From a virus, in the IMG/VR virus record IMGVR_UViG_3300047281_000098, positions 1 through 64,000 of that record: a DNA stretch of 64,000 bases; one strand, written 5' to 3'. The position numbers were made by a program, and so were the translations under genes. A model generated the notes under the pieces. The model was not told the origin of the DNA, made no database searches, and saw only the letters and a program-made list of their open reading frames with translations. This document shows, in pieces, positions 1-64,000 of the stretch. How positions within the stretch are numbered: the stretch's first letter is position 1; the number at the start of each line of letters is the position of its first letter.

Positions 1-1
1 C

Positions 2-30
2 TTGATATGTTCAGTGTAACGTAGTATACT
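2..30 (+). promoter_or_regulatory. sigma70-type early promoter for cspA-smpB
   Basis: TTGATA-17 nt-TATACT. Confidence 0.6.
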
Positions 31-59
31 AAGTTCTTTAACATGAAAGCGGTAATTAT

Positions 60-275
60 ATGTCAGCAGGAAAAAGTACAGGTCGGGTAAAATGGTTCAA
101 CGAAACTAAGGGTTTTGGATTTATTACTCCGGATAGCGGTGGAGTTGATTTGTTTGCCCATTACAGCGCAATTCAGACAAATGGTTTCAAAGTTTTGAAA
201 GAAAACCAAAGCGTTAGTTTTGATGTAGTCATGGGTGACAAAGGCGCACAAGCTGCGAATATCGCCCCTCTGTGA
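60..275 (+). CDS. cspA: cold shock protein
   Basis: [17 protein letters not shown] (RNP1), DLFAHYSAI (RNP2), 71 aa. Confidence 0.97.
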
Positions 276-289
276 TATAACGACTACCC

Positions 290-715
290 ATGTTCGAAAA
301 TAGAAAAGCCTTTTACGATTACGAAATACTCGAAGAGTACGAGTGTGGTATCATGCTCGAATCGTGGGAAGTAAAAGCCATTGCCAATAAAGTGTGCGCC
401 ATAGTAGGATCACACTGTAAGGTCCTGGACAGCGATGTATTTTTAATTGGAGCAAGTATGGGCTCATCCGAAAATGAGCAACAGCGTACTCGCAAGCTAT
501 TGCTACACCGTAAAGAAATCAATCGGCTCATTGGCAAAACAAGAGAAAAGGGCTTGACGCTGGTGCCTTTAAAGTTGTACAATAAGAATGGGAAGTTTAA
601 GTTATCAATTGGTGTTGCTCGTGGTAAGAAAGAATACGACAAGCGGGAAACTGATAAGAAGCGTGATATCGAATTAGAAACACGCAAGATTGTCAAAAGC
701 CAAAAGTTAGCATAA
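290..715 (+). CDS. smpB: SsrA-binding protein SmpB
   Basis: NRKAFYDY, RTRKLLLHRKEI, GLTLVPLKLY, ARGKKEYDKRE. Confidence 0.97.
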   Translation: MFENRKAFYDYEILEEYECGIMLESWEVKAIANKVCAIVGSHCKVLDSDVFLIGASMGSSENEQQRTRKLLLHRKEINRLIGKTREKGLTLVPLKLYNKNGKFKLSIGVARGKKEYDKRETDKKRDIELETRKIVKSQKLA

Positions 716-726
716 CGGAGAATATT

Positions 727-912
727 ATGGGAACTTGGGAATATAAAACTACGAGTGTACCAATTAGTACACAAATCATCGCCGGGCGTGAAGTCACGAT
801 TTTTTCGCTGCGCCAGGAAAAAGCCCGATATATACCAGATTGGAGACCAAATCCAATAACTAAGGTGTGGGAACAGGATCCGGACGATATTATGCCAGAA
901 AGTTTCGAATGA
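727..912 (+). CDS. hypothetical protein
   Basis: GGAG RBS; stop overlaps next start (ATGA). Confidence 0.65.
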   Translation: MGTWEYKTTSVPISTQIIAGREVTIFSLRQEKARYIPDWRPNPITKVWEQDPDDIMPESFE

Positions 913-1109
913 ACGAACGAATTAAAGAACTTGCTGAACAGTGTCATTGGGAAACTTACGGAGTCAATGGTGAGTTGTTAGCGTCTGGATTCGATGAAGA
1001 AAAGTTCGCCATGCTGGTGATTCAAGACTACGAAAACGATAAACGAGAAAGTCGCCGTGAAATTAAATCAGAGTTAGGTTACAGTCGCATCGGAAGGAAC
1101 AATGTATGA
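909..1109 (+). CDS. MNERI-family small protein (lacks GVEE end)
   Basis: MNERIKELAEQ...EKFAMLVIQ; start corrected to the ATGA overlap at 909. Confidence 0.8.
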   Translation: MNERIKELAEQCHWETYGVNGELLASGFDEEKFAMLVIQDYENDKRESRREIKSELGYSRIGRNNV

Positions 1110-1369
1110 ACGAACGAATCCAAGAACTTGCCGAGACAGCTTACCGAGATGTAGTCTGTAATCATACAATAGGTGATACTGTATCCAGAGAAGTAGTAGA
1201 TCAAAAGTTTGCCGAGTTGATTGTTCGGGAATGCGTAGGCATTGTAAACAAGATCGTTCCTCCTGGATATGAAGATTATCCTGACTACAGAGACCAGATT
1301 GAACAGTCTTTTCGTAGTGAGTGTGTGGCAGAGATTAAACAACATTTTGGGTTAAATGATGTGGAATGA
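1106..1369 (+). CDS. MNERI-family small protein
   Basis: MNERIQELAE...QKFAELIVREC...IKQHFG. Confidence 0.85.
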   Translation: MNERIQELAETAYRDVVCNHTIGDTVSREVVDQKFAELIVRECVGIVNKIVPPGYEDYPDYRDQIEQSFRSECVAEIKQHFGLNDVE

Positions 1370-1586
1370 AGACATAACACAACAAGAACAGAATGATCAG
1401 TATCTACAACAAAACCCACATATTGCAGCTGGGCTATGGGCAGAGTGGGTACGTGTAGTGTGTGGGTGGGACAAGATTGCCCACCCTACTACTAAAGAGT
1501 GGACCAAGTTAAAGGCAAAGTACTATCACGGCAAAGCGCCAATACACTCTGTTGGCGAATTAAAAAACCTGAGGATAAAAGAATGA
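1356..1586 (+). CDS. hypothetical protein
   Basis: ORF tiled between coupled neighbours. Confidence 0.65.
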   Translation: MMWNEDITQQEQNDQYLQQNPHIAAGLWAEWVRVVCGWDKIAHPTTKEWTKLKAKYYHGKAPIHSVGELKNLRIKE

Positions 1587-1864
1587 ACGAACGAATTAAA
1601 CAACTTGCCGCACAGGCCGGTGTGCTGGCGGATTTCGGCGAGGATATAAAAGTGGGTAGATGGGGTATTGGCGGGAGTTATCAGTCAATGGAAAAGTTCG
1701 CAGAGTTGATTGTGCAGGAATGTATGCGGCAGGTTGAAGAACAATACAAGCCTGTGCTGGAAGATACCGAAATGATGAAGGACACGCATTGGGATGGTTA
1801 TGTTCAGTGTGGTGTTGATAGCTATGTGGCCATTAGGGAACACTTTTTCGGAGAAGAAGAATGA
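1583..1864 (+). CDS. MNERI-family small protein
   Basis: MNERIKQLAAQAG...EKFAELIVQEC...EHFFGEEE; start corrected to 1583. Confidence 0.85.
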   Translation: MNERIKQLAAQAGVLADFGEDIKVGRWGIGGSYQSMEKFAELIVQECMRQVEEQYKPVLEDTEMMKDTHWDGYVQCGVDSYVAIREHFFGEEE

Positions 1865-2055
1865 CCGAAGAACATCCAACAGATGCTGCTGCTGAAACTA
1901 TATTTGAACTACAGCAAGAAAACATTCGCTTGCGTGGTCAAATAACATACCTGCAAGAAGAACTCTCTAGTGTAGAGGACGATTACGATAAAGCAGCAGA
2001 CATATACGAGAAGCGATTTGAAGAGCTTGAGCAATTAATCAGTAAAATTACATAA
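1861..2055 (+). CDS. hypothetical coiled-coil protein
   Basis: ATGA overlap, heptad-like acidic sequence. Confidence 0.7.
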   Translation: MTEEHPTDAAAETIFELQQENIRLRGQITYLQEELSSVEDDYDKAADIYEKRFEELEQLISKIT

Positions 2056-2061
2056 GGATTA

Positions 2062-2184
2062 ATGATGAAATTAGCCTGGCTTGTTTGGCGTGATGAAGAA
2101 ACAGAAACACCAGAGATTCACTTCTCTGAACCATACTATCACTTTAAGATAGTTGCTATTGTGTATGCGGAGATTGTACAATGA
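2062..2184 (+). CDS. 40-aa hypothetical protein (not in ORF track)
   Basis: AAGGA RBS, MMKLAWLVWRDEE...AEIVQ, stop overlaps next ATG. Confidence 0.6.
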   Translation: MMKLAWLVWRDEETETPEIHFSEPYYHFKIVAIVYAEIVQ

Positions 2185-2447
2185 ACGAACGAATTAAAGA
2201 ACTTGCGATAGAGGCTGAACTCTATGCTTGGGCAGAATATGAAAAATGGACTCCTACTGATGATTTTTCTGGAATTCCACATATCAGACACATCTGTAAC
2301 GAAAAGTTTGCCGAGTTGATTATTGCAGAATGTGCCAGTCTTTGCGAGGCACGAGCATGGGGGATGATTGAAAAAGGTTTCCCCGGGCACGAAGCTGTCG
2401 AAGAGTGTAGTGACATTATTAAACAGCATTTCGGAGTTGAAGAATGA
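2181..2447 (+). CDS. MNERI-family small protein
   Basis: MNERIKELA...EKFAELIIAEC...IKQHFGVEE. Confidence 0.85.
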   Translation: MNERIKELAIEAELYAWAEYEKWTPTDDFSGIPHIRHICNEKFAELIIAECASLCEARAWGMIEKGFPGHEAVEECSDIIKQHFGVEE

Positions 2448-2677
2448 TATTAGAAGATGTAGGCCAGAACTTAAGGGAGTTGAAGATGAGCGTATTTAAG
2501 AATGAAACATTGGCAAAAATTGATGCCATGGTGCCAGCGCAAATGGGCAAGGTCAAGCAGGTCTTGTTGTTTACGCTGATTGATGAATTTATCAACGGTG
2601 GCTGCCAACACGAGGACGAGTTTATCAATAACCTGAAAGCATTTCTCGGAGTTGAAGAATGATATTAGAAGATGTAG
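2431..2677 (+). repeat. 32-bp exact direct repeat pair (2431-2462, 2646-2677)
   Basis: TCGGAGTTGAAGAATGATATTAGAAGATGTAG occurs twice, bracketing one gene. Confidence 0.95.
2444..2662 (+). CDS. hypothetical protein ending in GVEE
   Basis: MILEDV...FLGVEE, coupled on both sides. Confidence 0.75.
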   Translation: MILEDVGQNLRELKMSVFKNETLAKIDAMVPAQMGKVKQVLLFTLIDEFINGGCQHEDEFINNLKAFLGVEE

Positions 2678-2856
2678 AGCATATTTTTAAACCGCAGATT
2701 GATGAAGGTACAGACAAATTATACTTTATGTTAATTGATGGTGAACACAAGATGATTGAACGCCACGACGCAAATGATCTGGCAACGCTGCTACCTATGT
2801 TAGATGCGTTTCAATATATTGACACAGTAGAACGTATACCAAGATTTAGTAAATAA
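2659..2856 (+). CDS. hypothetical protein
   Basis: MILEDV start shared with previous gene. Confidence 0.75.
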   Translation: MILEDVEHIFKPQIDEGTDKLYFMLIDGEHKMIERHDANDLATLLPMLDAFQYIDTVERIPRFSK

Positions 2857-2860
2857 ACGC

Positions 2861-2894
2861 TTGACAAGCAAGAAGAATAAGTATATAATAAATA
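2861..2894 (+). promoter_or_regulatory. consensus sigma70 promoter with overlapping late-type TAAATA box, driving tmRNA
   Basis: TTGACA(2861)-17 nt-TATAAT(2884), TAAATA at 2889-2894. Confidence 0.85.
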
Positions 2895-2900
2895 CTTAAA

Positions 2901-3200
2901 CAGCGTAAAGTAGGGACTGAAAAATATTCAAGAACCCGGTTCGAATCCGGGCAGGTCCACCAGAAAGTATATCATTACATACGGTCTATATAATGACAGG
3001 TATACTTCCTAATGGGCCTGAACTGGTTCTCGATTGGGTATCAAGTATGTGTTCTATCGCTCGGCAATGTAGAAGCCGTTAGGATTGGGGTAACCCGGTC
3101 AAAGAAGCAAAACAAAAATAAATGCAAATGACGAAAGTTACGCATTAGCAGCCTAAAAACTGCTTAGGGTAGTTATACCTCGTAACAGAAAATAACATAA
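2901..3200 (+). ncRNA. ssrA: circularly permuted (two-piece) tmRNA; tag ANDESYALAA at 3124-3156
   Basis: T-arm CCCGG-TTCGAAT-CCGGG (2935-2951) and CAGGTCC-A-CCA (2952-2962) lie upstream of the acceptor 5' strand GGGCCTG (3014-3020) with the G3:U70 Ala determinant; tag ORF GCA AAT GAC GAA AGT TAC GCA TTA GCA GCC TAA; outer ends approximate. Confidence 0.95.
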
Positions 3201-3224
3201 AAAGGGTAATTAATTACCCTTTTT
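3199..3224. terminator. bidirectional intrinsic terminator after tmRNA
   Basis: perfect palindrome AAAAAGGGTAATTAATTACCCTTTTT. Confidence 0.85.
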
Positions 3225-3226
3225 AT

Positions 3227-3255
3227 TTGACTATCATCAGACGATGATATATAAT
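3227..3255 (+). promoter_or_regulatory. sigma70-type promoter
   Basis: TTGACT-17 nt-TATAAT. Confidence 0.75.
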
Positions 3256-3299
3256 AACTGAATGCTTGAGAAAGCATTTTTAACTAAAAGGAAAATAAT

Positions 3300-3743
3300 A
3301 TGAAAACTATCGTAATCGCATCGTTGATCGCATTGTCAGCAGTTACTGCCAGCGCAACTGAAATTGGTCTTACTACTACTCGTGACGGCGGGACATCCCG
3401 TGACGCATTTGGAGTTACAGTTGGACAAACATTCGGTAAGGTTGGCGTAACAGCTGGATTCGAACGCAATACCACTGGTGATGCTCAAGATCGCTACAGC
3501 GTAGTTGCCAGTACTGATCTTACTAAGTTTGGCCCAGTTACTGTGTCTGCTAAGACAGGCGCAGCATACTTGAACAACACCACTGGTGAAGATGGATATG
3601 CTCTTACTGTTGCTGTTGGAGCAAGTGTTCCAGTAACCAAGCAAGTTAGCTTTGTCGCCGAGTTGGGTCGTCAATACGGCCAAGCTCGTGTATCATCATT
3701 TGATGGTTCACGCATCACTGCTGGACTCAAGTACGCATTCTAA
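3300..3743 (+). CDS. small outer-membrane beta-barrel protein
   Basis: signal peptide (..AVTASA), amphipathic beta strands, C-terminal AGLKYAF Bam signal. Confidence 0.85.
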   Translation: MKTIVIASLIALSAVTASATEIGLTTTRDGGTSRDAFGVTVGQTFGKVGVTAGFERNTTGDAQDRYSVVASTDLTKFGPVTVSAKTGAAYLNNTTGEDGYALTVAVGASVPVTKQVSFVAELGRQYGQARVSSFDGSRITAGLKYAF

Positions 3744-3756
3744 ATTAATTTAGAGT

Positions 3757-3781
3757 AAAAAGGCTCTTCGGAGCCTTTTTT
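3757..3781 (+). terminator. intrinsic terminator
   Basis: AAAAAGGCTC-TTCG-GAGCCTTTTTT. Confidence 0.9.
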
Positions 3782-3789
3782 GCCGGCGA

Positions 3790-3818
3790 TTGACAATAAA
3801 TCCATTCTATGTTACAAT
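3790..3818 (+). promoter_or_regulatory. sigma70-type promoter, leaderless configuration
   Basis: TTGACA-17 nt-TACAAT, ATG 6 nt downstream. Confidence 0.8.
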
Positions 3819-3824
3819 ACAGAC

Positions 3825-4079
3825 ATGGAACTAAAAACTGCGACAGATTGGCAAAGCTTACATTCAGTATTGCGCAGCAAAATGAATGATGTAGGTTATA
3901 ACAGTGATTTACAGCGACTATTAAACAATATTACTGATATGGTGTCAGAGTTCAGTAAACTTGAAGTTGATGCCCGCAGAATACACAAAGATACTTCCCT
4001 AGTTGGCCCAAGAGAACAAATCAATCAAGCTATAAAACGCTTAGATCAGCTTTTGCTCATGGCCCTGTTGATGAAATGA
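3825..4079 (+). CDS. hypothetical protein
   Basis: start corrected to MELKTA at 3825, downstream of the promoter. Confidence 0.75.
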   Translation: MELKTATDWQSLHSVLRSKMNDVGYNSDLQRLLNNITDMVSEFSKLEVDARRIHKDTSLVGPREQINQAIKRLDQLLLMALLMK

Positions 4080-4084
4080 TTTTC

Positions 4085-4113
4085 TTGACATTAAACCCAG
4101 AATCTGCTATAAT
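4085..4113 (+). promoter_or_regulatory. sigma70-type promoter, leaderless configuration
   Basis: TTGACA-17 nt-TATAAT, ATG 6 nt downstream. Confidence 0.85.
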
Positions 4114-4119
4114 ACATAC

Positions 4120-4551
4120 ATGGAACTAGAAATACACATCAAATCTAAAGCGCGTCATGCGTTTATTAATGTAGCTGCTGAAGTGTATATACGCAAACTT
4201 AAACTTACGTCAAGTAAACATAAAGTGATCATCTACTCAGTACCTAATCTTTTAAAAGAAGAGGGCATCAATGGATTTGTATATCCACACAGTGACAAAG
4301 AGATATTTTTGGGTCTTGAAAGCAGATTAAGCGTTCCGGACATTTGTCTTACGCTTGCTCACGAAATGGTCCATGTTAAGCAATACGCAAAGGGACAGTT
4401 AAAACAGCGACCAAAGCGTTCTGGTAAAGTAGAACACATATGGATGGGAAAAGTCAACAAAGAATCGTACTACGACTGTCCTTGGGAGCTTGAAGCATTC
4501 AGTCGTGAACGTGTGTTGGCCAATGAGATTGTAAAGATTTTAACAGCTTGA
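4120..4551 (+). CDS. HEXXH zinc metallopeptidase-like protein
   Basis: TLAHEMVHVKQY and YYDCPWELEA. Confidence 0.8.
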   Translation: MELEIHIKSKARHAFINVAAEVYIRKLKLTSSKHKVIIYSVPNLLKEEGINGFVYPHSDKEIFLGLESRLSVPDICLTLAHEMVHVKQYAKGQLKQRPKRSGKVEHIWMGKVNKESYYDCPWELEAFSRERVLANEIVKILTA

Positions 4552-4570
4552 TATCTAAATATATAATATA

Positions 4571-5113
4571 ATGAGAAAATTTATCACTAGTGACTTACAT
4601 TTTGGTCACGCAAACATTATGAAGTTCTGTCCAGTGACCCGAGCAGGATTCACTGACATATCTGATATGGATGAAAAGATGATCCTTGAATGGAACAAAG
4701 AAGTGTCTGTTGAAGATGAAGTATTCATCCTAGGGGACGTGGCATTCTGTAACGCACAAAAAGCAACTGTAATCATGCGCCGCCTGAATGGCACTAAGAT
4801 TCTGATTGAGGGCAATCACGATGTGAAGAATTTGAACGACCCTGAATTTCGTGCTTGCTTCAAAGAGATTCACAAGTACCTGCGTTACAATCATAACGGT
4901 ACCATTGTATGTATGTTTCACTTTCCCATATGCGAGTGGGATCAAATGCACCGTGGCGCCGTTCATTTCTATGGTCACGTCCACGGAAACACGACCGGGC
5001 TAGAAAAGTATCGCGCCCGTGACGTGGCGTTTGATGCGACTGGGCGCGTAGTGTCTGATTTTGATGAAATGGTCAAAGACGCATTAACGGGCGAAATTAA
5101 AAGTCACCACTAA
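4571..5113 (+). CDS. calcineurin-like metallophosphoesterase
   Basis: SDLHFGH, LGD, GNHD, GHVH motifs. Confidence 0.93.
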   Translation: MRKFITSDLHFGHANIMKFCPVTRAGFTDISDMDEKMILEWNKEVSVEDEVFILGDVAFCNAQKATVIMRRLNGTKILIEGNHDVKNLNDPEFRACFKEIHKYLRYNHNGTIVCMFHFPICEWDQMHRGAVHFYGHVHGNTTGLEKYRARDVAFDATGRVVSDFDEMVKDALTGEIKSHH

Positions 5114-5120
5114 GGAAAAT

Positions 5121-5270
5121 ATGAAATTACTTGAAGATGAATACAACGGCGTTTATGTATGGGTTGAGGAGCTGAATGAGAATATCGAACTCAGTCCTCA
5201 TTTTGATTATGAAGAAGATGCCATTCAATGGCGCGATACAATGAAAGCTAAACTGGCAAATTTCAGTTGA
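5121..5270 (+). CDS. 49-aa hypothetical protein (not in ORF track)
   Basis: AAGGA RBS; MKLLEDEY...; TGA stop lies inside the next -35 box. Confidence 0.6.
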   Translation: MKLLEDEYNGVYVWVEELNENIELSPHFDYEEDAIQWRDTMKAKLANFS

Positions 5271-5295
5271 CATTTAATCCGAATTCTGCTATAAT
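5267..5295 (+). promoter_or_regulatory. repeated early promoter element
   Basis: TTGACA-17 nt-TATAAT; near copy of the element at 37864. Confidence 0.88.
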
Positions 5296-5325
5296 ATACA
5301 CATACAACAATAAATAGGACTTAGT

Positions 5326-5475
5326 ATGGTAACAGTAGAATATGACGATGAATCAAGAATGTGGCATGTGATTCAGTGGAATGATCGCCGTGGGCAGGTC
5401 CTTGCTAAATGTCATACTGAATCTATTGCCGAGCAGTTTGCTCAATCCTATCGCCTCAACGAAAGCCGCAAATGA
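5326..5475 (+). CDS. 49-aa hypothetical protein (not in ORF track)
   Basis: AGGA RBS; MVTVEYDD...; ATGA overlap with next gene. Confidence 0.6.
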   Translation: MVTVEYDDESRMWHVIQWNDRRGQVLAKCHTESIAEQFAQSYRLNESRK

Positions 5476-5675
5476 CAGAAATTGAAAAACTGGAGGCACG
5501 CATCGAGGCAGTAGATACAGCGATTGCCAATGTTAAAATGGCAATGGGTGTAGATCGTAAACTAAGTCACGACAAACATACTAATGGTCACTTTACAAAA
5601 GCACTAGACGAGCTAACAAGCATTCGTTTACAATTAAGCAGTCTCAAACTCAGAGTAGAAACAGTAGGTCGATAA
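5472..5675 (+). CDS. hypothetical protein
   Basis: tiled ORF. Confidence 0.7.
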   Translation: MTEIEKLEARIEAVDTAIANVKMAMGVDRKLSHDKHTNGHFTKALDELTSIRLQLSSLKLRVETVGR

Positions 5676-5676
5676 T

Positions 5677-5841
5677 ATGGACGAACGAATGAAAGAGCAA
5701 CTGTTAGCCCTTGCCTATGAACAGCAAGATGAGGTGTTTGGCTCCAGTGAGCGTGACGAGTTCGATTGTCTCATTGCCCTGATTGAAGACGGCACTATCA
5801 ACACCTTTGAAGAACTTGCTAAGTACGGAGTAGAAAAATGA
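5677..5841 (+). CDS. 54-aa protein with MNERI-like ends (not in ORF track)
   Basis: MDERMKEQ...YGVEK, ATGA overlap. Confidence 0.65.
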   Translation: MDERMKEQLLALAYEQQDEVFGSSERDEFDCLIALIEDGTINTFEELAKYGVEK

Positions 5842-6020
5842 ACGAACGAATTTGGGAAATTTACGGAGCATCCCTAGTGGGCACAGCCGATAATGGTGGT
5901 GATGTACTAGATCCTATAAAGTTCGCCGAGTTGATTGTGCGGGAATGTGCTGAGATAGCCGATCATGATCACGGTATGTCTGGTCAAGAACTATTGGAAC
6001 ATTTCGGAGTTGAAGAATGA
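5838..6020 (+). CDS. MNERI-family small protein
   Basis: MNERIW...KFAELIVREC...EHFGVEE. Confidence 0.85.
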   Translation: MNERIWEIYGASLVGTADNGGDVLDPIKFAELIVRECAEIADHDHGMSGQELLEHFGVEE

Positions 6021-6217
6021 ACGATGTAACTGGTAAATTGTTAGTAGTAGGTGACCAAATCGTCTTGATACCGCAGAACGGATACACGATGTCACTGTCA
6101 ATGGGTGTCATCATTGGGTTCACCCCAAAGAAAGTAAAGATCCAATTGACCGATAAGTGTTGGTCATATTCGGCAGATGAATGTTTGAAATTTCCAGAAC
6201 AGGTAGCAAAAGTATGA
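6017..6217 (+). CDS. small SH3/KOW-like hypothetical protein
   Basis: DVTGKLLVVGDQIV...GFTPKKVKI pattern. Confidence 0.7.
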   Translation: MNDVTGKLLVVGDQIVLIPQNGYTMSLSMGVIIGFTPKKVKIQLTDKCWSYSADECLKFPEQVAKV

Positions 6218-6402
6218 TCGAACGAATTAAACTCATGCCTAAAGCCATGCCGTGGGGCGTGAAACTAGCTGTAATATTTTTGCTGATATGCTATATTGCA
6301 TTGTTATTTTTGTGGCCAGAGGCATGGCTGATCCTTACTTTCATTATTGGTCTCGGCGCTGCCATTGATAGAATCATAGAATACAATGAGAGTGGACGTT
6401 AA
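6214..6402 (+). CDS. small membrane protein
   Basis: start corrected to MIERIK at 6214; two hydrophobic segments. Confidence 0.7.
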   Translation: MIERIKLMPKAMPWGVKLAVIFLLICYIALLFLWPEAWLILTFIIGLGAAIDRIIEYNESGR

Positions 6403-6403
6403 T

Positions 6404-6598
6404 ATGAACGAACGAATTAAAAAACTTGCTGACCAGGCTGGATACACAAAGGATATGTTTGGCATTGGGCATTGGGATATGCCAGAATGTCAAAAGTTCG
6501 CCGAGTTGATTGTAAGAGAATGTTTAGATATAGGTTACAAGCATAAGGCCTACGCATTGATGGGTGAGATTATGGAACATTTCGGAGTTGAAGAATGA
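6404..6598 (+). CDS. MNERI-family small protein
   Basis: MNERIKKLADQAG...QKFAELIVREC...EHFGVEE. Confidence 0.85.
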   Translation: MNERIKKLADQAGYTKDMFGIGHWDMPECQKFAELIVRECLDIGYKHKAYALMGEIMEHFGVEE

Positions 6599-7503
6599 AC
6601 AAAGATGAATTGAAAGAGTTTGTATTAGCTAACCCAAAGTTGGTGAACATGCGGTCGGCTGGCGAAGGCATCTATGTGCTAAAGTATTCCAAGCGTGTGT
6701 TCTACGATAACTTGTGGAATGACTACTTGGAAGAATGCCGCGGTACTATCGTGGACGCCGACTTCAATGTAGTGTCCCGTCCTTTCACTAAAATCTATAA
6801 CTACGGTGTGGAAGACAAGGCTCCTGTATTGTCTGACGACACTCCTGTAACTGCTTATCGTAAGGTAAACGGTTTCATGGTGGCAATGACATGGTACAAG
6901 GACGACATCCTGATCTCCACAACTGGCTCCACTGCTAACGACTATGTGGAGTATGCAAAAGAACTGATGGTAAAGCACCAGCCTTACGCTGATTGGCAAA
7001 TGGAACTGATTGCTACAAAAGGCATGACTCTGATGTTTGAATGCTGCCACCCAAGTGATCCACATATTGTACCAGAAGATGCAGGTATGTACTTCTTGGG
7101 TTACCGTGAAAACACTTGGGACTCCAAGGTAAAGATGTACGGTGTAAGTAAGTCCAAATGGGCACGTGACTATGCCATGAGCCACCTAAAGTGCGGATAT
7201 GGAGAATCTATCCAAACTACTGTTGGTGAGTTAGTAGCCGAGTCTAAGAAGGTTAAGCATGAAGGTTTTGTCTTCTACACAGAAGATGGCGTGTCTGCTA
7301 AGATCAAGAGCCCTTACTATCTCACTGCAAAGTGGGTGGCACGTAACCCACGTACCGACAAGCTGTTGACTAAAGAGTTCAAGGAACAAATTGACGAAGA
7401 GTACTACCCATTGCTGGAGCATATCCGTGCTAACATTGTCGAGTACACTGCAATGGATGAACAAGCTCGCCTTGCTTGGTGCAGAGAATTCTTCGCCAAA
7501 TAA
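6595..7503 (+). CDS. RNA ligase (T4 Rnl1-like)
   Basis: ECRG, RPFTKIYN, motif I KVNG, motif IV EGFV, motif V KIKS. Confidence 0.88.
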   Translation: MNKDELKEFVLANPKLVNMRSAGEGIYVLKYSKRVFYDNLWNDYLEECRGTIVDADFNVVSRPFTKIYNYGVEDKAPVLSDDTPVTAYRKVNGFMVAMTWYKDDILISTTGSTANDYVEYAKELMVKHQPYADWQMELIATKGMTLMFECCHPSDPHIVPEDAGMYFLGYRENTWDSKVKMYGVSKSKWARDYAMSHLKCGYGESIQTTVGELVAESKKVKHEGFVFYTEDGVSAKIKSPYYLTAKWVARNPRTDKLLTKEFKEQIDEEYYPLLEHIRANIVEYTAMDEQARLAWCREFFAK

Positions 7504-7504
7504 A

Positions 7505-7533
7505 TTGACAACAATACAATTTAATTGTATAAT
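7505..7533 (+). promoter_or_regulatory. sigma70-type promoter
   Basis: TTGACA-17 nt-TATAAT. Confidence 0.85.
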
Positions 7534-7564
7534 TAACGCATCAAAAACTTAACTAGGAGTTAAA

Positions 7565-8614
7565 ATGAAGTTTTCAAAACTTTTGCCAGCTGTACTAATT
7601 TCCAGTACTTTCATGGTAGCACTACCCAGCGTAGAAGCTTCCAGTTTCGGACGGAGCAGTAGTTCGAGTTCCAGCGGATCGCGGTCATCGTCGTCATCAA
7701 GCAAATCAAGTTCGGCGCCAAGTCGCCCTAGTGCTCCAGCGGCTGCCCCGGCGCCAAGTCGTCCAGGTGGCATCGGCAGCACATCAGGTTCGATGGGTGT
7801 TCGCAAAAGTGAAGTTACTTCACCAGTAGCACAAAAAGTTGAACAAGGCCGGCCATCGACTACAAATCCAAGCCCAGGTAATTCGGGTAGTGCTGGTCCA
7901 ACATATGGCTCTGCTAATCAACCTAACTACGGGCAACCTCCTGTAGTAATGCAGGGAAATAGTGGTCCTGGATTTGGTACCATCTTCGGCGGCGCGCTGG
8001 CAGGTAGCGTAGTCGGTAATATGATTAACGGCGGTGGCAGTCACGGTGGTGGTACTACTGTTATTAACAACGGTACACCGGGTGGTGGCGGCGCAGTAAG
8101 TAGCAACGTAGCAGGCTCTGGCCCTGCTGGCGGATTTGATAATGGACCAGGTGGTTCAAGTTTTTCTCAACCTAAAAAGGAATATACCGTGTGGAGTTTT
8201 ATCGCTGATGTGTTTGGTTTCGTAATTGTAATTGCTCTGCTACTCGGTGTTGCATGGCTGTTCTATAAAGGATTTAAAATGGTAAATGTTTATGTTAAGC
8301 GCGAACGCGGAGTTGGTCCTAGCCAACCATTCAATCCAACACAGAAGTTTTGGGAAATTCAAAAGGCGTTTGCGGCTGCTGATGTTGATAAACTGACAGT
8401 ATTGCTGGGCCCAGACCTGGTCGACGAAGCAACTGCGAATATTGCCCCTAACACTATTACACTCAGTAAAGTCAGTCACGAAGTAGTGCTGTCTAACCCG
8501 CGCGAGTTTAGCATTCACTATACATTCGAAGACAATGGCGAAAAAGTTGATCAAGTGTTCCATTATGAACTACACGAAGGTGCATGGAAGCTCAACGGTA
8601 TCGAGACTGTATAA
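7565..8614 (+). CDS. membrane protein with Ser/Gly-rich region and C-terminal Tim44-like domain
   Basis: signal peptide, low-complexity linker, GGALAGSVVG, TM helix, FWEIQKAF...WKLNGIE. Confidence 0.75.
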   Translation: MKFSKLLPAVLISSTFMVALPSVEASSFGRSSSSSSSGSRSSSSSSKSSSAPSRPSAPAAAPAPSRPGGIGSTSGSMGVRKSEVTSPVAQKVEQGRPSTTNPSPGNSGSAGPTYGSANQPNYGQPPVVMQGNSGPGFGTIFGGALAGSVVGNMINGGGSHGGGTTVINNGTPGGGGAVSSNVAGSGPAGGFDNGPGGSSFSQPKKEYTVWSFIADVFGFVIVIALLLGVAWLFYKGFKMVNVYVKRERGVGPSQPFNPTQKFWEIQKAFAAADVDKLTVLLGPDLVDEATANIAPNTITLSKVSHEVVLSNPREFSIHYTFEDNGEKVDQVFHYELHEGAWKLNGIETV

Positions 8615-8922
8615 TGAAAATGTATATCGCAATCAAAGAGTGGGTACCAACTGGACACGCCCTTAATGTTGCCGCCCACGCCGGTTTAATCGGATACCTA
8701 GCGTTCCAAGATCATGAATGGACTCAAGACTGGTTGAAGAATTCATTTAAGAAAGTTACCTGTATGGTAAGTGATGAAGAATTTGCTGAACTGAAGAAGG
8801 TTGACTACTGTAAAGTTATCACTGAAAGTAGACTTGATAATGATCAAGTGGGTATTGTATTTGCCCCGCGTAAGAAAGAAGATTGGCCCGAGATTATGTC
8901 AACACTACGGTTGTGGAAATGA
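8614..8922 (+). CDS. peptidyl-tRNA hydrolase, Pth2-like
   Basis: KMYIAIK...GHALNVAAHAGL...W...FKKVTC...FAPR; start corrected to 8614. Confidence 0.75.
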   Translation: MKMYIAIKEWVPTGHALNVAAHAGLIGYLAFQDHEWTQDWLKNSFKKVTCMVSDEEFAELKKVDYCKVITESRLDNDQVGIVFAPRKKEDWPEIMSTLRLWK

Positions 8923-9146
8923 ACAAACGAATTAAAAAACTTGCTGAACAGGCTGGGATGAACGCATTTGAACCAACAATGGACTACGACAGAAAAGAAA
9001 CTCATTGGACTGGCTGGGATGCCAACTTAGAAAAGTTCGCCAAGTTGATTGTTCAGGAGTGTGTTGATTTTACTAATACGTATAATGTTAATGGTAAAAG
9101 CATAGTTGGACAAGTAATCAAAGAACACTTTGGAGTTGAAGAATGA
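8919..9146 (+). CDS. MNERI-family small protein
   Basis: MNKRIKKLAEQAG...EKFAKLIVQEC...EHFGVEE. Confidence 0.85.
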   Translation: MNKRIKKLAEQAGMNAFEPTMDYDRKETHWTGWDANLEKFAKLIVQECVDFTNTYNVNGKSIVGQVIKEHFGVEE

Positions 9147-9478
9147 AGTGCAACAAATGCGGATACGATGACAACGGCACAAGCGACTTTGCGCACTTTT
9201 GCGGGACATTAGACCTAAAGAACATGACTAGCGGCCAATTTAAGATGGGTGGATGCCCACAATGTGGAAAGCAAGATTGTATTGCCCTCAGTTGCACACA
9301 GTCTGAAAGTCACTTACCAGTAGCAGAACAAAGTCTAGTTTATCGTTTACGTAAGCGGGCAGAGATTCGCAGACAAATTAGTTCACGTAAAAGTGTCCAA
9401 GAGGGCAAGAATGACCGTATTGCTGACCTCTTAGAGGAAGCAGCAAATGAAATTGACCGCTTGAACGAGTTAAACTAG
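9143..9478 (+). CDS. hypothetical protein with Cys-rich N-terminus
   Basis: CNKC, CPQC motifs then basic helix RLRKRAEIRRQI. Confidence 0.75.
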   Translation: MKCNKCGYDDNGTSDFAHFCGTLDLKNMTSGQFKMGGCPQCGKQDCIALSCTQSESHLPVAEQSLVYRLRKRAEIRRQISSRKSVQEGKNDRIADLLEEAANEIDRLNELN

Positions 9479-10606
9479 TTTTTCCCACGCAATATATTCA
9501 GGATTTTTCAGATTCTGAACTCGTGCTGTGGGATAGCAGGCAAACATACCATTGGCGTAACGCATATAGATATCAAGTTCGGCAACATTATCGGAATCAG
9601 GACGTCCAATTTCAGCAATGAATAATTGACTTGTTCCGTCAGGCGCACCATATCGCAGTCGTTTGATAATGAGGTCATCAACAGTATCGATAGCCGGTAC
9701 AAGATACAATCCGGTAGAGCTGGCGTAAAAGTATGGATCTTCCGCAAAGCGAAGCATACTAGATAATTTTCCACTCTCTCGCAAATGCTTCTCAATAATG
9801 CGCTCAAACTCAACAGCAATTTTAGAGAATAATGGCTTTGCGTACCCTTTCTTAGTTGCCCAATTGGCTTGAAACCAGTCACCAAAAACACGTTGCCATT
9901 TGGCACCTGTAGTGATACTAGCGAGTATTTTTTCACGAGACCAGTTAACTGTCTGTTTACCGGTACATTTAAATGTATTAGTCAGTGGTAAGTATGTTAT
10001 TGAATATGCTATATCCTTAGGAGCAATAGCCTGATCAGGTTGCGCTTCTGCCTCATCCAGTACATCAGCAAAAATTGCCTGCTTCATGTCATTAAACTCA
10101 ATGGTTGCGTATTTGGAAAAAGTATCAATACCACGCTCTGTTTCAAGTCCTAAACTCTTAGGAGTTAAGTTAGCGAGAGTGATGCCACCTTCGGCTTTGA
10201 TGCTCACTCCCGTGATGGAACAGCCGATAAAACTGATATCAACTGCCCCTGCATCACTCTTATTTGACCCACCGGCCCACCCGTATGCTGTTACAGTTGT
10301 GTCAGTCATATTGATAGGATCAATCATGGCAGCTTGATATCTAATTCCGATTGATGCCCATTTAGCAAATACAACTGGATCATAGTTAGGTGCTAATAGA
10401 TTTTTAATATCTTTATAGACTCTTTCGGGTTCATGTAACATATCAGGATCCATTGTTCTTTCTGGATTCTTAGGGTCGAAGGTTGACACATCAACTCCCA
10501 TAAACCCGGCTAACATCCCTACCTCACTATTATACCTGATTCCACTGGACTTTCCGCCCTCAGTGATAGGTTCAATGCTCTCGTTGGTAAATTCATAATA
10601 TCTCAT
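9470..10606 (-). CDS. putative virion-associated restriction-endonuclease-like protein
   Basis: start corrected to MRYYEFTNES at 10606, directly after late promoter TATAAATA; AVDISF-x6-GVSIK resembles the D..SxK variant of PD-(D/E)xK; function inferred. Confidence 0.55.
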   Translation of the reverse strand: MRYYEFTNESIEPITEGGKSSGIRYNSEVGMLAGFMGVDVSTFDPKNPERTMDPDMLHEPERVYKDIKNLLAPNYDPVVFAKWASIGIRYQAAMIDPINMTDTTVTAYGWAGGSNKSDAGAVDISFIGCSITGVSIKAEGGITLANLTPKSLGLETERGIDTFSKYATIEFNDMKQAIFADVLDEAEAQPDQAIAPKDIAYSITYLPLTNTFKCTGKQTVNWSREKILASITTGAKWQRVFGDWFQANWATKKGYAKPLFSKIAVEFERIIEKHLRESGKLSSMLRFAEDPYFYASSTGLYLVPAIDTVDDLIIKRLRYGAPDGTSQLFIAEIGRPDSDNVAELDIYMRYANGMFACYPTARVQNLKNPEYIAWEKLV

Positions 10607-10610
10607 CTTG

Positions 10611-10618
10611 TATTTATA
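10611..10618 (-). promoter_or_regulatory. T4-type late promoter
   Basis: TATAAATA on minus strand, 4 nt before ATG. Confidence 0.75.
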
Positions 10619-10662
10619 CAATATTACACTAACAGTTAGTAACATGAACGGGCAATAAAAAG

Positions 10663-10691
10663 TTGACTTTTTAATCAATATGCTGTACAAT
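10663..10691 (+). promoter_or_regulatory. sigma70-type promoter for methyltransferase
   Basis: TTGACT-17 nt-TACAAT. Confidence 0.7.
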
Positions 10692-10720
10692 ATCACATTG
10701 ACATAGACACAGGAGAAAAT

Positions 10721-11599
10721 ATGTTCCCATATATCGGTGGAAAGGCCCATCACATTACTTGGATGGACCCGTTGTTCCCAAGCTCATTCTCAACTTTCGC
10801 AGAAGTCTTCGGCGGTGCTGGATGGACCAGCATTAAAAGTTCAAAGGTTGAAGTCGCAAAAACTAGAATCTACAATGACTTCAACCCACTATTGGCTAAT
10901 GTATATGAATGCTTTAGACAAGATCCAGCCAAGCTACTTGCTGGAATGGACGCTGTTGTAAAAAGTGACGCAGTGATTTATAAAGATTTCCAAAAGCAAT
11001 TGTTTGTTGATTTGGATTGGAATTCTATAATCGCCGGTGACTTTGATTTAGCAGTAAAATATCTCTATCTACAAACACAGGTGTTCGCTGGTACTCCACT
11101 AAGCGAAAAGAATGTATCATATTTTTGTGATGTAAAAAGTAACGGAAAATACAATAGTAAATACGACACCTTGAAGGGTAAGTTGAGTAACGATAAAATT
11201 GTAAAAAGACTTCAGGCAATTACTGCTGTGGAGAAATTAGACTGTATTGATCTGATCCACAAGTACGATAGTCCTGATACTTTTTTCTATGTGGACCCAC
11301 CGTACTTCAAAATGGAATTCTATTACAGTAAAGACTTCCCACGAGAAAAGCATAAAGAACTTGCTGATACACTGGCAAACATTCAAGGTAAGTTCGCCCT
11401 GAGCTATTATGACTTTGATGATTTGAAACTGTTTTACCCCGAAGACAAATTCAGATGGCATCGTCAGAGCGTGTACCGTAGTGCCGCAACTCGTAGCGCA
11501 AAATCAGCAGATTATGCGGAAAAAAGTAAAGGAACAGAGGTAATGATAATGAATTACAGTGATTACAGTGAATTCCCTGATAATTTTGTCGTAGAGTGA
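10721..11599 (+). CDS. DNA N6-adenine methyltransferase (Dam/D12 class)
   Basis: FPYIGGK, EVFGGAG (motif I), YNDFN, DPPY (motif IV). Confidence 0.95.
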   Translation: MFPYIGGKAHHITWMDPLFPSSFSTFAEVFGGAGWTSIKSSKVEVAKTRIYNDFNPLLANVYECFRQDPAKLLAGMDAVVKSDAVIYKDFQKQLFVDLDWNSIIAGDFDLAVKYLYLQTQVFAGTPLSEKNVSYFCDVKSNGKYNSKYDTLKGKLSNDKIVKRLQAITAVEKLDCIDLIHKYDSPDTFFYVDPPYFKMEFYYSKDFPREKHKELADTLANIQGKFALSYYDFDDLKLFYPEDKFRWHRQSVYRSAATRSAKSADYAEKSKGTEVMIMNYSDYSEFPDNFVVE

Positions 11600-11611
11600 C
11601 ACACAAATCGG

Positions 11612-11660
11612 TTGACATTAAATCATTTTGGTGATATAATAGATACTTAAACAGCAACAA
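11612..11660 (+). promoter_or_regulatory. repeated early promoter element
   Basis: TTGACATTAAATCATTTTGGTGATATAATAGATACTTAAACAGCAAC, identical to the copy at 38636. Confidence 0.9.
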
Positions 11661-11669
11661 AGACTTACA

Positions 11670-11978
11670 ATGAAACAACAAATTGAACAGTATTTTGAAG
11701 TGATTCGCACAAGCTACAGCAACTTCGGCACTCCAAGCGCAATTCGTGATAAAATGATTGTGGAATTCAATGATAAGTTGCGTGTTGACGAAGGTAACAA
11801 ATTCATTAAAATCGTTTCCAATGGCTCAGTTCACTCTTTCATTGTCAAGGAAGACGGCCCTAAGTTTAAACGCGGTGACATTCTCAAAGCAGCTAGCTGG
11901 TCAGCTCCTGCTAAAAACTTCGCCCGTGGCAATCTTCTTACCGGTGACTTCAAGAATATTTCTTGGACAGGTGCTTAA
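11670..11978 (+). CDS. conserved phage hypothetical protein
   Basis: GDILKAASWSAPAKNFARGN motif; own promoter. Confidence 0.8.
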   Translation: MKQQIEQYFEVIRTSYSNFGTPSAIRDKMIVEFNDKLRVDEGNKFIKIVSNGSVHSFIVKEDGPKFKRGDILKAASWSAPAKNFARGNLLTGDFKNISWTGA

Positions 11979-11995
11979 TTTATTTTCAAAATTAC

Positions 11996-12024
11996 TTGAC
12001 GATAAATCATTTTTCAGTTATAAT
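11996..12024 (+). promoter_or_regulatory. early promoter element
   Basis: TTGACG-17 nt-TATAAT. Confidence 0.8.
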
Positions 12025-12069
12025 AAGTTTCATTCAGCAAATCTCTCTTTTAATTAAATAGGAATCAAA

Positions 12070-13170
12070 ATGGCAGCAGTAATCAGCGACAACTTCACTA
12101 TCACTAGTGCGCAGGCTCGTAAATCAATTCTCAAAGCGTTTAAAATTAAACGCCCCGTGTTTCTCTGGGGCCCTCCCGGCATCGGCAAGTCTGAAGTAGT
12201 TGCTGAAATTGCCGAAGAACTCGGCGGCGCGATTATCGATTTGCGCATGGCGCAGATGGAACCCACTGATATTCGTGGCATCCCGTTCTTCAACAAAGAT
12301 ATCAACAAAATGGATTGGGCTCCCCCAGTTGACTTGCCCGATGAAGAATTCGCCAGCAAGTACCCCATTGTTGTGTTGTTTCTTGATGAAATGAATTCTG
12401 CGGCACCATCAGTTCAAGCCGCCGGCTATCAGTTGATTTTGAATCGCCGCGTTGGTAAGTATGTGCTGCCAGACAATGTTGTTATCGTTGCTGCTGGCAA
12501 TCGTGACTCTGACAAAGGCGTGACATATCGTATGCCAATGCCCCTAGCTAATCGTTTCATTCACTTGGAAATGCGCCCCGACTTTACTTCATGGCAAAAC
12601 TGGGCAGTGAACAAAGGCATCCATAAAGATGTCGTTGGCTACTTGTCTTTTGCTAAGCAAGATATCTATGACTTTGATTCTAAGTCTAGTTCACGTGCGT
12701 TTGCTACTCCGCGTAGCTGGTGCTTTGTGTCTGATCTGCTGAATGATGACGACACCGACATTGACACAATGTTTAGTTTGATCGCAGGCGCAGTTGGTGA
12801 AGGTCTTGCTGTGAAATTCGCAGCACACCGCAAGCTGTCAGGTAAGATGCCCGAGCCCGCAGATATTCTGTCCGGTAAAGTCAAGGACCTTGCTGTTAAG
12901 GAAATCAGCGCAATGTATGCTCTGACTGTGGCATTGTGCTATGAACTCAAAGACGCAGTGGCTGACAAGAAGGTGACAAGTAAGCAATTTCATGAAATGG
13001 CTGACAACTTCTTTGAATACATCATGAACAACTTTGAAACTGAATTGGTTGTGATGGGTGCTAAGGTAGCGTTGAAGACTTACAAGTTGCCAATCGAGCC
13101 AAGTCAGTTGAAGCACTTTGATGCGTTTCACAAGAAATTCGGCAAGTACATTGTAGAAGCAGGTAACTAA
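12070..13170 (+). CDS. MoxR-like AAA+ ATPase
   Basis: Walker A GPPGIGKS, Walker B LFLDE, AAGN, LANRF, TPRSW. Confidence 0.93.
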   Translation: MAAVISDNFTITSAQARKSILKAFKIKRPVFLWGPPGIGKSEVVAEIAEELGGAIIDLRMAQMEPTDIRGIPFFNKDINKMDWAPPVDLPDEEFASKYPIVVLFLDEMNSAAPSVQAAGYQLILNRRVGKYVLPDNVVIVAAGNRDSDKGVTYRMPMPLANRFIHLEMRPDFTSWQNWAVNKGIHKDVVGYLSFAKQDIYDFDSKSSSRAFATPRSWCFVSDLLNDDDTDIDTMFSLIAGAVGEGLAVKFAAHRKLSGKMPEPADILSGKVKDLAVKEISAMYALTVALCYELKDAVADKKVTSKQFHEMADNFFEYIMNNFETELVVMGAKVALKTYKLPIEPSQLKHFDAFHKKFGKYIVEAGN

Positions 13171-13220
13171 AATGAACAAGGTGAGCGTAGAAATATTCTC
13201 ACCTTGTATCATAATAATGA

Positions 13221-13249
13221 TTGACGATAAATCATTATTCTGTTATAAT
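13221..13249 (+). promoter_or_regulatory. early promoter element
   Basis: TTGACG-17 nt-TATAAT followed by AGATACTTAAACAG. Confidence 0.82.
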
Positions 13250-13275
13250 AGATACTTAAACAGAAAGACTTTAAA

Positions 13276-14571
13276 ATGACAACAGCAATCGCACCCAAAG
13301 CAGCTAAAAAAACAAAAAGTAAAAAGTACGAAAATCTAATCGGCCCCACTGATGCCAAGATTGACAATCAAGCACGTGAACGTTTGATCACTGCCCGAAT
13401 TGGACTGTTGCTTCGTCATTCCTTCTTTGGTAATCTTGCTACTCGCCTACAGCTTATCAATGCTGATAGCTGGTGTGGTACTGCTGCTACTGACGGCCAA
13501 AAGTTCTATTACAATTCACGCTTCATTATGCTTCTTAAAGTTAAGGAAGTAGAATTTCTCGTGGGCCACGAAGTGTTACACGTTGTGTATGATCACATGG
13601 GTCGAGTAGGTAATCGTGATCACCAGATGTGGAATATTGCTGATGACTATGCTGTCAATGCTGATTTGAAACGTCATAAAGTTGGACAGTTCATCACCAC
13701 AGTGCCTTGTTTGTACGAACAAAAATACGATGGCAAGCCCGCTGAAGAAATCTATGATGACTTGATGAAAAACGTACAGAAAATCAGTATTGATGATCTT
13801 CTGGACCAGATGATTGATGATCACATGGATGGTGAAGACGGTGAAGATGGTGACGGTGAAGATGGTGACGGCAAACCCGGACAAGGCAAAGGTCGTCCAC
13901 GTATGTCTGCTGAAGAAAAAGAACGTGTTCGCCAAGAAGTAAAGCAGGCAATTATTGCTGCTGCTCAAGGTGCTGAAGCTGGCACTATCCCTAAAGGCGT
14001 CGAGCGTTTGATTCGCAATACTACTGATCCGCAGATGCCATGGCGCGAACTGTTACAGGTAAATCTGACAAGTGCTATTCGTAATGACTATAGCTGGGGT
14101 CGCCCCAATCGTAGATCATGGCACATGGATGCTATCATGCCTGGCATGACTCCCGGTGAAGAAATTGATGTAACAGTTGCGATTGATATGTCAGGCAGTA
14201 TTAGCAATAAACAAGCATCAATGTTTCTAGGTGAGATTGCTGGAATGATGGGTTCATTCTCCGGCTACAAAGTTCATGTGTTTTGCTTTGATACCAAAAC
14301 TTACAATCCTGCTGACTTTACCAGCGAGAACATGGACCTCATTGACGAATACGAGCCAATGGGCGGTGGCGGTACTGACTTTGATTGTATTTTTGATTAT
14401 CTGAAAGAGAATGCCATTGATCCAAAGCGTCTGATTGTATTCACTGATGGATATCCATGTGGCTCTTGGGGTGATAAAGATTACTGCGACACTACTTGGA
14501 TCATTCACGGTGACAAGGATCCTCATCCCCCGTTTGGCACTTGGGCTATCTATGATGAACCGGCCAACTGA
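13276..14571 (+). CDS. metallopeptidase-vWA domain protein (DUF2201-like), MoxR partner
   Basis: TAATDG, HEVLH, MIDAS DMSGS, GGGGTDF, FTDG. Confidence 0.92.
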   Translation: MTTAIAPKAAKKTKSKKYENLIGPTDAKIDNQARERLITARIGLLLRHSFFGNLATRLQLINADSWCGTAATDGQKFYYNSRFIMLLKVKEVEFLVGHEVLHVVYDHMGRVGNRDHQMWNIADDYAVNADLKRHKVGQFITTVPCLYEQKYDGKPAEEIYDDLMKNVQKISIDDLLDQMIDDHMDGEDGEDGDGEDGDGKPGQGKGRPRMSAEEKERVRQEVKQAIIAAAQGAEAGTIPKGVERLIRNTTDPQMPWRELLQVNLTSAIRNDYSWGRPNRRSWHMDAIMPGMTPGEEIDVTVAIDMSGSISNKQASMFLGEIAGMMGSFSGYKVHVFCFDTKTYNPADFTSENMDLIDEYEPMGGGGTDFDCIFDYLKENAIDPKRLIVFTDGYPCGSWGDKDYCDTTWIIHGDKDPHPPFGTWAIYDEPAN

Positions 14572-14579
14572 TTGTAAAA

Positions 14580-14816
14580 ATGACTGACATATACGAATCA
14601 CCTGATAAGGGAGAAACCGTGTATGTTCGTCAATCTGGCTCAGTTGAACGCACATTACATAGTGTCAGTGAACGACAACATGATCTACACGCAAGTCTAG
14701 TGGAGTCACAGCTTTGGGGTCAAATACACCGGGCTGCGAAAACAAATGTGGCACTGGCTGATGCATTGGATAAGGTTAAAATGATTTATGCGCTCATCAA
14801 AAAAGAAAAAAACTAG
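14580..14816 (+). CDS. hypothetical protein
   Basis: IYESPDKGETVY motif; tiled ORF. Confidence 0.75.
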   Translation: MTDIYESPDKGETVYVRQSGSVERTLHSVSERQHDLHASLVESQLWGQIHRAAKTNVALADALDKVKMIYALIKKEKN

Positions 14817-15159
14817 ATATCTTGCAATGTGGGATATGACCGGGCTTGAATGTCTAATCAATGTGTCTGTCATACAAGAGAAACATGAACAGTGGGAAAA
14901 AGAAAATATTTTTCGTATTCTTCAAGAGAAAGAATCGTCCCCTGCCCCCAAAATCGTGCCATTGAATCAACTGATTCTCAGGGCAAGATTCAATAGTCAT
15001 CGCCACTATGAGATTTACACTTTTGATTCAGCGTTGACTGAAGAAGATATTAAAGAAACATTTGCCGATGACCCGCAATTGATTGTTGATACCATTCGTA
15101 ATGCGGGTCACGAAATTTATAGCGACCGAGTATTAAAGAAAACACAGGTGATAACATGA
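14788..15159 (+). CDS. hypothetical protein
   Basis: tiled ORF. Confidence 0.75.
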   Translation: MRSSKKKKTRYLAMWDMTGLECLINVSVIQEKHEQWEKENIFRILQEKESSPAPKIVPLNQLILRARFNSHRHYEIYTFDSALTEEDIKETFADDPQLIVDTIRNAGHEIYSDRVLKKTQVIT

Positions 15160-15572
15160 GAATGCTAATTGGAACAAGTTTGGGTGGATGCCTTCAATCT
15201 ATCATGAAGGGTGAAGTGTCCGAGGATGAAGTATTGCTACTAATTACCCGCACAATGTGTACTTCACAAGAGGGATTGATGGCGATTGTGGAAATGTATC
15301 ATAGTAACGGTAATTTCCTGGCATCACGTCCAGATCAATATAAAATGAGTGAGTTTCCTCTTGACGAGGTGAAGGCGCTTGCTATTAGATTGTACCAAGC
15401 TGGTAAAATTCATCAGCCTCGCAACTTTAATGAATATAGTGGGTTCATTCACCCCGGACTCGCACAAGGTGATGGATGCTGGATTGAAGTTAATCCGCTT
15501 GGTATTAATTCAAATCCAATAGTAGTAGATGCCTACGAAAAATATAAGATGCTGGATTCATTGACCAAATGA
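15156..15572 (+). CDS. hypothetical protein
   Basis: tiled ORF, ATGA overlaps. Confidence 0.75.
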   Translation: MRMLIGTSLGGCLQSIMKGEVSEDEVLLLITRTMCTSQEGLMAIVEMYHSNGNFLASRPDQYKMSEFPLDEVKALAIRLYQAGKIHQPRNFNEYSGFIHPGLAQGDGCWIEVNPLGINSNPIVVDAYEKYKMLDSLTK

Positions 15573-15835
15573 CAGAGTACACAATCAATCCACTAACATG
15601 GTTTGCTGGCCGAGAATCAACATTCACTCCTGAACACTTTACAGTGGCAAATGAGCCGCTTACCCCGCAATCTAAACAATGGATCATTGATAAATTGTCT
15701 GGTAGGTATTCTATTGTACAGTATATCGAATCAGAAACTGGGGTAACTATATTCCAGTCATATTCACGACTTTTCGGGCAACCTGCCTTCGAAGATCCTA
15801 AAGAAGCAGTACTTTATGAGCTTAGATGGTCATAA
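15569..15835 (+). CDS. dispersed LRW-family small protein
   Basis: ends FEDPKEAVLYELRWS like the 45-51 kb array. Confidence 0.75.
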   Translation: MTEYTINPLTWFAGRESTFTPEHFTVANEPLTPQSKQWIIDKLSGRYSIVQYIESETGVTIFQSYSRLFGQPAFEDPKEAVLYELRWS

Positions 15836-15909
15836 AGTAGTATTATAAATATTTCACACCAAATTACTCTTATTAAATAAGTTTATATCATATAACAAGG
15901 AGAACATAT

Positions 15910-16620
15910 ATGAGTTTTACACGACACGTTGGCAAACACGGCGACCGCAAAGTAGCAATCGTTTTTAGAGAAGTCCCAGGTGAGCCACACATGTGCCTGG
16001 TCACGTATACCGAACTTATCAATCAACACATTCATGATCCTTTGATCCAGTGTATTGATAGTGATATCGGCCAGAATAGTGAGAACTTAGCTGATGCGTT
16101 GAATCGCACCTATACTAAAGATGGTCGTCCGATTCTTCAAGTTCTACACACTGAAGGTCAGTTGAAGAAAGTTCAAACTGCCTTGATCGTTATGACACCT
16201 AACCCAAGCACACGCATTCGTCTTGATGAACTTAATGTCATGCTTGATGAAATGAAACAAGGTGAAGCTGCCGTTAAGAAAATGGCTGAAATGGACAAGA
16301 GCCGCGGTATGCAAGATCCAGCTGATGTTGTCCGCAGAATGCGTGGTCCAGTAACCGGAGAAGTAACTGCTCCCACTGGCGATGCGCTAGGTGATGCTAA
16401 TCTCGCAAAGCAACGAATTGAACAAGCGCAGCGCATGGAACGTGAAGCATCTGGTCTAATGGCTGAAGCAGCACGTTTGATGACTGAAGCAAAAGCACTT
16501 GACCCTGCGCTATCAACCCCAACTAAGATTACTAAAGTGAAAAAAGTGAAAGCTGTAGAAGCAATCGCACCCGTTGCGGCACCCCGCAAATACACTAAAA
16601 AAGTAACTAATGTCACCTGA
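15910..16620 (+). CDS. conserved hypothetical protein
   Basis: AAGGAG RBS, TAAATA boxes upstream, 236 aa. Confidence 0.8.
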   Translation: MSFTRHVGKHGDRKVAIVFREVPGEPHMCLVTYTELINQHIHDPLIQCIDSDIGQNSENLADALNRTYTKDGRPILQVLHTEGQLKKVQTALIVMTPNPSTRIRLDELNVMLDEMKQGEAAVKKMAEMDKSRGMQDPADVVRRMRGPVTGEVTAPTGDALGDANLAKQRIEQAQRMEREASGLMAEAARLMTEAKALDPALSTPTKITKVKKVKAVEAIAPVAAPRKYTKKVTNVT

Positions 16621-16906
16621 TTTTGTCAGTAAATGGGAACACATTCTTGAAGACGTAGAAAAGAATAATATACCTATCCAGTTCATAAAAAAATTGGTTA
16701 TTAAGTTGCAAGGTAAAAAGCAGCAAACAGTTAATATTATGAAACTACTTCAACAAGGATTAGACCCAGAGCAAATTGAAGAAGCACTAAGTAGAAAATT
16801 ACATGAACTTGATGAAACAGTTGTCAGCATTGATTTTATACTTAATGTACAATCAATTGCGGATACCGTTCAGCCTACTACCGACGAGTTGCTGAAGAAT
16901 CTATGA
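16610..16906 (+). CDS. hypothetical protein
   Basis: tiled ORF. Confidence 0.75.
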   Translation: MSPDFVSKWEHILEDVEKNNIPIQFIKKLVIKLQGKKQQTVNIMKLLQQGLDPEQIEEALSRKLHELDETVVSIDFILNVQSIADTVQPTTDELLKNL

Positions 16907-17376
16907 AGTTAATTATAGCATGTACCCCTTCGGGTGGAATAGGCTATAAGAACAAATTGCCCTGGAGTAAAATCGAGGGCGATTTACCAAGATTTAATAA
17001 ATTAACAAATGGTAAAGTTGTTGTTATGGGTCGTAATACTTGGAATAGCTTGCCGAAGAAACCGTTACCTAATAGGACAAACTACATCATCACTTCTGAT
17101 CCTACAATTATTCCTTTCTATCCCGCGAGTGCCGGCACAGCCTTTGCTACTACTATGAGAACTCTCGACTATCTTAATGAAAATGCATGTATTATAGGCG
17201 GAGCAAAACTAATTGAAGGTGCCTGGGGGAGGATTACAGAAGTTCATTTAACAATAACTTTCGCCGAATACACTTGCGATACTTTCATTGATCTGTTAAA
17301 ATTATCTAAAGAATTCACCTGTAATCAATTGAGTGACTTCCCTGATCACTCATATCAAATTTGGAAAAGACGATGA
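16903..17376 (+). CDS. folA: dihydrofolate reductase
   Basis: GIGYKNKLPW, VVMGRNTWNS, PLPNR, IIGG, CDTF. Confidence 0.96.
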   Translation: MKLIIACTPSGGIGYKNKLPWSKIEGDLPRFNKLTNGKVVVMGRNTWNSLPKKPLPNRTNYIITSDPTIIPFYPASAGTAFATTMRTLDYLNENACIIGGAKLIEGAWGRITEVHLTITFAEYTCDTFIDLLKLSKEFTCNQLSDFPDHSYQIWKRR

Positions 17377-18248
17377 AACAATACCTAGACCTACTACAAG
17401 ATATTTTAGATAACGGAGAAATGAAAGATGATAGAACTGGCACTGGCACTATTAGTGTGTTTGGACGTAGCCTTCGCTTTAATTTGCATAATTCCTTCCC
17501 GGCTGTTACCACAAAAAAGCTAGCTTGGAAAGCCTGTAAAGGTGAACTACTTTGGTTTCTTGAAGGATCAGGAGATGAACGTAGGCTCGCAGAGATTACG
17601 CACGGCACTGCTACTGGCAATGTTACCATTTGGACTGGCAATGCGCTATCTCCTTATTGGAAACCTAAAGCAAAGTTTGAAGGTGATTTAGGAAGAGTTT
17701 ACGGAGTACAATGGCGCCAGTGGAATCCACACGCTATTAAATGGACTAGTTCTAGTGAGTCAGAACCAGTGTATATCGATCAATTGGCGAATCTCATAGA
17801 AGGACTGAAACAAGATCCTAATGGGCGCAGGCACATCCTCAGTGCTTGGAACGTGGGCGAGTTAGATCAAATGGCATTGCCCCCTTGTCACGTTATGAGT
17901 CAATTCTATGTCAACAAAAATAAAGAACTCTCTTGTCATATGTATCAGCGCAGCGTGGATGTTTTTCTTGGTCTACCTTTTAATATTGCTAGCTATGCGT
18001 TACTCACTCATTTGATTGCGCAAGTGTGCGGATTGAAAGTTGGTGAGCTTGTCATTAGCACAGGTGATACTCACATTTATTCTAATCACGTCGAACAGGT
18101 TAGAGAACAGTTGGCCCGCGAACCGCTGGCAGCTCCTACACTTTGGCTTAACCCTGAAATTATTGATATCAATCAATTTAAAATGGAAGATATCAAATTA
18201 GAGAACTACACTTCATTGTCTTCTATCAAAGCAGAAATGGCAGTATAA
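17373..18248 (+). CDS. thyA: thymidylate synthase
   Basis: DRTGTGT, ELLWF, YGVQWR, MALPPCH, YQRSVDVFLGLPFN, GDTHIYSNH; ATG at 17373. Confidence 0.98.
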   Translation: MKQYLDLLQDILDNGEMKDDRTGTGTISVFGRSLRFNLHNSFPAVTTKKLAWKACKGELLWFLEGSGDERRLAEITHGTATGNVTIWTGNALSPYWKPKAKFEGDLGRVYGVQWRQWNPHAIKWTSSSESEPVYIDQLANLIEGLKQDPNGRRHILSAWNVGELDQMALPPCHVMSQFYVNKNKELSCHMYQRSVDVFLGLPFNIASYALLTHLIAQVCGLKVGELVISTGDTHIYSNHVEQVREQLAREPLAAPTLWLNPEIIDINQFKMEDIKLENYTSLSSIKAEMAV

Positions 18249-18997
18249 TGAATAAATTATTACTTACAAGTGGGTGTAGCTTTTCTAGACCAGGAACAAC
18301 AGAAGCAGAAGCAACTTGGGCTAATTGTTTAGAAAAAAAATTGGTCAACTATGATGCTGTTCATATAGGATTAGCCTCCCAAGGTAATGATTTAATCAGC
18401 AGAAAAACTATATACACACTTACGCAGCTACTAAAGAAAATGAATCCTCAGGATATATTAGTTGGTATAATGTGGTCAGGTACACCTAGACATGCTGTAT
18501 ATCTTTCTAATACAGTTGACAATTTTCCTAAGGTATTTCAAAATCAAGTAAACCCCACTTCAGTCGTGCCGAACAATGATAAATGGTATGTACTAATTCC
18601 AAAAAATCATCCTAATATGAAAGATAGAGAGTTTGATATCTATAGCAGAAGTTATTATGAATATCTATACGATCAAACTGGATCAGAAGTTGAAACTTGT
18701 GAACATATATTAAGAACACAGTGGTTCTTAGAAAAGAACAATATCAAGTACTTTATGAGTACATATATGAGTACAGTGCTACCTAGTAGTTTGAAAACAA
18801 ATATCGAAGTTGCCCATCTATATAATGAAATAAATTTTGATACTTTTTTGCCAGTTGATGGTGAATATGAGTGGTGCTTAAATAAATCAGGATTATCATT
18901 TCCTATACCAGGTGATCGTCATCCTAGTAACTTTCAACACGATAAATTTACAGACGATATCATCATTCCCTTTTTAAAAGAAAAACAATATATATGA
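18248..18997 (+). CDS. SGNH-hydrolase-like hypothetical protein
   Basis: SGCSFS near N-terminus, GN block, D-x-HP near C-terminus; AT-rich. Confidence 0.6.
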   Translation: MNKLLLTSGCSFSRPGTTEAEATWANCLEKKLVNYDAVHIGLASQGNDLISRKTIYTLTQLLKKMNPQDILVGIMWSGTPRHAVYLSNTVDNFPKVFQNQVNPTSVVPNNDKWYVLIPKNHPNMKDREFDIYSRSYYEYLYDQTGSEVETCEHILRTQWFLEKNNIKYFMSTYMSTVLPSSLKTNIEVAHLYNEINFDTFLPVDGEYEWCLNKSGLSFPIPGDRHPSNFQHDKFTDDIIIPFLKEKQYI

Positions 18998-19953
18998 ACA
19001 TTTTAGTAACAGGAGGCTTGGGCCTCATCGGACATCATGTAGTGAAACGTCTACAGAATCAAGGTCACATTGTGTCTATTATGGATACACAAACAAACTA
19101 CGGTATCATCCCTCAAGATGAAATTGATTACCTAGTCGAAGAACGAACAAAGAATCTAGACTTGTCCGGTTATTATAAGTATGATATTTGTGATTCTGCT
19201 AAAGTTACCAAGGTGTTTAGTATAGAAACCCCTGATATTGTAATTCATATGGCCAGCTTTCCCAGACAAAAAGTAGTCAATGCGAATCCTGCATTGGGAA
19301 GTCGCGTTATGAGTGAAGGCCTTCTTAATTTACTAGAAGCTAGTAAACATTTTGAGGTACGAAAGTTCGTTTATATCAGTAGTTCAATGGTCTACGGTGA
19401 CTTTACTGATGATGTCACAGAAGAGTCTCCGTGTAATCCACAGGGACAATATGGCATTATGAAACTTGCCGGCGAATGGTTAGTTAAAGATTACTCACGC
19501 CGCGACAATATTGTTCATACTATCATTCGCCCTAGTGCAGTGTACGGTCCATTAGATGTCGAAGACCGTGTTATCGCAAAATTCATGCTTACGGCAATGC
19601 GAGGTGGCGCACTTAAAGTTAATGGCGCCGGAGAAACACTAGACTTCACTTATGTAGAAGACGCAGCAGCTGGCATAGTCGCAGCAGCACTAAGTGAAAA
19701 TACTACTAACAAGACCTATAACATTACCAAGAGTCATAGTCGTACTCTACTTGACGCAGCTAATCTAGCAGTTAAGATCGCAGGCAAAGGAACGATTGAG
19801 GTCCGAGCCAAGGATGCTGACTTTCCAAGTCGAGGCGCATTAAATATTGATGCCGCAAAAAGAGACTTTAGCTTTGATCCTAAAGTAGATGTAGAAGAAG
19901 GGTTCGAAAAGTATTACGAGTGGTTAAGTGAAAGCCCATACTTTAACAAATGA
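18994..19953 (+). CDS. NAD-dependent sugar epimerase/dehydratase
   Basis: TGGLGLIG, SSSMVYG, YGIMK (YxxxK), DFTYVED. Confidence 0.94.
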   Translation: MNILVTGGLGLIGHHVVKRLQNQGHIVSIMDTQTNYGIIPQDEIDYLVEERTKNLDLSGYYKYDICDSAKVTKVFSIETPDIVIHMASFPRQKVVNANPALGSRVMSEGLLNLLEASKHFEVRKFVYISSSMVYGDFTDDVTEESPCNPQGQYGIMKLAGEWLVKDYSRRDNIVHTIIRPSAVYGPLDVEDRVIAKFMLTAMRGGALKVNGAGETLDFTYVEDAAAGIVAAALSENTTNKTYNITKSHSRTLLDAANLAVKIAGKGTIEVRAKDADFPSRGALNIDAAKRDFSFDPKVDVEEGFEKYYEWLSESPYFNK

Positions 19954-21017
19954 ATATTAGACATTTTAGATTAGATAGACAATATGCTAATCTTAAAGAT
20001 GAATTACTAGATGCAAGTCACCGTGCTCTGAAAGACGGTGTTCTTGTTGGCGGAGAGCATACCCGCGCATTTGAAAAATGGTTAGCTGAACGCACCGGTG
20101 CAAAGTATGCCATAACAGTTCATAGTGGGACACAAGCATTAGAAATTATTGCCAGGTATAAAATAGAACAATGGCACATGAATGGTAATTTTAGTAGCAT
20201 CGTGCCTACTATCCATATACCTAATATTACATATCCAGCAACAATGAACGCATTCATAACAGCAGGATGGAACATAGAGTTGAATGACACTGATAGTAAT
20301 GGACTGCTGGTACCGTCAAGCTATACTCAAGTAGGGCATTATGAATGTGTAGTTGGACTATACGGCACCGGCCTGAACAAGATTCACTATGACTCTAGTT
20401 CAGTGGTTGATGGGGCGCAGCATTGGCTCGTTGCTGATGGTAACATTGGGTCAGGCATGGCTATCTCATTTGATCCTACTAAAAATCTGCCAGCATCCGG
20501 CAACGGCGGTGCCATTGTCACTAATGATAGATATCTATATGAGTATGCCATATTGTACAAGGACAACGGTAAAAATGCTTTCTCTTCGGTTGGTACTAAT
20601 AGTAAGATGAGTGAGCAAGATTGTGCTCAACTATTAGTACGAACTAAGTACATTGATTCTTGGCAGGATCGCAGAGAGTATATCAAAAATCATTGGTGTG
20701 ATGCTTTTAAAGAGTTACCGCTAAGATGTTTGAGTGCTGGAATAGAATATCACGCTAATCAAAAGTTCGTAGTATATACTTCTGATCGTGATGATTTACA
20801 TAAATATATGATGGATCACGGGATAGAAACAAGAATTCACTATCCATATGCCCTAAGTGAGTTGTCGGTTACATCATCATATAAAAAACCCGACCTCATC
20901 AGCACAAGCGTGATGCTAGTACGTGGTGTACTAAGTTTACCAATGTATCCTGAATTAACTGATGAAGAAGTTGAATATATAACACAAACTGTTATATCAT
21001 ACTTCAATCATAAATAA
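19950..21017 (+). CDS. DegT/DnrJ-family PLP aminotransferase
   Basis: SGTQAL, DGAQ, SFDPTKNL, LSLPMYP. Confidence 0.92.
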   Translation: MNIRHFRLDRQYANLKDELLDASHRALKDGVLVGGEHTRAFEKWLAERTGAKYAITVHSGTQALEIIARYKIEQWHMNGNFSSIVPTIHIPNITYPATMNAFITAGWNIELNDTDSNGLLVPSSYTQVGHYECVVGLYGTGLNKIHYDSSSVVDGAQHWLVADGNIGSGMAISFDPTKNLPASGNGGAIVTNDRYLYEYAILYKDNGKNAFSSVGTNSKMSEQDCAQLLVRTKYIDSWQDRREYIKNHWCDAFKELPLRCLSAGIEYHANQKFVVYTSDRDDLHKYMMDHGIETRIHYPYALSELSVTSSYKKPDLISTSVMLVRGVLSLPMYPELTDEEVEYITQTVISYFNHK

Positions 21018-21021
21018 GTAT

Positions 21022-21489
21022 ATGTGGATATTATCAGTGCTCCCCGATATTGTACTTCATTTAATTCTTGTTGTTGGAATTTTGGGTACCATAGCAGGAT
21101 TCGTGTTAGGAGGCATCCCCTTCATTAATGCGTACAAGCTACCTATACAAATTTGCAGCATATTGATATTGTCATTAGGATTATACTTGGAAGGTGGTCT
21201 TGCTGATAAACAAGTCTGGTTACTTAAAGTAAAAGAAGTCGAGGCTAAGTTAGCGAAAGCCGAAGCAAAGTCTCAGCTTGAGAATGTAAAGATAGTAACT
21301 CAGGTAGTTAAGAAGCTAGAGTTAGTCAGAACACGCGGAAATGATGTAGTTCAGTACATTGATCGTGAAGTAGTCAAATACGACAATATATGTCCTATTC
21401 CAATTGAAGTAATCAGGGCACATAATGCTGCCGCCGGAGACTTGCGTCTTAAAATGGAAATGTCACTAACACTGAAGGATCTAAAATGA
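21022..21489 (+). CDS. inner-membrane spanin-like protein (Rz-like)
   Basis: N-terminal TM helices, coiled coil, C-terminal CPIP; late TAAATA box upstream. Confidence 0.7.
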   Translation: MWILSVLPDIVLHLILVVGILGTIAGFVLGGIPFINAYKLPIQICSILILSLGLYLEGGLADKQVWLLKVKEVEAKLAKAEAKSQLENVKIVTQVVKKLELVRTRGNDVVQYIDREVVKYDNICPIPIEVIRAHNAAAGDLRLKMEMSLTLKDLK

Positions 21490-21755
21490 AACAGCTAGTT
21501 ATTATTGTGGCGTTACTGATAAGTGGGTGTAGTACACCTGTTCCTATATCTTCTAAATTTCCTGATGTGCCTCCACAACTAACGGAAAAATGCCCTCAAC
21601 TGAAATTAATTGAGGGCGATGCGGTAACATTGAGTAGTCTTACCAAGACTGTTACCGCAAATTACACTACGTATTACGAATGTGCTATCAAACTAGATAG
21701 TTGGATTGAATGGTATGGCGTTCAGAAAACTATATTCGAAAACGCCGGTAAATAA
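21486..21755 (+). CDS. outer-membrane spanin-like lipoprotein (Rz1-like)
   Basis: lipobox LISGC, Pro-rich FPDVPPQL..CP. Confidence 0.75.
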   Translation: MKQLVIIVALLISGCSTPVPISSKFPDVPPQLTEKCPQLKLIEGDAVTLSSLTKTVTANYTTYYECAIKLDSWIEWYGVQKTIFENAGK

Positions 21756-22574
21756 TTAATCGTTTGCTGCCGCACCGCATTTATTTCTTTTTGCTTGTGT
21801 AAGAGCACCAAAATCAACTGGCCATTCTTTTCCTGGATGTAATTCTTTAGCATTTTTAGGAAAGCTAAAGTTAACTTCTGCGACTCTTTCAATCTGTGAA
21901 ATAGATACACGGAACTTAGTTAGGTCATTGCCTAGATTAGGATAAGGAGCAACGTGCGGGAACACCCAGCCGGCTACCTCATTGGTTTGATTGTTAATCA
22001 CCATTTTATAAAAAGCATGTGGTACAATAACGCCTGTACCAATCTTCTTATCTTGCGCATTATACATTCCACCTACATAAACTGTATAACTTTGATTACG
22101 CTGAACAGCCCATCCACGTACTGAAGTTTCTAACAACTTCCATATACCACGATTGAGCGATGGAGCTTGTGGACTCATGTTTGTCATTAGAAATGATTCA
22201 AATTCAACTTGAGTATTCCACGATAAGTCGCCTGCAGGACTCATGTGACCTTTATCATATCCAGCAGCCGCGTAATCATCAGGTCGCGCACCACCAACGA
22301 TGCTTTGGTCTACTGCAAATGCGTTTGTTCGTGCCACACACCCTAATGCGTTGCCAGGTAATAGTTCGTATGTCACCCACTGTGGTAATTTAGCGGCGGA
22401 ATCATATCCTACTAGGTATGCCTGTCTACAAATTGGAGTAACTGCTCTAGCTCCTTGTGGGAAGCCGTATGGACTATGTACGTGGCATTGAGCAAGTTGA
22501 TTTGGAACACGTTGTGTCCATGCACTCGCAGTAATGGATATAAGCAACAATAAACTGACAATAATTTTCTTCAT
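21756..22574 (-). CDS. secreted DNA/RNA non-specific endonuclease (NucA/EndoG family)
   Basis: signal peptide, YDKGHM, ESFLMTNMSPQ, NRGIWKLLE, VPHAFYK. Confidence 0.93.
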   Translation of the reverse strand: MKKIIVSLLLLISITASAWTQRVPNQLAQCHVHSPYGFPQGARAVTPICRQAYLVGYDSAAKLPQWVTYELLPGNALGCVARTNAFAVDQSIVGGARPDDYAAAGYDKGHMSPAGDLSWNTQVEFESFLMTNMSPQAPSLNRGIWKLLETSVRGWAVQRNQSYTVYVGGMYNAQDKKIGTGVIVPHAFYKMVINNQTNEVAGWVFPHVAPYPNLGNDLTKFRVSISQIERVAEVNFSFPKNAKELHPGKEWPVDFGALTQAKRNKCGAAAND

Positions 22575-22638
22575 TCGTGGACTCCTGTTGTATATTTATC
22601 TTGTTTCTTAATCTAATATCAAACGATAAATACTTTAT

Positions 22639-23172
22639 ATGGCACAAGAAATTATCAATATTGGTATATTACCGAATGACGGGAAGGGTGAGCCGATTCG
22701 CACGGCCTTGATTAAAATCGGTAATATGTTCACTGAATTGTATAAAAGCGATTTTTCAACTTCAACTGAATATACTACTGGAAATGTCCCGGGACAGCTA
22801 ATCTTTCAAACCCCAGCAGACTCTTTCACTCAAGCTAAATTACAGGTTAATTCTAGGAATCCACAAACAGACACTACGCAGAATATTACAATCGGGGCAT
22901 CTATCAATCATGATACGGCAACCGTGGGATTTTCAGCGTACGGTACTGTCTTTACTGGCGAGGCGCTGACACGTTATGACATGGATATATTCGAAGGGAA
23001 TGTGAGACTACTTAGTAACCCTCTTACCACTGATACTTTAGTTCACTTTACTTCTTGTCAAGTAACTTTCCCGGGCAAAGAACTGCCGGGTCTTGAGGTT
23101 GGGGTAGACGGATATCCTGTGGGCACATTAATGATTACCCAAGACGATCTTATACTTACAACAGAATCATAA
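22639..23172 (+). CDS. virion structural protein with T4 gp9/gp10-like N-terminus
   Basis: QEIINIG..PNDGKGEPIRTA..KI...FTELY; late box upstream. Confidence 0.7.
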   Translation: MAQEIINIGILPNDGKGEPIRTALIKIGNMFTELYKSDFSTSTEYTTGNVPGQLIFQTPADSFTQAKLQVNSRNPQTDTTQNITIGASINHDTATVGFSAYGTVFTGEALTRYDMDIFEGNVRLLSNPLTTDTLVHFTSCQVTFPGKELPGLEVGVDGYPVGTLMITQDDLILTTES

Positions 23173-23174
23173 TC

Positions 23175-23561
23175 ATGAGAGCATATGAATTTATAACTGA
23201 AACGACAAGAGTACCTTTGTCAATAGATGTAGCCAGAGCATTACCCGGTACATATGCTATTCCTGAGTTGCCTAATTCAGATTTTTACAAACAATACAGA
23301 TTTGGTGTCGCAATGGCCGGCGCAAAAGGGGCCAAGCAGCGCGAAGCAGATAACATTCAGCCTTATTCAGGTGAAACTGAATGGGGTGAGAACATGATTG
23401 TATCATCGTATATGGATCCTACGGTAGGTGAAGATATAGACTATGCGTTAGCTCAACTTGGATTATCCGGCAAAAGAAAAATCAGCACTACTAAAAGTGA
23501 AGAAGCCACTGATGTAACTAAGAAAAGTCCAGTCAACTCTTTTAAAGGATACCCAAAATGA
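23175..23561 (+). CDS. putative internal head protein
   Basis: leader MRAYEFITE; paralogous to next gene. Confidence 0.65.
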   Translation: MRAYEFITETTRVPLSIDVARALPGTYAIPELPNSDFYKQYRFGVAMAGAKGAKQREADNIQPYSGETEWGENMIVSSYMDPTVGEDIDYALAQLGLSGKRKISTTKSEEATDVTKKSPVNSFKGYPK

Positions 23562-23935
23562 GAGCAAGTGAATTTATAAGCGAAGCCCGTAAAATAGGAA
23601 AACTGTCTAAAAGACAACAAATGTCTACCCGCGGCGCGACAAAGTTTAGAGATCCGGGCGGATATGATCGTACATATGAACTCAATCGTATTATGATGGC
23701 TACGGCGTGTGCGGATGGTACGACTCCGTTGGATATCAATGCTGAGAGTTGGGCCGGAAGATACAATACTGCCCACCCATACACTGACATTGAGCAGAAA
23801 ATGTTAGTACAAGCTCTGAAAGCAGTTGGCAGCGATTATGAAGACTTAAATAGCGGAGACAATCGAAGCCAAGAATTGGAAACTACGAACAAAGCAAGTG
23901 TAGTACAGCCATTTAAGGGTTACAAGAAAAAATAA
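23558..23935 (+). CDS. putative internal head protein
   Basis: leader MRASEFISE; shared C-terminus S.V..FKGY. Confidence 0.65.
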   Translation: MRASEFISEARKIGKLSKRQQMSTRGATKFRDPGGYDRTYELNRIMMATACADGTTPLDINAESWAGRYNTAHPYTDIEQKMLVQALKAVGSDYEDLNSGDNRSQELETTNKASVVQPFKGYKKK

Positions 23936-23979
23936 GATAGTCAGTTCAATGAATAAGTACTGTATCAACAAAATACAGG

Positions 23980-24678
23980 ATGAACATGATTGATATCAAC
24001 CAAACTCTAGACCTAATCAAATTAAAATTCTACAACGAACATTTATATGTGGCACATATTTATGATGAAGGTGACAGTCAGTTTCACAAAGACTTGACGA
24101 CACAAGTTGTTAAGCAATACATTGATCCGCTAAATCTACCCAAAGATGCTAAAATTCTAGATTTGGGATGCGGCCCGGGCTACTTTCTTGACGAGATGAA
24201 GGAACGTGAATACACTGATGTAGTTGGTGTTACACTAAGCCCCGGCGACATTGCTTTGTGCGAGAGTAAAGGACACTCAATCAAGAAATATGATTTGACC
24301 TTTCTACCACAGAAAGATGGCTACTACGATGAAAGTGTAGACTTTATCTTTTTGCGGCATGCGCTAGAACACAGTCCGTATCCAATGTTCAGCTTGATGG
24401 AGTACAATCGTATTCTAAAACAAGGAAGCAAGATTTACATTGAAGTTCCCCAGCCTAACTGTGATCGTAAGCACGAGTTCAATTTAAATCACTATAGTAT
24501 ACTAGGTGAACAACAGTTAGCGGCATTGCTACACCGCGCTGGATTTGACATCAATACATTCAATAACTTTGAATTTGACTTACAAGTTGGGGTAAATGAA
24601 GATAATACTCCGGTTCTTGCCCGAGAAAAATACTACTGTATCGTGGCTACAAAAGCCAGACCACTTGATATAAAATAA
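23980..24678 (+). CDS. class I SAM-dependent methyltransferase
   Basis: ILDLGCGPG, HALEH, IYIEVP. Confidence 0.9.
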   Translation: MNMIDINQTLDLIKLKFYNEHLYVAHIYDEGDSQFHKDLTTQVVKQYIDPLNLPKDAKILDLGCGPGYFLDEMKEREYTDVVGVTLSPGDIALCESKGHSIKKYDLTFLPQKDGYYDESVDFIFLRHALEHSPYPMFSLMEYNRILKQGSKIYIEVPQPNCDRKHEFNLNHYSILGEQQLAALLHRAGFDINTFNNFEFDLQVGVNEDNTPVLAREKYYCIVATKARPLDIK

Positions 24679-24690
24679 TTTTAAGTTTGA

Positions 24691-24720
24691 TAAATACTCT
24701 CTATACGAGAGTATTTTTTT
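24691..24720 (+). terminator. terminator overlapping a late promoter
   Basis: AAATACTCTC-TATAC-GAGAGTATTT plus T run; TAAATA at 24691-24696 overlaps the 5' arm. Confidence 0.7.
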
Positions 24721-24758
24721 GTCTGGTGAAAAGACAAAGCAAACTAAGGTAAACAATC

Positions 24759-25058
24759 ATGTCAGTATTAACATTAAGAAGCGGTGCTTTCGTTCCGGGC
24801 ACTACACAGAATTTAACATCAACTGGTACCACGCAACAAAGTGCGGCGGTTAGCAGTGTAGCCAGCATCATCCGAATCGCCTGTCAGCAGGATACTTATA
24901 TTACGATAGGTGCTAATCCAGTAGCTGATGCGTCCAGCATGATGATTGTAGGCGGTGGCTCAGAATTTCTAGCAGTAGTTCCAGGTGTCACTAAAGTAGC
25001 AGTCAAGCAGATATCAACTGCTGGCTTAGTAAGCATCACAGAATTAACCGGATACTAA
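24759..25058 (+). CDS. small beta-rich virion protein
   Basis: late context, Ser/Thr/Val-rich. Confidence 0.65.
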   Translation: MSVLTLRSGAFVPGTTQNLTSTGTTQQSAAVSSVASIIRIACQQDTYITIGANPVADASSMMIVGGGSEFLAVVPGVTKVAVKQISTAGLVSITELTGY

Positions 25059-25059
25059 A

Positions 25060-25236
25060 ATGCCCGGCAAAGTTGGACTTAATGGATTAGGAAGATTAGG
25101 CTGGGGAGTGGGCTCAATTAAGCCCGGTCACGCAAGTACCTCTCCCCCTCCATTAATAGAATACGGTGTCATTCTAGAAAATGAAACTGGTTTTATATTA
25201 TTAGAAGACGGCACGCCCGTTGTAACGGAATCATAA
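25060..25236 (+). CDS. 58-aa protein (not in ORF track), fibre-associated
   Basis: MPGKVGL...ILENETGFILLEDGTPVVTES; C-terminus resembles that of 22639-23172. Confidence 0.6.
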   Translation: MPGKVGLNGLGRLGWGVGSIKPGHASTSPPPLIEYGVILENETGFILLEDGTPVVTES

Positions 25237-25237
25237 A

Positions 25238-28200
25238 ATGGCAAATACAAAAGTCAGTCAATTACCAAGTCTAAATATAGTAGATTCTACTACTATATTC
25301 CTTACTAGTAGCAATACATCAGGCACAGAGACAAGCTATCAAGCATCAATCGGAAATGTCTCTAAGGCAATTCTTAGCAATTTGACTATCAGTGATCAGA
25401 CGATTACTGGTACTACAGCGAACGCGAACATTATACTTACTCCCAACGGTACTGGATATGTATCAGTTCCTAGACTGGCGCTACCAGTGGGTTCTTTAGT
25501 AGAAGAAACTATTCCAATCATCCCAATCATTGCGAATGTTATTCTAAATCAACTATTAGAGTTCTCTACTAGTAATGTAGGCCTTGTTCCTCCGGCATAC
25601 GGTATCACAATTGGTATCCCGGCTCCTTGGGCTGTGCTTGAACTAACCGCCGATCCTAGTCCTGTATTACAAATCAACGATGTGCTATCAGGACCCGGAA
25701 TTCCTGTCCCCTCTGCTGCTACATTCATTGGATCAGGTGGATATTCTAATGTGGTTATTACTAACAAGACATTTGATGGGTTACCTCTGCCTCTGCCCGG
25801 TTATGGCACTGACATTGCCATTACACGAGAAGTGACACTGGCAAGCCTTGCGATGTCTACTATTGCCAACACCAATGTAGCACTGACTCCAGGTCTTGGC
25901 GGTGTCGTGGTAGTAGACGGCAGCATATTACCTTATGTTGATAATCTCTACACTCTTGGTTCACCTGAAAAACGATTTAGCAGAGCATATTTTGGTCCTG
26001 GCACCATTTATCTATTAGATGATATTCTAGGGGTTGACCTGACTTTGGCAGCATCCAATGGTAACTTAGTAGTAGGTGGCGGGTCAGGACTTAGTGTAGG
26101 TAAATTCAACTTATTCGGTAATACAATAACACTGGACAGCCCAACGGAAGACTTCTTTATTGGTAATGTCGGATCAACTGGTAATCTAACCGTCAACAGA
26201 CGATTCAATGTTGAGAATTCAACTGGTGCTTGGAAATTGTTTGATATTAACCAGTCGACTGGTAGTACCACATTAATTTCTAATGTAGTCTCTGATGCGA
26301 CCAAGGCAGCTTTTGAAATTATAGGTAGCACTTCACGCGATATTAATCCTCCTAATAATTTCGGAGTGTTACTACATACATCAGGAACAAGTAACTATCC
26401 GTCTCGTATTTACAATGACAGCTACGGCGATGGCACTACCAAGTATTCTGCTTATATTGGTCGACATGCCAGAGGAAATGCGCTTGCGCCCACTCAAACA
26501 CTAACCGGCGATATCATTAGTCGCATTGGATCTAACCCGGCGGATAGTTCAAACAGCTTTGCTCCTATCTCTACTACTCGCATTGATTTTGTTAATTCAG
26601 AAGATCAAACTCCAACGGCACGCGGTGGTCAGATTCAATTTTGGGCTACTCCAATCGGCAGTGATGTCATTGGTAAAGTAGTTACAGTGACGGATACTGA
26701 TTTAGTATTCAAACCATCAGCTAATAGAGGTATCACCTTCGCTGACAATACTCGTCAGACCACAGCATTCAATGCTTCTGCTGCTGTAACATACATCACG
26801 GCAGGATCAGGTCTGTCAGGTGGAGGAACAGGCAATGTTGCGCTGAACGCAACTGGTGTTCAGAATGTATTCTCTTACTCTAATAATCAGATTATCATCA
26901 CTGATGCTGGTTCAAAGAATCTAACACTAAGTCTACCGCAAGACATTAATATAAATTCATCAGTTACATTCTCAAATGTTACTGTGACTGGTAATTTGAA
27001 TGTAGAAGGCAATACGATTACAGCTAACAATCTGGTCATTCTAGACAAAGTTATATATCTTGCTAATACAGCAACAAGTAACACTGCTATCAATCAAGGC
27101 GGCATTGTACTTGGCAATGTGTCTGAACCGTGGTCACGAAGTATTCTATATGATTTGAGCAATGACCGTTGGGATACAGATGGTGCCGGATTAAAGACAC
27201 TGGCTCTTACCGCCGGTGATGTGTATGTAGCTAATCTATTTGCTAATGGCGTTGCTCACTTCGGTGAAGCTGTCGCAACAATAGATTATCCTAATGCCAC
27301 AATCCAAGCTGATAGTGATATTAATTCGTACAGTCAAATTGTTGCTGTAAATCATAGCTCAGGAACTGATGCTAGTACAGACTTTGTTGCGGTAAATAAT
27401 ATCGGAAATGACGGTAACAATTACATAGATTTGGGTATTAATTCTAGCAATTATTCAAATGTTGATTACGGACTGACTGGACCAAATGATGGGTATCTAT
27501 TCATCAACGGAGGTAACTTAGCTGTAGGCACGCAAACTGCTGGTAAAGTTATTGATTTCTTTACAGGTGGAACTGCGAATACTACATTCATTCGTGCTAA
27601 CATCACTGATATTGGTCTTAACGTGTTTGGTAATGTGTCAGCACAAAACGCTAATCTTGGCAACGCAACAACGTCTAATTACTTTATTGGTAACGGATAT
27701 TATCTAACTGGTATTCGCGGAGCGAATGTAACCGGAGCAGTAGCTTACGCAACTACTGCTAACTCAGTAGCAGGTGCTAATGTATCCGGTGCCGTTAACC
27801 TATCTACTTACGCAACTACAGCAAATGCGGTAGCAGGCGCTAATGTATCAGGTGCTGTTAATCTGGCAACATATGCGACACAAGCAAACGCCGTAGCAGG
27901 TGCTAATGTCTCTGGTACAGTAGCTAATGCGACATACGCAATAAGTTCCGGCTCAGTAACCAATGCGTTGACAGTTAACAACAGTGGTACAGGCGCCGCA
28001 TCAGGAGCTACATTCAATGGCGGCAGTGCTGTTACTATCTCTTACAATACAGTTGGAGCACCAAAAGCTGACGGTACAGGGGCATCTGGCACTTGGGGTA
28101 TCAGTATCTCAGGAAGTTCAGCTTCGTCTAACTCAGTAGCAGGTGCTAATGTCTCAGGTGCTGTGGCATACGCAACTACTGCTAACTCAGTAGCAGGTGC

Positions 28201-28969
28201 CAATGTCTCCGGTACTGTTGCTAACGCTAACTACGCTGCTTACGCAGGTAATGTTACTATTGCCGGCCAAGCTAACATCACTTCAGTTGGAACTCTAACA
28301 AGTCTGACAATAGGTGCTGGTAATCTAACTACTAATCCAATCACACTAACCTCAGGATCACTACAAACATCTACTTCAGCGGGAGATTTTGAATACGATG
28401 GTAAAGTCGCATACTTCACTCCATCTGATGCGCAACGTGGTATCATCCCTGCGATTCAAGTATTCATTCCAAATGCCAATGTTGCGTATTCCAATACGAC
28501 TGCGTTACAATCTATGTTTGGTCTGACAAATGGAGTAGGTGTCACCGCTAACACTAAGTATTTGTACAGAATATGTGGCACCGTTCGCAAATCTAGTACA
28601 GCAACCGCGTCAATGCAATACGCAATGGAGGTGAACGGCGGCGCGACTATTCAACGACATTATTATCTAGTTAATCCATGTGGTGGCGCCGCACAGACAA
28701 CAGTGACTACAGCAACTATGATGAGTAATTATTTAACTAGTGGGTTTGGCACTGCGGTAACAGTAACAAATACCATATCATCTTCTGCTGGGTTTTACAA
28801 TTTCATTATTGACGGCGAGATAGAAATATTAACATCCGGCCAGATTAATCCACAAGTTGGATTTACTGGTACGCTCGGAACATCATCTTACATCGAAGCC
28901 GGATCGTCATTTCAAATATGGCCAGTTGGTAACATCACCGGCAATACTACAGTAGGTAACTGGTCGTAA
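25238..28969 (+). CDS. tail fibre / long virion fibre protein
   Basis: 1243 aa, N/T/G/S-rich, N-terminal KVSQLP, internal GANVSGAV repeats. Confidence 0.85.
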   Translation: MANTKVSQLPSLNIVDSTTIFLTSSNTSGTETSYQASIGNVSKAILSNLTISDQTITGTTANANIILTPNGTGYVSVPRLALPVGSLVEETIPIIPIIANVILNQLLEFSTSNVGLVPPAYGITIGIPAPWAVLELTADPSPVLQINDVLSGPGIPVPSAATFIGSGGYSNVVITNKTFDGLPLPLPGYGTDIAITREVTLASLAMSTIANTNVALTPGLGGVVVVDGSILPYVDNLYTLGSPEKRFSRAYFGPGTIYLLDDILGVDLTLAASNGNLVVGGGSGLSVGKFNLFGNTITLDSPTEDFFIGNVGSTGNLTVNRRFNVENSTGAWKLFDINQSTGSTTLISNVVSDATKAAFEIIGSTSRDINPPNNFGVLLHTSGTSNYPSRIYNDSYGDGTTKYSAYIGRHARGNALAPTQTLTGDIISRIGSNPADSSNSFAPISTTRIDFVNSEDQTPTARGGQIQFWATPIGSDVIGKVVTVTDTDLVFKPSANRGITFADNTRQTTAFNASAAVTYITAGSGLSGGGTGNVALNATGVQNVFSYSNNQIIITDAGSKNLTLSLPQDININSSVTFSNVTVTGNLNVEGNTITANNLVILDKVIYLANTATSNTAINQGGIVLGNVSEPWSRSILYDLSNDRWDTDGAGLKTLALTAGDVYVANLFANGVAHFGEAVATIDYPNATIQADSDINSYSQIVAVNHSSGTDASTDFVAVNNIGNDGNNYIDLGINSSNYSNVDYGLTGPNDGYLFINGGNLAVGTQTAGKVIDFFTGGTANTTFIRANITDIGLNVFGNVSAQNANLGNATTSNYFIGNGYYLTGIRGANVTGAVAYATTANSVAGANVSGAVNLSTYATTANAVAGANVSGAVNLATYATQANAVAGANVSGTVANATYAISSGSVTNALTVNNSGTGAASGATFNGGSAVTISYNTVGAPKADGTGASGTWGISISGSSASSNSVAGANVSGAVAYATTANSVAGANVSGTVANANYAAYAGNVTIAGQANITSVGTLTSLTIGAGNLTTNPITLTSGSLQTSTSAGDFEYDGKVAYFTPSDAQRGIIPAIQVFIPNANVAYSNTTALQSMFGLTNGVGVTANTKYLYRICGTVRKSSTATASMQYAMEVNGGATIQRHYYLVNPCGGAAQTTVTTATMMSNYLTSGFGTAVTVTNTISSSAGFYNFIIDGEIEILTSGQINPQVGFTGTLGTSSYIEAGSSFQIWPVGNITGNTTVGNWS
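27719..28235 (+). repeat. 18-aa fibre repeats (A)GANVSGAVxxATxANxV
   Basis: six GANV(S/T)G units in two clusters; boundaries approximate. Confidence 0.8.
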
Positions 28970-29006
28970 TAAGTGTGCGGGCTAACTACCCGCATAAATA
29001 CTTATT

Positions 29007-29285
29007 ATGAGTACATTTGATCCTTTTAATCAGGCAAGGTTACAAAACGGACTGTCAAAGGTCCGTTCTGCCCAGTTGCCTGAACAAGATATGTCATTGG
29101 ATGAATTGAAGAGATTAAGTGGAGTTGATAAAATTAATTCTGAATCTACTAATCAAATTACCAATGAACAGAAACATCAGTTTATGCGAGAGAACAATAT
29201 TAGACCCGGTGACCAAGCCTGGTTTAAACTTTGGCATGCCAAGCCGCATTTAACCGGTGAAGATCCGTTTGGAAAGAGTAAATGA
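29007..29285 (+). CDS. hypothetical late protein upstream of terminase
   Basis: TAAATA 6 nt upstream; LDELKRLSGV motif. Confidence 0.7.
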   Translation: MSTFDPFNQARLQNGLSKVRSAQLPEQDMSLDELKRLSGVDKINSESTNQITNEQKHQFMRENNIRPGDQAWFKLWHAKPHLTGEDPFGKSK

Positions 29286-30850
29286 GTAAAAATGATATCA
29301 AGGCCCCCAGCCTAATTAAGAATCCGTATGTAAAAACGCAGTTTAATACAGAGAAAGAGTTACAAGACTTCATACGATGCTGTGACCCTGATACAGGTTA
29401 TCTATACTTCATGGATAACTTCTTTATGATTCAACATCCCACACAAGGTGCGATTCAGTATCACCCGTATGAATATCAAAAGCGTCTGATAAACACATAT
29501 CATAACTATCGCTTTAGTATATCATTGATGCCACGCCAAACTGGTAAGTCAACTAGTGCTGCTGGATATCTGCTTTGGTATGCCATGTTTGTACCAGACT
29601 CAACTATTCTTATTGCGGCGCACAAGTATACAGGTGCTCAGGAAATCATGCAACGTATCAGATACGCATATGAAAACTGCCCCGATCACATTAAAGCAGG
29701 CGTCACTACATACAACAAAGGCAATTTAGACTTTGAAAATGGTAGTCGTATTGTATCAGCAACAACGACTGGTAATACAGGGCGTGGTATGTCTATTACA
29801 CTGTTATATCTGGATGAGTTCGCATTCGTGCGCCCATCAATTGCTAAAGAATTCTGGACTTCTATCACACCAACGCTATCAACTGGTGGTAAAGCTATTA
29901 TCACAAGTACGCCAAACTCGGACGAAGATCAATTTGCTCTTATTTGGAAGCAAGCTAATAAGACTGAAGATTCATACGGTAACAAAACTGAGCTAGGCAT
30001 CAACGGATTCAGAGCATATCGTTCATTCTGGGATGAGCATCCAGATCGTGATCAAAAGTACGCAGATGAAATGAAAGCACAGTTGGGCGAAGATAAGTTT
30101 AAACGAGAAATTGAATGTCAATTCTTAATTGCGGATGAAACTCTTATCAATCCTAATACACTGATTATGATGGAGGGCATTGAGCCGATTCTTCGTCAAG
30201 GTCAGATCAGATGGTACAAGACCCCGACTAAAGGCAAGGTGTATGTAATTGCGCTTGATCCTAGCATTGGAACGGGCGGTGACCCTGCTGCCATTCAAAT
30301 ATTTGAAGCGAATACAACTACTCAGGTTGGTGAGTGGAAGCACAATAAGACTGACATTCCAGCACAAATCAGGTTGTTGGCGCAGATCAGCAAGTACATA
30401 GTAGAATGTACTGGTGAACCCAATAACATCTACTACTCTGTTGAAAACAATAGCATTGGTGAAGCCTCGTTGGTGTCACTGAATGAATACGGCGAATCTA
30501 ATATCCCCGGCGTGTTTATCAGTGAACCCGGTAAGCAACGCAAAGGCTTTAACACCAGCAATAAGTCTAAATTAGCAGCGTGTGCCAAGTTCAAAACTCT
30601 GCTTGAGAGTAAAAAGCTCACTGTCAATAGCTTTGGCCTTATCTCTGAATTGAAATCGTTTGTGGCTCACGGTGGAAGTTATGCTGCTAAACAAGGTGAT
30701 ACTGACGATTTAGTCATGTCTACGCTGTTAGCAGTCAGAATTATTCAACAATTAGGTGATCACTATACAGGTATTGAATCGCAGATTCGTGATTATGATG
30801 AAACTTACATTGCCCCGTTTCCTTTCTTTGCTGTATTGCGCGGTGGATAA
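29282..30850 (+). CDS. terL: terminase large subunit (T4 gp17-like)
   Basis: YEYQ, PRQTGKST Walker A, LYLDEFAF Walker B, STPN, ALDPSIG, DDLVM. Confidence 0.97.
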   Translation: MSKNDIKAPSLIKNPYVKTQFNTEKELQDFIRCCDPDTGYLYFMDNFFMIQHPTQGAIQYHPYEYQKRLINTYHNYRFSISLMPRQTGKSTSAAGYLLWYAMFVPDSTILIAAHKYTGAQEIMQRIRYAYENCPDHIKAGVTTYNKGNLDFENGSRIVSATTTGNTGRGMSITLLYLDEFAFVRPSIAKEFWTSITPTLSTGGKAIITSTPNSDEDQFALIWKQANKTEDSYGNKTELGINGFRAYRSFWDEHPDRDQKYADEMKAQLGEDKFKREIECQFLIADETLINPNTLIMMEGIEPILRQGQIRWYKTPTKGKVYVIALDPSIGTGGDPAAIQIFEANTTTQVGEWKHNKTDIPAQIRLLAQISKYIVECTGEPNNIYYSVENNSIGEASLVSLNEYGESNIPGVFISEPGKQRKGFNTSNKSKLAACAKFKTLLESKKLTVNSFGLISELKSFVAHGGSYAAKQGDTDDLVMSTLLAVRIIQQLGDHYTGIESQIRDYDETYIAPFPFFAVLRGG

Positions 30851-30881
30851 GATAAATACTTAAATAGAAAAAGTCATTCAA

Positions 30882-32531
30882 ATGCCAAAAAATCAAGAAA
30901 CCCTTAATCGTAAATTATACAACACATTGCTTCGATATGAACCAGATACTCTGGATTCTGATGGCAAAATAACACCTGTACCAGAAGATGCTGAAGTATT
31001 TCAGTTCAAATTCCCTAGTCAGGAAGATGCTTCTGCGGAAAATGAAGGCGGAACTGTTGCTGTATCCATTGAAGGTTCTAGCAAACTAGTAATTTACTTT
31101 GATGACTCAGTGACTGAAGTACCAGGTTGGTCACAACTATTAATAAGTTTGAAGAATTGGGCACAAGGTAAACAGCTTGGCTTCCAACCAAAGAACAGAA
31201 ACCATCTAAACCCAGATATGGCTAAAAGGAAATATATGACAAACAAAGAAAAAGTAGCAGAAGGCTATTATGCCACCGGTAAGAAATCAAGCTACAGCGA
31301 TGCCGTTCCTGCTGTAAAGATCATTCTTCAACACAATCGTCAACTTGAAGAAGGCGAAGCGCGTTATCGTTCAATTGCGAAAATCTTTGTTGAAAATGCT
31401 GATGGAGAGCGTTTCTTGTTACCAACAAACAAGCCAGGTATTGCTCGTGTATTCGCACGCCACATTGCTGAAGGCGGTACTCCGTATGATGACGCAGGTA
31501 AGCACATCAATTCGTTAGTAGAAGAATATACAAAGATGGCTGGATTCGTTCGTGCCACTCGTAACAATCAGTTTAATGAATCCACTCAATCATTAGTAAA
31601 TGAAGGCATACAGCACTATCAATCATTGCGTGAAACTCTTCATAAAATGTCCGGTCGTAAAGGATATCAGTCATACTTTGAAAGCTGGTCACCTACTCTA
31701 ACTGAAGATGCTGACGATACAACCGATCTAAGCGAAATGTTTTCAAGTAACTCATTAGACCCACGCATTGAAAGTGTTATGCCTATTCTGCGTAAGTTGA
31801 ACAAGAGTATCAGCGAAATGACAGAGACAACTGAATTATCAAACTGGGCCGATGATCTTGTTGCTGAATCAATGGGTGATGATTTAGAAGAAGATGTGAC
31901 GGAAGCAGGCCTGAAATTCAACGGTGGCACTCCTGATGTAGATCATATGCGTGGTGCAGTTATGCGTGGTGGCGAAGGCAAGAGTAAAGTATGCCCTCAT
32001 TGTAACGGCAATCGTTATGTATGGACAAATTCAGAACAGGGCAAGACACCAAATCACCCATGGATTAATCCTAATACTGCTACACTAAAGTCTAAACAAA
32101 TTCCTTGCCCAACATGTGATGGTGGTAAGAAGAAAGGTGTGACGGAGGCTGAAAAGAATCCACACACAAGCGCACTAGGTAAAGCATTGTATCGTGACCT
32201 AAGCAAAGAGAAGAAGGCAAGTCCTGAACAAGTAGAAAAGAACAAAGCAAACTGGGCGAAGAACCCGCACAACCCTGCTAATAAACAGCAAGGTGTGGCG
32301 GAAGACCTAGACGCAAATCAAAAGCGTGTTGGTCAACTTGGACCACAAGAGAAAGCTGAAACAATTAGCCCGGTACTAGGTAGCAATCCAAAGCAACATC
32401 CTTTCAAAGGTAAGTTAGTTGGTGCGGATGAAAGCATTGAAGAAGCAACTGACTTGCTAAGCATTCCTGAATGTGATAAAGAAGAAGATCCACTTGATCG
32501 TATCAGAGCAATTATGAATCATCGTAGATAA
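30882..32531 (+). CDS. putative head-associated protein with variable C-terminal modules
   Basis: late promoter at about 30853; many (I/L/V)xE sites; CxxC...CxxC insert. Confidence 0.7.
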   Translation: MPKNQETLNRKLYNTLLRYEPDTLDSDGKITPVPEDAEVFQFKFPSQEDASAENEGGTVAVSIEGSSKLVIYFDDSVTEVPGWSQLLISLKNWAQGKQLGFQPKNRNHLNPDMAKRKYMTNKEKVAEGYYATGKKSSYSDAVPAVKIILQHNRQLEEGEARYRSIAKIFVENADGERFLLPTNKPGIARVFARHIAEGGTPYDDAGKHINSLVEEYTKMAGFVRATRNNQFNESTQSLVNEGIQHYQSLRETLHKMSGRKGYQSYFESWSPTLTEDADDTTDLSEMFSSNSLDPRIESVMPILRKLNKSISEMTETTELSNWADDLVAESMGDDLEEDVTEAGLKFNGGTPDVDHMRGAVMRGGEGKSKVCPHCNGNRYVWTNSEQGKTPNHPWINPNTATLKSKQIPCPTCDGGKKKGVTEAEKNPHTSALGKALYRDLSKEKKASPEQVEKNKANWAKNPHNPANKQQGVAEDLDANQKRVGQLGPQEKAETISPVLGSNPKQHPFKGKLVGADESIEEATDLLSIPECDKEEDPLDRIRAIMNHRR

Positions 32532-32532
32532 T

Positions 32533-33159
32533 ATGGCTAATTATTCTACCCTGGCGTACAAAGCATATCACTGGCTTGCTGACATTCCAAGTAAAATATC
32601 TTGGAGTAAAAAGCACGCCTTTACTGAAGTTGATAAAGAACAATTGGCTGAGCTACTTGCCTCTGGTTACTATGTAATATTAACAGGTAATCGTAGCCAT
32701 CTAAGCAGCGTGTTAGTATGTTTCTTATCTTGGGTAAAAACAGGAGTATGGGCACAGTACAGTCATGCTCTGATGAATTGTGATAACATCACTGACCCAA
32801 GTGATCGTAGTAGCTTTAAGTTTGTTGAGGCAACTTCAGTGGGAGTACATCATTCTACATTTGATGAAATTACTGAATGTGATACTCTATGTGTTCTTAC
32901 ACCAAAGAATATATCCAATGTAGAATGGACAGCAATTATTGACGCACTGGTCAAACAAGAAGGTACACCTTACGATGACTTGTTTGATTTGTCTGACACC
33001 ACTCACATAAGTTGTGTGGAATCGGTCCTTGATGCGTTGAAGGCTGCTGATTATGCTGATGATTTTGCTAATCTGGCAGCTATGATAGCTGATACGGGAA
33101 ATCTAGTTCCGCAGATGTACCGAAACTGTACTGACTTTACAGTAACTTTTGAAAAGTAA
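32533..33159 (+). CDS. permuted papain-like (NlpC/P60, YiiX-like) enzyme
   Basis: YSHA before GTPYDDLFD...ISCVE (His precedes Cys). Confidence 0.75.
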   Translation: MANYSTLAYKAYHWLADIPSKISWSKKHAFTEVDKEQLAELLASGYYVILTGNRSHLSSVLVCFLSWVKTGVWAQYSHALMNCDNITDPSDRSSFKFVEATSVGVHHSTFDEITECDTLCVLTPKNISNVEWTAIIDALVKQEGTPYDDLFDLSDTTHISCVESVLDALKAADYADDFANLAAMIADTGNLVPQMYRNCTDFTVTFEK

Positions 33160-33196
33160 ACGGGTAATAAAAAATTATTTAATTTGCCAGATGGAC

Positions 33197-33234
33197 TAAA
33201 TACAGTTGACATTCAGAGTTTATTTCTATATAAT
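33197..33234 (+). promoter_or_regulatory. late box plus sigma70 promoter for ssb
   Basis: TAAATA then TTGACA(33206)-17 nt-TATAAT. Confidence 0.8.
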
Positions 33235-33309
33235 AGACTCTAAGTGCTAGTTATCTCATTCCGAGATAGCGACATTAAACGAAGACCAACTTAAATTTAG
33301 GAAACTATC

Positions 33310-34353
33310 ATGGCAACATCTCTCGCAGACATCCGCGCTCGTATCGCAGCGCAAGAAAACAAATCAGCACCAAAAGCATCAGCAGGTGACAACGCAATTT
33401 ATCCGCATTGGAACATGGAAGAAGGCACTATTGCCGGTCTTCGCTTTTTGCCTGACGCAAATACAATCAACCCTTACTTCTGGGTTGAGCGTAATATCAT
33501 CAAACTTCCATTCAACGGAGTCAAAGGTGACTCAAACAGCAAACGACTTGAAGTACAAGTTCCTTGTGTGGAAATGTACGGACCAGAATATGTTTGTCCT
33601 ATTCTAGCAGAAGTGCGTCCTTGGTACAAGGATGAGTCATTGAAAGAAATGGCTAACAAATACTGGAAAAAGCGTTCGTATTTGTTCCAAGGCTTTGTTC
33701 GTGCTAATCCAATTGGTGAAGACAAAGCACCAGCAAATCCTATTCGTCGCTTTATCATCAGTCCACAAATCTTTACAATCATCAAGTCTAGCTTGATGGA
33801 TCCTGAAATGGAAGAATTGCCAACTGACTACCTTAAAGGTCTTGATTTGAACATCAAGAAATCTTCTAAAGGTGGATACGCTGATTACTCTACTTCAACT
33901 TGGGCACGCAAAGAATCCGCGTTGACTGAAGCAGAAGCAGCAGCAATTGAAACTCATGGATTGTTTGATCTGGCCAGCTTCTTGCCTAAGAAGCCAGGTG
34001 AAGCTGAGTTGCGTATCATCAAGGAAATGTTTGAAGCATCAGTTGATGGTCAACCATATGACTTGGAACGTTGGGGTGCTTACTATCGTCCATGGGGTCT
34101 TGAGGCTCCAGCTGGTGCAGCTAACACTGGTTCACGACCAGCCCCAGCAGCACAGCCTGCTACTATCGCCCGTGCTCCGGCAGCAGCTCCAGTAGCTGAA
34201 TCAGCCCCGCAGGCTCAAGCATGGGAAGACGATGTTAAAGCTGCTGAAGAATCATTCAGCGCCCCAATTGCTGCCCCAGCTAAAGCTGCTGGTAGCGATA
34301 AAGCTACTGACATCCTAGCAATGATCCGCGCACGCCAGACAAAATCTGTCTAA
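33310..34353 (+). CDS. single-stranded DNA binding protein (T4 gp32-like)
   Basis: LRFLP, CVEMYG..CPI, YWKKRSY, GGYADYSTS. Confidence 0.9.
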   Translation: MATSLADIRARIAAQENKSAPKASAGDNAIYPHWNMEEGTIAGLRFLPDANTINPYFWVERNIIKLPFNGVKGDSNSKRLEVQVPCVEMYGPEYVCPILAEVRPWYKDESLKEMANKYWKKRSYLFQGFVRANPIGEDKAPANPIRRFIISPQIFTIIKSSLMDPEMEELPTDYLKGLDLNIKKSSKGGYADYSTSTWARKESALTEAEAAAIETHGLFDLASFLPKKPGEAELRIIKEMFEASVDGQPYDLERWGAYYRPWGLEAPAGAANTGSRPAPAAQPATIARAPAAAPVAESAPQAQAWEDDVKAAEESFSAPIAAPAKAAGSDKATDILAMIRARQTKSV

Positions 34354-34360
34354 AGTAACC

Positions 34361-34381
34361 AAGGGGACGCAAGTCCCCTTG
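34361..34381 (+). terminator. hairpin/terminator after ssb
   Basis: AAGGGGAC-GCAA-GTCCCCTT. Confidence 0.7.
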
Positions 34382-34398
34382 TCTTACGGAGAAGTAAT

Positions 34399-34626
34399 AT
34401 GACATTACCTGATGAACGCTATCGTGCCATCAAGCAAGGTAGAAGACTCTTAGAAGAATTGTGTGACCCTGGCAAGACACCTCGTGTTCCTAGCTTGGTT
34501 AGAGACCGAGCAAGAGCCGCACTTAGACATTACCCCAATGACGGGGAATTAGAAAATATCGCTGTAAGCTGTCCGGAGTTACTTGACACGCAACCATTCA
34601 GTGTGTATAATTTCACTAACAAATAA
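34399..34626 (+). CDS. conserved hypothetical protein
   Basis: MTLPDERYRA...ARAALRHYP; GGAG RBS. Confidence 0.75.
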   Translation: MTLPDERYRAIKQGRRLLEELCDPGKTPRVPSLVRDRARAALRHYPNDGELENIAVSCPELLDTQPFSVYNFTNK

Positions 34627-34638
34627 GAAAGAATATAT

Positions 34639-35715
34639 ATGGCAAAACCATTTGACTTATCAAAGTTTCGCAAAGGCGTAACAAAAAGTATTGAAGGTCT
34701 CTCTATTGGATTCAACGATCCAACTGACTGGATCAGCACAGGAAACTATGCGCTCAACTATTTAATCAGCGGTAACTTCAATCACGGTGTACCACTTGGT
34801 AAGGTAACTGTATTCGCAGGCGAATCAGGTGCCGGCAAGTCTTACATCTGTTCCGGTAACTTGATTAAGAACGCACAAGATCAAGGCATCTATGTTATTC
34901 TGATTGACTCAGAAAACGCATTGGATGAGGCTTGGTTACACGCATTGGGTGTCAAGACCACAGACGATAAAATGTTGAAACTCAATATGGCTATGATTGA
35001 TGACGTGGCTCGTGTTATCAGTGACTTTGTTAAAGAATACAAAACTCTGCCAGCCGATGATCGTCCAAAGGTCATGTTCGTTATTGACTCACTTGGCATG
35101 TTGCTTACTCCTACTGATGTGAATCAGTTTGAAGCAGGTGAAATGAAGGGTGACATGGGTCGTAAGCCTAAGGCATTGACCTCTCTTGTTCGTAACTGTG
35201 TGAATATGTTCGGTAGTTTGAACATTGGTATGGTGTGTACTAATCACTCATACGCATCACAAGACCCGTACAATCCTGATGACAAAATCTCGGGCGGCGC
35301 TGGATTCATCTACGCAAGTTCTATCGTTGTAGCTATGAAGAAACTCAAGCTGAAAGAAGACGAAGATGGTTCTAAGGTATCAGAAGTTCTTGGTATTCGT
35401 GCTGGTTGTAAAATCATGAAGACTCGCTACGCAAAGCCCTTTGAAGATATTCAACTTCATATTCCATACTCAACTGGTATGAGCCCATACAGTGGATTCT
35501 TTGATCTGCTTGAGAAAAAGGGAATGATTGCCAAAGAAGGTAACCGTTACACTTACATTGATCTGAATGGTGTTGTTCATAAGTACTTCCGTAAGGAATG
35601 GAACAAGAACGCCAATGGCATTTTTGATCTGGTAATGCTGGAGTATGAAGAAAAGAATAAATCAGTAACTGCGTTGGCTACTGAGGATGAGGAAGAAGAA
35701 GGAGTAACTGAATGA
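34639..35715 (+). CDS. uvsX: RecA/UvsX recombinase
   Basis: GESGAGKS, IDSENA, VIDSLG, SGG, KTRY. Confidence 0.95.
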   Translation: MAKPFDLSKFRKGVTKSIEGLSIGFNDPTDWISTGNYALNYLISGNFNHGVPLGKVTVFAGESGAGKSYICSGNLIKNAQDQGIYVILIDSENALDEAWLHALGVKTTDDKMLKLNMAMIDDVARVISDFVKEYKTLPADDRPKVMFVIDSLGMLLTPTDVNQFEAGEMKGDMGRKPKALTSLVRNCVNMFGSLNIGMVCTNHSYASQDPYNPDDKISGGAGFIYASSIVVAMKKLKLKEDEDGSKVSEVLGIRAGCKIMKTRYAKPFEDIQLHIPYSTGMSPYSGFFDLLEKKGMIAKEGNRYTYIDLNGVVHKYFRKEWNKNANGIFDLVMLEYEEKNKSVTALATEDEEEEGVTE

Positions 35716-35966
35716 GTTTAGACATGATTTCTGAAGTGTGGGAAACATTGCGTTCTCACATTGATGCTAATGATCGTAAAGATGCCGCCGATTCGTTGAT
35801 CAATTTATTGATTGACCACAACTACGAAACAAGTGATATTAAATCTGAATTCAAGGGTGATAAAGATGTCATGGCCGCGCTGAAGTATTATGCTGAACAA
35901 CATGAAGTTGAAGAAGAATACGAAGATGACGGCGACGACGATGAAGACAACAGCGACGACTATTAA
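35712..35966 (+). CDS. acidic hypothetical protein
   Basis: tiled ORF with acidic tail. Confidence 0.75.
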   Translation: MSLDMISEVWETLRSHIDANDRKDAADSLINLLIDHNYETSDIKSEFKGDKDVMAALKYYAEQHEVEEEYEDDGDDDEDNSDDY

Positions 35967-36425
35967 ATGAATTGGTATACGCAAATATCATCTGACCTCA
36001 GTGTGATACCTGATTTTATATCTCACCACGATGCGCAGTTATATGCTGCTAAGGTAGATGTAAAAATCTCAGGGAACATTGAGAGAAATATTGCTGCGTT
36101 ACCGGGTATCACTGAACGCCTCTTCAACCAACTACAGGAAGTTGAAGCGGTGCTTGAATTTTTAAATCTACAGCTACGAAAACTACGCCGTAAGCATTTT
36201 CAAAAGTATCTGGAAGCGTACAACCGAGCATTGACAAGTCGTGATGCTGAACGATACACAGATGGTGAAGAGGAAGTAGTTGACTTTGAAACACTAATCA
36301 ATTCAGTTGCTTTTTTACGCAATCAGTATCTTGGAGTCATCAAGGGTTTGGAGAGTAAAAACTTTATGCTAGGGCATATTGTTCGTCTCAGGGCTGCTGG
36401 TATGGAAGATATCTCACTTAATTAA
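35967..36425 (+). CDS. uvsY: recombination mediator UvsY-like
   Basis: helical, YLEAYNRALTSRDAERY, ends LRAAGMED; next to uvsX. Confidence 0.8.
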   Translation: MNWYTQISSDLSVIPDFISHHDAQLYAAKVDVKISGNIERNIAALPGITERLFNQLQEVEAVLEFLNLQLRKLRRKHFQKYLEAYNRALTSRDAERYTDGEEEVVDFETLINSVAFLRNQYLGVIKGLESKNFMLGHIVRLRAAGMEDISLN

Positions 36426-36432
36426 ATCGGGT

Positions 36433-36471
36433 AAACCTCATATTGACAAGATATGAGGTTTCCGCTATAAT
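36433..36471 (+). promoter_or_regulatory. sigma70 promoter with inverted repeat around -35
   Basis: TTGACA(36443)-17 nt-TATAAT; AAACCTCATAT/ATATGAGGTTT. Confidence 0.8.
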
Positions 36472-36496
36472 AGTCGTATCTTAACACAGGTACCAT

Positions 36497-37246
36497 ATGG
36501 CATACTCTCCCCCTAATCTCTCATCCATCAATACTGTTTGGGAAGACCTCTCACTGATAAGGTCTAATCCAGTAATAGACAATCCGTGGGTTCATTCAGG
36601 TCTTAGAAAAGTAGAATCATTTCAATCTACTGAAGATTTACTGGCACTCGCGGTAACTTGGAAACGATTGCGAGACAACAATATCACACACAATGTCAGC
36701 AGCTTAAAAGATGATGAATTATTTAAGTTCGTCATTGAAGAAGACCGCATTCTTGCTAATACAATCAGGGATTATTACAGCAAGAAATTAATGTTGACGG
36801 TTCTGAAGGAAATACCTCTTACTAAATTCAGAAAAGACCTGAACACCTTTATTCATGGGTCTGGGTTAGAGTTCACCGAATCAACTATTCCTCTGGTTTA
36901 CCGTCTACCTGAATTTTATGAATACGATACCGCAATGGATGTATTACGAAGAGACTTGGTCAGCATTCCCTCAACGCAAAGCTTTAGTAAAGGATCCGAC
37001 TCACTTATCCCAGTAAAGTATTTTAAGAGAAAACTAGCAGGTAAAGTGCGACATGAATATTGGCTCAAGACAGCCAAGAATCACAGTGCTATGATTTTAA
37101 TTGATGATGTCAATCCACTTCAGCATATGTGGGACCGTGAATTTGCCAAGGACCATATTGACATTGCTGCCAATTATATAATTACCAAGCGTGATGACTT
37201 TTCCTTTTATACATTGAAGAAATGGCAATTAGTAGTGGTTGACTGA
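36497..37246 (+). CDS. hypothetical protein
   Basis: 249 aa ORF after promoter. Confidence 0.8.
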   Translation: MAYSPPNLSSINTVWEDLSLIRSNPVIDNPWVHSGLRKVESFQSTEDLLALAVTWKRLRDNNITHNVSSLKDDELFKFVIEEDRILANTIRDYYSKKLMLTVLKEIPLTKFRKDLNTFIHGSGLEFTESTIPLVYRLPEFYEYDTAMDVLRRDLVSIPSTQSFSKGSDSLIPVKYFKRKLAGKVRHEYWLKTAKNHSAMILIDDVNPLQHMWDREFAKDHIDIAANYIITKRDDFSFYTLKKWQLVVVD

Positions 37247-37294
37247 TAATCCAAAAGGTGTTATAATAGATACTTAAACAGCAACAAGGTCACT

Positions 37295-37531
37295 ATGAAA
37301 TCACTGAAACAGTCACAAAAAGTTCGCATTATCGTATCCGGTGTTGCGATTTACACGACAGTGAAACAGCTTCGCTTTGGTCTGTTTGGGTTCGCAAACC
37401 AAAATCTTGCTGCTAATCAAGCCTTGGATGCTCTTGAATCCATGCGTAATAGCAAGGGTTCAGCGGCTGACAGCACCGTCGGTCTTGCTGGAACTTGGTC
37501 ACAGCTTCAAATTCAATTGGATATTCTTTAA
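37295..37531 (+). CDS. hypothetical protein
   Basis: own promoter and AAGG RBS. Confidence 0.75.
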   Translation: MKSLKQSQKVRIIVSGVAIYTTVKQLRFGLFGFANQNLAANQALDALESMRNSKGSAADSTVGLAGTWSQLQIQLDIL

Positions 37532-37599
37532 ATTTCGGTTGACATTAAATCATTTTGGTGATATAATAGACTCATAGACAGCGACAAACAGGACTTAAA

Positions 37600-37845
37600 A
37601 TGAACGAACGCATTAAAGAACTCATTAATCTGAGCGGCATTGAAATTCGGAGAAACTATGATGAAAATGGGTCTACCCCTGCTGAATTACAAAAGTTCGC
37701 CGAGTTGATCGTGAGAGCGTGCGCCGATGCCGCAGACATGGCGTATGATGCCCGGTGTAGTGACGTAGGCGACTATGTTGGAGAGCAGCTTGGTTATGGT
37801 GAAGAACACGGCATCACTGCGTGGCGGCACAGAACCGAAGAATGA
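37600..37845 (+). CDS. MNERI-family small protein
   Basis: MNERIKELI...QKFAELIVRAC...TEE. Confidence 0.85.
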   Translation: MNERIKELINLSGIEIRRNYDENGSTPAELQKFAELIVRACADAADMAYDARCSDVGDYVGEQLGYGEEHGITAWRHRTEE

Positions 37846-37924
37846 ATTGTTGGCAAATTTCGGTTGACATTTAATCCGAAATCTGATATAATAGATACTT
37901 AGACAGCAACAAACAGGACTTAAA

Positions 37925-38155
37925 ATGAACATTGGCACTATCATCAAATCGTTTGACTTCCCCGGTAATTTGAACTGCTACATGGTTGGTACAGTGACTA
38001 AAGTAGAAGGTGACTTTATCACTTGTGATACAATCAAGCAAGTATTCGACGGTAAAGCATTGCCCAATGAACAATTCAACAAAGAATTCCGTACAGTAGC
38101 ACAAGGCTCTGGAATGTTTGATGCTACATTTCAACGCATCGTTGAACTGGCATAA
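37925..38155 (+). CDS. hypothetical protein
   Basis: own promoter, AGGA RBS. Confidence 0.75.
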   Translation: MNIGTIIKSFDFPGNLNCYMVGTVTKVEGDFITCDTIKQVFDGKALPNEQFNKEFRTVAQGSGMFDATFQRIVELA

Positions 38156-38156
38156 T

Positions 38157-38270
38157 ATGTTTCGCAAATTACTTTCAATCCAGTGCGTTGAATGTCAGGA
38201 AGTTCGCGTTTGGTTCTGGCAACGACAATGTTCTTTTTGCGATCCTGGCGAAGGCAAAGTATCGACTTGA
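38157..38270 (+). CDS. 37-aa CxxC-CxxC micro-protein (not in ORF track)
   Basis: MFRKLLSIQCVECQEVRVWFWQRQCSFCDPGEGKVST; stop inside next -35. Confidence 0.55.
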   Translation: MFRKLLSIQCVECQEVRVWFWQRQCSFCDPGEGKVST

Positions 38271-38327
38271 CATTAAATCACTTTTCTGCTATAATAGACT
38301 CTTAACTTACTTACTCTGAGAAATAAA

Positions 38328-38408
38328 ATGAATCAAACTACTAAACAATCTTCTACTGGTGGCGTTATCACTTACACAAAGACCGGATTGATTCACAAAC
38401 AAAAATAA
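38328..38408 (+). CDS. 26-aa micro-protein (not in ORF track)
   Basis: only ORF between two promoters: MNQTTKQSSTGGVITYTKTGLIHKQK. Confidence 0.5.
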   Translation: MNQTTKQSSTGGVITYTKTGLIHKQK

Positions 38409-38465
38409 AGATTGACGATAAATCATTTTTCTGATATAATAGATACTTAACAACAAGGAATCAAC

Positions 38466-38639
38466 ATGAGTAAAATGAGCGAATTGGATCTGACTATTAC
38501 TGAATACCTGGAAGAAGGTGATAATGTTTATCGTATTGCGTCAGTGCTGAATGTTCCGCTGGAGCAGGTTCAAGAAATTGAAGCACGATTGTTCTCACTT
38601 GAAAATGTGCCATACGAAACTTATATTCATTACGGTTGA
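38466..38639 (+). CDS. 57-aa HTH-like protein (not in ORF track)
   Basis: AAGGA RBS; MSKMSEL...RIASVLNVPLEQV. Confidence 0.65.
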   Translation: MSKMSELDLTITEYLEEGDNVYRIASVLNVPLEQVQEIEARLFSLENVPYETYIHYG

Positions 38640-38699
38640 CATTAAATCATTTTGGTGATATAATAGATACTTAAACAGCAACACATAGAAAGATATAGC

Positions 38700-38972
38700 A
38701 TGAAAATGTCACTCACTGAAATCAATACTTTGATGGTTCAGGGTAATACTATTGTTTCTGAGTTACCAACTAGTGAGGGCCAAGTCTCTCGTGTTATTTT
38801 TGGCAAGAACTTTCAGGGCCTACGCATCCCAGTATTGCGTAAAGCACCATATATGGGACCAGCAAGCATCATGTGTGGTACTAAACTGTATTTTGTCGTG
38901 AAAACTAGTGACAAGTCTTATGAGATTCACAAATCTAAAACTGCTTACATGCGTTTTCAAAAACAAAAGTAA
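38700..38972 (+). CDS. hypothetical protein
   Basis: own promoter. Confidence 0.75.
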   Translation: MKMSLTEINTLMVQGNTIVSELPTSEGQVSRVIFGKNFQGLRIPVLRKAPYMGPASIMCGTKLYFVVKTSDKSYEIHKSKTAYMRFQKQK

Positions 38973-39052
38973 AATAAAGTGCCCAAAACTTGACATTAAA
39001 TCATTTCGGTGATATAATAGATACTTAAACAGCAACACATAGAAAGTTATAA

Positions 39053-40063
39053 ATGGCAACAGTTCGCATTCTCTCTGGCACGTATCGTAATCAGGCAGTT
39101 ATTGACAAAAGCTTTACACTTGTAAAGGGATTTCAGACTTCTAAAACTGGCAGTTATGTGACAGTTCAGAATGATGGACAGTTTGCGATTGATATCGCAG
39201 TTGTTAAAGTTAAAGTAGACAGCATTGAACAAATTGAATTTATTGATGGGGCTCCCGAGTTGACAACTAATATTAAAACAGTTACAGAGACTGATGTAGA
39301 AGCAATGGACCGTATTGCTAGTCGTTTTTCAGTTCTTGATGAAATGTCCAGCGCATGTATCGCAGGTAACATTCGTGCGATGATTGTTACTGGTCCTCCG
39401 GGCGTAGGTAAATCTCACGGTGTTACTTTACAAATGGAAAAAGCATCTATGTTTGACAAAATTTCTGGCAAGCGTCCTCGCTTTCAGATTGTCAAAGGTG
39501 CTATGTCAGGCATTGGTCTGTTCGCAACATTGTACAAATACTCTGATGCTAAAAATGTGCTGGTGTTTGATGACTGTGATGTTTGGGAAGATCAAGACGC
39601 ATTGAACGTGTTGAAAGGTGCTCTTGATTCTGGTAAGACTCGTAGAATTTCTTGGAATAAAGATTCTCGTCTGTTGCGCGAAGAAGGTGTGCCGAATACT
39701 TTCAACTTCAATGGCTCTATCATCTTTATTACCAATCTCAACTTCAATGATCGTCGGTCCAAAAAGATTCAAGCTCACTTGGATGCGCTTCAATCTCGTT
39801 GTCACTATCTTGATCTGACTATCAATACTGAACGCGATAAAATTCTGCGTATCAAACAAGTACACCGCGATGCTGATGGTGGTCTGTTTGCTAGCTATGA
39901 TTTTGATAACAACGAAGGTGATATGATCGTTGAATTCATGGAGCAGAATAAAGATAAATTGCGCGAAGTGTCGATGCGTATGGGACTGAAGATTGCTGAC
40001 TTAGTAAAAATTAGCCCACACAATTGGAAGGTACTTACCCAAGCAACTTGTATGAGAGCATAA
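39053..40063 (+). CDS. AAA+ family ATPase
   Basis: GPPGVGKS, LVFDDCD, FITN, ALQSR. Confidence 0.88.
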   Translation: MATVRILSGTYRNQAVIDKSFTLVKGFQTSKTGSYVTVQNDGQFAIDIAVVKVKVDSIEQIEFIDGAPELTTNIKTVTETDVEAMDRIASRFSVLDEMSSACIAGNIRAMIVTGPPGVGKSHGVTLQMEKASMFDKISGKRPRFQIVKGAMSGIGLFATLYKYSDAKNVLVFDDCDVWEDQDALNVLKGALDSGKTRRISWNKDSRLLREEGVPNTFNFNGSIIFITNLNFNDRRSKKIQAHLDALQSRCHYLDLTINTERDKILRIKQVHRDADGGLFASYDFDNNEGDMIVEFMEQNKDKLREVSMRMGLKIADLVKISPHNWKVLTQATCMRA

Positions 40064-40081
40064 CAATTTCTGTCACACATT

Positions 40082-40106
40082 AAAGGGACTAAGGTCCCTT
40101 TCTTTT
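40082..40106 (+). terminator. intrinsic terminator
   Basis: AAAGGGAC-TAAG-GTCCCTTT plus pyrimidine run. Confidence 0.8.
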
Positions 40107-40150
40107 CCTTTATACTTGTATTATTTTTTAGAGTCTGTTATAATCATAGT

Positions 40151-41170
40151 ATGGAATTACAAACATCAGAACATCTAATATATTTTATGAAGCATAATCT
40201 ACGCCTGAGTAGATATGATCAGAGATTCTTAGAAAATTTAGAAATACTAATTCTTCATGAAAATAGAGTTACCACCAATCAAGTAACGCTATTACATAAA
40301 ATAGTCAATACGTATCATAGACAGTTTATTAAATATGACATGTTTATTGAAGCATTAGTAAAGCTTCCGTGGAACGTGCCTCTTGTAACTAGCTCTCCTG
40401 AATATGTTGATACATACATCACAATTGAGGCTGCCGGCGAGGTGATAACGTGTAAAACTCCTTATCATAGAGCCTTTATACAAACTTTTAGTAAATCAAC
40501 TGAGCATTCATTTAAATGGGACAATGATGCGAAAATTTACAGCACATCGTTCAGCACTGGTAATCTAAAATTCATTGTTGATACAACTAAAAAACACTTT
40601 AACAATATACACCTCTGCCCAATAACTACACATCTTCTAGCTGAACTATGCGAATTTGAAGATGTTAAATACTGGACACCCACGCTGGTGTATTCAAATG
40701 GGCTATTGTTTATTGCGGCAATCAATGAAGCATTGTATAATGCGTTATCACATATTGAGTTAGCAGTTGATCCGATAACACTGTCTGAGCTAGTACGGTA
40801 CGGTATCACCATAGATAAATCTGCGTTGGAAAGATGTACTGATGTCATAGCATCTTTCGCCTCACTCTATAGCCCAGTAGTTGAACTAAGTGAGGTACAA
40901 GACATTGTTCCATGGCTACAACAATTAAAATGTGATTGTGTTTATTTCTCCGGCGGCCCTATATTGACAACAGGTAAAGCAGCACTACGTAAGTTGCTAC
41001 ATAGCGTAGATATAGCGTGTCATGAAGTTGGTGACCCAAAGACTGCTGTTGGATCATACTTCTTTCCAGTTATACTGAGATTTAGGGCAGTGTCCGATTT
41101 GTCATATGAGCCATACAAAGTGGCTAAAGTAATTAAATTAGTGGACTCACGTCCTATAACAATAAGGTAA
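40151..41170 (+). CDS. hypothetical protein
   Basis: 339 aa; TTGTAT-17 nt-TATAAT with ATG 6 nt downstream. Confidence 0.8.
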   Translation: MELQTSEHLIYFMKHNLRLSRYDQRFLENLEILILHENRVTTNQVTLLHKIVNTYHRQFIKYDMFIEALVKLPWNVPLVTSSPEYVDTYITIEAAGEVITCKTPYHRAFIQTFSKSTEHSFKWDNDAKIYSTSFSTGNLKFIVDTTKKHFNNIHLCPITTHLLAELCEFEDVKYWTPTLVYSNGLLFIAAINEALYNALSHIELAVDPITLSELVRYGITIDKSALERCTDVIASFASLYSPVVELSEVQDIVPWLQQLKCDCVYFSGGPILTTGKAALRKLLHSVDIACHEVGDPKTAVGSYFFPVILRFRAVSDLSYEPYKVAKVIKLVDSRPITIR

Positions 41171-41172
41171 TA

Positions 41173-42630
41173 ATGAAGAAATGTACGATACATATATCTG
41201 ATGAAGTCAATTGTAAGATTTCAGGATTAGAATTAAGTGAACGCAAGGCACTTATGAAATTATTTGAATATGAAATCCCCGGGGCACGATTCTTGCCTGC
41301 GGTCCGTCTAGGTAGATGGAACGGTAAGATGAGTTATTTTAGCCTTGGGGGAAGTACTTTCGTAAATCTCCTGGAAGAAATTATCCCTGTACTTGATCGT
41401 ATTGGATATGACATTGAGTTGGATGATACCAGAGAGTATCGCACTAACTTTGAGTTCTCTCCTTGTACCGAAGACACATTCAAGCACAAGACTTGGCCCG
41501 TTGGTCATCCAGTCGCTGGTACACCTATCGTATTGCGTGATTATCAAATTGAACTAATCAATAACTTTTTAAGTAACCCAGCGTGTCTACAAGAGATTGC
41601 GACAGGCGCCGGTAAGACAATTATGACTGCGGCACTTAGTTACAATATTGAGCCATATGGACGTAGTATTATCATTGTCCCTAACACCAGCTTAGTAACA
41701 CAGACCGAGAAAGATTATATCAACTTGGGGCTTGACGTAGGTGTATACTATGGTGGACGCAAAGAGATTGGCAAGACTCATACAATTTGTACTTGGCAGA
41801 GTTTGAATGTGATGTTGAAGAATACTAAGTCAGGTGAAGCAGAAGTTAGTATTCAAGACTTCTTGGAAGGTGTTGTATGCGTTATTGTTGATGAAGTTCA
41901 CCAAGCAAAAGCAGACGCCCTGAAAACATTGCTGACTACGGTAATGGCTCAGGTTCCTATTCGTTGGGGATTGACAGGTACTATTCCTAAAGCAAAGATG
42001 GAAAGTCAAGCTCTATTCGTTAGTCTTGGTCCAGTTATCAACAAGCTATCAGCAAGCACTTTACAAGAACAAGGTGTACTGGCAAACTGTCATGTCAATG
42101 TTGTACAATTACAAGATAAAGTTGAGTTCCCTAATTATCAAACAGAGTTAAAGCATCTGCTGGAAGACTCTGTTCGTTTAGATACAGTAGCAGGTCTTAT
42201 CAACAAACTGAAAGAAAGCGGCAATACACTGGTTCTAGTTGACCGTGTGAATGCTGGAACTGAATTAGTCAATCGTATCCCTGATGCTGTGTTTATCAGC
42301 GGTGGTACCAAGGCACAAGTAAGACAAGAAGAATATGACAAAGTGTCCGTGGAGTCTGGATTAGTGCTTGTGGCGACATACGGGGTGGCAGCAGTTGGTA
42401 TTAATATTCCTCGCATTTTCAACGTGGTTCTTATTGAACCCGGTAAGTCATTCGTGCGTGTCATTCAAAGTATTGGTCGAGGCATTCGTAAAGCAGAAGA
42501 TAAGGACCATGTTGAAATTTACGACATTACTTCAAGCTGTAAGTTTGCCAAGCGACATTTGACCAAGCGTAAAGAATTCTATAAAGAGGCCAATTACCCG
42601 TTCTCTATACAGAAACTAAATTACAAATAA
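41173..42630 (+). CDS. uvsW: SF2 DNA helicase UvsW-like
   Basis: LRDYQ, ATGAGKT, DEVH, LTGT, QSIGRGIR. Confidence 0.94.
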   Translation: MKKCTIHISDEVNCKISGLELSERKALMKLFEYEIPGARFLPAVRLGRWNGKMSYFSLGGSTFVNLLEEIIPVLDRIGYDIELDDTREYRTNFEFSPCTEDTFKHKTWPVGHPVAGTPIVLRDYQIELINNFLSNPACLQEIATGAGKTIMTAALSYNIEPYGRSIIIVPNTSLVTQTEKDYINLGLDVGVYYGGRKEIGKTHTICTWQSLNVMLKNTKSGEAEVSIQDFLEGVVCVIVDEVHQAKADALKTLLTTVMAQVPIRWGLTGTIPKAKMESQALFVSLGPVINKLSASTLQEQGVLANCHVNVVQLQDKVEFPNYQTELKHLLEDSVRLDTVAGLINKLKESGNTLVLVDRVNAGTELVNRIPDAVFISGGTKAQVRQEEYDKVSVESGLVLVATYGVAAVGINIPRIFNVVLIEPGKSFVRVIQSIGRGIRKAEDKDHVEIYDITSSCKFAKRHLTKRKEFYKEANYPFSIQKLNYK

Positions 42631-42683
42631 AGCTTGACATTCCCACAGATATAGACTATAATACATTAACTGAAAGACATCCC

Positions 42684-43184
42684 GTGCGTATATTAACCCT
42701 TGACAACACCTTCTATGATTTAGAAACTCTGCCCGAAGAGATTGATGATTTGCGATTCGCAATCCTAGATAATAGCAATCCACTTAATGTAGACTATCAT
42801 TACATTCCGCTGATCTTTCTTGAATCATTTAACTCGCCGGCACTTGTTTTGAAGATTGGTAAGCATACGATTAAAATGCCAGTTGATTGGCAGATTGTAA
42901 TCGGTGAGAAAGAACACGGTGATCTGGAGACATTACCACTGACAAGTATTAATGATCGTGGATTCAATGCGTTTGAATTCAATCCACTATCATCATTCAG
43001 TCCATCATTTCTTCCCATTGAAATCGTTGATATCTACAATGATGTTACTTGGTTCGCCCCACGACTGAAGAACGGTCAATTTCTGTGTGTACCGATTGAA
43101 GATGGATTGAAACCCAAGTGTGTTTACTTTGTTAAAGAAGTAAGCCGTAATTGTGAAATTGTAGACTACTCCCAAGCTTTTTAA
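42684..43184 (+). CDS. conserved hypothetical protein
   Basis: GTG start after TTGACA-17 nt-TATAAT (42634-42662). Confidence 0.78.
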   Translation: MRILTLDNTFYDLETLPEEIDDLRFAILDNSNPLNVDYHYIPLIFLESFNSPALVLKIGKHTIKMPVDWQIVIGEKEHGDLETLPLTSINDRGFNAFEFNPLSSFSPSFLPIEIVDIYNDVTWFAPRLKNGQFLCVPIEDGLKPKCVYFVKEVSRNCEIVDYSQAF

Positions 43185-43185
43185 T

Positions 43186-43617
43186 ATGAACGAAACATTT
43201 TTATTCTTTTCTTATGGTATGCTGACTAACAATGATGTTATGCCTCAGGGTGCTGAAAGACTTGGCCCAGCTGCCTTGCCCGGATTCGAATGGGAAATGT
43301 TATGCTATGCCAATGTGTATGACAAGCCCGGCAACATGGTATTGGGTGTACTTTGGGAAATTGATTACGACATCCTGGATGATCTAGATCACCGAGAAGG
43401 GTACCCCTCATTCTACGGACGAGTATATGCGGATATTATCCATGAAGGCATTCCTAAGCAAGCTTGGGTTTATGTCATGACAGAAGATTATCGCAAAATT
43501 CTTCGTGATACGCCACCGTCGGCTTCGTATGTCAGAACTGTTATCGAAGGATTCGCAACAGATGGCATTACCATGCCAAATTTAAATGTAGCTGAACTTG
43601 GCTACGAAGCATACTAG
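43186..43617 (+). CDS. gamma-glutamylcyclotransferase (AIG2-like)
   Basis: FFSYG, GVLWEI, LDHREGYP..Y, AWVYVM, PSASY. Confidence 0.85.
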   Translation: MNETFLFFSYGMLTNNDVMPQGAERLGPAALPGFEWEMLCYANVYDKPGNMVLGVLWEIDYDILDDLDHREGYPSFYGRVYADIIHEGIPKQAWVYVMTEDYRKILRDTPPSASYVRTVIEGFATDGITMPNLNVAELGYEAY

Positions 43618-43618
43618 T

Positions 43619-44227
43619 ATGGCAACCAAAGTAACTAAAGTAACTAAATCTAAAACTCCAGCTGATGAAAAATTCGGAAATCAAGATTTTGATTTATTCG
43701 AATCGCTGGCAGCAATGGATAAAAAAGACTATGGATATCTTGAACGCCTGACTGAAGAACAACAAAAAAAGTTTGTTCCATTTATGATGACTCATTGGAT
43801 GAGCGCGGTATCAGGTAGCGGTGATGTAGCTGGATACTATGTTCGCAGTGTGGATCATTATGCGAATACTCATTTGTTCAATGAAGTAGTACAAAAACAT
43901 CCTAAGCTTCAATGGTTGATGCTGTGCGCTTCAAGTCCTAACTTAGGTAAGCAATTTCACAAATGGATTCCCCACCTTAGTGGTAAAGTAAGTTTGTTAA
44001 AAGAGCCAGCAAAGACTAAAGATGTCAAAGAGTACTTTAATAAGATTTATCCCAAGACAAGCGAAGATGCCATCGATGGCGCAGCTAAAGCGTTTGTATC
44101 CGATCATAAACGCAAGTGTCATTTAGCTGAACTATTCCCTAATTTAAAGCAAGCTGATATCGAAACTCTTAATCAACTTATTACAGATGCCGACATTGCT
44201 CAATATGATAAAGACCGCGGAAACTAA
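43619..44227 (+). CDS. clamp loader small subunit (T4 gp62-like)
   Basis: FVPFMMTHWMS, HPKLQW, QFHKWI. Confidence 0.6.
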   Translation: MATKVTKVTKSKTPADEKFGNQDFDLFESLAAMDKKDYGYLERLTEEQQKKFVPFMMTHWMSAVSGSGDVAGYYVRSVDHYANTHLFNEVVQKHPKLQWLMLCASSPNLGKQFHKWIPHLSGKVSLLKEPAKTKDVKEYFNKIYPKTSEDAIDGAAKAFVSDHKRKCHLAELFPNLKQADIETLNQLITDADIAQYDKDRGN

Positions 44228-44906
44228 TCCAGTAAAATATGAATGTGAATTTTGTAAGAGAGAATTCGCAAAGGAAGCCACGGTATTCAAACATATATGC
44301 CAATACAAACATCGTTGGGTTGAACGCGACAAGAAGGGCAATCGTATTGGATTTCAAGCTTGGCTACAATTCTATACTCGCAACAGCACAAGTAAAAAGA
44401 ATAGGACCGTTGAAGAATTTATCAAAAGTCCGTACTACAACGCATTTGTAAAATTTGGCAATTACTGTGCGGAAATTAATGCGATAAGCGTCAGTAGATT
44501 CATTGATTGGTTACTGAAAGAACAGATAAAAATTGACACCTGGTGTCAAGACAGTGTTTATACAAAGTTTCTGATTGCTTATACCAGAATCGAAGATCCA
44601 ATGGACGCGATTGTTCGCAGCATTGAAACAACTATTAAATTAGCTGAAACAGAATCAATTCAATCACATGATTGTCTACGATATGGAAATGTAAATCGAA
44701 TTTGTTATGCCATTACCGCAGGGAAGATAAGTCCATGGTTGTTGTATCAAAGCGACAGCGGAACAACATTTCTGTCTAATCTAACTTCTGATAATGTTTC
44801 AATGATTCTTGATTATATCAACCCAGAGCAATGGGCTATTAAGTTCAAAAGATACCCAGAAATTGCTGCTGAAGTCAAAGCATTGTTACGAGCAGGTGGC
44901 TATTGA
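44205..44906 (+). CDS. C2H2-type zinc-finger hypothetical protein
   Basis: YECEFCKREF....FKHIC; start uncertain (44187 or 44205). Confidence 0.75.
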   Translation: MIKTAETNPVKYECEFCKREFAKEATVFKHICQYKHRWVERDKKGNRIGFQAWLQFYTRNSTSKKNRTVEEFIKSPYYNAFVKFGNYCAEINAISVSRFIDWLLKEQIKIDTWCQDSVYTKFLIAYTRIEDPMDAIVRSIETTIKLAETESIQSHDCLRYGNVNRICYAITAGKISPWLLYQSDSGTTFLSNLTSDNVSMILDYINPEQWAIKFKRYPEIAAEVKALLRAGGY

Positions 44907-44931
44907 CATTTAATCCATAATCTGTTATAAT
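44903..44931 (+). promoter_or_regulatory. early promoter heading the LRW array (leaderless)
   Basis: TTGACA-17 nt-TATAAT, ATG 6 nt downstream. Confidence 0.87.
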
Positions 44932-44937
44932 ACAGAT

Positions 44938-45273
44938 ATGAAGACATTATACGACCTTGAAAGTACGGGCTTACATAGTTTTAAGCGAGGTGAACTAACA
45001 TTGTTCACTGCTTATAGGCAGTCTGGCAAAAGTATGCTTAATCAATTGTACGGGACAATTATGACAAAAGGAAACTTTGAGATAACAGATCAGGCCCCAG
45101 TAGATGGAGAGACTTGGTATACTGTTGCGTGTGTCAGTGTCGTATGCGAATGGATGCGTGAGCAACCCAAAGAATTGTGGCACGAACACATTGACCTTAG
45201 GTGGATTCATTATTCAAACAAGTTTGACATACATGAAAAACTCTATACCGTGTTAGCACTGCGATGGAGCTAG
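44938..45273 (+). CDS. LRW-family protein with P-loop-like N-terminal fragment
   Basis: FKRGELTLFTAYRQSGKS ... LALRWS. Confidence 0.8.
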   Translation: MKTLYDLESTGLHSFKRGELTLFTAYRQSGKSMLNQLYGTIMTKGNFEITDQAPVDGETWYTVACVSVVCEWMREQPKELWHEHIDLRWIHYSNKFDIHEKLYTVLALRWS

Positions 45274-45500
45274 AACTAAGTGAAGGTGGAATACACGGTG
45301 CCAGGTATTATATAGTCAGACCCTGGCCATGGGACTCGCACATCACCTGGCTCACAATGGAAGCATGGGCTATTGGAACATTCGGACCAGACGGTGGCTC
45401 TATTTGGAATAATCTTAACTCACGCTGGTATATGAATAATAGCAAATTCTGGTTTCGCACTGAAGCGGATCGTACTTTTTTTATATTAAGATGGCAATGA
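45264..45500 (+). CDS. LRW-family protein
   Basis: ends FRTEADRTFFILRWQ. Confidence 0.8.
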   Translation: MELELSEGGIHGARYYIVRPWPWDSHITWLTMEAWAIGTFGPDGGSIWNNLNSRWYMNNSKFWFRTEADRTFFILRWQ

Positions 45501-45697
45501 GAATTCAAAAAGTGTCCAGCAGTGACAACATACATGCTCCTGGCGAATATATGTATAAAATTCATGACCACTGTAAAGATAGCGACACCCTGAGGGGGTG
45601 GAGAGACGAAATCAAGTTGGATTGTCTCATTTACTCCAATGTTGCTTATTTCAATACCGAAACAGATGCTATGTTTTTCATACTGAGATGGCAATGA
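45497..45697 (+). CDS. LRW-family protein
   Basis: ends FNTETDAMFFILRWQ. Confidence 0.8.
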   Translation: MRIQKVSSSDNIHAPGEYMYKIHDHCKDSDTLRGWRDEIKLDCLIYSNVAYFNTETDAMFFILRWQ

Positions 45698-45858
45698 CTA
45701 CCAATTACAGTTGGCAGTACAATGGTGCTGCCCCGTTCATAGATATCATGCAATGGTGCGTTGATACTTTTGAAAATGCTAACTGGTCTGCCAACTGGGA
45801 AACTTTTAGTTTCAATAATGAAAAAGATTATGTTTGGTTTGTATTGAGGTGGCAATGA
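45694..45858 (+). CDS. LRW-family protein
   Basis: WCVDTF...FNNEKDYVWFVLRWQ. Confidence 0.8.
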   Translation: MTTNYSWQYNGAAPFIDIMQWCVDTFENANWSANWETFSFNNEKDYVWFVLRWQ

Positions 45859-46097
45859 GAAAACTAATTCCAAATAATATAACTGTTACTGAACAGATTG
45901 CGATCCATCGTCAGTTTTTTAATATGGTTGGAAAATGGCGTCGTAGTCAGCAGCCTGTTTTAAGAAAGGATGAATACTTGCAGTGTTTGGAAGAGGACAG
46001 CGGTGTTCGGTGCCAATATAGTAGCGGTGGTCAGTTGACAGGATTCGAAGTTATTGATGAAAAGACTTATACCTGGTTTGTGTTGAAATGGACATGA
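45855..46097 (+). CDS. LRW-family protein
   Basis: ends DEKTYTWFVLKWT. Confidence 0.8.
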   Translation: MRKLIPNNITVTEQIAIHRQFFNMVGKWRRSQQPVLRKDEYLQCLEEDSGVRCQYSSGGQLTGFEVIDEKTYTWFVLKWT

Positions 46098-46330
46098 ACG
46101 ATACTACAAGTTGGATTACCTTTGGTAAAGACCATTATCATTTAAACAGGGTAATGGAGCAGTGGTGTCACGAACATATCGGGCAAGGTGGATGGGCACA
46201 CGAAACACCAAAGGCTTGGGGATGTATGATGGGCGATAAGATTTGGGTAATGCATAGTATGTTTGGTAACACAACTTTTTGCTTTAAAGAAGAAAAAGAC
46301 TTTATGTGGTTTAAGTTGAGGTGGGCATGA
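46094..46330 (+). CDS. LRW-family protein
   Basis: WCHEHIG...FKEEKDFMWFKLRWA. Confidence 0.8.
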   Translation: MNDTTSWITFGKDHYHLNRVMEQWCHEHIGQGGWAHETPKAWGCMMGDKIWVMHSMFGNTTFCFKEEKDFMWFKLRWA

Positions 46331-46554
46331 GTTTTATAACAGTTTCGCGTAATTTGAACGCTGATGAGTTAAGAGATTGGTTAGTCACCAATGTTGGAAA
46401 AGAGATCGGCAAGGGAGCTTATGCTAGAAAATGTGGCGACGGATGGGACTTGGATACGACCATTGGTTACAGGGAAATTCCCGCTGTCTTAAAATGGGGC
46501 ATAACCATTGATGACGAAGCATTAGCAGTATTTTTTAAATTGAGGTGGGCATGA
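46327..46554 (+). CDS. LRW-family protein
   Basis: WLVTNVG...DDEALAVFFKLRWA. Confidence 0.8.
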   Translation: MSFITVSRNLNADELRDWLVTNVGKEIGKGAYARKCGDGWDLDTTIGYREIPAVLKWGITIDDEALAVFFKLRWA

Positions 46555-46865
46555 ATAATAAAACAATTGAAGATTTTGTAATCCGTTACGGTGCCAAAGT
46601 AAATTACGAACAAAGACGCGACTATAATACTTATAATACTATGGGTAGGGCAATGGATTACTATTCATTGGATTACTATGGCAATGGTAACAGCATAGTA
46701 GGCATTGAACTACCTTTAAAGGCATTTGAGCACTTAGTCAACTCGGATAATCAAGCTGATGTAGACTATCAAGCTGGTAAGGAAGAGGCTCGCATTCGTG
46801 CTCGGTATCCATCAGTAGCAGAAGCGTATGCTCAATATAAAATGTTACTTGAACTATGCAGATAA
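46551..46865 (+). CDS. hypothetical protein (non-LRW array member)
   Basis: ends YPSVAEAYAQYKMLLELCR. Confidence 0.78.
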   Translation: MNNKTIEDFVIRYGAKVNYEQRRDYNTYNTMGRAMDYYSLDYYGNGNSIVGIELPLKAFEHLVNSDNQADVDYQAGKEEARIRARYPSVAEAYAQYKMLLELCR

Positions 46866-47251
46866 TTGAATATATTAAAGACAAGTATCTAACTTGGCGT
46901 ACTGGCCAAGATAAGCAAACACGCGATTGGAATAAGTGGTTGTATGAAACTGTTCTATTTCGTGCTGACACGATTGAAAATATGTTTGTGAACTTTAAAT
47001 ACATACTACCAGTGTCCGTAGAGATATTTGATCTTGAAGAACCGTTTGGATGGGCACTGGGCGATGACATTCGACAGTATATGTATCCTAACCGAGCATT
47101 AGGTGACTGTGCGGTTCATTACTTTGCGCGTGGGTTTCGCCATCAATGGGATGGTCGCTTTCACCTTAATGAAATTAGCGGTGGTGATCAAGTGTTTATA
47201 GCAACTAACAACAGCAAGGATGCTATGATGATAGCATTGAAGTATTCATGA
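46856..47251 (+). CDS. LRW-related protein
   Basis: ends KDAMMIALKYS. Confidence 0.78.
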   Translation: MQIIEYIKDKYLTWRTGQDKQTRDWNKWLYETVLFRADTIENMFVNFKYILPVSVEIFDLEEPFGWALGDDIRQYMYPNRALGDCAVHYFARGFRHQWDGRFHLNEISGGDQVFIATNNSKDAMMIALKYS

Positions 47252-47580
47252 ACGATTTACAAATAGAAATACACAAGCGCACTATGAAGCTGCTATCTAC
47301 TGTAATGGCACAATCTATTATAGGGGTGCAACCTATGCCAAATACTGGTATCTTCAATGTAAGGTTTAGTAAATCTAAATATAAATTCAACCGTGCTAAA
47401 TGGTATGTAGCAGTGTATAACTACAACTATTATTACGAAGTAGTTGAATGGTGTGCTGAACAGTTCGGCCCACATCCCGAGCAACCAGATGCTTGGAGTC
47501 GTTGGGTACACAAATACGAAGATACGATTCACTTCCGTGATGAAAAAGATTATATTTGGTTTACATTGAGGTGGTCATGA
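47248..47580 (+). CDS. LRW-family protein with major-capsid-like GVQPM fragment
   Basis: MAQSIIGVQPMPNTGIF ... WCAEQFG ... FRDEKDYIWFTLRWS. Confidence 0.82.
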   Translation: MNDLQIEIHKRTMKLLSTVMAQSIIGVQPMPNTGIFNVRFSKSKYKFNRAKWYVAVYNYNYYYEVVEWCAEQFGPHPEQPDAWSRWVHKYEDTIHFRDEKDYIWFTLRWS

Positions 47581-47765
47581 AATTACTGGAAGACTACTCA
47601 GTATCATTGAGCGCAGACAGATGGATCAAAATAAAAGAACAATTAACAAAAGTTGAATCTAATTCATTGGTGTCTATTACTTGGACAGGTCCGTTTGAAA
47701 GAACCAGAATATTACGATTTAAATCTGAGAATGATGCATTGATATTTGTATTGAGGTGGAGCTAA
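47577..47765 (+). CDS. LRW-family protein
   Basis: ends FKSENDALIFVLRWS. Confidence 0.8.
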   Translation: MKLLEDYSVSLSADRWIKIKEQLTKVESNSLVSITWTGPFERTRILRFKSENDALIFVLRWS

Positions 47766-48016
47766 TGATTACATATAAAGTACTGTGGACCGAGTTACCA
47801 CATATTAAAGTACCGGTATTACACACGGTAATGTATGCTCACAGTACAGATGGAGTAGACGCAAAATATCAACGAAGTTATAAGGATCATTTAGTAGATG
47901 AGTGGTTAAAAGCAAACTGTCGGGCGCCTTACTATCACTCTACCTATCATACAGAAAAGTTTATACAATTTGAAGATGATGAAGATGCTATGTGGTTTTC
48001 TTTGAGGTGGTCATGA
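47765..48016 (+). CDS. LRW-family protein
   Basis: ends FEDDEDAMWFSLRWS. Confidence 0.8.
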   Translation: MITYKVLWTELPHIKVPVLHTVMYAHSTDGVDAKYQRSYKDHLVDEWLKANCRAPYYHSTYHTEKFIQFEDDEDAMWFSLRWS

Positions 48017-48273
48017 TATATAACGAAATAGAACAAGACATTATAAACAGAGCAGGCAAGGAACTATCCAGTGAAATTGACTTCCATGTACTTGCTGATT
48101 TATACTCACAAGACGGCTGGACTGAAGTTAATTTGCCGAGACAGCCCAGAGAAACAGTAGTTGAGATTCTATCCTGGTGTGCGAGTCATAATATTAAGTG
48201 CTATGGCAGAGGGCAACGATGGGTGTTTGAGAAGAAGCAAGACGCCTTGTTCTTTAGTTTGAGGTGGGCATGA
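48013..48273 (+). CDS. LRW-family protein with major-capsid-like helix
   Basis: EIEQDII...KELSSEIDFHVLADL ... FEKKQDALFFSLRWA. Confidence 0.82.
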   Translation: MIYNEIEQDIINRAGKELSSEIDFHVLADLYSQDGWTEVNLPRQPRETVVEILSWCASHNIKCYGRGQRWVFEKKQDALFFSLRWA

Positions 48274-48449
48274 TTGTTACATTACCATATGATCCAGCAT
48301 GGAAAGCATTAGAATGGGCTAAAGACCATTGTCCTGATTATGTTACTAATGAAGTACACCCCCACAAAGCATGGATTCGCCCGATTCAGATTGACTACTT
48401 CTTTTCGTCCGAGCGAGATGCTGTATTTTTTAGTTTGAGGTGGGTATGA
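48270..48449 (+). CDS. LRW-family protein
   Basis: ends FSSERDAVFFSLRWV. Confidence 0.8.
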   Translation: MIVTLPYDPAWKALEWAKDHCPDYVTNEVHPHKAWIRPIQIDYFFSSERDAVFFSLRWV

Positions 48450-48691
48450 AATACTTTAGCAGTAGCGGAGGCAACAATAAACCATACTTTGCCCATCGTA
48501 TTAAATTACCCAAAGTGGTTAGTGAAGCATATGACTGGTGCTTAGAGTACCCAGATCAAGATAGACCCTTTAGAAGATTCCATGTAGAATGGGATCATTA
48601 TCCAGAGGGAAAATACGGGCATAAAGGTTATGAAATTATTCAATTTGAGTGGGAAGAAGCCGCCATTATGTTTACATTGAGGTGGTTATGA
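48446..48691 (+). CDS. LRW-family protein
   Basis: ends FEWEEAAIMFTLRWL. Confidence 0.8.
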   Translation: MKYFSSSGGNNKPYFAHRIKLPKVVSEAYDWCLEYPDQDRPFRRFHVEWDHYPEGKYGHKGYEIIQFEWEEAAIMFTLRWL

Positions 48692-48957
48692 GAGTAGAGT
48701 TTAGACAAGGTGTGCCTGACGGATGTGCCCGGTGGCTACGTGAGAATGTTGGACTGGGTAATATTGAGGAAGACAGCAACAACAAGAGAACACGGCAGGG
48801 GATGATTGACATGCCTGAGTATGCTTGGTTCTATGAGCGGGTAGCAATTATACCCGACGATGCCTTGAGTCTGCTTTACGAGTCCATTCATTATGTTCCT
48901 ACTATCACAGTTAAAGATCCCGAGTTGGCTACATTTTTTAGTTTGAGGTGGTTATAA
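48688..48957 (+). CDS. LRW-family protein
   Basis: ends KDPELATFFSLRWL. Confidence 0.8.
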   Translation: MRVEFRQGVPDGCARWLRENVGLGNIEEDSNNKRTRQGMIDMPEYAWFYERVAIIPDDALSLLYESIHYVPTITVKDPELATFFSLRWL

Positions 48958-49172
48958 TGGTAGACTGGCTTAATGACAGCTCTGACGAAGTTTATTGCGC
49001 TGATTCAGAAGCGTTTGAAAACTTTTTTCATGACTTCTGCCTAAATGGAAAAGCCAAAGGAGCAGAATGGGGTCCTGACTATTGGGAACAACATGGCATT
49101 AAGGTTGTGAACAGTAGAGTAGAATATGATACCCCTGCACATCGCACTATGTTTTTATTGAGGTGGTTATGA
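48957..49172 (+). CDS. LRW-family protein
   Basis: ends RTMFLLRWL. Confidence 0.8.
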   Translation: MVDWLNDSSDEVYCADSEAFENFFHDFCLNGKAKGAEWGPDYWEQHGIKVVNSRVEYDTPAHRTMFLLRWL

Positions 49173-49432
49173 AGAAACCTAAACCAAAGAAGCCAAAAGC
49201 TAAAATACCCAAAGGTGCATTGATAGTTGACTACGGCTTGTATCGTGTAATCCTACCTTATAAACACCCGATTGACTTGTATAATAACAAAGAATTAGAT
49301 ATAATATGTGAATGGTGCGATAGAACATTTCCAAAAGATGATTGGAGATGTAGCAGAAGTAGCTGGCCAGGTCATGTCTACTTTTTAAAAGAAAGCTATC
49401 TGACAATGTTTTTATTGATGTGGGCAAAATAA
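49169..49432 (+). CDS. LRW-family protein
   Basis: WCDRTF...TMFLLMWAK. Confidence 0.78.
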   Translation: MKKPKPKKPKAKIPKGALIVDYGLYRVILPYKHPIDLYNNKELDIICEWCDRTFPKDDWRCSRSSWPGHVYFLKESYLTMFLLMWAK

Positions 49433-49433
49433 T

Positions 49434-49874
49434 ATGGTTCAGCTAACTAGACCTGTACCGCCAAAACCAAGCATGATACCGTGGCCATATAAGTTGCCTC
49501 GCAATAAATTAGAAAGACAAGAAGATATGGCTAAATGGGAAATACATAAACGAGCAGGCAATCTAGTAGAAGCTGCTTGGTGGCACTGGATGCCAGGGGT
49601 AACAATTAATGTTAAATGGCCTGTTGGTTTAGTATTTGTGCTTGATGAAAAAGATCGTCGGTGGGATTGGACCATGGGAACAACCAAGCAATCATTTGAC
49701 TCGGCGGACCCTAACGACCATTATAGACCTTGGCTTGAAAAGAATGTTGGCAAGCAGGGATGGGATTGGCAATGGGGACTTAGAGATAACAACGCAGCAG
49801 AGAATAGACTTACTATTAAAGTTAGAACTAAACATGCCAAGTGGGCAACAGTCGCCTCACTTCTGTGGGGATAA
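49434..49874 (+). CDS. LRW-related protein
   Basis: WLEKNVGKQGWDW...ASLLWG. Confidence 0.78.
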   Translation: MVQLTRPVPPKPSMIPWPYKLPRNKLERQEDMAKWEIHKRAGNLVEAAWWHWMPGVTINVKWPVGLVFVLDEKDRRWDWTMGTTKQSFDSADPNDHYRPWLEKNVGKQGWDWQWGLRDNNAAENRLTIKVRTKHAKWATVASLLWG

Positions 49875-49877
49875 GTA

Positions 49878-50099
49878 ATGGATTTTGACTTCAACAAGGA
49901 AAAGCGATTTATCCTTGTCCCTGCTAATCTTGAGTTTTCAAAACTCATGGTCATACTAACTGATATGGACTATTGGAACACACATTACGAAGCACTCAAA
50001 GACTGGTGCGATCTACAACTAGGAACTAATCAAGTTGGGATGACGGTTGAGTTCGACAGTGAGCAGGACCTGATGTTGTTTATATTAAGATGGAGCTAG
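49878..50099 (+). CDS. LRW-family protein
   Basis: ends FDSEQDLMLFILRWS. Confidence 0.8.
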   Translation: MDFDFNKEKRFILVPANLEFSKLMVILTDMDYWNTHYEALKDWCDLQLGTNQVGMTVEFDSEQDLMLFILRWS

Positions 50100-50100
50100 A

Positions 50101-50367
50101 GTGAAACACATATTCAGAAATTTAATTCGCAAAGAGAAATGGACTCTTGTGGAAATTAAGCCGACCAAGGACACAATGTGGTCTTCTGGTGGGGAAGATT
50201 TAAATCGGCAAGACTATATTAAAATGCGGAATTGGTGCGAACAAACTTTTCACAAAGAAGTATTCGCCACTTCATTACAATCAGTACACGGAGTTAGTCC
50301 TGGATTGAAACGATTCATATTCAACAATCCCGCAGATGCCACGATGTTCAGATTGCGTTGGGAATGA
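50101..50367 (+). CDS. LRW-family protein
   Basis: WCEQTF...FNNPADATMFRLRWE. Confidence 0.8.
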   Translation: MKHIFRNLIRKEKWTLVEIKPTKDTMWSSGGEDLNRQDYIKMRNWCEQTFHKEVFATSLQSVHGVSPGLKRFIFNNPADATMFRLRWE

Positions 50368-50597
50368 CTAAGACCTCTGTTACAGTTTACGGTGCGTATG
50401 CTCCAATGCTAAAATGGCTAAGTGACAACATAGGCGCGGAGCTTCACAGTATGCCAATTGTTTTTTGGTACGGAAAAGGTTGGTTCATGAAACGCACATC
50501 TGATATTAGAGAAGAAAGAGTTGGACTCAGGGCTGGCTGGTCAGTTGATTTTGATGATGATCAGAATGCGACATGGTTCGCATTAATATGGGGATAA
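50364..50597 (+). CDS. LRW-family protein
   Basis: WLSDNIG...FDDDQNATWFALIWG. Confidence 0.8.
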   Translation: MTKTSVTVYGAYAPMLKWLSDNIGAELHSMPIVFWYGKGWFMKRTSDIREERVGLRAGWSVDFDDDQNATWFALIWG

Positions 50598-50598
50598 T

Positions 50599-50874
50599 AT
50601 GGCAATTTTAAATACACACGCACATGGATACTTTAGAGCAGTTGAATACGAGACAATAGAAGTAATAGACATGCCTCGCACCTACGGCGCCAAGAAAGTA
50701 TACACGTATGATTGTAGGGCAAAGTCAGAAGATCCAAGCATTATTGTAAAATGGTGCAGAAGAAACTTTGGGCAGCGAGGTGATGGTTGGGACTTTACTT
50801 TTCACTCAGACCGTGTTACAATAGAGATTACAAAAGACGAGTTTAAGACAATGTACGAAATGTGGAAACTATAA
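50599..50874 (+). CDS. LRW-related protein
   Basis: WCRRNFGQRGDGW...MYEMWKL. Confidence 0.78.
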   Translation: MAILNTHAHGYFRAVEYETIEVIDMPRTYGAKKVYTYDCRAKSEDPSIIVKWCRRNFGQRGDGWDFTFHSDRVTIEITKDEFKTMYEMWKL

Positions 50875-51419
50875 TGGCAAATAATGTAATGATAGATTTG
50901 GAAACGCTGGACACAAGTCCATTCTGCGTTATCCTCACGATTGGAGCAGTAGTATTCGACCCTAAGGGCAACGGTATCGTTGACAAGATTGATCTGCGAC
51001 CTTCAATTGAAGAACAACTTGATATGGGCAGAGTTATCAACGATGAAACTGTTAAGTGGTGGGGCAATCAAAGTGAGGCGGCGCAACATGAAGCACTAGG
51101 TGATCATGACCGAATTCCCTTCAAGGAAGCAATGGAGAAACTTCATAAATTCTGTTGGAACAAAGGTAACCCCTGGAGTCACGGCGCAGCGTTTGACATT
51201 GTAGCAGTGGAAACATCTTGGGCCAGCTTTAAGATGCAACCACCATGGGACTTTTACAAAGTACGAGACACACGAACATTGTTTGATGTTACTGGAGTGA
51301 ATCTTAAAGACGGTGGTTATGTGACAACTCACAAGGCTTCCGAAGATGCGGCACGTCAGGCATTCATTGTACAGAAGGCGTATAAGATTCTCATTGCCGC
51401 CGGAGTAACCCCTCCGTGA
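50874..51419 (+). CDS. DEDDh 3'-5' exonuclease (DexA-like)
   Basis: MIDLETL, SHGAAFD, RDTRT, HKASEDA; start at 50874. Confidence 0.9.
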   Translation: MANNVMIDLETLDTSPFCVILTIGAVVFDPKGNGIVDKIDLRPSIEEQLDMGRVINDETVKWWGNQSEAAQHEALGDHDRIPFKEAMEKLHKFCWNKGNPWSHGAAFDIVAVETSWASFKMQPPWDFYKVRDTRTLFDVTGVNLKDGGYVTTHKASEDAARQAFIVQKAYKILIAAGVTPP

Positions 51420-51423
51420 AATT

Positions 51424-51678
51424 ATGAAGATTAATCCTAAACTTAAACCAGACGAGTTAGCTCTTTTATCAGTAGATTCTGCTAGGAGATATTTTCTATT
51501 AAACGTTAATACCACTAAACTAGCACCGGACGAAGATTCTATACAGCATGAGTTTGCACTGTGGTTAGAAACAGAATACTCCTGTAAAATGTGGCGCCCG
51601 TATAAAGGAGCAACAAGACGGTTGAAATTTAATGATATGGCTAAATTAGTTTGGTTTAAACTCAAATATGAAATTTAA
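51424..51678 (+). CDS. LRW-related protein
   Basis: ends FNDMAKLVWFKLKYEI. Confidence 0.7.
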   Translation: MKINPKLKPDELALLSVDSARRYFLLNVNTTKLAPDEDSIQHEFALWLETEYSCKMWRPYKGATRRLKFNDMAKLVWFKLKYEI

Positions 51679-52267
51679 CGGTGACGTTGACATTGATCTA
51701 GGAAACAGGGACTTACTGTTGGAACACATTAAGCATATTCCTGCGGCTATGCGTAATATAACACCTATAAGAAAGCACTCCACTGGAATTCATATCACTG
51801 ATATTCCATATGATCCTATCAATAATATCGCGTCAATTGACTATGCCGCTGCTGAATCGCGCGGGTATTTTAAGCTGGACTTGCTGAATGTTCATGTATA
51901 TGCTAATGTACGTGATGAGTCACATTTAGTAGAATTAATGCGCGAGCCAGATTGGAATCTACTGAATGACAGAGAATTTGTAAGTACGCTTATACATTTA
52001 GGTAATCATTATCAAAGTATACAGCGTATGATTGAGCCTATCAATAGTATTCCCAGACTGGCTATGTTTCTGGCAATGATCAGACCTGCAAAAAAGCATC
52101 TGATAGGCTTGCCATGGAGTGAGGTTGCGAAGACTATTTGGGAGAAAGATAGTGACGGCGGGTATAGCTTTAAGAGAAGTCACGCAGTTGCGTATTCACA
52201 GTTAGTCACTGTACATATGAATCTGTTACAGGAAATGCCTGTTACGAAATTCTTTTCACAAGAGTAA
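51668..52267 (+). CDS. miniature DNA polymerase III alpha (C-family) catalytic core
   Basis: GDVDID, KHSTGI, GYFKLDLLN, LAMIRP, YSFKRSHAVAYS in only 199 aa. Confidence 0.85.
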   Translation: MKFNGDVDIDLGNRDLLLEHIKHIPAAMRNITPIRKHSTGIHITDIPYDPINNIASIDYAAAESRGYFKLDLLNVHVYANVRDESHLVELMREPDWNLLNDREFVSTLIHLGNHYQSIQRMIEPINSIPRLAMFLAMIRPAKKHLIGLPWSEVAKTIWEKDSDGGYSFKRSHAVAYSQLVTVHMNLLQEMPVTKFFSQE

Positions 52268-52622
52268 TGGATCTTCTTTTTGATCGACGCTTGCTTAGGT
52301 CTGACATACTACATACGGGGCCGTGTAGTATTACTAAGCTTTTGTTATTGAATGTTCTGATATATGGTCTGAAGATTGCCCAATCTTCTTTTAAAAACAA
52401 GTTGATAGGGATAAGTCTGTTGCTTTCCCACCACCATATATCACCTAATTCTAGAAATTTCTCTTTAACTGCTAAGTCCTGTATAGCACCATAATCATAT
52501 ATAGTGGTAACGACATCATCACGATTCTGAACAATTCCCACGTAGTCTTGGCTGGCGTATGAACAGATTGTGATGAAAGGGTGATTCTCGCTTAGGCGTT
52601 TAAAGAATTCGTTAGGTATCAT
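52242..52622 (-). CDS. conserved hypothetical late protein
   Basis: TAAATA upstream on minus strand; WWWESNRLIPIN; basic tail. Confidence 0.75.
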   Translation of the reverse strand: MIPNEFFKRLSENHPFITICSYASQDYVGIVQNRDDVVTTIYDYGAIQDLAVKEKFLELGDIWWWESNRLIPINLFLKEDWAIFRPYIRTFNNKSLVILHGPVCSMSDLSKRRSKRRSITLVKRIS

Positions 52623-52727
52623 TGATAATGTGTATTAAGTTTATTTATCTGCGGAAAGAATTCGGGTATTATTCCTGAATGACTAAATATAAGATATGCT
52701 AAATATAACATTAGAAGCGAATAACAA

Positions 52728-53501
52728 ATGTATGCAACCTCAGTTTTCTCCTATATCCCTCGGCAAATTGTCGTTGTCTTATCCGGCAACTCGGTAAGGA
52801 AATATATGCCCGTTTATGCTAAACCACTCACATTACACAAAGGTGTCGACAACCAGCTGCAGTTTCAGTTCCTTAATCAAGAGCAGAAACCTGTTAATAT
52901 CACTGGTGCGGAGATCACATGCCGTATTTTAAACTATCAAGGTAATACTGTGCTTCTTCAGAAAGCACTGACCCTACAATTAGCAGCCACAGGTATTGCT
53001 GCTCTTCAACTAAACGCAGCAGACATTGAGGGTATTGATCCACAAAAATGCTATTACACATTAGAAATTCCAGTTGGTAGTTTCAATTACCCAGTATTCG
53101 TGGATCAGAACGCAGGTGGTCGCGGTGATCTAAACATCGTTAATTCTATTCTACCAAGCTTTGTGCCGTCACAAAGTGTGTCTATTCCTACTGGGCAATT
53201 GTTCCCGAATAACAATTCAAGCGCAAATGCCAATTCAAACGCACTAACATATTTTACCAGTGTTTGGTCAACTGATGATAATCCAATTTCAACTATTCAA
53301 GCAGAATACACTGGGTTTTATGGTAACGTTCAGATTCAAGGTTCCACAATAGTAGACGGTGATTGGTATAACATTGGAAACACGTATGTCTATTCAAACG
53401 TATCCGATACCATTGGATATTCCTTTACTGGATATCATCCATACATCCAAGTACAATTCATCAGTAATATTGGTGATGTTACTAACATTTTAAGAAGATA
53501 G
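52728..53501 (+). CDS. putative virion structural protein
   Basis: late boxes upstream; beta-rich; baseplate-like QFLNQEQKPVNITG segment. Confidence 0.65.
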   Translation: MYATSVFSYIPRQIVVVLSGNSVRKYMPVYAKPLTLHKGVDNQLQFQFLNQEQKPVNITGAEITCRILNYQGNTVLLQKALTLQLAATGIAALQLNAADIEGIDPQKCYYTLEIPVGSFNYPVFVDQNAGGRGDLNIVNSILPSFVPSQSVSIPTGQLFPNNNSSANANSNALTYFTSVWSTDDNPISTIQAEYTGFYGNVQIQGSTIVDGDWYNIGNTYVYSNVSDTIGYSFTGYHPYIQVQFISNIGDVTNILRR

Positions 53502-53551
53502 ATCACCGTATCTATTGTATTTTCGTGTTCACTATGTTATAATAGATGAAC

Positions 53552-54532
53552 ATGTTTGATATTCTATCTATATTACCTGGCAAGAAAAAAACAACGAGTA
53601 GCGGCTGGACAAGTTTCAACGCTGTTTGTTGTAGCCATCTTGGACACAAGTCCGATCGCCGTATGCGCGGCGGTATTAAGTTTGACGGTCAATCCAAATG
53701 GACCATGAACTGTTTCAATTGTAGATACTCATGTAATTTTGTATTAGGCAAATCAATAAGCCCAAAAACTAGACAGCTTCTTATTTGGTGCGGTATTGAC
53801 AGTGAACAGATTCAACGATGGAGTCTGGAGAGTTTACAACATAAAGACTTACTGGACTTTTCAGGTGACGTTCTACCTCGTAAAAAAGTAAAATTCAAAG
53901 AGCAGGAATTGCCAACTGATGCTGAATTAATAAACGTAAACAACCCTGATCATAAGATATACACTGACTATTTGATCAAACGACATATTGATCCTAATGA
54001 ATATCCGTTTATGGTAACTCCGCATATTCAGGGTAGAAATAACAATCGCATAATTGTACCGTATACTTATAAAAATAAGATCGTTGGACATACTAGTAGA
54101 TACCTAGATAATAAATTACCAAAGTATATCAATTCTCAACAGCACGGATATGTATTCGGATTTGACTTTCAAAAACCTGAATGGAATATATGTCTGGTAG
54201 TTGAGGGTATATTTGATGCGCTGAGTTTGAATGCGTGCGCTACAATGCATAACACAATCAATGACGATCAAGCACAGGTATTAGCACAGTTAAACAAACA
54301 GATAATAGTAGTACCGGATAGAGACCGTGCCGGATTAGAAATATGTAGTCGTGCGTTAGAGTTAGGATATAGTATTAGCTTACCAAATTGGCACGTTGAT
54401 GTAAAGGATGTTAACGATGCGATAATCCGTTACGGAAAGCTTCCAACGCTAATGAGTATATTACAAGCAGCCACGATGTCTAAAATTAAAATCGAAATGC
54501 AAAGGAAAAAAATTGAAAAAACAAGAATCTAA
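53552..54532 (+). CDS. DNA primase
   Basis: Zn-binding CC..CFNC, PKYIN, TOPRIM VEGIFDA, PDRD, KDVND; start 53552 or 53546. Confidence 0.93.
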   Translation: MFDILSILPGKKKTTSSGWTSFNAVCCSHLGHKSDRRMRGGIKFDGQSKWTMNCFNCRYSCNFVLGKSISPKTRQLLIWCGIDSEQIQRWSLESLQHKDLLDFSGDVLPRKKVKFKEQELPTDAELINVNNPDHKIYTDYLIKRHIDPNEYPFMVTPHIQGRNNNRIIVPYTYKNKIVGHTSRYLDNKLPKYINSQQHGYVFGFDFQKPEWNICLVVEGIFDALSLNACATMHNTINDDQAQVLAQLNKQIIVVPDRDRAGLEICSRALELGYSISLPNWHVDVKDVNDAIIRYGKLPTLMSILQAATMSKIKIEMQRKKIEKTRI

Positions 54533-55952
54533 GAAACAACTTGAATATACTCCTGATGTTCAGAAATTATTTTTGCGAATGATGATAACTAACTCGGAGT
54601 TATACACCCGTGTTATGAACATTATGAACAGCGAGAATTTTGACAGATCGCTGCGCCCAGTGGCAGAAATGTTTAAAGAACATACTGACAAGTATAAGAT
54701 TTTACCTGATGCCACTCAGATTAAAGCAACAACCGGGATTGATATTGAACCGGTGCCTGAATTAAGTGACGGACATTTTGAATGGTTCTTTGATGAGTTT
54801 GAAGCATTCACTAAGCGACAGGAACTTGAGCGTGCGATTCTTAAAGCAGCAGACTTGCTTGAGAAGGGTGATTTTTCTCCTGTGGAAAAGCTAATCAAGG
54901 ACGCAGTTCAAATTAGCCTACAGAAAGACATGGGGACTGACTACTTTGCTGACCCCGCACATCGTATCAATAAGTATTTTAACTCAGGTGGTCAAGTATC
55001 AACTGGCTGGCCACAGATGGATCGTATTTTGTACGGTGGCATGAGTCGCGGCGAACTTAATATCTTTGCAGGTGGCTCTGGTTCTGGTAAGTCACTGGTC
55101 ATGATGAATTTGGCATTGAATTGGCTACAAGTTGGATTGAGCGGAGTTTATATTACACTAGAACTTTCAGAAGAACTAACCTCACTGCGTACTGATGCGA
55201 TGTTAACCAGTATGGGAACTAAAGATATTCGTAAGGATATTGACAATACTGCTTTAAAGGTAGCATTGATAGGGAAGAAGTCTGGTAAGTATCGTGTCAA
55301 GGGACTACCTGCGCAAAGTAATGTCAATGATATTCGTGCTTATCTGAAAGAAGTTCAAATTCAAACTGGTATCAAGATCGACTTTGTTATGGTCGATTAT
55401 CTTGACTTGGTTATGCCAGTATCTGTTAAAGTTAACCCCAACGACCAGTTTATTAAAGACAAATATGTAGCTGAAGAATTGCGAAATTTAAGCAAAGAAT
55501 TAGGCGTGTTGTTAGTTACAGCATCACAGTTGAATCGTTCAGCAGTTGATGAAATTGAGTTTGATCATAGTCACATTGCAGGTGGTATCTCTAAGATTAA
55601 TACAGCGGATAACGTGTTCGGTATCTTCACAAGCCGTAGTATGCGTGAACGTGGTAAGTATCAGATTCAATGTATGAAGTCGCGTAGTTCAACAGGTGTT
55701 GGTATGAAAGTTGATTTGGAATACAACATTGAAACGATGCGTATTACTGACGATGACCCTGAGGGATATGCGGATCAGCAAGCAAAATATACTCCTAAAC
55801 CTAGTCCTAATGATTTAATGACTAGGATGAAGCCTACTCCATACACTGATATTTCTCAACTATCAGATAATTCAGAACCACTGACCAAGAAAATAGTGGC
55901 AAATGTTCAGGGTAGTAAACTAAATGCGCTACTGAATAGTTTAAAGAAATAA
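54513..55952 (+). CDS. replicative DnaB-like helicase (T4 gp41-like)
   Basis: GGSGSGKS, TLEL, VDYLD, TASQLNR, KSR. Confidence 0.95.
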   Translation: MKKQESKKQLEYTPDVQKLFLRMMITNSELYTRVMNIMNSENFDRSLRPVAEMFKEHTDKYKILPDATQIKATTGIDIEPVPELSDGHFEWFFDEFEAFTKRQELERAILKAADLLEKGDFSPVEKLIKDAVQISLQKDMGTDYFADPAHRINKYFNSGGQVSTGWPQMDRILYGGMSRGELNIFAGGSGSGKSLVMMNLALNWLQVGLSGVYITLELSEELTSLRTDAMLTSMGTKDIRKDIDNTALKVALIGKKSGKYRVKGLPAQSNVNDIRAYLKEVQIQTGIKIDFVMVDYLDLVMPVSVKVNPNDQFIKDKYVAEELRNLSKELGVLLVTASQLNRSAVDEIEFDHSHIAGGISKINTADNVFGIFTSRSMRERGKYQIQCMKSRSSTGVGMKVDLEYNIETMRITDDDPEGYADQQAKYTPKPSPNDLMTRMKPTPYTDISQLSDNSEPLTKKIVANVQGSKLNALLNSLKK

Positions 55953-55975
55953 ACAAAGCAAAGCATAAATACTTG

Positions 55976-56224
55976 ATGCAAACAAATACTCGCAGCCTTC
56001 TGGAAGAATTAGAGTCTATTAGTCATAATCGTGATACAACTCACATTATAGAAAGTAGAGCTAATAATATTATTACCAGTGCTATTAATTTATTAGAATT
56101 AATGAATAAGCACTATACGGAAGAGCAATGTCAAATCCTGGAAAGAAAACTACTAGGTGCTATAAAAAGCAGAGACCAAAGTAGATTTGCAAAATCTTTA
56201 AGGAAAAATAGTGAAACTGAATGA
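55976..56224 (+). CDS. hypothetical late protein
   Basis: TAAATA 4 nt upstream of ATG. Confidence 0.72.
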   Translation: MQTNTRSLLEELESISHNRDTTHIIESRANNIITSAINLLELMNKHYTEEQCQILERKLLGAIKSRDQSRFAKSLRKNSETE

Positions 56225-57467
56225 ACTAAAACACCCTAGCGCACTAAATGAAGACCTTAGTGATTGGATAGGAACTCACGGAGCAGCGGCTGTAAAAGGC
56301 GGAATAGATAAATTTAAAGGTAATGCTGAAGGTAGCTTGAGTACTGTTGACCGAATGGCAAGAGATGGATTCATTAAAGATTTCATCGGGCGCGCATCTG
56401 CTAACATCAAAAGTGCAATTGCTAGCGGAATAGTTATCCCCCCAGTAGCAGGTCAATCTGCGCCTGTGGCAGGTCAAACAGCAACAGCAGCCCCAGAGAC
56501 TCCTGAACAAAAACGTATTAGATTACAAAAGACGCAACAGCAAACGCTTGATAAGTCCAGTGGTCAATTCAGTAAGCTGCCAAACCCTGTCTCGGCACAA
56601 GCCGAGACTCCTGAACAAAAACGTATTAGATTACAAAAGACGCAACAGCAATCACAAGCTGGTGCCAGTGGACAATTCAGTAAGTTACCGGCAAATCAAG
56701 TAGCAACGCAATCCGCTAATATCAGGACAGCAAAACAATTAGCCGCAGCTCCACAAACAACTGTAAAGCCAGTTGCTGTACCCGTACAAACCCCCGGTGA
56801 GAAAAGAGCAGCAAGACTGGCCACTGCTACAGCCGCATTAAGGGAATCATCAACATATAGCAAATTAAATGTTGTGTTTGAATCAATGATGGAAGCAGGC
56901 AACGCCACTAGCAGTGTTAGCAGCTACTTACAAAAAATGTTTACTCAGTACATGCACGGAGTTGATACATCATCACAATCTGCGAAAATCAAAGAATTGA
57001 GTGATGCTGTTGAACAATCATATTCAATGACAGACGGTGGAAAAGCAGCTATTGCTCCTCTTACACAACTAGCAAACTTAGGATTTGCGCTATCGCATAG
57101 CAACAAAGGCAGAGATGCAGCCGCTGCCCCGGCCACTGCGGCAGAACAGCCTGGTTTTTTGAGTGGACTAACACAGGGTGCTAGTTCAGCACAGGGTATA
57201 GCACCCGTAGCTGACGGCACCGCATATGCTAAAGCAAAAGCAGCAGTGACTGTTCTTGATAAAAAAGGTAAACAGCGAATAGGATCGTTAATACAGAAAT
57301 CTCTTGCGACTCCTAATGCGGCATTGGCGCCAGCAGCAGACCGGGCTAGTGCTGAAGCTGCTATGCGTGCTAGACGGGCACCGGTTGTACCGCAGTCTCC
57401 CGCGCAGCGTCGAGGCGGTATGCAGGTCGCCGAACAAAAAATAGTGAAAAAATGGGGCGAAGAATAA
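56211..57467 (+). CDS. putative internal head protein, Ala/Gln-rich
   Basis: leader MKLNEL..LNE; internal duplication. Confidence 0.7.
   Translation: MKLNELKHPSALNEDLSDWIGTHGAAAVKGGIDKFKGNAEGSLSTVDRMARDGFIKDFIGRASANIKSAIASGIVIPPVAGQSAPVAGQTATAAPETPEQKRIRLQKTQQQTLDKSSGQFSKLPNPVSAQAETPEQKRIRLQKTQQQSQAGASGQFSKLPANQVATQSANIRTAKQLAAAPQTTVKPVAVPVQTPGEKRAARLATATAALRESSTYSKLNVVFESMMEAGNATSSVSSYLQKMFTQYMHGVDTSSQSAKIKELSDAVEQSYSMTDGGKAAIAPLTQLANLGFALSHSNKGRDAAAAPATAAEQPGFLSGLTQGASSAQGIAPVADGTAYAKAKAAVTVLDKKGKQRIGSLIQKSLATPNAALAPAADRASAEAAMRARRAPVVPQSPAQRRGGMQVAEQKIVKKWGEE
56496..56651 (+). repeat. 48-bp exact direct repeat with 108-bp period
   Basis: ETPEQKRIRLQKTQQQ encoded identically at 56496-56543 and 56604-56651. 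Confidence 0.92.
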
Positions 57468-57468
57468 C

Positions 57469-58620
57469 ATGATTGATTCACTATCAACACTTACTAAGAA
57501 ACTTGATAACATTGCGTCTATTATAGTAGAAGCAAAAGGCCATCTAGACCACCCAGAAGATTTGATTTTCTTGGGAGGGGGCGCTGGGGCCACTCAAGCA
57601 CTTAATGCTATTATAGCAACAGCAAAAAATCCTAATACAGTTACTATCAAGTGGGATGGTTATCCCGCACTAATATTTGGTCGTGATTTCAACGGCAAGT
57701 TTAGTATTATGGACAAGCACATGTTCAATAAGAAAGACGGCTCTGGAAGAGCCGTCTATAGCCCTGAACAATTTAGACAGTATGATATAGCCAGAGGTGT
57801 TGATCGCAGTGATTTACATCGTTTAATCAATGAGATTTGGCCCGGATTAGAAAAAGCATCAAGTTCTGCCAAGGGATACTATTGGGGCGACTTATTATTC
57901 AGTCAACCACTAGTGGATAAGAACGGTGTGTTCACTTTTAAAGCAAATCCTAATGGTATTACTTATACAGTAGACACAAGCAGTGATGTAGGTAAGTTAA
58001 TGTCCGGAAAGACTGCCGGAATAGCAGTTCACCAACAACTTGCCCCTGAATCAGCAAGTACCGACTTTGCCACTACACTGAACGGGACAATAGGTAATTT
58101 AAAGAATAATTCTGATGTGGCAATTGTTCCTAGCGCAATGCCTAATACTCCAAAGATTAAATTAGATGCTGGATTAGTAAAGAATGTAAAAAGTGCTATT
58201 GCAAAATACGGAGCCGATGTTGATCAGTTGATAAATTCAGCTCCACAAGCAAAGAATACCTTTAATCAGCTATTCACTGTGTATATTAATAAGAAAATTG
58301 TATCAGGTAACTTAGAGAATCTAGTCGAAGACTTCATGGGATTCTTTAAAACTAGACCTATGTCAGATGATATGGCATACAAGCTATCTGAGCACTTTCA
58401 CATTAATCAAAAAGGCATCATTGGGGCATTTACTATCTGGATAGCATTATATCAGCTAAAGATGAGTATTGTTAATCAGTTGAATGAAGCTGCTAAGGCA
58501 TCCCCTGTCAAAGGATATCTACAAGATGGATCTGAAACACATGAGGGTTTCGTGTCTAATGGTCTGAAATTCGTAGATAGGATGGGATTTAGTCGTCAAA
58601 ATTTAGCCGGTAGGGCATAG
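57469..58620 (+). CDS. ligase-like nucleotidyltransferase-fold protein
   Basis: HLDHPED, KWDG (motif I), GDLLF, HEGFV (motif IV), KFVDR (motif V). Confidence 0.65.
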   Translation: MIDSLSTLTKKLDNIASIIVEAKGHLDHPEDLIFLGGGAGATQALNAIIATAKNPNTVTIKWDGYPALIFGRDFNGKFSIMDKHMFNKKDGSGRAVYSPEQFRQYDIARGVDRSDLHRLINEIWPGLEKASSSAKGYYWGDLLFSQPLVDKNGVFTFKANPNGITYTVDTSSDVGKLMSGKTAGIAVHQQLAPESASTDFATTLNGTIGNLKNNSDVAIVPSAMPNTPKIKLDAGLVKNVKSAIAKYGADVDQLINSAPQAKNTFNQLFTVYINKKIVSGNLENLVEDFMGFFKTRPMSDDMAYKLSEHFHINQKGIIGAFTIWIALYQLKMSIVNQLNEAAKASPVKGYLQDGSETHEGFVSNGLKFVDRMGFSRQNLAGRA

Positions 58621-58713
58621 ATAATCCACAATTTTTTGTTCCTGGCATAAATACATTTAGAGCAACACATTATTCATAGTGAATAATAGCTCACATACTA
58701 AAGGAAATATATT

Positions 58714-59193
58714 ATGTCAGGATTTACACGTACACACGGCGATTCACAACCAGTATTCGCTATCGACACATTGAACGGCCCAGTTGCTTCAACTGCTTCT
58801 GCTGACGGTACAACTACAAACTTCATCGGTCCAGCAATGGACTTCTTCAGCTTTGATCTAGGTGCTGCTCCAACTGCTCAGTTAGGCGTATCTGGTGCTA
58901 TTGCTGCTGTTCTACAAAGCTTAGAGCAATTGTCAACTGTTATGATCTATTCAGTATCAGCTACTGCTAATACTACTAACATGTCAGTTGGTCTATATCC
59001 AGTTGGCGCATACGGCGAAACAGCTTTAGGTACTGCTGCGTTCAACATCCAAACAGCAATTCGTGCTTTGGGTACTGTTAACACATACAGCTTAGCTGGA
59101 GCAGTTTGTTCAGGCGCTGCTACTACTGCTACTGCTCAAGACGGTTCAAACGCTGGTTTCAGATTAGCTTCTACTGTTACTTCAGCTTCTTAA
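58714..59193 (+). CDS. abundant virion protein (decoration-like)
   Basis: late promoter, AAGGA RBS, biased codons, own terminator. Confidence 0.7.
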   Translation: MSGFTRTHGDSQPVFAIDTLNGPVASTASADGTTTNFIGPAMDFFSFDLGAAPTAQLGVSGAIAAVLQSLEQLSTVMIYSVSATANTTNMSVGLYPVGAYGETALGTAAFNIQTAIRALGTVNTYSLAGAVCSGAATTATAQDGSNAGFRLASTVTSAS

Positions 59194-59209
59194 TCAATTA
59201 CTGATTAGC

Positions 59210-59241
59210 AAAAGCCCTAAGATTTTTCTTGGGGCTTTTTT
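59210..59241 (+). terminator. intrinsic terminator
   Basis: AAAAGCCCTAAGA...TCTTGGGGCTTTTTT. Confidence 0.8.
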
Positions 59242-59258
59242 ACGGCTCTAAATAGAGT

Positions 59259-59717
59259 ATGAGCTTTACTATTACATGTTACACGCTGTTTGATATCACC
59301 CCGACAGGAGTAATCAATAGACAGCGACCAGGCCCTGATCAGGATATGAATATGTGGCTTCATAAAAGAAACACACAATGTAATTTTGATACAGTGATCC
59401 AATCAGTTTCTCTTAGGTCTCAACCTGAAGTCACTCGTCTTCCAGAAAAAATACAAATACGATTTGATGAGTTTGATAAGTTTGGATTTTTGTTTGAACA
59501 ACAAGAAGATGAATTGTACAATTGTTGGTCATTTGATTTTGAGATACAACATCCAAGTGTGTTCGACAATGGAATCACTGAATTAGGAGCATTATATAGT
59601 GATTGCGATAATGTTCCAATGATCAAATGTAGTACTACATGGGATAAGTTACCCTCATTTCTAGATACATCTGATGAGTTGCGTAATATATATTTTAAGG
59701 TATCAAAGTATGAATAA
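59259..59717 (+). CDS. conserved hypothetical late protein
   Basis: TLFDITPTG, QSVSLRSQP; TAAATA 4 nt upstream. Confidence 0.78.
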   Translation: MSFTITCYTLFDITPTGVINRQRPGPDQDMNMWLHKRNTQCNFDTVIQSVSLRSQPEVTRLPEKIQIRFDEFDKFGFLFEQQEDELYNCWSFDFEIQHPSVFDNGITELGALYSDCDNVPMIKCSTTWDKLPSFLDTSDELRNIYFKVSKYE

Positions 59718-60216
59718 CAAAAAAATGGCAGTCGTCGAGAAAGCCATAAAACACGGCATGCTCTCTGATATGAGAAATATCATCATTTATCAAGAGCCAG
59801 ACGGTACTTATCAACTTTTCAATAAGTACACCATACTCAGAATAGCTTCTGGTGAGTTCGTTGTCGGAAGTAATACTGTTACTAAACATACAACATTTTA
59901 TAATCTACAAAACGCAGCTGCCTGGTGTATTTTTGATGTGCAGGATAAAGTGCGTGAATCATCACGAATAGCTGAGTTAGATTACAGACTAAGTAGCATT
60001 GACATTGATATAGCAATTCATAACAAACTATTCAAAAAGAGCAAGAATACAGAAGAAAAATTGATATATATTGCTAAGCTTGATGATGATAGATTGAAGA
60101 AGACATTGATCACCGATGAACTTCATATGTATTTGACTGATTCAAAAAGATGGCAAACAAAGCGATTTGATCAAAAACCAGACAATAATATAAGAAAGAT
60201 AAATACTACATACTAG
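59710..60216 (+). CDS. hypothetical protein
   Basis: likely start MNNKK at 59710 overlapping previous stop. Confidence 0.7.
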   Translation: MNNKKMAVVEKAIKHGMLSDMRNIIIYQEPDGTYQLFNKYTILRIASGEFVVGSNTVTKHTTFYNLQNAAAWCIFDVQDKVRESSRIAELDYRLSSIDIDIAIHNKLFKKSKNTEEKLIYIAKLDDDRLKKTLITDELHMYLTDSKRWQTKRFDQKPDNNIRKINTTY

Positions 60217-60230
60217 TTTTGGAACACACT

Positions 60231-60935
60231 ATGAAATTAACTGAATTTAACAACACCACTCTTGCTACTGCTAAAAAAGCATTAACAGAAAATTACAACT
60301 TACCATTTAATGTAGGTAATCTCTCACCTTCAGCTACTAATGCCATGCTACAAAAAGTTCGTGGTTTAATATCTGAGACCAGAGAATCGTCTGACTTCTA
60401 TTCAAGTCAGAACAATCCTGCATACATGAAACTTATGTTCATGAGTCAGGCATTGACTAATCAGATGAACGAATTCAGATCACGGGCATCTACTCGTATT
60501 GTAGTAGAAAACGAAGAAGTTGAGAAATCACAAGTAGTTTTAGCTGCTCAGGATATGGTAGATAGCATTCAAAAAATGCTTGAACAAGTAAGCGATATGT
60601 TAGTAAAAGAAATGCCTGCACTAGTTGATAGCATTCAAAGTGAAATTGGTGTTAATGAAAGTGAACAGTTTAGTTCTCAAGCTGGTGAAGCATTGACTTC
60701 ATTAACTGCTGCTCTAACTCAATCAAAGACCGGGCTTCAAGGCGCATTAGGTGTTGTCACTGGACAAGGCGGCATGGAATCTCCAGCGGCATTTGGTGAT
60801 GAAGATATGGGCGATGCTGAAATGGCCCCTCCTGAAGAAGACATCGAAGACTCGTTCCCACCTGAAGAAGAAGACCTAGCTCCTGAAGAAGAACTTGGTG
60901 CTCCCGTTGCTGATGTTGGTCGCGCAAGAAGATAA
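60231..60935 (+). CDS. prohead core/scaffold-like protein
   Basis: leader MKLTEF, coiled coil, acidic tail, basic end GRARR. Confidence 0.6.
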   Translation: MKLTEFNNTTLATAKKALTENYNLPFNVGNLSPSATNAMLQKVRGLISETRESSDFYSSQNNPAYMKLMFMSQALTNQMNEFRSRASTRIVVENEEVEKSQVVLAAQDMVDSIQKMLEQVSDMLVKEMPALVDSIQSEIGVNESEQFSSQAGEALTSLTAALTQSKTGLQGALGVVTGQGGMESPAAFGDEDMGDAEMAPPEEDIEDSFPPEEEDLAPEEELGAPVADVGRARR

Positions 60936-60937
60936 CA

Positions 60938-61261
60938 ATGTTACTTCACGAGTTTACTGGTCCAAATGATGTAGCCGTTCAATTAGTCGGGGCTATGAGC
61001 CAACTAAAAAGTAGTATTGATGACGGACAAGCAAAAAATGATTGGACAGTTGATGAGTTACTCAGTTACCTTAAGGGAAATGATATACACATTGACAAGT
61101 CTGACTTGTTTAATATGATTAAAAAGCCACCTCTTCAAAATATGATTTCCAATATCCAAGGTGAAGAGGTTGTCTTTAAGGGACAAGAGACAATTGCTGC
61201 TCCTGACCAAGATCAAAACAAGAAAATTGTCAAAGCAATGGCACACAGTGCAGCAAAATGA
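60938..61261 (+). CDS. hypothetical protein
   Basis: leader MLLHEF. Confidence 0.72.
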   Translation: MLLHEFTGPNDVAVQLVGAMSQLKSSIDDGQAKNDWTVDELLSYLKGNDIHIDKSDLFNMIKKPPLQNMISNIQGEEVVFKGQETIAAPDQDQNKKIVKAMAHSAAK

Positions 61262-61578
61262 TAACTATCACTGATAAAGCAGCAGCGAAAGTAAAACAAA
61301 CAATCGCTAAGCGAGGCAAAGGATTAGGACTCAAAGTTGGAGTCAGGACGACCGGATGTTCCGGTCTTGCCTATGTGCTTGAATTTGTTGATGTCACACT
61401 ACCAGATGATATAGTAGTTGACTGTAGCGGATGTAATTTATACATTGACCCCAAAAGTTGTGCTTATGTTCAGGGTATGGTAATAGATTATGTTCGAAAC
61501 GGACTCAATGAAGGGTTTGAGTTCAGCAACCCAAATGAGCGTGATCGCTGCGGTTGCGGAGAGAGTTTTAGAGTATAG
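61258..61578 (+). CDS. iscA: A-type Fe-S cluster carrier
   Basis: TTGCSGLAY, NPN...CGCGESF. Confidence 0.96.
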   Translation: MITITDKAAAKVKQTIAKRGKGLGLKVGVRTTGCSGLAYVLEFVDVTLPDDIVVDCSGCNLYIDPKSCAYVQGMVIDYVRNGLNEGFEFSNPNERDRCGCGESFRV

Positions 61579-61591
61579 TTATCCGAATTAA

Positions 61592-61630
61592 TTGACAGTT
61601 ATACTATAATCAACTATAATTGACTATAAT
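61592..61630 (+). promoter_or_regulatory. sigma70 promoter with three tandem ACTATAAT boxes
   Basis: TTGACA-17 nt-TATAAT(61615); ACTATAAT at 61603, 61613, 61623. Confidence 0.8.
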
Positions 61631-62318
61631 GTATATTCCAAATAAATTCAACTATGTTGCGCTTCCTCGCGAAACTATCGCAGACGGTACACGTAAATAT
61701 GCTACCCCTGACGGCGAGAAGCTTCCTAGTGTTACTACAATTCTCGGCGCAACTACGCCTGAAGAAAAGAAATTGGTGCTACAGAACTGGCGTAAGAGAG
61801 TAGGTGCTGCGAAGGCACAAGAGATTACTACTGAAGCTGCCGGGCGCGGCACCCGGATGCACAAGTATCTTGAAGACTATATTAAAACAGGCGTACTGTC
61901 TGCTCCCGGTAGTAACCCTTATAGTATTCAAAGTAATTCAATGGCAAAGACTATCATTGACCAAGGGCTTGTAAATTGTAATGAATATTGGGGGACAGAA
62001 ATTCCAGTATATTTTCCTAAAATTTACGCAGGAATGACCGACTTAGCAGGAGTTCATTCCAATGGTGAATCAATTATGGATCATAAGCAAACGAATAAGC
62101 CAAAGAAGAGAGAATGGATCGATGATTATTTCATTCAGCTTTGTGCTTATGCCGCTGCCCATAATGAATTACATGGAACAAAGATTCGCAAAGGAGTTAT
62201 CTTTATGTGCGATCCTACATGCGCCTATCAAGAATTTATTATAGAGGGTGCTGAATTTGACAAGTACTCGGACATGTGGTGGAAACGAGTTGAAGAATAC
62301 TATACAAAGTTTCTATAG
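61629..62318 (+). CDS. PD-(D/E)xK exonuclease
   Basis: PSVTTIL, RGTRMH, YAGMTD, IMDHKQ, QLCAYA. Confidence 0.9.
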   Translation: MYIPNKFNYVALPRETIADGTRKYATPDGEKLPSVTTILGATTPEEKKLVLQNWRKRVGAAKAQEITTEAAGRGTRMHKYLEDYIKTGVLSAPGSNPYSIQSNSMAKTIIDQGLVNCNEYWGTEIPVYFPKIYAGMTDLAGVHSNGESIMDHKQTNKPKKREWIDDYFIQLCAYAAAHNELHGTKIRKGVIFMCDPTCAYQEFIIEGAEFDKYSDMWWKRVEEYYTKFL

Positions 62319-62338
62319 CCCAAAGTTTCTGTAACAGA

Positions 62339-62366
62339 TAAATAAGTATGAGGAATCATACTTATG
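62339..62366 (+). promoter_or_regulatory. late promoter within an RBS-occluding hairpin
   Basis: TAAATA; ATAAGTATGA-GGAA-TCATACTTAT covers SD and start codon. Confidence 0.8.
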
Positions 62367-64000
62367 GCAATTATCCAAATTTCAAAATTACAACAGCGTT
62401 CAGGCAATCTAGTAGACTTACCACAATTAGATGACGCTGAATTTGGGTGGGCATCTGATTCCAAACGACTGTTCATCGGTAAATCTACCCCTAATGAAAA
62501 TATTGAGGTTCTAACTTCATACTCAAATATTAGCTTTAGTCAAATAAATGGTAGTATTGGTAATTTAAATATAACTGCTGCTTCAGCCGGGCAAGTACTA
62601 AGTTATGATGGTACTAATTGGATCAATTATACTGGCACAGGCTTAGCTGGATCAGGTAATTTACAGTTAGGTAATGTCTCGAATGTTCGGATAGCAGGCG
62701 GTGCTATTGGGTATGTATTACAAACAGACGGGCAAGGTAATTTATCTTGGACACCTAAAACTACAGTTACTGCTACTATAAAGGGATTAAGTGCTGCCAC
62801 TCCGGTTGTTATGACTGTTGACGCCAACACTCCGTATACTAACGCAACACAAGTAACTATTTCAGGAGCTACTGGAGCCGGCAATACCATTGTTAATGGA
62901 TTAAGCTTTTATGTTAAAGTAGCTACAAATTTCCCAACTACTGGCAATGTATCACTTTACACTGATGCTACTCTGCTGACTGCCCTAGTAGGCACCGGTA
63001 TTGTGTACACAGCAAATTCTGGTATCGCAGTGTCAACTATTAGCGGATCAGGTACTAGTGCTGCCGGCGGCGCATCAACATCAATTCAATATAATAATGG
63101 TGGTATCATCACAGGTTCAGCAAACTTAACGTTTGATTTTACCACTAATTTATTTACTGTATCTGGTAATGCTAATGCGGGGAATATTAACACCTCAGGA
63201 GTTGTTACCTCAAGTAGAGTTATCTCAAATATAGCAACCGGTACAGCGCCACTAACTATAACAAGTTCAACTCTTGTGCCTAACTTATATGTTGCACGAG
63301 CGAATGTAGCTGATTTCGAAGTTGTTACTACCCGAACAACCGGTACATTTTACCCAACTTTTGTCAGCGGAAATACTACTGCGAATTATTCGCAATCATC
63401 TAATGCTAATTTATCTTTCAATGTAGCCACTGGCGCACTAGCTGCTACTCTATTGACAGGTACATTAACAACAGTAGCACAGCCAAACATTACAAGCGTA
63501 GGTACTTTGACATCAGTAGATGTTACTGGTATTGCTACAGTAGGAGATATTCAAAAGACTGGTACAGCCGGTGACACACTGAGTATTTTTGGCGCAGGAA
63601 ATACAAATGTTAACGGGGCAGGTGGCATCATTCAAGTTTTTGCGGGTGATGGTAACGGTACAGGAACGGGCGGTGCTCTATCACTGAACGCCGGTACAGC
63701 AAATTCTAGTGGTAACGCAGCAGGTGGTATGACCGAACTTAGGGCAGGAGAAGGATATGGTCAAGGTCAAGGCGGTACGGTAGGTATCTATTCAGGTGCG
63801 TCTGCTAATACATATGGTGCTACAGGTGGTAATATCACAATTACTGGTGGTACATATGACGGCGCCGGTGGTGATATGTCTATCACTGGCGGGCAGGCTG
63901 CTGGACTAAATCATATTGGTGGTGACATTACTGTTATAGCGGGCGCATCTACTGGTACTGGCACTTCAGGAAAAATAGTATTTCAGACATCAACAGTAGG
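62364..64000 (+). CDS. tail fibre protein, truncated by window end (not in ORF track)
   Basis: MAIIQISKLQQRSG..DLPQLDDAEFGWASDSKRLFIG, then Gly/Thr/Asn-rich fibre sequence apparently open to the end. Confidence 0.85.
   Translation, partial: MAIIQISKLQQRSGNLVDLPQLDDAEFGWASDSKRLFIGKSTPNENIEVLTSYSNISFSQINGSIGNLNITAASAGQVLSYDGTNWINYTGTGLAGSGNLQLGNVSNVRIAGGAIGYVLQTDGQGNLSWTPKTTVTATIKGLSAATPVVMTVDANTPYTNATQVTISGATGAGNTIVNGLSFYVKVATNFPTTGNVSLYTDATLLTALVGTGIVYTANSGIAVSTISGSGTSAAGGASTSIQYNNGGIITGSANLTFDFTTNLFTVSGNANAGNINTSGVVTSSRVISNIATGTAPLTITSSTLVPNLYVARANVADFEVVTTRTTGTFYPTFVSGNTTANYSQSSNANLSFNVATGALAATLLTGTLTTVAQPNITSVGTLTSVDVTGIATVGDIQKTGTAGDTLSIFGAGNTNVNGAGGIIQVFAGDGNGTGTGGALSLNAGTANSSGNAAGGMTELRAGEGYGQGQGGTVGIYSGASANTYGATGGNITITGGTYDGAGGDMSITGGQAAGLNHIGGDITVIAGASTGTGTSGKIVFQTSTV

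Follow-up and report, generated by a model that had tools for sequence, protein, structure and literature searches.

Apparent exchange of sub-gene cassettes at conserved DNA blocks in a family of small early phage proteins

In gp38, a tail-fibre adhesin of T-even phages, glycine-rich motifs separate hypervariable segments (Tetart et al. 1998; Trojet et al. 2011, PMC3157838). The conserved motifs form the structural core, and exchanges in or near them produce chimeras from a shared phage pool (PMC3157838). The hyperplastic regions of T4-type phages carry PeSL (promoter-early stem-loop) cassettes (Arbiol et al. 2010, PMC2839356; Comeau et al. 2014, PMC4122927). These are promoter-terminator units located between genes, and they move genes as wholes. 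Here we describe a family of small genes from a 64,000-nucleotide stretch of DNA of an uncultured giant freshwater phage (the window; positions 1 to 64,000 of IMG/VR record IMGVR_UViG_3300047281_000098), which is a new form of the motif-mediated modular shuffling known from gp38 and PeSL. It also resembles the Neisseria pilE/pilS minicassettes and Borrelia vlsE, in which variable cassettes lie between short conserved DNA blocks and are swapped by homologous recombination. Those systems use gene conversion with one expression site and silent donor copies per genome. In contrast, every family copy is a complete, coupled ORF, there are no silent donors, and the donor pool consists of other paralogs and other phages.

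Eight ORFs of 60-93 amino acids are the family members in the window, and no further copy was found in bases 64,001-105,264 of the record. They share three blocks: an N-block (MNERIKELA), a mid-block (KFAELIVREC) and a C-block (HFGVEE). An 18-mer of the N-block, ATGAACGAACGAATTAAA, matches the window 10 times with at most 3 mismatches (0.08 expected), and 21-mers of the mid-block and C-block match seven and five times (0 expected for both). All matches are on the plus strand and agree in position with the initial annotation, which had reported eight copies with common DNA blocks. The first member (909..1109, 66 aa) has its N-block at 909-946, a diverged mid-block at 998-1027 and an alternative tail, and overlaps the next member by ATGA. 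In L133 and L137, ORFs that precede RNA ligase orthologs end in a similar tail. In the second member (1106..1369, 87 aa; N-block 1106-1143, mid-block 1203-1233) the C-block is diverged, as it is in the third (1583..1864, 93 aa; N-block 1583-1620, mid-block 1692-1722), where the C-block variant at 1848-1864 carries the ATGA start of a gene at 1861-2055. All three blocks were located in the members at 2181..2447 (88 aa; 2181-2218, 2302-2332 and 2427-2447), 5838..6020 (60 aa; 5838-5855, 5917-5947 and 6000-6020), 6404..6598 (64 aa; 6404-6441, 6492-6522 and 6578-6598) and 8919..9146 (75 aa; 8919-8956, 9031-9061 and 9126-9146). The distant copy at 37600..37845 (81 aa; N-block 37600-37624, mid-block 37691-37712) ends in an extended tail. 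Thus, the proposed set of three near-identical blocks per copy stands as a pattern, but the blocks are not intact in the copies at 909, 1106, 1583 and 37600. All eight copies are on the plus strand and are complete ORFs with a Shine-Dalgarno (SD) or coupled start. Their alignment holds only in the three blocks, and the two intervening segments (insert 1 and insert 2, the cassettes) vary in sequence and length, as had been claimed.

The C-block also serves the gene that follows. ATGA overlaps behind it open the ORFs at 2444, 2659, 6017-6217 and 9143-9478 and the RNA ligase gene at 6595-7503 (PHROG 562, E 2e-53), which receives its GGAG and its ATGA start from the C-block of the 6404 copy. Across the family, the ATGA overlap is present in 209 of 282 members (74%) and GGAG in 216 of 282, confirming that this block supplies translation signals to unrelated downstream genes. 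Most ORFs downstream of the overlap (182/209) are at least 40 aa long and only 44 of these are family members; the non-family downstream ORFs (n=139) fall into 97 clusters. The initial annotation had further proposed that the scaffold is a mobile expression adaptor. This applies to the C-block, which is joined to unrelated genes at 38 of 230 sites, but hardly to the N-block (8 of 211 sites) and not to the mid-block (none of 216 sites), so that clear portability to unrelated genes is limited to the C-block.

Profile comparison also upheld three plus-strand ORFs that had been singled out for carrying only one or two blocks. The ORF at 2444..2662 has an unrelated body with a terminal C-block (2642-2662); it shares only its last 12 residues with the family and sits between two identical 32-nt junctions, 2431-2462 and 2646-2677. 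At 6214..6402 the N-block is joined to an unrelated predicted membrane protein, and the common part is limited to the first six codons (17/18 nt). The ORF at 5677..5841 is a degenerate relative with two mismatches in the N-block, weak similarity in its N-terminal half and a C-block variant that holds the ATGA start of the 5838 copy.

Early expression of the family is inferred from consensus sigma-70 promoters. One on the plus strand at 5267..5295 (12/12 consensus positions) heads an operon with the genes at 5677, 5838, 6214 and 6404 and the RNA ligase gene, a similar promoter at 7505 belongs to the operon with the 8919 copy, and the 37600 copy has its own consensus promoter at 37539-37567. Such repeated consensus promoter cassettes, separate from the blocks, recall the PeSL regions, which likewise hold small non-essential early genes and in which short conserved DNA motifs that serve expression also mediate modular shuffling. 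Unlike PeSL, the blocks are coding sequence within a single gene, the pieces that they shuffle are sub-gene cassettes, and the signal at the junction acts in translation (SD plus ATGA) rather than in transcription. The window also encodes an HNH endonuclease (13276-14571) and, on the plus strand, a phage RecA/UvsX-type recombinase (34639..35715; PF00154, E 4.4e-12). The tmRNA type hints at a host among the betaproteobacteria.

The window genes belong to a family of small early phage proteins that is very large and has no name. A profile search matched at least 7,966 family proteins, with 7,690 cluster representatives at 50% identity among metagenome proteins. Among viral sources, 81 yielded a total of 323 genes, and 73 of these 81 have at least two copies. 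Because the match sets were ranked by likeness to the 6404 copy, the insert-1 type of that copy is over-represented. No named relative was identified by sequence in Pfam, PHROGs, NCBIfam or PDB sequences. In GenBank phages, the first 10 kb of the window had no megablast match and tblastn with two members gave nothing significant (best E 0.3, a Synechococcus phage); the ESM Atlas returned viral hypothetical clusters only, and the family motif strings were not matched in published papers. Compared with gp38, a virion adhesin to which they have no sequence or fold relation and no common Pfam or PHROG match, these are early proteins of 60-93 aa with only two cassettes, encoded behind sigma-70 consensus early promoters and not in a tail module, at 2-18 copies per complete or near-complete phage genome (160-374 kb).

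AlphaFold models predict a three-helix bundle in which the helices carry the blocks (AF2 pLDDT 90 for the 6404 copy and 84 for the 1583 copy). In these models the N-block is helix 1, the mid-block starts helix 2 and the C-block ends helix 3; cassette 1 is predicted to be a loop or beta-hairpin, and cassette 2 the tip of the helix 2/3 hairpin. The AF2 models had no fold relatives in the PDB by Foldseek (E above 2), and a wide VIA-align comparison gave only a generic helical match (best Z 5.1).

Comparison of assembled metagenome contigs, without experiment or read-level data, shows that the two cassettes assort almost independently, and all exchange is inferred from such contigs. Identity in insert 1 correlates with identity in insert 2 at 0.05 across 492 complete family proteins. 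Recurrent insert-2 types pair with at least two insert-1 types in 75 of 84 cases and, reciprocally, 57 of 58 recurrent insert-1 types pair with at least two insert-2 types; eight four-gamete violations were counted among family proteins. Pairs sharing both cassettes are in excess (115 observed, about 19 expected under independence), which indicates that exchange is frequent but not free. In some DNA pairs one cassette is 95-100% identical while the other is at random level, also within a single contig (genes 5982/8017 of L022 and 1582/2805 of L067), and the decay of linkage is located inside the blocks. A swap in place is seen between the 37600 copy and its syntenic counterpart in L089, in which the flanks, the N-block and everything from the mid-block onward, including insert 2, are about 95% identical, whereas insert 1 is unrelated and differs in length by 9 nt.

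No cassette is common to any two of the eight window copies, so the exchange that is demonstrated is with relatives, not from one window copy to another. Cassette types of the window occur in recombined form in P0004, P0079, P0239, P0148 and P0143. P0018 and P0006 have the insert-2 type of the 1106 copy next to another insert 1, and P0143 has the insert 1 of that copy next to a different insert 2. Similarly, insert 2 of the 2181 copy is paired with a different insert 1 in P0239, P0079 combines the insert-1 type of the 8919 copy with insert 2 of the 37600 copy, and the insert-1 type of the 1583 copy is joined to about 14 different insert-2 types. With this limit, the comparison supports diversification by block-to-block recombination, as anticipated in the initial annotation, and the co-segregation of inserts that would have refuted mosaicism was not found. 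As in gp38, conserved motifs alternate with variable segments and chimeras form at the motifs.

The earlier description of the inserts as hypervariable loops did not hold. Each cassette position has hundreds of discrete types, of unrelated sequence and of 8-49 aa (insert 1) or 10-62 aa (insert 2). The cassettes are old, conserved types under purifying selection, with dN/dS of about 0.05 and dS of 0.9-1.36. Programmed diversification by a dedicated block-acting enzyme, such as a diversity-generating retroelement, site-specific recombinase or nuclease, could draw on the HNH endonuclease gene, and the blocks are conserved in the manner of recognition sites. We find it hardly credible: the cassettes are unrelated and unequal in length rather than adenine-mutated copies of a template, no equal-length, adenine-differing repeat pair was present, all copies are direct, complete ORFs, no reverse transcriptase (PF00078) was matched in the 105 kb record (about 30% of the genome), and no linked enzyme gene recurs beside the arrays in the loci examined.

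The mosaicism might also have been created by assemblers joining different family genes at shared blocks, since all the data come from assembled short reads and each block is repeated exactly over 20-40 nt. This is very improbable. Final assembly k-mers are usually longer than such blocks, and the 37600/L089 swap, with about 95% identical syntenic DNA on both sides, would need two chimeric joins. Moreover, 26 cassette combinations were found repeatedly in non-identical proteins, all products keep an open frame, and shared cassettes differ at many synonymous sites and thus are not copies of one template.

The blocks are constant in their nucleotides, even at synonymous sites, a feature that also distinguishes the family from gp38; the cause is inferred. 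In pairs with unalignable inserts, identical residues use the same codon at 71% of positions in blocks and 45% outside, so the synonymous sites do not diverge at the background rate; divergence at that rate had been named in the initial annotation as an outcome that would refute its reading. Where gene pairs share a cassette, dS is 0.36-0.8 in the blocks and 0.9-1.36 in that cassette. Codons that are rare in the genome are fixed position by position, among them CGA at Arg4 (0.87, background 0.14), GCC at Ala39 (0.78, background 0.23) and GGA at Gly67 (0.92, background 0.21), together with GAG at Glu40 (0.83) and GAA at Glu36 and Glu45. Tandem small paralogs are frequent in large phages and the blocks overlie helices that need conservation at the protein level, so one might see here an ordinary paralog family with fast-diverging loops, its block identity left by recent duplication or codon bias. 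That reading is barely conceivable. The genome-rare block codons are the same in 80 other contigs and are fixed in every tertile of GC content (0.33 to 0.49), the same-codon fraction stays at a plateau whatever the divergence, the cassettes assort independently, and shared cassettes have a dS of about 1 where the blocks have less.

It is possible, though we consider it unlikely, that the blocks are conserved as a signal in RNA or DNA (the binding site of a translational or transcriptional regulator, an RNase site or mRNA structure) with recombination as a by-product. The constraint is site-specific: the wobble base of Val43 is free beside fixed neighbours, which implies that synonymous saturation has been reached. 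Block identity is equal within and between contigs, which also led us to reject within-genome concerted evolution, and for the C-block a role as translation signal is demonstrated. Blocks do contain stretches complementary to one another over 5-7 bp, but this is the chance level among about 110 conserved bases and covariation is weak or absent (at pair 44.3/66.3, 37 A-C mismatches against 33 A-U), so RNA pairing between blocks was rejected. No Rfam family matched at the blocks. Overlapping or antisense ORFs were rejected as well, as each of the five other frames has as many stops as in codon-shuffled controls, leaving no alternative-frame ORF. Such a signal is nevertheless compatible with our preferred explanation, mainly for the mid-block and N-block.

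Our preferred explanation, to which we assign a probability of about 80% as a whole, is an early small-protein family with block-mediated cassette exchange and an inferred role in binding. Cassettes would move among paralogs and phages by homologous recombination, and crossovers placed within the 20-40 nt blocks would give the near-free assortment of the two cassettes. The engine is likely, by inference, the phage's own RecA/UvsX-type machinery. The C-block may be constant because it is also the SD site, the spacer and the overlapping ATGA start of the next gene, a double use without parallel in gp38, and the N-block because it is both translation start region and junction. For the mid-block we infer that transmission bias is the most likely cause, in that only consensus-flanked cassettes could enter resident copies in other phages; the pattern would be no different under selection for a signal in RNA or DNA. 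The proteins may form a combinatorial set of small early binding proteins for host takeover or counter-defence, which is inference only, without experiment.

Phages can thus shuffle parts of one small gene at short, synonymously conserved DNA blocks, and do so across thousands of gene clusters. A single block is at once a protein C-terminus, a ribosome-binding site and the start of the next gene. Motif-mediated modular shuffling, known for whole genes in PeSL and for one adhesin, gp38, is extended to abundant unnamed early proteins, and the family offers a concrete, testable case of synonymous-site constraint tied to recombination. We tentatively suggest, as a doubtful further step, that the blocks are the "ends" of sub-gene mobile cassettes, which spread via a pan-phage pool by recombination into whichever family copy is resident, and that selection acts on the blocks for transmissibility (evolvability) rather than for protein or RNA function. 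If so, three-helix binding proteins would form a natural combinatorial library with two variable sites, common to large freshwater phages. Should these proteins act as binders in host takeover or counter-defence, the pool of cassettes would amount to a large library built by nature on a scaffold of 60 aa.

Eight ORFs of the window (60-93 aa; genes 909, 1106, 1583, 2181, 5838, 6404, 8919 and 37600, named by start position) can be aligned only in three constant DNA blocks, the N-, mid- and C-blocks, and the segments between them, insert 1 and insert 2 (the cassettes), are unlike in sequence and length. The block recurrence described in the initial annotation is real and statistically strong, with 10, 7 and 5 matches to the N-, mid- and C-blocks versus 0.08, 0 and 0 expected. 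In gene 909 the mid-block is diverged and the tail different, in genes 1106 and 1583 it is the C-block that has diverged, and the tail of gene 37600 is extended. The three genes previously seen as partial carriers are such: gene 6214 carries no more of the family than its first six codons and otherwise encodes a membrane protein, gene 2444 shares just the final 12 residues, and gene 5677 combines a degenerate N-half with a C-block variant.

The protein family is very large and undescribed, and no function is assigned to it. It has no relative in Pfam, PHROG, NCBIfam or PDB sequences, and its motifs had no match in the literature searched. A profile of the eight copies matches 7,690 representatives of 50%-identity clusters among 1.84 billion proteins (965 of them at E below 1e-10) and at least 7,966 proteins in the 90% library. 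Using an HMM, we identified 323 family genes in 80 IMG/VR loci and this genome; two or more copies lie within ~12 kb in 73 of the 81 sources, one of which has 13. Complete or near-complete genomes of 160-374 kb carry 2 to 18 copies, in several clusters. A tblastn search of GenBank phages gave nothing significant, and the family is therefore known from metagenomes only. AlphaFold2, run with family alignments, confidently predicts three-helix bundles (gene 6404, pLDDT 90, pTM 0.75; gene 1583, pLDDT 84), in which the N-block forms helix 1, the mid-block opens helix 2 and the C-block closes helix 3. The models bear out only in part the earlier idea of a scaffold with two variable loops: insert 1 is a loop (a beta-hairpin in gene 1583), whereas insert 2 is predicted to form the distal tip of the helix 2/3 hairpin. 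Solved structures showed no resemblance beyond generic helical matches.

Co-segregation of the two inserts would have refuted the block-to-block recombination initially proposed. In 492 complete proteins (locus genes and database hits) split into insert 1 and insert 2, pairwise identities of the two are uncorrelated (r = 0.05), and of the 6,648 pairs that reach an identity of 0.7 or more in insert 1, 6,174 fall below 0.3 in insert 2. When clustered, the inserts form 250 types for insert 1 and 293 for insert 2, found together in 432 combinations. Of the insert-2 types that recur, 75 of 84 pair with at least two insert-1 types, the converse holds for 57 of 58, and eight pairs of insert-1 types have two or more insert-2 types in common. 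A single insert-1 type, that of gene 1583, has ~14 different insert-2 partners. The sample is biased to the gene 6404 insert-1 type, which ranked the searches, and pairs with both cassettes in common exceed independence (115 versus ~19 predicted). DNA comparison gave 229 pairs in which one cassette has 70% protein identity or more and the other 30% or less; in many, the common cassette is 95-100% identical in nucleotides and the other 35-55%. Such pairs also occur inside single contigs (L022 and L067). By linkage, the crossovers map to the blocks: insert-1-linked identity drops out from profile column 36 to column 40, insert-2-linked identity begins between columns 39 and 46, and the first seven codons show no linkage to insert 1. 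As far as sequence comparison can establish it, the family is a two-cassette mosaic with breakpoints in nucleotide-conserved blocks. The variable segments are indeed two per gene, but they are conserved modules and not mutational hot spots; within a cassette type dN is ~0.06 and dS 0.9-1.36.

Comparison with relatives shows the window's own cassettes in such mosaics too. Contig L089 is syntenic with window positions 36.5-38.2 kb, with an identical N-block and ~95% identity in the mid-block, insert 2, tail, next promoter and next gene; its insert 1 is unrelated to that of gene 37600 and differs by 9 nt in length. Database protein P0004 joins insert 1 of gene 1583 to insert 2 and tail of gene 37600, P0079 joins the gene 8919 insert-1 type to insert 2 of gene 37600, and P0239, P0148 and P0143 each pair one window cassette with a foreign partner. 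Therefore, at least four different insert 1 cassettes occur on a 37600-type second half. Just upstream of the gene 37600 ortholog, L089 also carries an additional gene of 77 aa (1120-1353, minus strand), served by a promoter of its own: a whole-gene indel beside the sub-gene swap.

Chimeric assembly could in principle create such combinations and is not excluded without reads, but it is unlikely given the double-flanked swap, the recurrence of combinations and the synonymous divergence between shared cassettes. A diversity-generating retroelement was rejected because the inserts are of unequal length and no reverse transcriptase was found in the 105,264-base record (~30% of the genome); an expression-site system was also rejected. 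In its mode of variation the family resembles the gp38 adhesin, in which variable segments are delimited by conserved motifs and exchanged at them (PMC3157838), and works like PeSL-mediated shuffling (PMC2839356), although it belongs to neither system. General homologous recombination, during mixed or self infection, is the inferred route of exchange. A RecA/UvsX-type recombinase is encoded at 34639-35715. An HNH endonuclease gene (431 aa; PHROG 1314, E 2e-108) lies at 13276-14571.

The proposal that the C-block is also a mobile expression adaptor holds across the family. Among 282 full-length members, 209 end in an ATGA overlap with the next gene, 216 carry a GGAG within their final 20 nt, and 81 terminate in the same 21-mer. 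In 182 of the 209 overlaps the second ORF has 40 aa or more, and in only 44 is it a family member; 139 non-family downstream ORFs fall into 97 clusters. At 38 of 230 sites the C-block ends ORFs with unrelated bodies or is present as a short remnant, the N-block heads eight unrelated ORFs, and the mid-block was never found outside the family. At the level of gene layout, this comparison shows translational coupling via the C-block. The overall reading in the initial annotation was essentially right.

In the window, the ATGA overlap behind the C-block starts genes 2444, 2659, 6017, 6595 (RNA ligase, 6595-7503) and 9143. Gene 2444 is flanked by a 32-nt perfect direct repeat (2431-2462 and 2646-2677) comprising the C-block and the next gene's first six codons, so that genes 2444 and 2659 start alike; this arrangement resembles an inserted cassette, or else a substrate for deletion. 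The tail of gene 909 (...GYSRIG..NV; 1050-1109) also ends unrelated ORFs overlapping RNA ligase orthologs in two contigs (L133 and L137) and may be a second portable tail module. The N-block (columns 5-8) and C-block (columns 62-65) have an identical 10-nt stretch encoding Ile-Lys-Glu in the family consensus; exchange between them could delete the interior of a gene, and short remnant ORFs joining N-like and C-block ends are present in other loci. In 80 other contigs, the gene upstream of the RNA ligase ortholog varies widely; it is a family member in only four, and in many it is a directly abutting or overlapping phosphoesterase gene (4571-5113 in the window). Here the two lie ~1.5 kb apart, and on the strength of this comparison the interval (5113-6595), which holds nine small genes and a promoter of its own, looks like an inserted hyperplastic segment.

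The record, whose first 64 kb form the window, has 105,264 bases and is ~30% complete (CheckV). Its large terminase is 48-50% identical to that of jumbo phages including PA5oct and Phosso, and megablast with its first 10 kb gave no near-identical GenBank phage. Family genes lie in operons headed by promoters that match the sigma-70 consensus perfectly (5267, 7505 and 37539), and are therefore probably early genes. Repeats at 3790-3839, 4085-4134 and 5267-5316, and at 37530-37600 and 37855-37925, contain consensus sigma-70 promoters, the flanks and 5' leaders of which are also conserved, and resemble the promoter cassettes of T4-type hyperplastic regions. A single early region (60-3247) holds a translation-rescue set of cold-shock protein (60-275; PF00313), SmpB (290-715; PF01668, E 1e-43) and tmRNA. 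The latter has its own consensus promoter at 2861 and is of beta-proteobacterial or permuted type (Rfam; permuted, with tag end ...YALAA, by ARAGORN), which hints at a betaproteobacterial host.

Synonymous sites in the blocks do not diverge at the background rate, in line with the initial annotation. Codons rare in this genome (CGA, 11% of Arg; GCC, 12% of Ala; GAG, 21% of Glu; TTG, 18% of Leu; GGA, 23% of Gly) are the block codons in nearly all its copies, and they prevail in 80 other contigs across GC 0.33-0.49. By position, Arg4 is CGA in 0.87 (background 0.14), Ala39 GCC in 0.78 (0.23), Leu41 TTG in 0.87 (0.25) and Gly67 GGA in 0.92 (0.21). Codon choice depends on position, with GAG at Glu40 and GAA at Glu36 and Glu45, and the Val43 wobble base is unconstrained (T 106, G 97, C 33, A 21), implying that saturation has had time to occur. 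For pairs of genes whose inserts cannot be aligned, residues that are identical have the same codon in 71% of cases in blocks versus 45% outside, and the block fraction is constant regardless of divergence. Block dS is 0.36-0.8 versus a cassette dS of 0.9-1.36 in genes with a common cassette type, and plateaus at 0.6 in random family pairs. Local homogenization among paralogs was rejected because block identity is equal within and between contigs, and no overlapping reading frame was found. From population genetics, we infer that neutral mixing alone should not reduce block diversity. The alternative that the mid-block holds an unidentified RNA- or DNA-level signal cannot be ruled out, but no structure supporting one was found. 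We infer that the N- and C-blocks are constrained because they act as translation signals and junctions, whereas retention of the mid-block would reflect an inability of cassettes to spread unless consensus blocks flank them.

Follow-up and report, generated by a model that had tools for sequence, protein, structure and literature searches.

A tandem array of paralogous small genes with a repeated coding joint in an uncultured jumbo phage

Organization of the array

The window analysed here (the first 64,000 nt of the 105-kb IMG/VR record IMGVR_UViG_3300047281_000098) belongs to an uncultured freshwater jumbo phage, the host of which is probably a betaproteobacterium; a tmRNA gene of betaproteobacterial type is situated at 2847-3225. 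Between two core genes of this phage lies an island, bordered on the left by a gene of 239 aa (44187..44906; no Pfam family, more than 600 homologues on viral contigs) and on the right by a gene of 199 aa (51668..52267). The chain in between (44938-51678) consists of 24 small ORFs of 53-146 aa and one gene for a 185-aa Rv2179c-like exonuclease, all of them, like the border genes, on the plus strand. The array is headed by a perfect sigma-70-type promoter at 44903..44931 on the same strand (TTGACA-17-(TG)TATAAT, 12 of 12 positions matched, with the extended TG). The consensus promoter of the original prediction is thereby confirmed as to its match, but it is not unique, since the window contains 16 perfect sites in total, every one of them on the plus strand (0.07 expected). 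No further site above a 10/12 match was found on the plus strand inside the array, and among 86 relatives the promoter is kept at the same place only in L090.

Alignment confirmed that the pattern W(C/L)xxxFG ... F-x-F-x-x-E-x-D-A-x-x-F-x-L-R-W-x-stop is common to the array ORFs, as had been proposed for about 23 coupled small genes with a shared LRW end. A profile built from relatives only, from which this window and the close relative L090 were excluded (the leave-out profile), recovers 21 of the 24 small ORFs at E<0.003, and a single small-protein family accounts for 21 to 23 of them. The family carries no Pfam or PHROG name, but its metagenome matches comprise 1,118 representative clusters at E<=1e-3. 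Array members are 13-31% identical to one another.

Member 1 (44938..45273, 111 aa) ends in LRWS, encoded with CTG CGA TGG, and member 2 (45264..45500, 78 aa) in LRWQ, with TTA AGA TGG CAA TGA; both are supported by alignment and by the leave-out profile. At the N-terminus of member 1 there is a Walker-A-like stretch, the likeness of which to a P-loop is weak and ambiguous. The leave-out profile also matches member 3 (45491..45697, 68 aa, LRWQ, CTG AGA), which is absent from L090, member 4 (45694..45858, 54 aa, with TTGAGGTGG at 45844 and an ATGA joint), member 5 (45855..46097, 80 aa, LKWT), member 6 (46088..46330, 80 aa, motif at 46316), and member 7 (46327..46554, 75 aa, motif at 46540). Then follow a non-member ORF of 104 aa (46551..46865, ending LELCR), which is matched by neither profile and has orthologues in L090 and L029, and a divergent member (46856..47251, 131 aa, ending ALKYS), which is missed by the leave-out profile and matched only by the profile that includes it.

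The best family score is that of member 10 (47248..47580, 110 aa, motif at 47566). Member 11 (47577..47765, 62 aa, motif at 47751, TAATG joint) is missing in L173 and in run X9 and stands at another place in L090, where the position of member 12 (47765..48016, 83 aa, motif at 48002) differs as well. Members 13 (48013..48273, 86 aa, motif at 48259), 14 (48270..48449, 59 aa, motif at 48435), 15 (48446..48691, 81 aa, motif at 48677), and 16 (48688..48957, 89 aa, motif at 48943, TAATG joint) are again matched by the leave-out profile, and are followed by member 17 (48957..49172, 71 aa, motif at 49158) and by member 18 (49169..49432, 87 aa, ending LMWAK), the latter matched likewise.

A second divergent member (49434..49874, 146 aa, ending LLWG) is missed by the leave-out profile and assigned by its AF2 core. 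The remaining members are matched by that profile: member 20 (49878..50099, 73 aa, LRWS, TTA AGA TGG AGC TAG), after whose stop the next start is a GTG one base further, member 21 (50101..50367, 88 aa, LRWE, TTG CGT), member 22 (50364..50597, 77 aa, LIWG), member 23 (50599..50874, 91 aa, ending YEMWKL), whose orthogroup is the last of the array in many relatives, and the last member (51424..51678, 84 aa, ending KLKYEI), which is left out in contigs from the X4 and X9 runs. The gene of the Rv2179c-like 3'-5' exoribonuclease (50862..51419; Pfam PF16473, E=1e-32) is situated between these last two and is absent where the islands of relatives are smallest. Outside the array, one solitary distant member was found (15569..15835, plus strand, ending ELRWS with CTT AGA TGG TCA TAA), from which 74 nt lead to the following gene, with an AAGGAG of its own.

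Codon choice at the joints

All eleven predicted exact junctions proved to be copies of TTGAGGTGG, exclusively on the plus strand between 45844 and 49166, whereas shuffled versions of the window contain 0.46 copies on average and never more than 2; a search of the entire 105-kb record revealed none beyond these array copies. Each copy reads TTG AGG TGG (Leu-Arg-Trp) and is followed by one sense codon and a stop overlapping the next ATG. In nine of the eleven joints the overlap is ATGA, formed by a last codon NNA and the stop TGA. The other two, TAATG, are given as those at 48943 and 47566, although the feature annotation places the latter at 47751.

Concerning the arginine codon of the LRW site, AGG is used in 11 of 15 cases in this window, compared with 5.1% of the arginine codons over 41 genes outside the array and 10.5% within the bodies of the array genes. 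Across the 86 relatives, AGG is found in 112 of 173 genes where the following start overlaps or abuts the stop, but only in 4 of 42 without such a start (p=3e-11), and the difference persists if one vote is given per orthogroup and coupling state (49/68 coupled vs 1/17 uncoupled, p=6.5e-7). The third base of the leucine codon is G in 100 of 116 sites with AGG vs 26 of 74 with AGA, and the last codon ends in A in 167 of the 210 coupled genes of the relatives. As a control, the conserved Phe three codons upstream is TTT in 78% vs a background of 72%, such that there is no general freezing at the DNA level.

These comparisons strongly support, as far as sequences can, the suggestion that the LRW codons double as the Shine-Dalgarno (SD) site of the downstream gene. 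The original prediction had further read the fixed codons as conservation at the DNA or RNA level, which applies to codon choice but not to the amino-acid motif: The uncoupled solitary copy keeps L-R-W with the non-SD codons CTT AGA, and the three amino acids are conserved for the sake of the protein itself, with only the choice among their codons reflecting an RNA-level constraint.

In the mechanism proposed here, the array genes would be read as a single message from the strong early-type promoter at 44903, and translation would be coupled by the overlap of each stop with the next ATG. Leu-Arg-Trp, written as (T/C)TG AGG TGG, would present GAGGUGG five bases upstream of the start, where 6-7 of its bases could pair with the 16S anti-SD, and the extra codon after Trp would have to end in A to complete ATGA. 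We infer both the actual coupling and the expression from one transcript. A few non-array genes carry AGGAG while most show no obvious SD; together with the betaproteobacterial-type tmRNA, these few make it plausible that the SD route is in use.

Alternatively, L-R-W might merely close the last helix of the protein with GAGGTGG as a by-product, and illegitimate recombination might occur anywhere, only survivors with intact genes being seen. In keeping with this, L and W are nearly invariant, also in uncoupled copies, and both fall into a confidently modelled amphipathic helix; SDs are missing from most other genes of the phage, and 41 of the 173 coupled joints (about a quarter) have AGA, which gives no SD, so that the motif is not strictly needed for coupling. 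A constraint on the protein leaves unexplained, however, why synonymous choice shifts from about 9% to 65% AGG only with start-stop overlap, within orthogroups too, and why the third base of Leu co-varies with it. Nor would random breakage account for the shared sequence at crossovers and for the block replaced between two joints that are described below, and we regard this explanation as unlikely.

Variation of the island among relatives

Across the 86 relatives, the two core genes stand between 3 nt and 8.3 kb apart, with 0-26 family members in the space between them; in distant relatives, the upstream core gene directly adjoins the downstream one (gap 3-9 nt). The nearest relative, L173, is about 94% identical over 44001-47580 and lacks exactly 47577-47765 and 48957-49172, with joint overlaps of 13 and 21 nt, but otherwise keeps the same cassette order. 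Contigs of metagenome X9, a DNA data set like all the runs found, show the same two deletion joints, that of member 17 lying inside the shared 13-mer TTGAGGTGGTTAT. The 13-21 nt shared at these joints look too short for assembly alone to have created the joins. Compared with L173, the three cassettes at 45858-46554, a block opened by member 5 and closed by member 7, are 16-22% diverged, whereas the stretch from 41173 to 45858 is 0.1-2.7% diverged, and both transitions are situated within about 40 nt of a joint. In L090, whose flanks show around 80% DNA identity, 26 members exist and the shared cassettes occur in a different order.

In related islands, 38% of indel breakpoints fall within 15 nt of a family stop vs 4.7% at random, the pairs compared not being phylogenetically independent. 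Exact repeats between joints are as long as 19 nt, with at least 15 nt in 11 pairs, whereas none of the control pairs from gene bodies reaches 12 nt, and exactly where the crossovers occur the joints have 13-38 nt in common. Relatives and independent metagenomes thus support the gain, loss, replacement, and reordering of whole cassettes, with the crossovers located in the joint. This is the shuffling that the original prediction had placed at the junction; none of the counter-evidence that it had named for the sequences was encountered, although the nearest relative does keep the same order apart from its two deletions.

As interpreted here, the island would be a hyperplastic one, filled by lineage-specific tandem expansion of one small-protein family. 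SD codons, an A-ending last codon, and ATGA together give every gene the same last 13-20 nt, and this direct repeat would provide the homology for recombination, both unequal and between strains. Whole cassettes could in this way be deleted, duplicated, exchanged for others, or moved to another place in the order, and whatever gene came next would still have a ribosome-binding site and an in-register start. That recombination, rather than selection alone, places the breakpoints at the joints is our inference. Selection for intact genes would also leave breakpoints at gene ends, whatever the mechanism. Taken as a whole, tandem expansion of one family, coupled joints with a double coding role, and recombination of cassettes through these joints form the reading that we consider probable.

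Two further explanations concern the origin of the joint itself. A plain tandem-duplication accordion under gene conversion, in which identical joints are young DNA and not selected, would be in line with tandem paralogues of variable copy number and with the similarity of the adjacent members 2 and 3. It is nevertheless very unlikely given the low identity among members, the restriction of repeats of at least 12 nt to the joints, the unfrozen Phe codon beside the motif, and the same joint design even where the core genes of relatives have just 55-65% identity.

The joint might also be primarily a recombination signal, i.e., an oriented hotspot similar to Chi (in E. coli, GCTGGTGG) or the target of a site-specific phage enzyme, with translation being secondary. 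All motif copies indeed have the same direction and end in GGTGG, and crossovers map to the motif. Their orientation, however, already follows from the co-directional genes, the 105-kb record has no copy of the motif elsewhere, AGG tracks the downstream start in a way not expected of a DNA signal, cassette indels are also found at AGA and AAG joints without the motif, and no recombinase or integrase domain was detected among ten neighbouring proteins scanned, which renders this explanation highly improbable.

Predicted fold and comparison with known systems

Each member would combine a variable N-terminal part with a constant core of around 60 residues, the last helix of which ends in F-x-L-R-W. 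The AF2 model of member 10 reaches a pLDDT above 90 for residues 50-110, and that of the 146-aa member has a C-terminal succession E86-90, H93-104, E125-131, H132-145 at a pLDDT of 66-93 (mean 70); the two models agree in the order of their elements, by which, and not by superposition, they were compared. The models support a beta-alpha-beta-beta-alpha core in the family and agree with the predicted common fold. Neither Foldseek against the PDB (E>=1) nor VIA (Z<=5) gave an informative match for this core.

The closest analogue is the shuffling of modules by PeSLs in the hyperplastic regions of T4-type phages, where cassettes of promoter plus terminator stand between the genes, every gene forms a separate transcription unit, and mini-circles have been shown (Arbiol et al. 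2010, PMC2839356; Comeau et al. 2014, PMC4122927). The term integrase-free cassette array is a fair description of the island, but with this precedent the principle is not new. In both systems, variable small non-essential genes lie between core blocks of a large myovirus, and a short boundary motif with an expression function offers homology for integrase-free insertion, deletion, or replacement of single genes. The repeat of the array, however, is coding (the last four codons) whereas that of PeSLs is intergenic, it would act on expression through translation (SD plus stop/start overlap) inside a single transcript, and shuffling concerns paralogues of a single family throughout, not unrelated ORFans. 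Elsewhere in the window, near-identical perfect promoters at 37539, 37864, 38267, 38636, and 38990 form a classic PeSL-like stretch.

With integron arrays, the island shares small promoterless cassettes in one direction behind a single promoter, and content and order that vary between close relatives; unlike integrons, it has neither an IntI integrase nor attI, its joint does not look folded in the attC manner (by appearance only), its cassettes are mutually homologous, and their movement appears to proceed via general homologous or microhomology recombination. Coupling by stop/start overlap (ATGA) with an SD inside the upstream gene is general in bacterial and phage operons. The ATGA or TAATG overlap, the SD about 5 nt upstream in the preceding coding sequence, and an upstream codon choice bent to it conform to this rule, whereas in the array the SD lies within the codons of a protein motif that is conserved in a multi-copy family. 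The joint consequently recurs 10-20 times in succession, and hundreds of genes of the phage clade have it; it would also serve as a recombination patch.

Functional hints are limited to the early-type promoter and to member 10, in which a decayed piece of the major capsid protein of this same phage occupies approximately residues 14-30. That the array constitutes a library for anti-defence or host interaction is conjecture, and least certain is the notion that its members might be early host-interaction or counter-defence proteins whose variable part gives specificity. Expansions of gene families are known from large DNA viruses, e.g., the K3L amplification of poxviruses and the paralogue arrays of giant viruses and jumbo phages. 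The copies in the present array differ from such accordions in being old and very divergent, not recently amplified, and in having a built-in expression joint; like them, it comprises tandem paralogues, 0 to 26 copies at one locus, and fast sequence divergence, in keeping with an arms race.

Array layout, source phage and protein family

The island between the two core genes at 44187-44906 (239 aa) and 51668-52267 (199 aa) holds 24 small ORFs between 44938 and 51678 and a gene for a Rv2179c-like 3'-5' exoribonuclease (50862-51419; Pfam E=1e-32). The exoribonuclease gene belongs to the variable island and not to the core: it is missing where islands are smallest, and where present it does not keep a fixed place among the family members. 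Concerning the joints, i.e., the places where the end of one array gene overlaps the start of the next, the repeated motif that the original prediction had described at eleven gene junctions is confirmed. TTGAGGTGG occurs 11 times, always on the + strand and between 45844 and 49166 (average in shuffled sequences: 0.46), and no further copy is found anywhere in the 105-kb record. In frame, every copy reads TTG AGG TGG (Leu-Arg-Trp), with a single codon between it and the stop. Nine of the 11 have NNA as this codon and TGA as the stop, such that the resulting A-TG-A contains the next start, and in the remaining two the joint is TAATG; most joints of the window are ATGA, TAATG, or have stop and start within 4 nt of each other. 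The array is headed by a promoter at 44903 that matches the sigma-70-type consensus at 12 of 12 positions and has an extended TG. Perfect promoters number 16 in the window, all on the + strand, with 0.07 expected. Within the array, no + strand site scores better than 10/12, and terminator-like sites are as numerous as in shuffles.

The window is the 64-kb start of a 105-kb IMG/VR viral record with a CheckV completeness of about 30%. The large terminase shares 48-50% identity with its counterparts in jumbo myoviruses (Sinorhizobium phage Phosso and the Pseudomonas PA5oct group), a complete relative with terminal repeats measures 329 kb, and near-identical DNA is present in freshwater and aquatic metagenomes of about 15 studies. 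A permuted tmRNA gene of betaproteobacterial type lies at 2847-3225 (+) (ARAGORN; Rfam RF01850, 95.8 bits vs. a gathering score of 84), its tag peptide being ANDESYALAA according to ARAGORN; this gene is a clue to the host, and one of the perfect promoters is situated at it (2861). Terminase similarity, the size of the complete relative, tmRNA type and metagenome origin together identify the source as an uncultured freshwater jumbo phage, the host of which is probably a betaproteobacterium.

The pattern common to the array ORFs is clear in a multiple alignment. Since a profile built from these ORFs themselves finds them by construction, it was rebuilt from 332 relatives only, with this window and the close relative L090 excluded. 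Of the 24 ORFs, this profile matches 21 (E<0.003), in agreement with the prediction of one shared family. ORF 46551-46865 is not a family member, and 46856-47251 and 49434-49874 are divergent, their membership resting on the motif or the predicted fold only. For ten members, neither Pfam (E<=0.1) nor PHROGs gave a match through the core domain; a PDB sequence profile search likewise yielded nothing, the array had no megablast match among 50,697 phage records, and tblastn of member 47248 (47248-47580) against cultured phages gave none either, even at E<=1. At this sensitivity, no member of the family is detected in cultured phages. Among 1.8 billion cluster representatives, a profile search returned 1,118 clusters at E<=1e-3, nearly all of 55-150 aa and annotated at their source only as "hypothetical protein". 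BFVD matches are uncharacterised proteins of uncultured phages only, and ESM Atlas matches are unnamed viral clusters only, one of them with a 13% share of Gp23.

In an AlphaFold model of member 47248 computed with 150 family sequences, residues 50-110 are predicted at pLDDT above 90 as beta-alpha-beta-beta-alpha, with the conserved Trp-Cys in the first helix and F-x-L-R-W at the end of the last one. The divergent 146-aa member 49434 is predicted to have core elements in matching order (pLDDT 66-93) behind extra N-terminal elements. For these two members, the models thus agree with the common fold that had been proposed, as judged by comparing element lists. The members thus have a small predicted scaffold in common, and most of the differences among them lie in N-terminal extensions and in loops. 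Foldseek against the PDB gave no informative match (best E=1), and an exhaustive VIA search was likewise uninformative, KH-like, ACT-like and other small alpha/beta domains being tied (best Z=5.0).

A solitary, distant and uncoupled member at 15569-15835 (+) ends in ELRWS (CTT AGA TGG TCA TAA) and is followed by a spacer of 74 nt and a gene with its own AAGGAG. It is preceded by an ORF of 138 aa (region 15156-15835 (+)), the last 18 residues of which resemble the end of 46551-46865 (9/18 identical, E=0.002); the two genes may represent an old two-gene module.

Codon choice at the joints

The sequence GAGGUGG can pair with the anti-Shine-Dalgarno (anti-SD) sequence of 16S rRNA through six Watson-Crick pairs and one wobble pair. 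In the joint, GAGGTGG is situated 5 nt upstream of the next ATG. The idea that it acts as an SD was examined through codon choice, the test that is possible on sequence alone. Over 41 genes of the window outside the array, AGG accounts for 5.1% of the Arg codons and TTG for 20% of the Leu codons. The AGG share is 10.5% in array gene bodies, and at the Leu-Arg-Trp site AGG is used in 11 of 15 cases. The relatives provided 86 distinct islands with 215 members ending in L-R-W-x-stop. Among these, AGG is found in 112 of 173 genes when the next start overlaps or abuts the stop, but in only 4 of 42 when it does not (Fisher p=3e-11). The difference persists with one vote per orthogroup and coupling state (49/68 coupled vs. 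1/17 uncoupled; p=6.5e-7), and several orthogroups change between AGG and AGA or CGA according to their coupling state.

The third base of the Leu codon is G in 100 of 116 genes with AGG vs. 26 of 74 with AGA, which extends the pairing to GAGG. In contrast, the conserved Phe three codons upstream is encoded by TTT in 78% of cases vs. 72% in the background, such that there is no general freezing of the DNA. In relatives, 210 of 280 genes ending in W-x are coupled, and 167 of these 210 have an A as the final base of their last codon. As caveats to the SD reading, about a quarter of the coupled joints use AGA, and most other genes of the phage are without a clear SD. Because the AGG and TTG enrichment tracks coupling and the Phe codon is unbiased, the prediction that the Leu-Arg-Trp codons provide the ribosome-binding site of the next gene is largely supported at the level of codon usage: the amino-acid motif would be kept for the protein, and its codons would be chosen for the SD of the neighbour. 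The array has sequence features of a translationally coupled operon, in that stops overlap or abut the following starts, and in that the end of the preceding gene contains an SD-like site at functional spacing to which its codons are adapted. That genes may be coupled through an SD located in the preceding gene is textbook knowledge; the array differs in that its SD is written into the conserved motif of a multi-copy family and repeated along the whole array.

The 239-aa core gene itself ends in GCA GGT GGC TAT TGA (A-G-G-Y; 44889-44906). In relatives without an array, the ATG of the 199-aa gene follows 3-9 nt after ..GCAGG.., and because of this the ancestral joint, too, probably had a purine-rich, SD-like C-terminal coding end. 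In many relatives (L013, L019, L038, L048, L057, L119 and others), the first member, which begins ..RVRIPWKKGD.., starts at the stop of the 239-aa gene (..GGCTAC TAG AGTTCG..), with no ATG, GTG or TTG visible nearby in frame; a frameshift fusion of this member to the core gene is possible.

Probable exchange of cassettes among related islands

The whole-family alignment contained no stretch conserved enough for locating related loci, which were found through the flanking core genes, each with hundreds of homologues. Distant relatives have the two core genes next to each other, 3-9 nt apart; elsewhere up to 8.3 kb lie between them, with 0 to 26 family members. Relatives without an array at this locus possess a few members at other loci. 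Strings of orthogroups reveal that content and order of the cassettes (array genes with their joints) are very different among islands, as the prediction of shuffled units had implied. In L090, where DNA identity to the window is about 80% in the flanks, head and tail of the array are collinear with it, whereas the middle contains shared cassettes in another order, and blastn blocks start and stop at joints.

The nearest relative is L173, a contig that came up in a search with a predicted joined form. Over 44001-47580, its identity to the window is about 94%, and it is collinear with the window apart from two deletions. Member 47577-47765 is missing, with the flanking alignments overlapping by 13 nt, and so is member 48957-49172, with an overlap of 21 nt; at the latter, left-specific sequence is followed by TTGAGGTGGTTAT and then by right-specific sequence. 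Both joints are also present in contigs of the independent metagenome X9, and contigs of two runs pass over a third cassette, 51424-51678. A shared stretch of 13-21 nt looks too short for assembly alone to create such joins. Two further apparent skips in X9 (48720-48816 and 50374-50538) are probably divergent stretches instead of deletions.

Besides losses, the comparison of the window with L173 points to a replacement. The two differ by 0.1-2.7% over 41173-45858, by 16-22% in the three cassettes of 45858-46554, and by 4-6% in the genes thereafter, both transitions lying within about 40 nt of a joint. From this divergence profile, it looks as if the three-cassette block had been replaced by a diverged allele. 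By codon position, the differences between window and L173 amount to 69/61/107 overall and are about equal across positions in two cassettes, a pattern that would indicate weak or diversifying constraint. The near-equal spread concerns two of the three cassettes of 45858-46554, where it suggests diversifying or relaxed selection.

When all pairs of related islands are compared, indels of at least 100 nt have 38% of their ends no more than 15 nt from a family stop codon, compared to 4.7% of random positions. Breakpoints at gene ends are also to be expected from selection that keeps genes intact. In the worked examples, the crossover falls inside ...L-R-W-x-ATGA, joints with AGA included. Exact repeats between joints of the window are up to 19 nt long (11 pairs of at least 15 nt), and gene-body controls never reach 12 nt. 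Given the shared sequence at the crossovers and the block replacement, the view that the joint serves as recombination substrate as well is largely supported by these sequence comparisons. The predicted exchange of cassettes at the joint stands to the same degree, through the L173 deletions with their overlaps and the excess of breakpoints near stop codons.

An integron probably does not account for the array. A Pfam scan of ten neighbouring proteins (helicases, terminase, DnaB and exonuclease among them) revealed no recombinase domain, and the joint as read exhibits no obvious inverted repeat, whereas an attC-type site would be an imperfect one. Among described systems, the PeSLs of T4-type phages come closest. 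There, repeated cassettes of a strong sigma-70-like early promoter and a stem-loop terminator, situated between the small genes of hyperplastic regions, give rise to indels, replacements and mini-circles (PMC2839356, PMC4122927). Equally to PeSLs, the array has an expression signal that is repeated at gene boundaries and would double as recombination homology, with no integrase among the ten proteins scanned, and indels and replacements among relatives end in this repeated motif. The fundamental difference is that the repeat of the array is coding and translational, whereas PeSLs are intergenic promoter-terminator elements; the array possesses a single strong promoter (44903). Of the integrase-free cassette array originally envisaged, the shuffling is largely supported, as a kind of process for which PeSLs are a precedent, whereas the defining feature of PeSLs is absent. 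Taken as a whole, this reading of architecture and mechanism appears to us quite probable. A PeSL-like stretch exists elsewhere in the window, at 37539-39018 (+), with near-identical perfect promoters (TTGACATTAAATCATTTTGGTGATATAAT and variants) every 325-400 nt. Promoters of this near-identical kind are also found at 4085, 5267 and 11612, and most of these promoters are followed by a small ORF of 57-90 aa.

Possible functions and significance

The array is dispensable and turns over fast. The early-type promoter in front of it is shared by this phage and L090, whereas other relatives are without it. That the proteins act early in host interaction or counter-defence is a tentative suggestion only.

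Concerning the N-terminal modules, six of 150 family proteins match PHROG 138 ("major head protein"), among them P0019, whose residues 9-55 align to profile positions 60-106 (E=1.7e-8). This PHROG corresponds to the genuine capsid protein of the phage clade, which it matches at E about 1e-100 in four relatives. Orthologues of member 47248 match capsid residues of about 50-97 (P0019, 1.6e-11; P0046, 8e-11; P0083, 1e-9), such that one family lineage carries a conserved capsid-protein segment fused to the scaffold and kept in otherwise diverged sequences. In the window, the capsid-like fragment occupies 47248-47367, the N-terminus of 47248-47580, and is decayed, with 9 of 17 residues kept around GVQPM (E=0.002); it is better preserved in P0019, P0046, P0083 and L009:15076-15492, and the capsid link appears only through such orthologues. 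The protein set examined includes eight carriers of the motif. With the 24 ORFs as queries, tblastn returned nothing significant from the remainder of the 105-kb record, the capsid gene was not found in this record in searches whose controls also failed, and the N-terminal 55 aa of member 47248 retrieved only their own orthologue in three large relatives.

A second recurrent module is Walker-A-like, G-E-x-x-L-x-S-x-x-R-Q-(S/T)-G-K-S, and is located at 44938-45045 as well as in P0013, P0015, P0029, P0138, P0166 and L095:4448-4834; P0013 has P-Y-Q ahead of it, a feature of large terminases as well. The best matches of this P-loop-like module in 44938, P0013, P0015, P0166 and others are ambiguous and not significant (DnaB-like helicase, pairwise E=0.004; terminase PHROG, E=0.012; primase/helicase, E=0.015), and the module cannot be assigned to terminase, DnaB or primase.

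Capsid proteins are known to trigger bacterial defences, namely CapRel and, by way of the Gol peptide of T4 gp23, Lit (PMC9712102), so by analogy it is conceivable that the capsid segment acts as a decoy or competitor. On a broader reading, which we regard as unlikely, the array would be a self-wiring display library with a constant mini-scaffold and interchangeable N-terminal pieces, some copied from the most conserved proteins of the phage; the capsid segment of the 47248 lineage would be a piece of this kind. Decoy proteins would be made early and compete for the host immune sensors that recognise the phage's own proteins, and the dual-coded joint, Leu-Arg-Trp and SD in one, would let a population add, drop and reshuffle decoys without a dedicated recombinase. 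The member with the capsid piece gives a concrete handle on the question of whether phages use self-derived decoys against capsid-sensing defences.

The family as such, with more than 1,000 clusters and a compact fold without informative match, is flagged here as a large unnamed phage protein family. Its copy number of 0 to 26 at one locus is as expected for arms-race genes, and several hundred natural joints, with and without coupling, constitute a built-in control. The idea of regulatory repeats as joints, known from PeSLs, would be extended from transcription signals to a translation signal within coding sequence. A few terminal codons appear to be selected at three levels, namely protein fold, ribosome binding of the neighbour, and recombination homology, and through such a dual-coded joint an ordinary gene family may become a set of plug-and-play cassettes.

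What the first reader, a model, noticed from the sequence alone, without database searches (positions are those of the whole stretch)
47248..47367. Major-capsid Gol-peptide-like fragment fused to an LRW module: possible defence decoy
Seen: N-terminus RTMKLLSTVMAQSIIGVQPMPNTGIFNVRF, followed by an ordinary LRW domain. Established (from memory): T4-type major capsid proteins contain RRAIPNLIAFDICGVQPMNSPTGQVF, and this stretch of T4 gp23 is the Gol peptide that binds EF-Tu and activates the Lit protease. Inference: an early-expressed mimic of a capsid epitope could saturate or poison capsid-sensing defences before real capsid is made, or bind EF-Tu itself.
Basis: partly seen in the sequence, partly recalled or inferred. 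Interest (0 to 1): 0.88.

Follow-up and report, generated by a model that had tools for sequence, protein, structure and literature searches.

The report
Capsid look-alike peptide on phage mini-protein
A small, probably early gene of an uncultured giant phage starts with a worn copy of the most conserved stretch of the phage capsid protein, the stretch that in phage T4 binds host factor EF-Tu and sets off a suicide defence. It is joined to a new small domain; hundreds of related phages keep this fusion, so it looks like a deliberate capsid look-alike, but its job is untested.

Summary
ORF 47248-47580 (+, 110 aa) carries the reported N-terminus.

**What is shown**
- **More than chance.** A profile built only from real capsid proteins of this phage clade picks this ORF alone among 1461 ORFs of the 105-kb record (E 5e-4). 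A profile built only from the heads of relatives gives E 5e-10.
- **Eroded copy.** The window's copy alone gets no Pfam Gp23 hit, but 23 of 30 relatives do (best E 6e-13). These matches align to T4 gp23 residues 93-131.
- **Recurrent.** There are more than 255 homologous protein clusters and 94 IMG/VR loci.
- **A second carrier.** An unrelated LRW-type carrier family keeps the same head.
- **Selection.** In canonical relatives the head has dN/dS of about 0.1-0.2.
- **Fold.** The head is predicted flexible. The 67-aa carrier folds confidently and has no known relative.
- **Expression class.** A perfect sigma-70 promoter heads the 24-gene array, as it does before the replication genes, which points to early expression.
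- **Other heads on the same carrier.** In other phages this carrier bears pieces resembling the ribonucleotide reductase catalytic loop, a helicase/terminase P-loop and a C-terminal capsid strand.

**What is not shown**

This scan has already reported the same fusion in other genomes.

The parts
44903..44931 (+). Perfect sigma-70 consensus promoter (12 of 12, 17-nt spacer, extended -10 TG) heading the small-gene array
   Evidence: There are 19 such perfect promoters on the + strand of the 105-kb record and none on the - strand. They precede the SSB and UvsX genes and the small-gene arrays, but not the terminase/portal block.
44938..51678 (+). Array of about 24 co-directional small ORFs with overlapping stop/start codons, most ending in F-x-LRW-x-stop
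   Evidence: The LRW codons TTGAGGTGG double as the ribosome-binding site of the next ORF (read directly at 47567-47580).
47248..47580 (+). The gene: a 110-aa two-part protein (head plus carrier), with its stop codon
   Evidence: Its ATG overlaps the stop of the upstream ORF (ATGA). More than 255 homologous clusters.
47248..47376 (+). N-terminal head, residues 1-43: an eroded copy of the major-capsid (Gp23) segment that includes the Gol region. The core AQ-x-I-x-GVQPM ... G-I-F-x-x-R is at residues 21-39.
   Evidence: HMM hits (residues 14-41 against the heads profile, 15-30 against the capsid-only profile). Family alignments. AlphaFold2 gives pLDDT 50-70; residues 24-50 are coil.
47377..47577 (+). 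Carrier domain, residues 44-110: a compact beta-alpha-beta-beta-alpha fold ending in LRW
   Evidence: pLDDT about 90. 20 invariant columns in 30 sequences. 497 representative proteins at E<=1e-3, all 52-156 aa, with the domain always C-terminal. No PDB, Pfam, PHROG or NCBIfam relative.

Best explanation
Shown:
- The gene encodes a two-part protein. A flexible N-terminal head is a diverged copy of the most conserved stretch of the T4-type major capsid protein; it corresponds to T4 gp23 residues about 93-131, just after the processed N-terminus, which is the stretch holding the Gol peptide. The head is joined to a compact 67-residue carrier domain of a family with no known relatives.
- The fusion is ancient, widespread in a clade of about 350-kb uncultured T4-related phages, and under purifying selection in its canonical members.
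- It lies in an operon driven by the same host-type promoter class as the replication genes.

Inferred:
- The protein is made early and presents a free-standing look-alike of the nascent capsid peptide.
- That peptide occupies whatever cellular factor recognises this stretch on new capsid protein. Candidates are a short-motif-sensing abortive-infection sensor of the Lit or CapRel kind, or EF-Tu itself as its co-factor. The look-alike would blunt or mistime that recognition.
- The same carrier bears pieces resembling other core proteins in other phages, so the family is best read as a set of displayed core-protein motifs.
- The window's own copy keeps the core motif but has lost flanking conserved residues, so it may be a weakened member.
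For: - **Homology.** 23 of 30 family members hit Pfam Gp23 (best E 6.3e-13). The G001 members score 46.4 and 29.5 bits against a cut-off of 24.4. phrog_138 'major head protein' matches with E 5.9e-12.
- **Reciprocal hits.** The family profile hits the real capsid gene in 5 of 5 related genomes and aligns to T4 gp23 93-131.
- **The window copy itself.** E 5.3e-4 against the capsid-only profile and 4.8e-10 against the heads-only profile, as the sole hit among 1461 ORFs.
- **Recurrence.** 255 clusters, 94 IMG/VR loci, and 24 of the 150 best representatives of the carrier have this head.
- **A second carrier.** An unrelated carrier family of 21 clusters keeps the same head at its very N-terminus; 17 of 21 have Gp23 hits and the core is invariant.
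- **Selection.** Head dN/dS is 0.08-0.25 in canonical relatives, with synonymous sites near saturation, the same as in the carrier.
- **No homogenisation with the capsid gene.** Real capsid proteins of the clade are 93-97% identical, while the small proteins are 50-60% identical.
- **A displayed peptide.** The head is low-confidence and unpacked in two AlphaFold2 models, while the carrier has pLDDT 85-92.
- **Early promoter class.**
- **Literature.** A 29-residue Gol peptide suffices to bind EF-Tu and license Lit, and it is the most conserved part of gp23 (PMC3014915). Lit and CapRel sense capsid protein through short motifs (bioRxiv 10.64898/2026.01.04.697583).
Against: - No functional or binding data of any kind.
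- A Gol-like peptide made early would be expected to trigger a Lit-type system rather than block it, unless it is a non-activating variant.
- The window copy misses the Pfam threshold.
- Against its nearest relative (L001) the head shows dN 0.058 against dS 0.042. This rests on very few changes, but it is compatible with relaxed selection.
- The nearest cultured relative, Vibrio phage 2.275.O, has the capsid gene but no such small protein, so the family is dispensable.
- No short-motif sensor is known for the reductase-like and P-loop heads on the same carrier, and the similarity of those heads is short (E about 1e-3).
- The host is unknown.
Confidence: 0.4

Rival explanations
1. EF-Tu hijack rather than decoy. 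The head binds EF-Tu domains II-III, as the T4 Gol peptide does. The carrier brings a second activity, so the protein modulates host or phage translation early in infection, independently of any defence system.
For: The unit conserved in both carrier families spans almost exactly the stretch that aligns to the T4 Gol region. The T4 Gol peptide alone binds EF-Tu and inhibits its GTPase, and Gol-EF-Tu contact is proposed to be general among T4-related phages (PMC3014915).
Against: It does not explain why the same carrier bears reductase-like, P-loop and C-terminal capsid heads. No binding test could be run.
Confidence: 0.15
2. In this window the head is a decaying relic. The fusion is functional in canonical relatives, but this copy has lost the flanking conserved residues, and only its carrier domain still matters.
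For: No Pfam hit for the window protein. It lacks the conserved proline and basic pair upstream of the core and has a two-residue deletion after GVQPM. Head dN is about equal to dS against L001. Headless members of the carrier family exist. The G001 member found in the 51-57 kb array (53192-53461) has only about 22 residues before its carrier domain.
Against: The ten-residue core around GVQPM is identical between the window and L001, and the downstream G-I-F-x-x-R pattern is kept in the window. Too few substitutions to measure selection.
Confidence: 0.2
3. Capsid-related role. The head copies the N-terminal arm and first strand of the mature capsid protein, so it could dock the small protein onto capsid subunits or procapsids, as an assembly chaperone, an assembly brake or a packaged internal protein.
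For: Canonical heads begin about where the mature capsid protein is expected to begin and run about 55 residues. The Pfam match covers profile positions 2-61, and the numbering offset of 65 between mature and full-length T4 chains places the match at residues 28-66 of the mature protein. Some members also carry the C-terminal capsid strand motif.
Against: The promoter class is that of replication genes, not of the terminase/portal block. Heads resembling reductase and helicase on the same carrier have no place in a capsid role. In the capsid fold this segment is presumably part of the subunit's own core (my inference, not tested).
Confidence: 0.1
4. Footprint of mobile DNA. The heads are captured flanks of the most conserved motifs of core genes (capsid, helicase or terminase P-loop, reductase catalytic loop). 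These are the sites that homing endonucleases, introns and inteins typically target. LRW cassettes would have picked them up when moving in and out of such sites.
For: The set of head types matches classic insertion hot-spots (the hot-spot statement is from my general knowledge). Heads are mosaics of several motifs in series. The cassette junctions are uniform.
Against: Purifying selection acts at the protein level while synonymous sites are saturated. The core is invariant in two carrier families. No nuclease or splicing motif was seen in the carrier, and no split core gene was seen in G001.
Confidence: 0.1

Closest known systems
Gol region of T4 gp23 (activating cofactor of the e14 Lit protease; binds EF-Tu domains II-III)
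   Same: The head is homologous to the same stretch of the capsid protein: the family profile aligns to gp23 residues 93-131. In T4 a 29-residue peptide of this stretch is active on its own (PMC3014915).
   Different: Here the stretch is a separate gene product fused to an unrelated small domain and sits under an early-type promoter. EF-Tu binding and protease activation are untested. The window copy has lost several conserved flanking residues.
Pfam PF07068 / phrog_138: T4-type major capsid proteins (gp23, gp24, and the 398-aa capsid protein of this clade)
   Same: Significant profile matches for canonical family members.
   Different: Only profile positions 2-61 of 376 are present, so no HK97 fold can form. 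The window member is below threshold. Real capsid proteins of the clade are 93-97% identical, while these heads are about 45% identical to them.
Small early phage peptides and mimics that deal with host defences (T4 Stp, Ocr-type mimics, T4 internal proteins)
   Same: Small size, likely early expression, and a proposed action by occupying a host factor (analogy only, from general knowledge).
   Different: None of these is a fragment of a phage structural protein, and there is no sequence or fold relation.

Membership tests
Pfam PF07068 Gp23 (major capsid protein) | Profile score at or above the gathering cut-off of 24.4 bits | tested here: not met
   The window protein has no hit at E<=1. Relatives do pass: 46.4 and 29.5 bits, and 23 of 30 members.
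Pfam PF07068 Gp23 (major capsid protein) | Coverage of the whole capsid fold (376-position profile) | tested here: not met
   Small proteins match only positions 2-61. The real capsid genes of related genomes match positions 1-373.
Gol peptide (functional element of T4 gp23) | Sequence correspondence to the gp23 stretch that holds Gol | tested here: met
   The family profile aligns to gp23 93-131. The window head is the sole hit of the capsid-only segment profile, E 5.3e-4.
Gol peptide (functional element of T4 gp23) | Binds EF-Tu (domains II-III) | not testable with these tools
Gol peptide (functional element of T4 gp23) | Licenses Lit protease to cleave EF-Tu | not testable with these tools
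   Needs an in vivo or in vitro assay. No Lit-like peptidase was found in four phage records, but the control genomes did not ring either.
LRW-ending carrier family (profile A4; unnamed) | C-terminal 67-residue domain with the invariant Trp/Cys/Phe/Gly/Arg pattern ending in LRW | tested here: met
   20 invariant columns are shared. 497 representatives match. The fold is confident.

The most novel reading that the evidence does not exclude
The LRW carriers form a phage-encoded library of displayed short motifs copied from the phage's own most conserved proteins: the capsid Gol region, a capsid C-terminal strand, a helicase/terminase P-loop and the ribonucleotide reductase catalytic loop. Made early, they would act as non-activating look-alikes that blind host immune sensors which recognise those motifs. 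That would be a new anti-defence principle: trigger mimicry.
Probability: 0.2. Interest if true: 0.9.

Novelty: categorically new. Interest (0 to 1): 0.66.

Why it matters
Bacterial immunity is now known to sense conserved phage proteins, the capsid protein above all. Lit and CapRel read short capsid motifs, and EF-Tu takes part in both Lit and Avs7 sensing. A conserved, selected, probably early phage gene that carries just that capsid motif on a carrier would be the first candidate for a phage answer by trigger mimicry.

It also offers a natural minimal Gol-like peptide for testing the old proposal that capsid proteins of all T4-type phages contact EF-Tu. Even if the decoy idea is wrong, the family shows that short pieces of core proteins are reused as functional modules, which has not been described.

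Tried and rejected
**Searches that found nothing**
- DNA and protein searches of GenBank phages found no relative of the gene.
- Pfam, PHROGs and NCBIfam give nothing for the window protein or its carrier domain.
- The window protein against PDB sequences gives only a chance hit.
- Foldseek against the PDB has no match at E<=0.001. The exhaustive VIA-align search has a top Z of 5.3 to generic two-layer alpha/beta domains (KH-like, ACT-like), which I take as a common arrangement. BFVD matches only uncharacterised proteins of uncultured phages.
- The window's own capsid gene is not in the 105-kb record. I used the complete relative G001, whose terminase is 79% identical.
- No EF-Tu homologue in four phage records. 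No Lit-like peptidase either, but that search is uninformative because its control did not ring.
- Two full-text literature searches found no description of capsid-fragment fusions or capsid decoys in phages.

**Weak or abandoned leads**
- Plain BLAST of all LRW heads against all large ORFs of G000 and G001 gave significant hits only for the capsid heads. The other head types needed profiles and remain weak (E about 1e-3).
- I first read the NLCKEI heads as a variant of the capsid segment. I dropped that when their profile hit the reductase catalytic loop.
- The original Gol papers (PubMed 9501186; JBC 2005) are not held in the library.

Full report
**Setting**

The window is the first 64 kb of a 105-kb IMG/VR record that CheckV rates about 30% complete. 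It carries T4-type genes: large terminase, gp32-like SSB, UvsX, UvsY and a DnaB-like helicase. Its terminase is 79% identical to that of G001, a complete 364-kb phage genome with terminal repeats. The nearest cultured relative by capsid protein is the 349-kb Vibrio phage 2.275.O. This is therefore an uncultured T4-related phage of about 350 kb.

**The observation**

ORF 47248-47580 (+) encodes 110 residues, and the reported peptide is residues 11-40. It lies in a run of about 24 co-directional small ORFs at 44.9-51.7 kb. Most end in F-x-LRW, and their stop and start codons overlap. The LRW codons provide the next gene's ribosome-binding site.

GVQPM occurs once in six frames of the whole record. 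I tested for chance with two profiles searched against all 1461 open frames of the record:
- A profile of the matching segment from real capsid proteins of the clade hits only this ORF (E 5.3e-4; next best 1.4).
- A profile of 57 heads from relatives, with the carrier domain excluded, gives E 4.8e-10.

The window protein alone gets no Pfam Gp23 hit.

**Homology to the capsid protein**

- The protein has more than 255 homologous clusters of 60-193 aa, many with a stored Gp23 hit.
- Of 30 aligned members, 23 hit PF07068, with a best E of 6.3e-13.
- Canonical members also hit phrog_138, 'major head protein' (E 5.9e-12).
- The family profile finds the real capsid gene in all five related genomes searched (E 1e-5 to 4e-6).
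- It aligns to T4 gp23 residues 93-131, which are residues 28-66 of the mature chain.
- Only positions 2-61 of the 376-position Pfam profile are present.

According to the T4 review PMC3014915, a 29-residue peptide of this region is Gol. It binds EF-Tu domains II-III and lets the Lit protease cleave EF-Tu, and it is the most conserved part of gp23. From memory, not checked here, that peptide runs from the double arginine to the arginine after VFAL. That is the same span that is conserved in the heads.

**The fusion is kept on purpose**

- G001 has a real 398-aa capsid gene plus two small head-bearing genes.
- One of these belongs to the window's family. The other joins the head to an unrelated carrier: the two are 22% identical, and only the head and the final tryptophan motif are alike.
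- That second family has 21 clusters. Of these, 17 have Gp23 hits, and the head core is invariant at the very N-terminus.
- In canonical members the head has dN/dS of 0.08-0.25 while synonymous sites are near saturation, the same as in the carrier.
- The heads are not being copied afresh from the capsid gene. Capsid proteins of the clade are 93-97% identical, with six segment variants among 125. The small proteins are 50-60% identical to each other, and their heads are about 45% identical to the capsid segment.

**The window copy is eroded**

- It keeps the core around GVQPM and the downstream G-I-F-x-x-R.
- It lacks the upstream proline and basic pair and has a two-residue deletion.
- Against its nearest DNA relative L001, the head shows dN 0.058 and dS 0.042, from a handful of changes.

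**Structure and expression**

- AlphaFold2 gives a confident beta-alpha-beta-beta-alpha carrier domain, with pLDDT about 90.
- The head is a low-confidence helix followed by coil and does not pack on the carrier. This holds for both the window protein and the canonical G001 protein.
- The carrier has no relative in the PDB. Its only structural neighbours are uncharacterised proteins of uncultured phages.
- A profile of the carrier finds 497 representative proteins. All are 52-156 aa with the domain at the C-terminus, some are headless, and none is fused to a full-size domain.
- A perfect TTGACA-17-TATAAT promoter with an extended -10 sits at 44903-44931.
- The record has 19 such perfect sites on the + strand and none on the - strand. 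They stand before the SSB and UvsX genes and the small-gene arrays, but not before the terminase/portal block. By analogy with T4 this marks early or middle genes. No transcript data could be obtained.

**Other heads on the same carrier**

Among the best 150 representatives:
- 24 have the Gol-like head.
- About 23 have an NLCKEI-type piece. Its profile hits the catalytic loop of the G001 class I ribonucleotide reductase (E 0.004; the enzyme is confirmed by Pfam).
- About 15 have a P-loop piece resembling the Walker A region of the DnaB-like helicase (E 0.002). Its RQTGKS heptad also occurs in the terminase.
- 5 have the C-terminal capsid strand motif (E 0.002).
- Several heads are mosaics of two pieces.

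These matches are short and weak, and I treat them as leads. Earlier notes of this scan report a further capsid-helix head at 48013-48105 and a P-loop head at 44938-45045 in this same array. They also report the Gol-like fusion in two other genomes.

**Reading**

What is shown is a conserved, selected, probably early gene that displays a capsid-derived peptide on a new carrier. The function is inferred.

I favour a look-alike that occupies whatever recognises this peptide on nascent capsid protein. That would be a short-motif sensor of the Lit or CapRel kind, or EF-Tu itself. The reasons are that the conserved unit coincides with the autonomous Gol peptide, that it is presented as a free flexible arm, and that it is likely made before the capsid protein.

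Four points count against this:
- An early Gol-like peptide should trigger rather than block a Lit-type system, unless it is a non-activating variant.
- No short-motif sensors are known for the other head types.
- The cultured relative lacks the family.
- This window's copy may be decaying.

The rivals are an EF-Tu hijack, a capsid-assembly or capsid-targeting role, a relic in this particular copy, and a footprint of mobile DNA at conserved motifs. The EF-Tu co-fold that might have shifted these odds could not be run.

**Novelty**

Two full-text searches found no description of such fusions, and no curated family covers the protein. I rate the architecture as unlike any described system. The interest is tempered by the lack of functional evidence and by the eroded state of this copy.

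Noticed in passing
related proteins P0241-P0386; G001 reductase at L106:648-2972:-: The same carrier domain bears other N-terminal pieces in other phages: an NLCKEI or NPCGEI piece like the ribonucleotide reductase catalytic loop, a P-loop piece like the DnaB-type helicase Walker A region (with the terminase's RQTGKS), and a FYAPYIP piece like a C-terminal capsid strand. They are often strung together. Profile E-values are about 1e-3 against 256 large ORFs.
   Followed up: partly
L088:1498-1845:+ (G001, between an epimerase and an aminotransferase gene): A second, unrelated LKW/LRW-ending carrier family (21 clusters) has the Gol-like head at its very N-terminus with an invariant core. It lies outside the LRW arrays, among sugar-modification genes.
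   Followed up: partly
window 2861-61592 and the rest of the record to 74917, + strand: There are 19 perfect TTGACA-17-TATAAT promoters on the + strand of the 105-kb record and none on the - strand (about 0.006 expected by chance). They cluster before replication and recombination genes and small-gene arrays and are absent from 13.3-33.2 kb, which holds the terminase and portal-like genes.
   Followed up: partly
window 44938-45273 and 47992-48273: Two other array genes carry heads that earlier notes of this scan read as a P-loop fragment and a capsid-helix fragment. The first gene's head contains a GKS P-loop, visible. I did not test the second.
   Followed up: no
window 46545-47251: The two ORFs just upstream of the gene (106 and 131 aa) break the LRW pattern: they end in LCR and KYS and have no family hits. 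The junction before 47248 therefore lacks the GAGGTGG ribosome-binding site that most array junctions have. Translation of the gene may depend on the ATGA overlap.
   Followed up: no
MG592671.1 (Vibrio phage 2.275.O, locus L090): The closest cultured relative by capsid protein (66.6% identity to G001's) has no member of the head-bearing family. No cultivable model for this gene is evident in GenBank phages.
   Followed up: partly
phrog_12830: A 128-position PHROG annotated 'major head protein' matches the heads at its last 30 positions. It may itself be a family of short capsid-fragment proteins.
   Followed up: no
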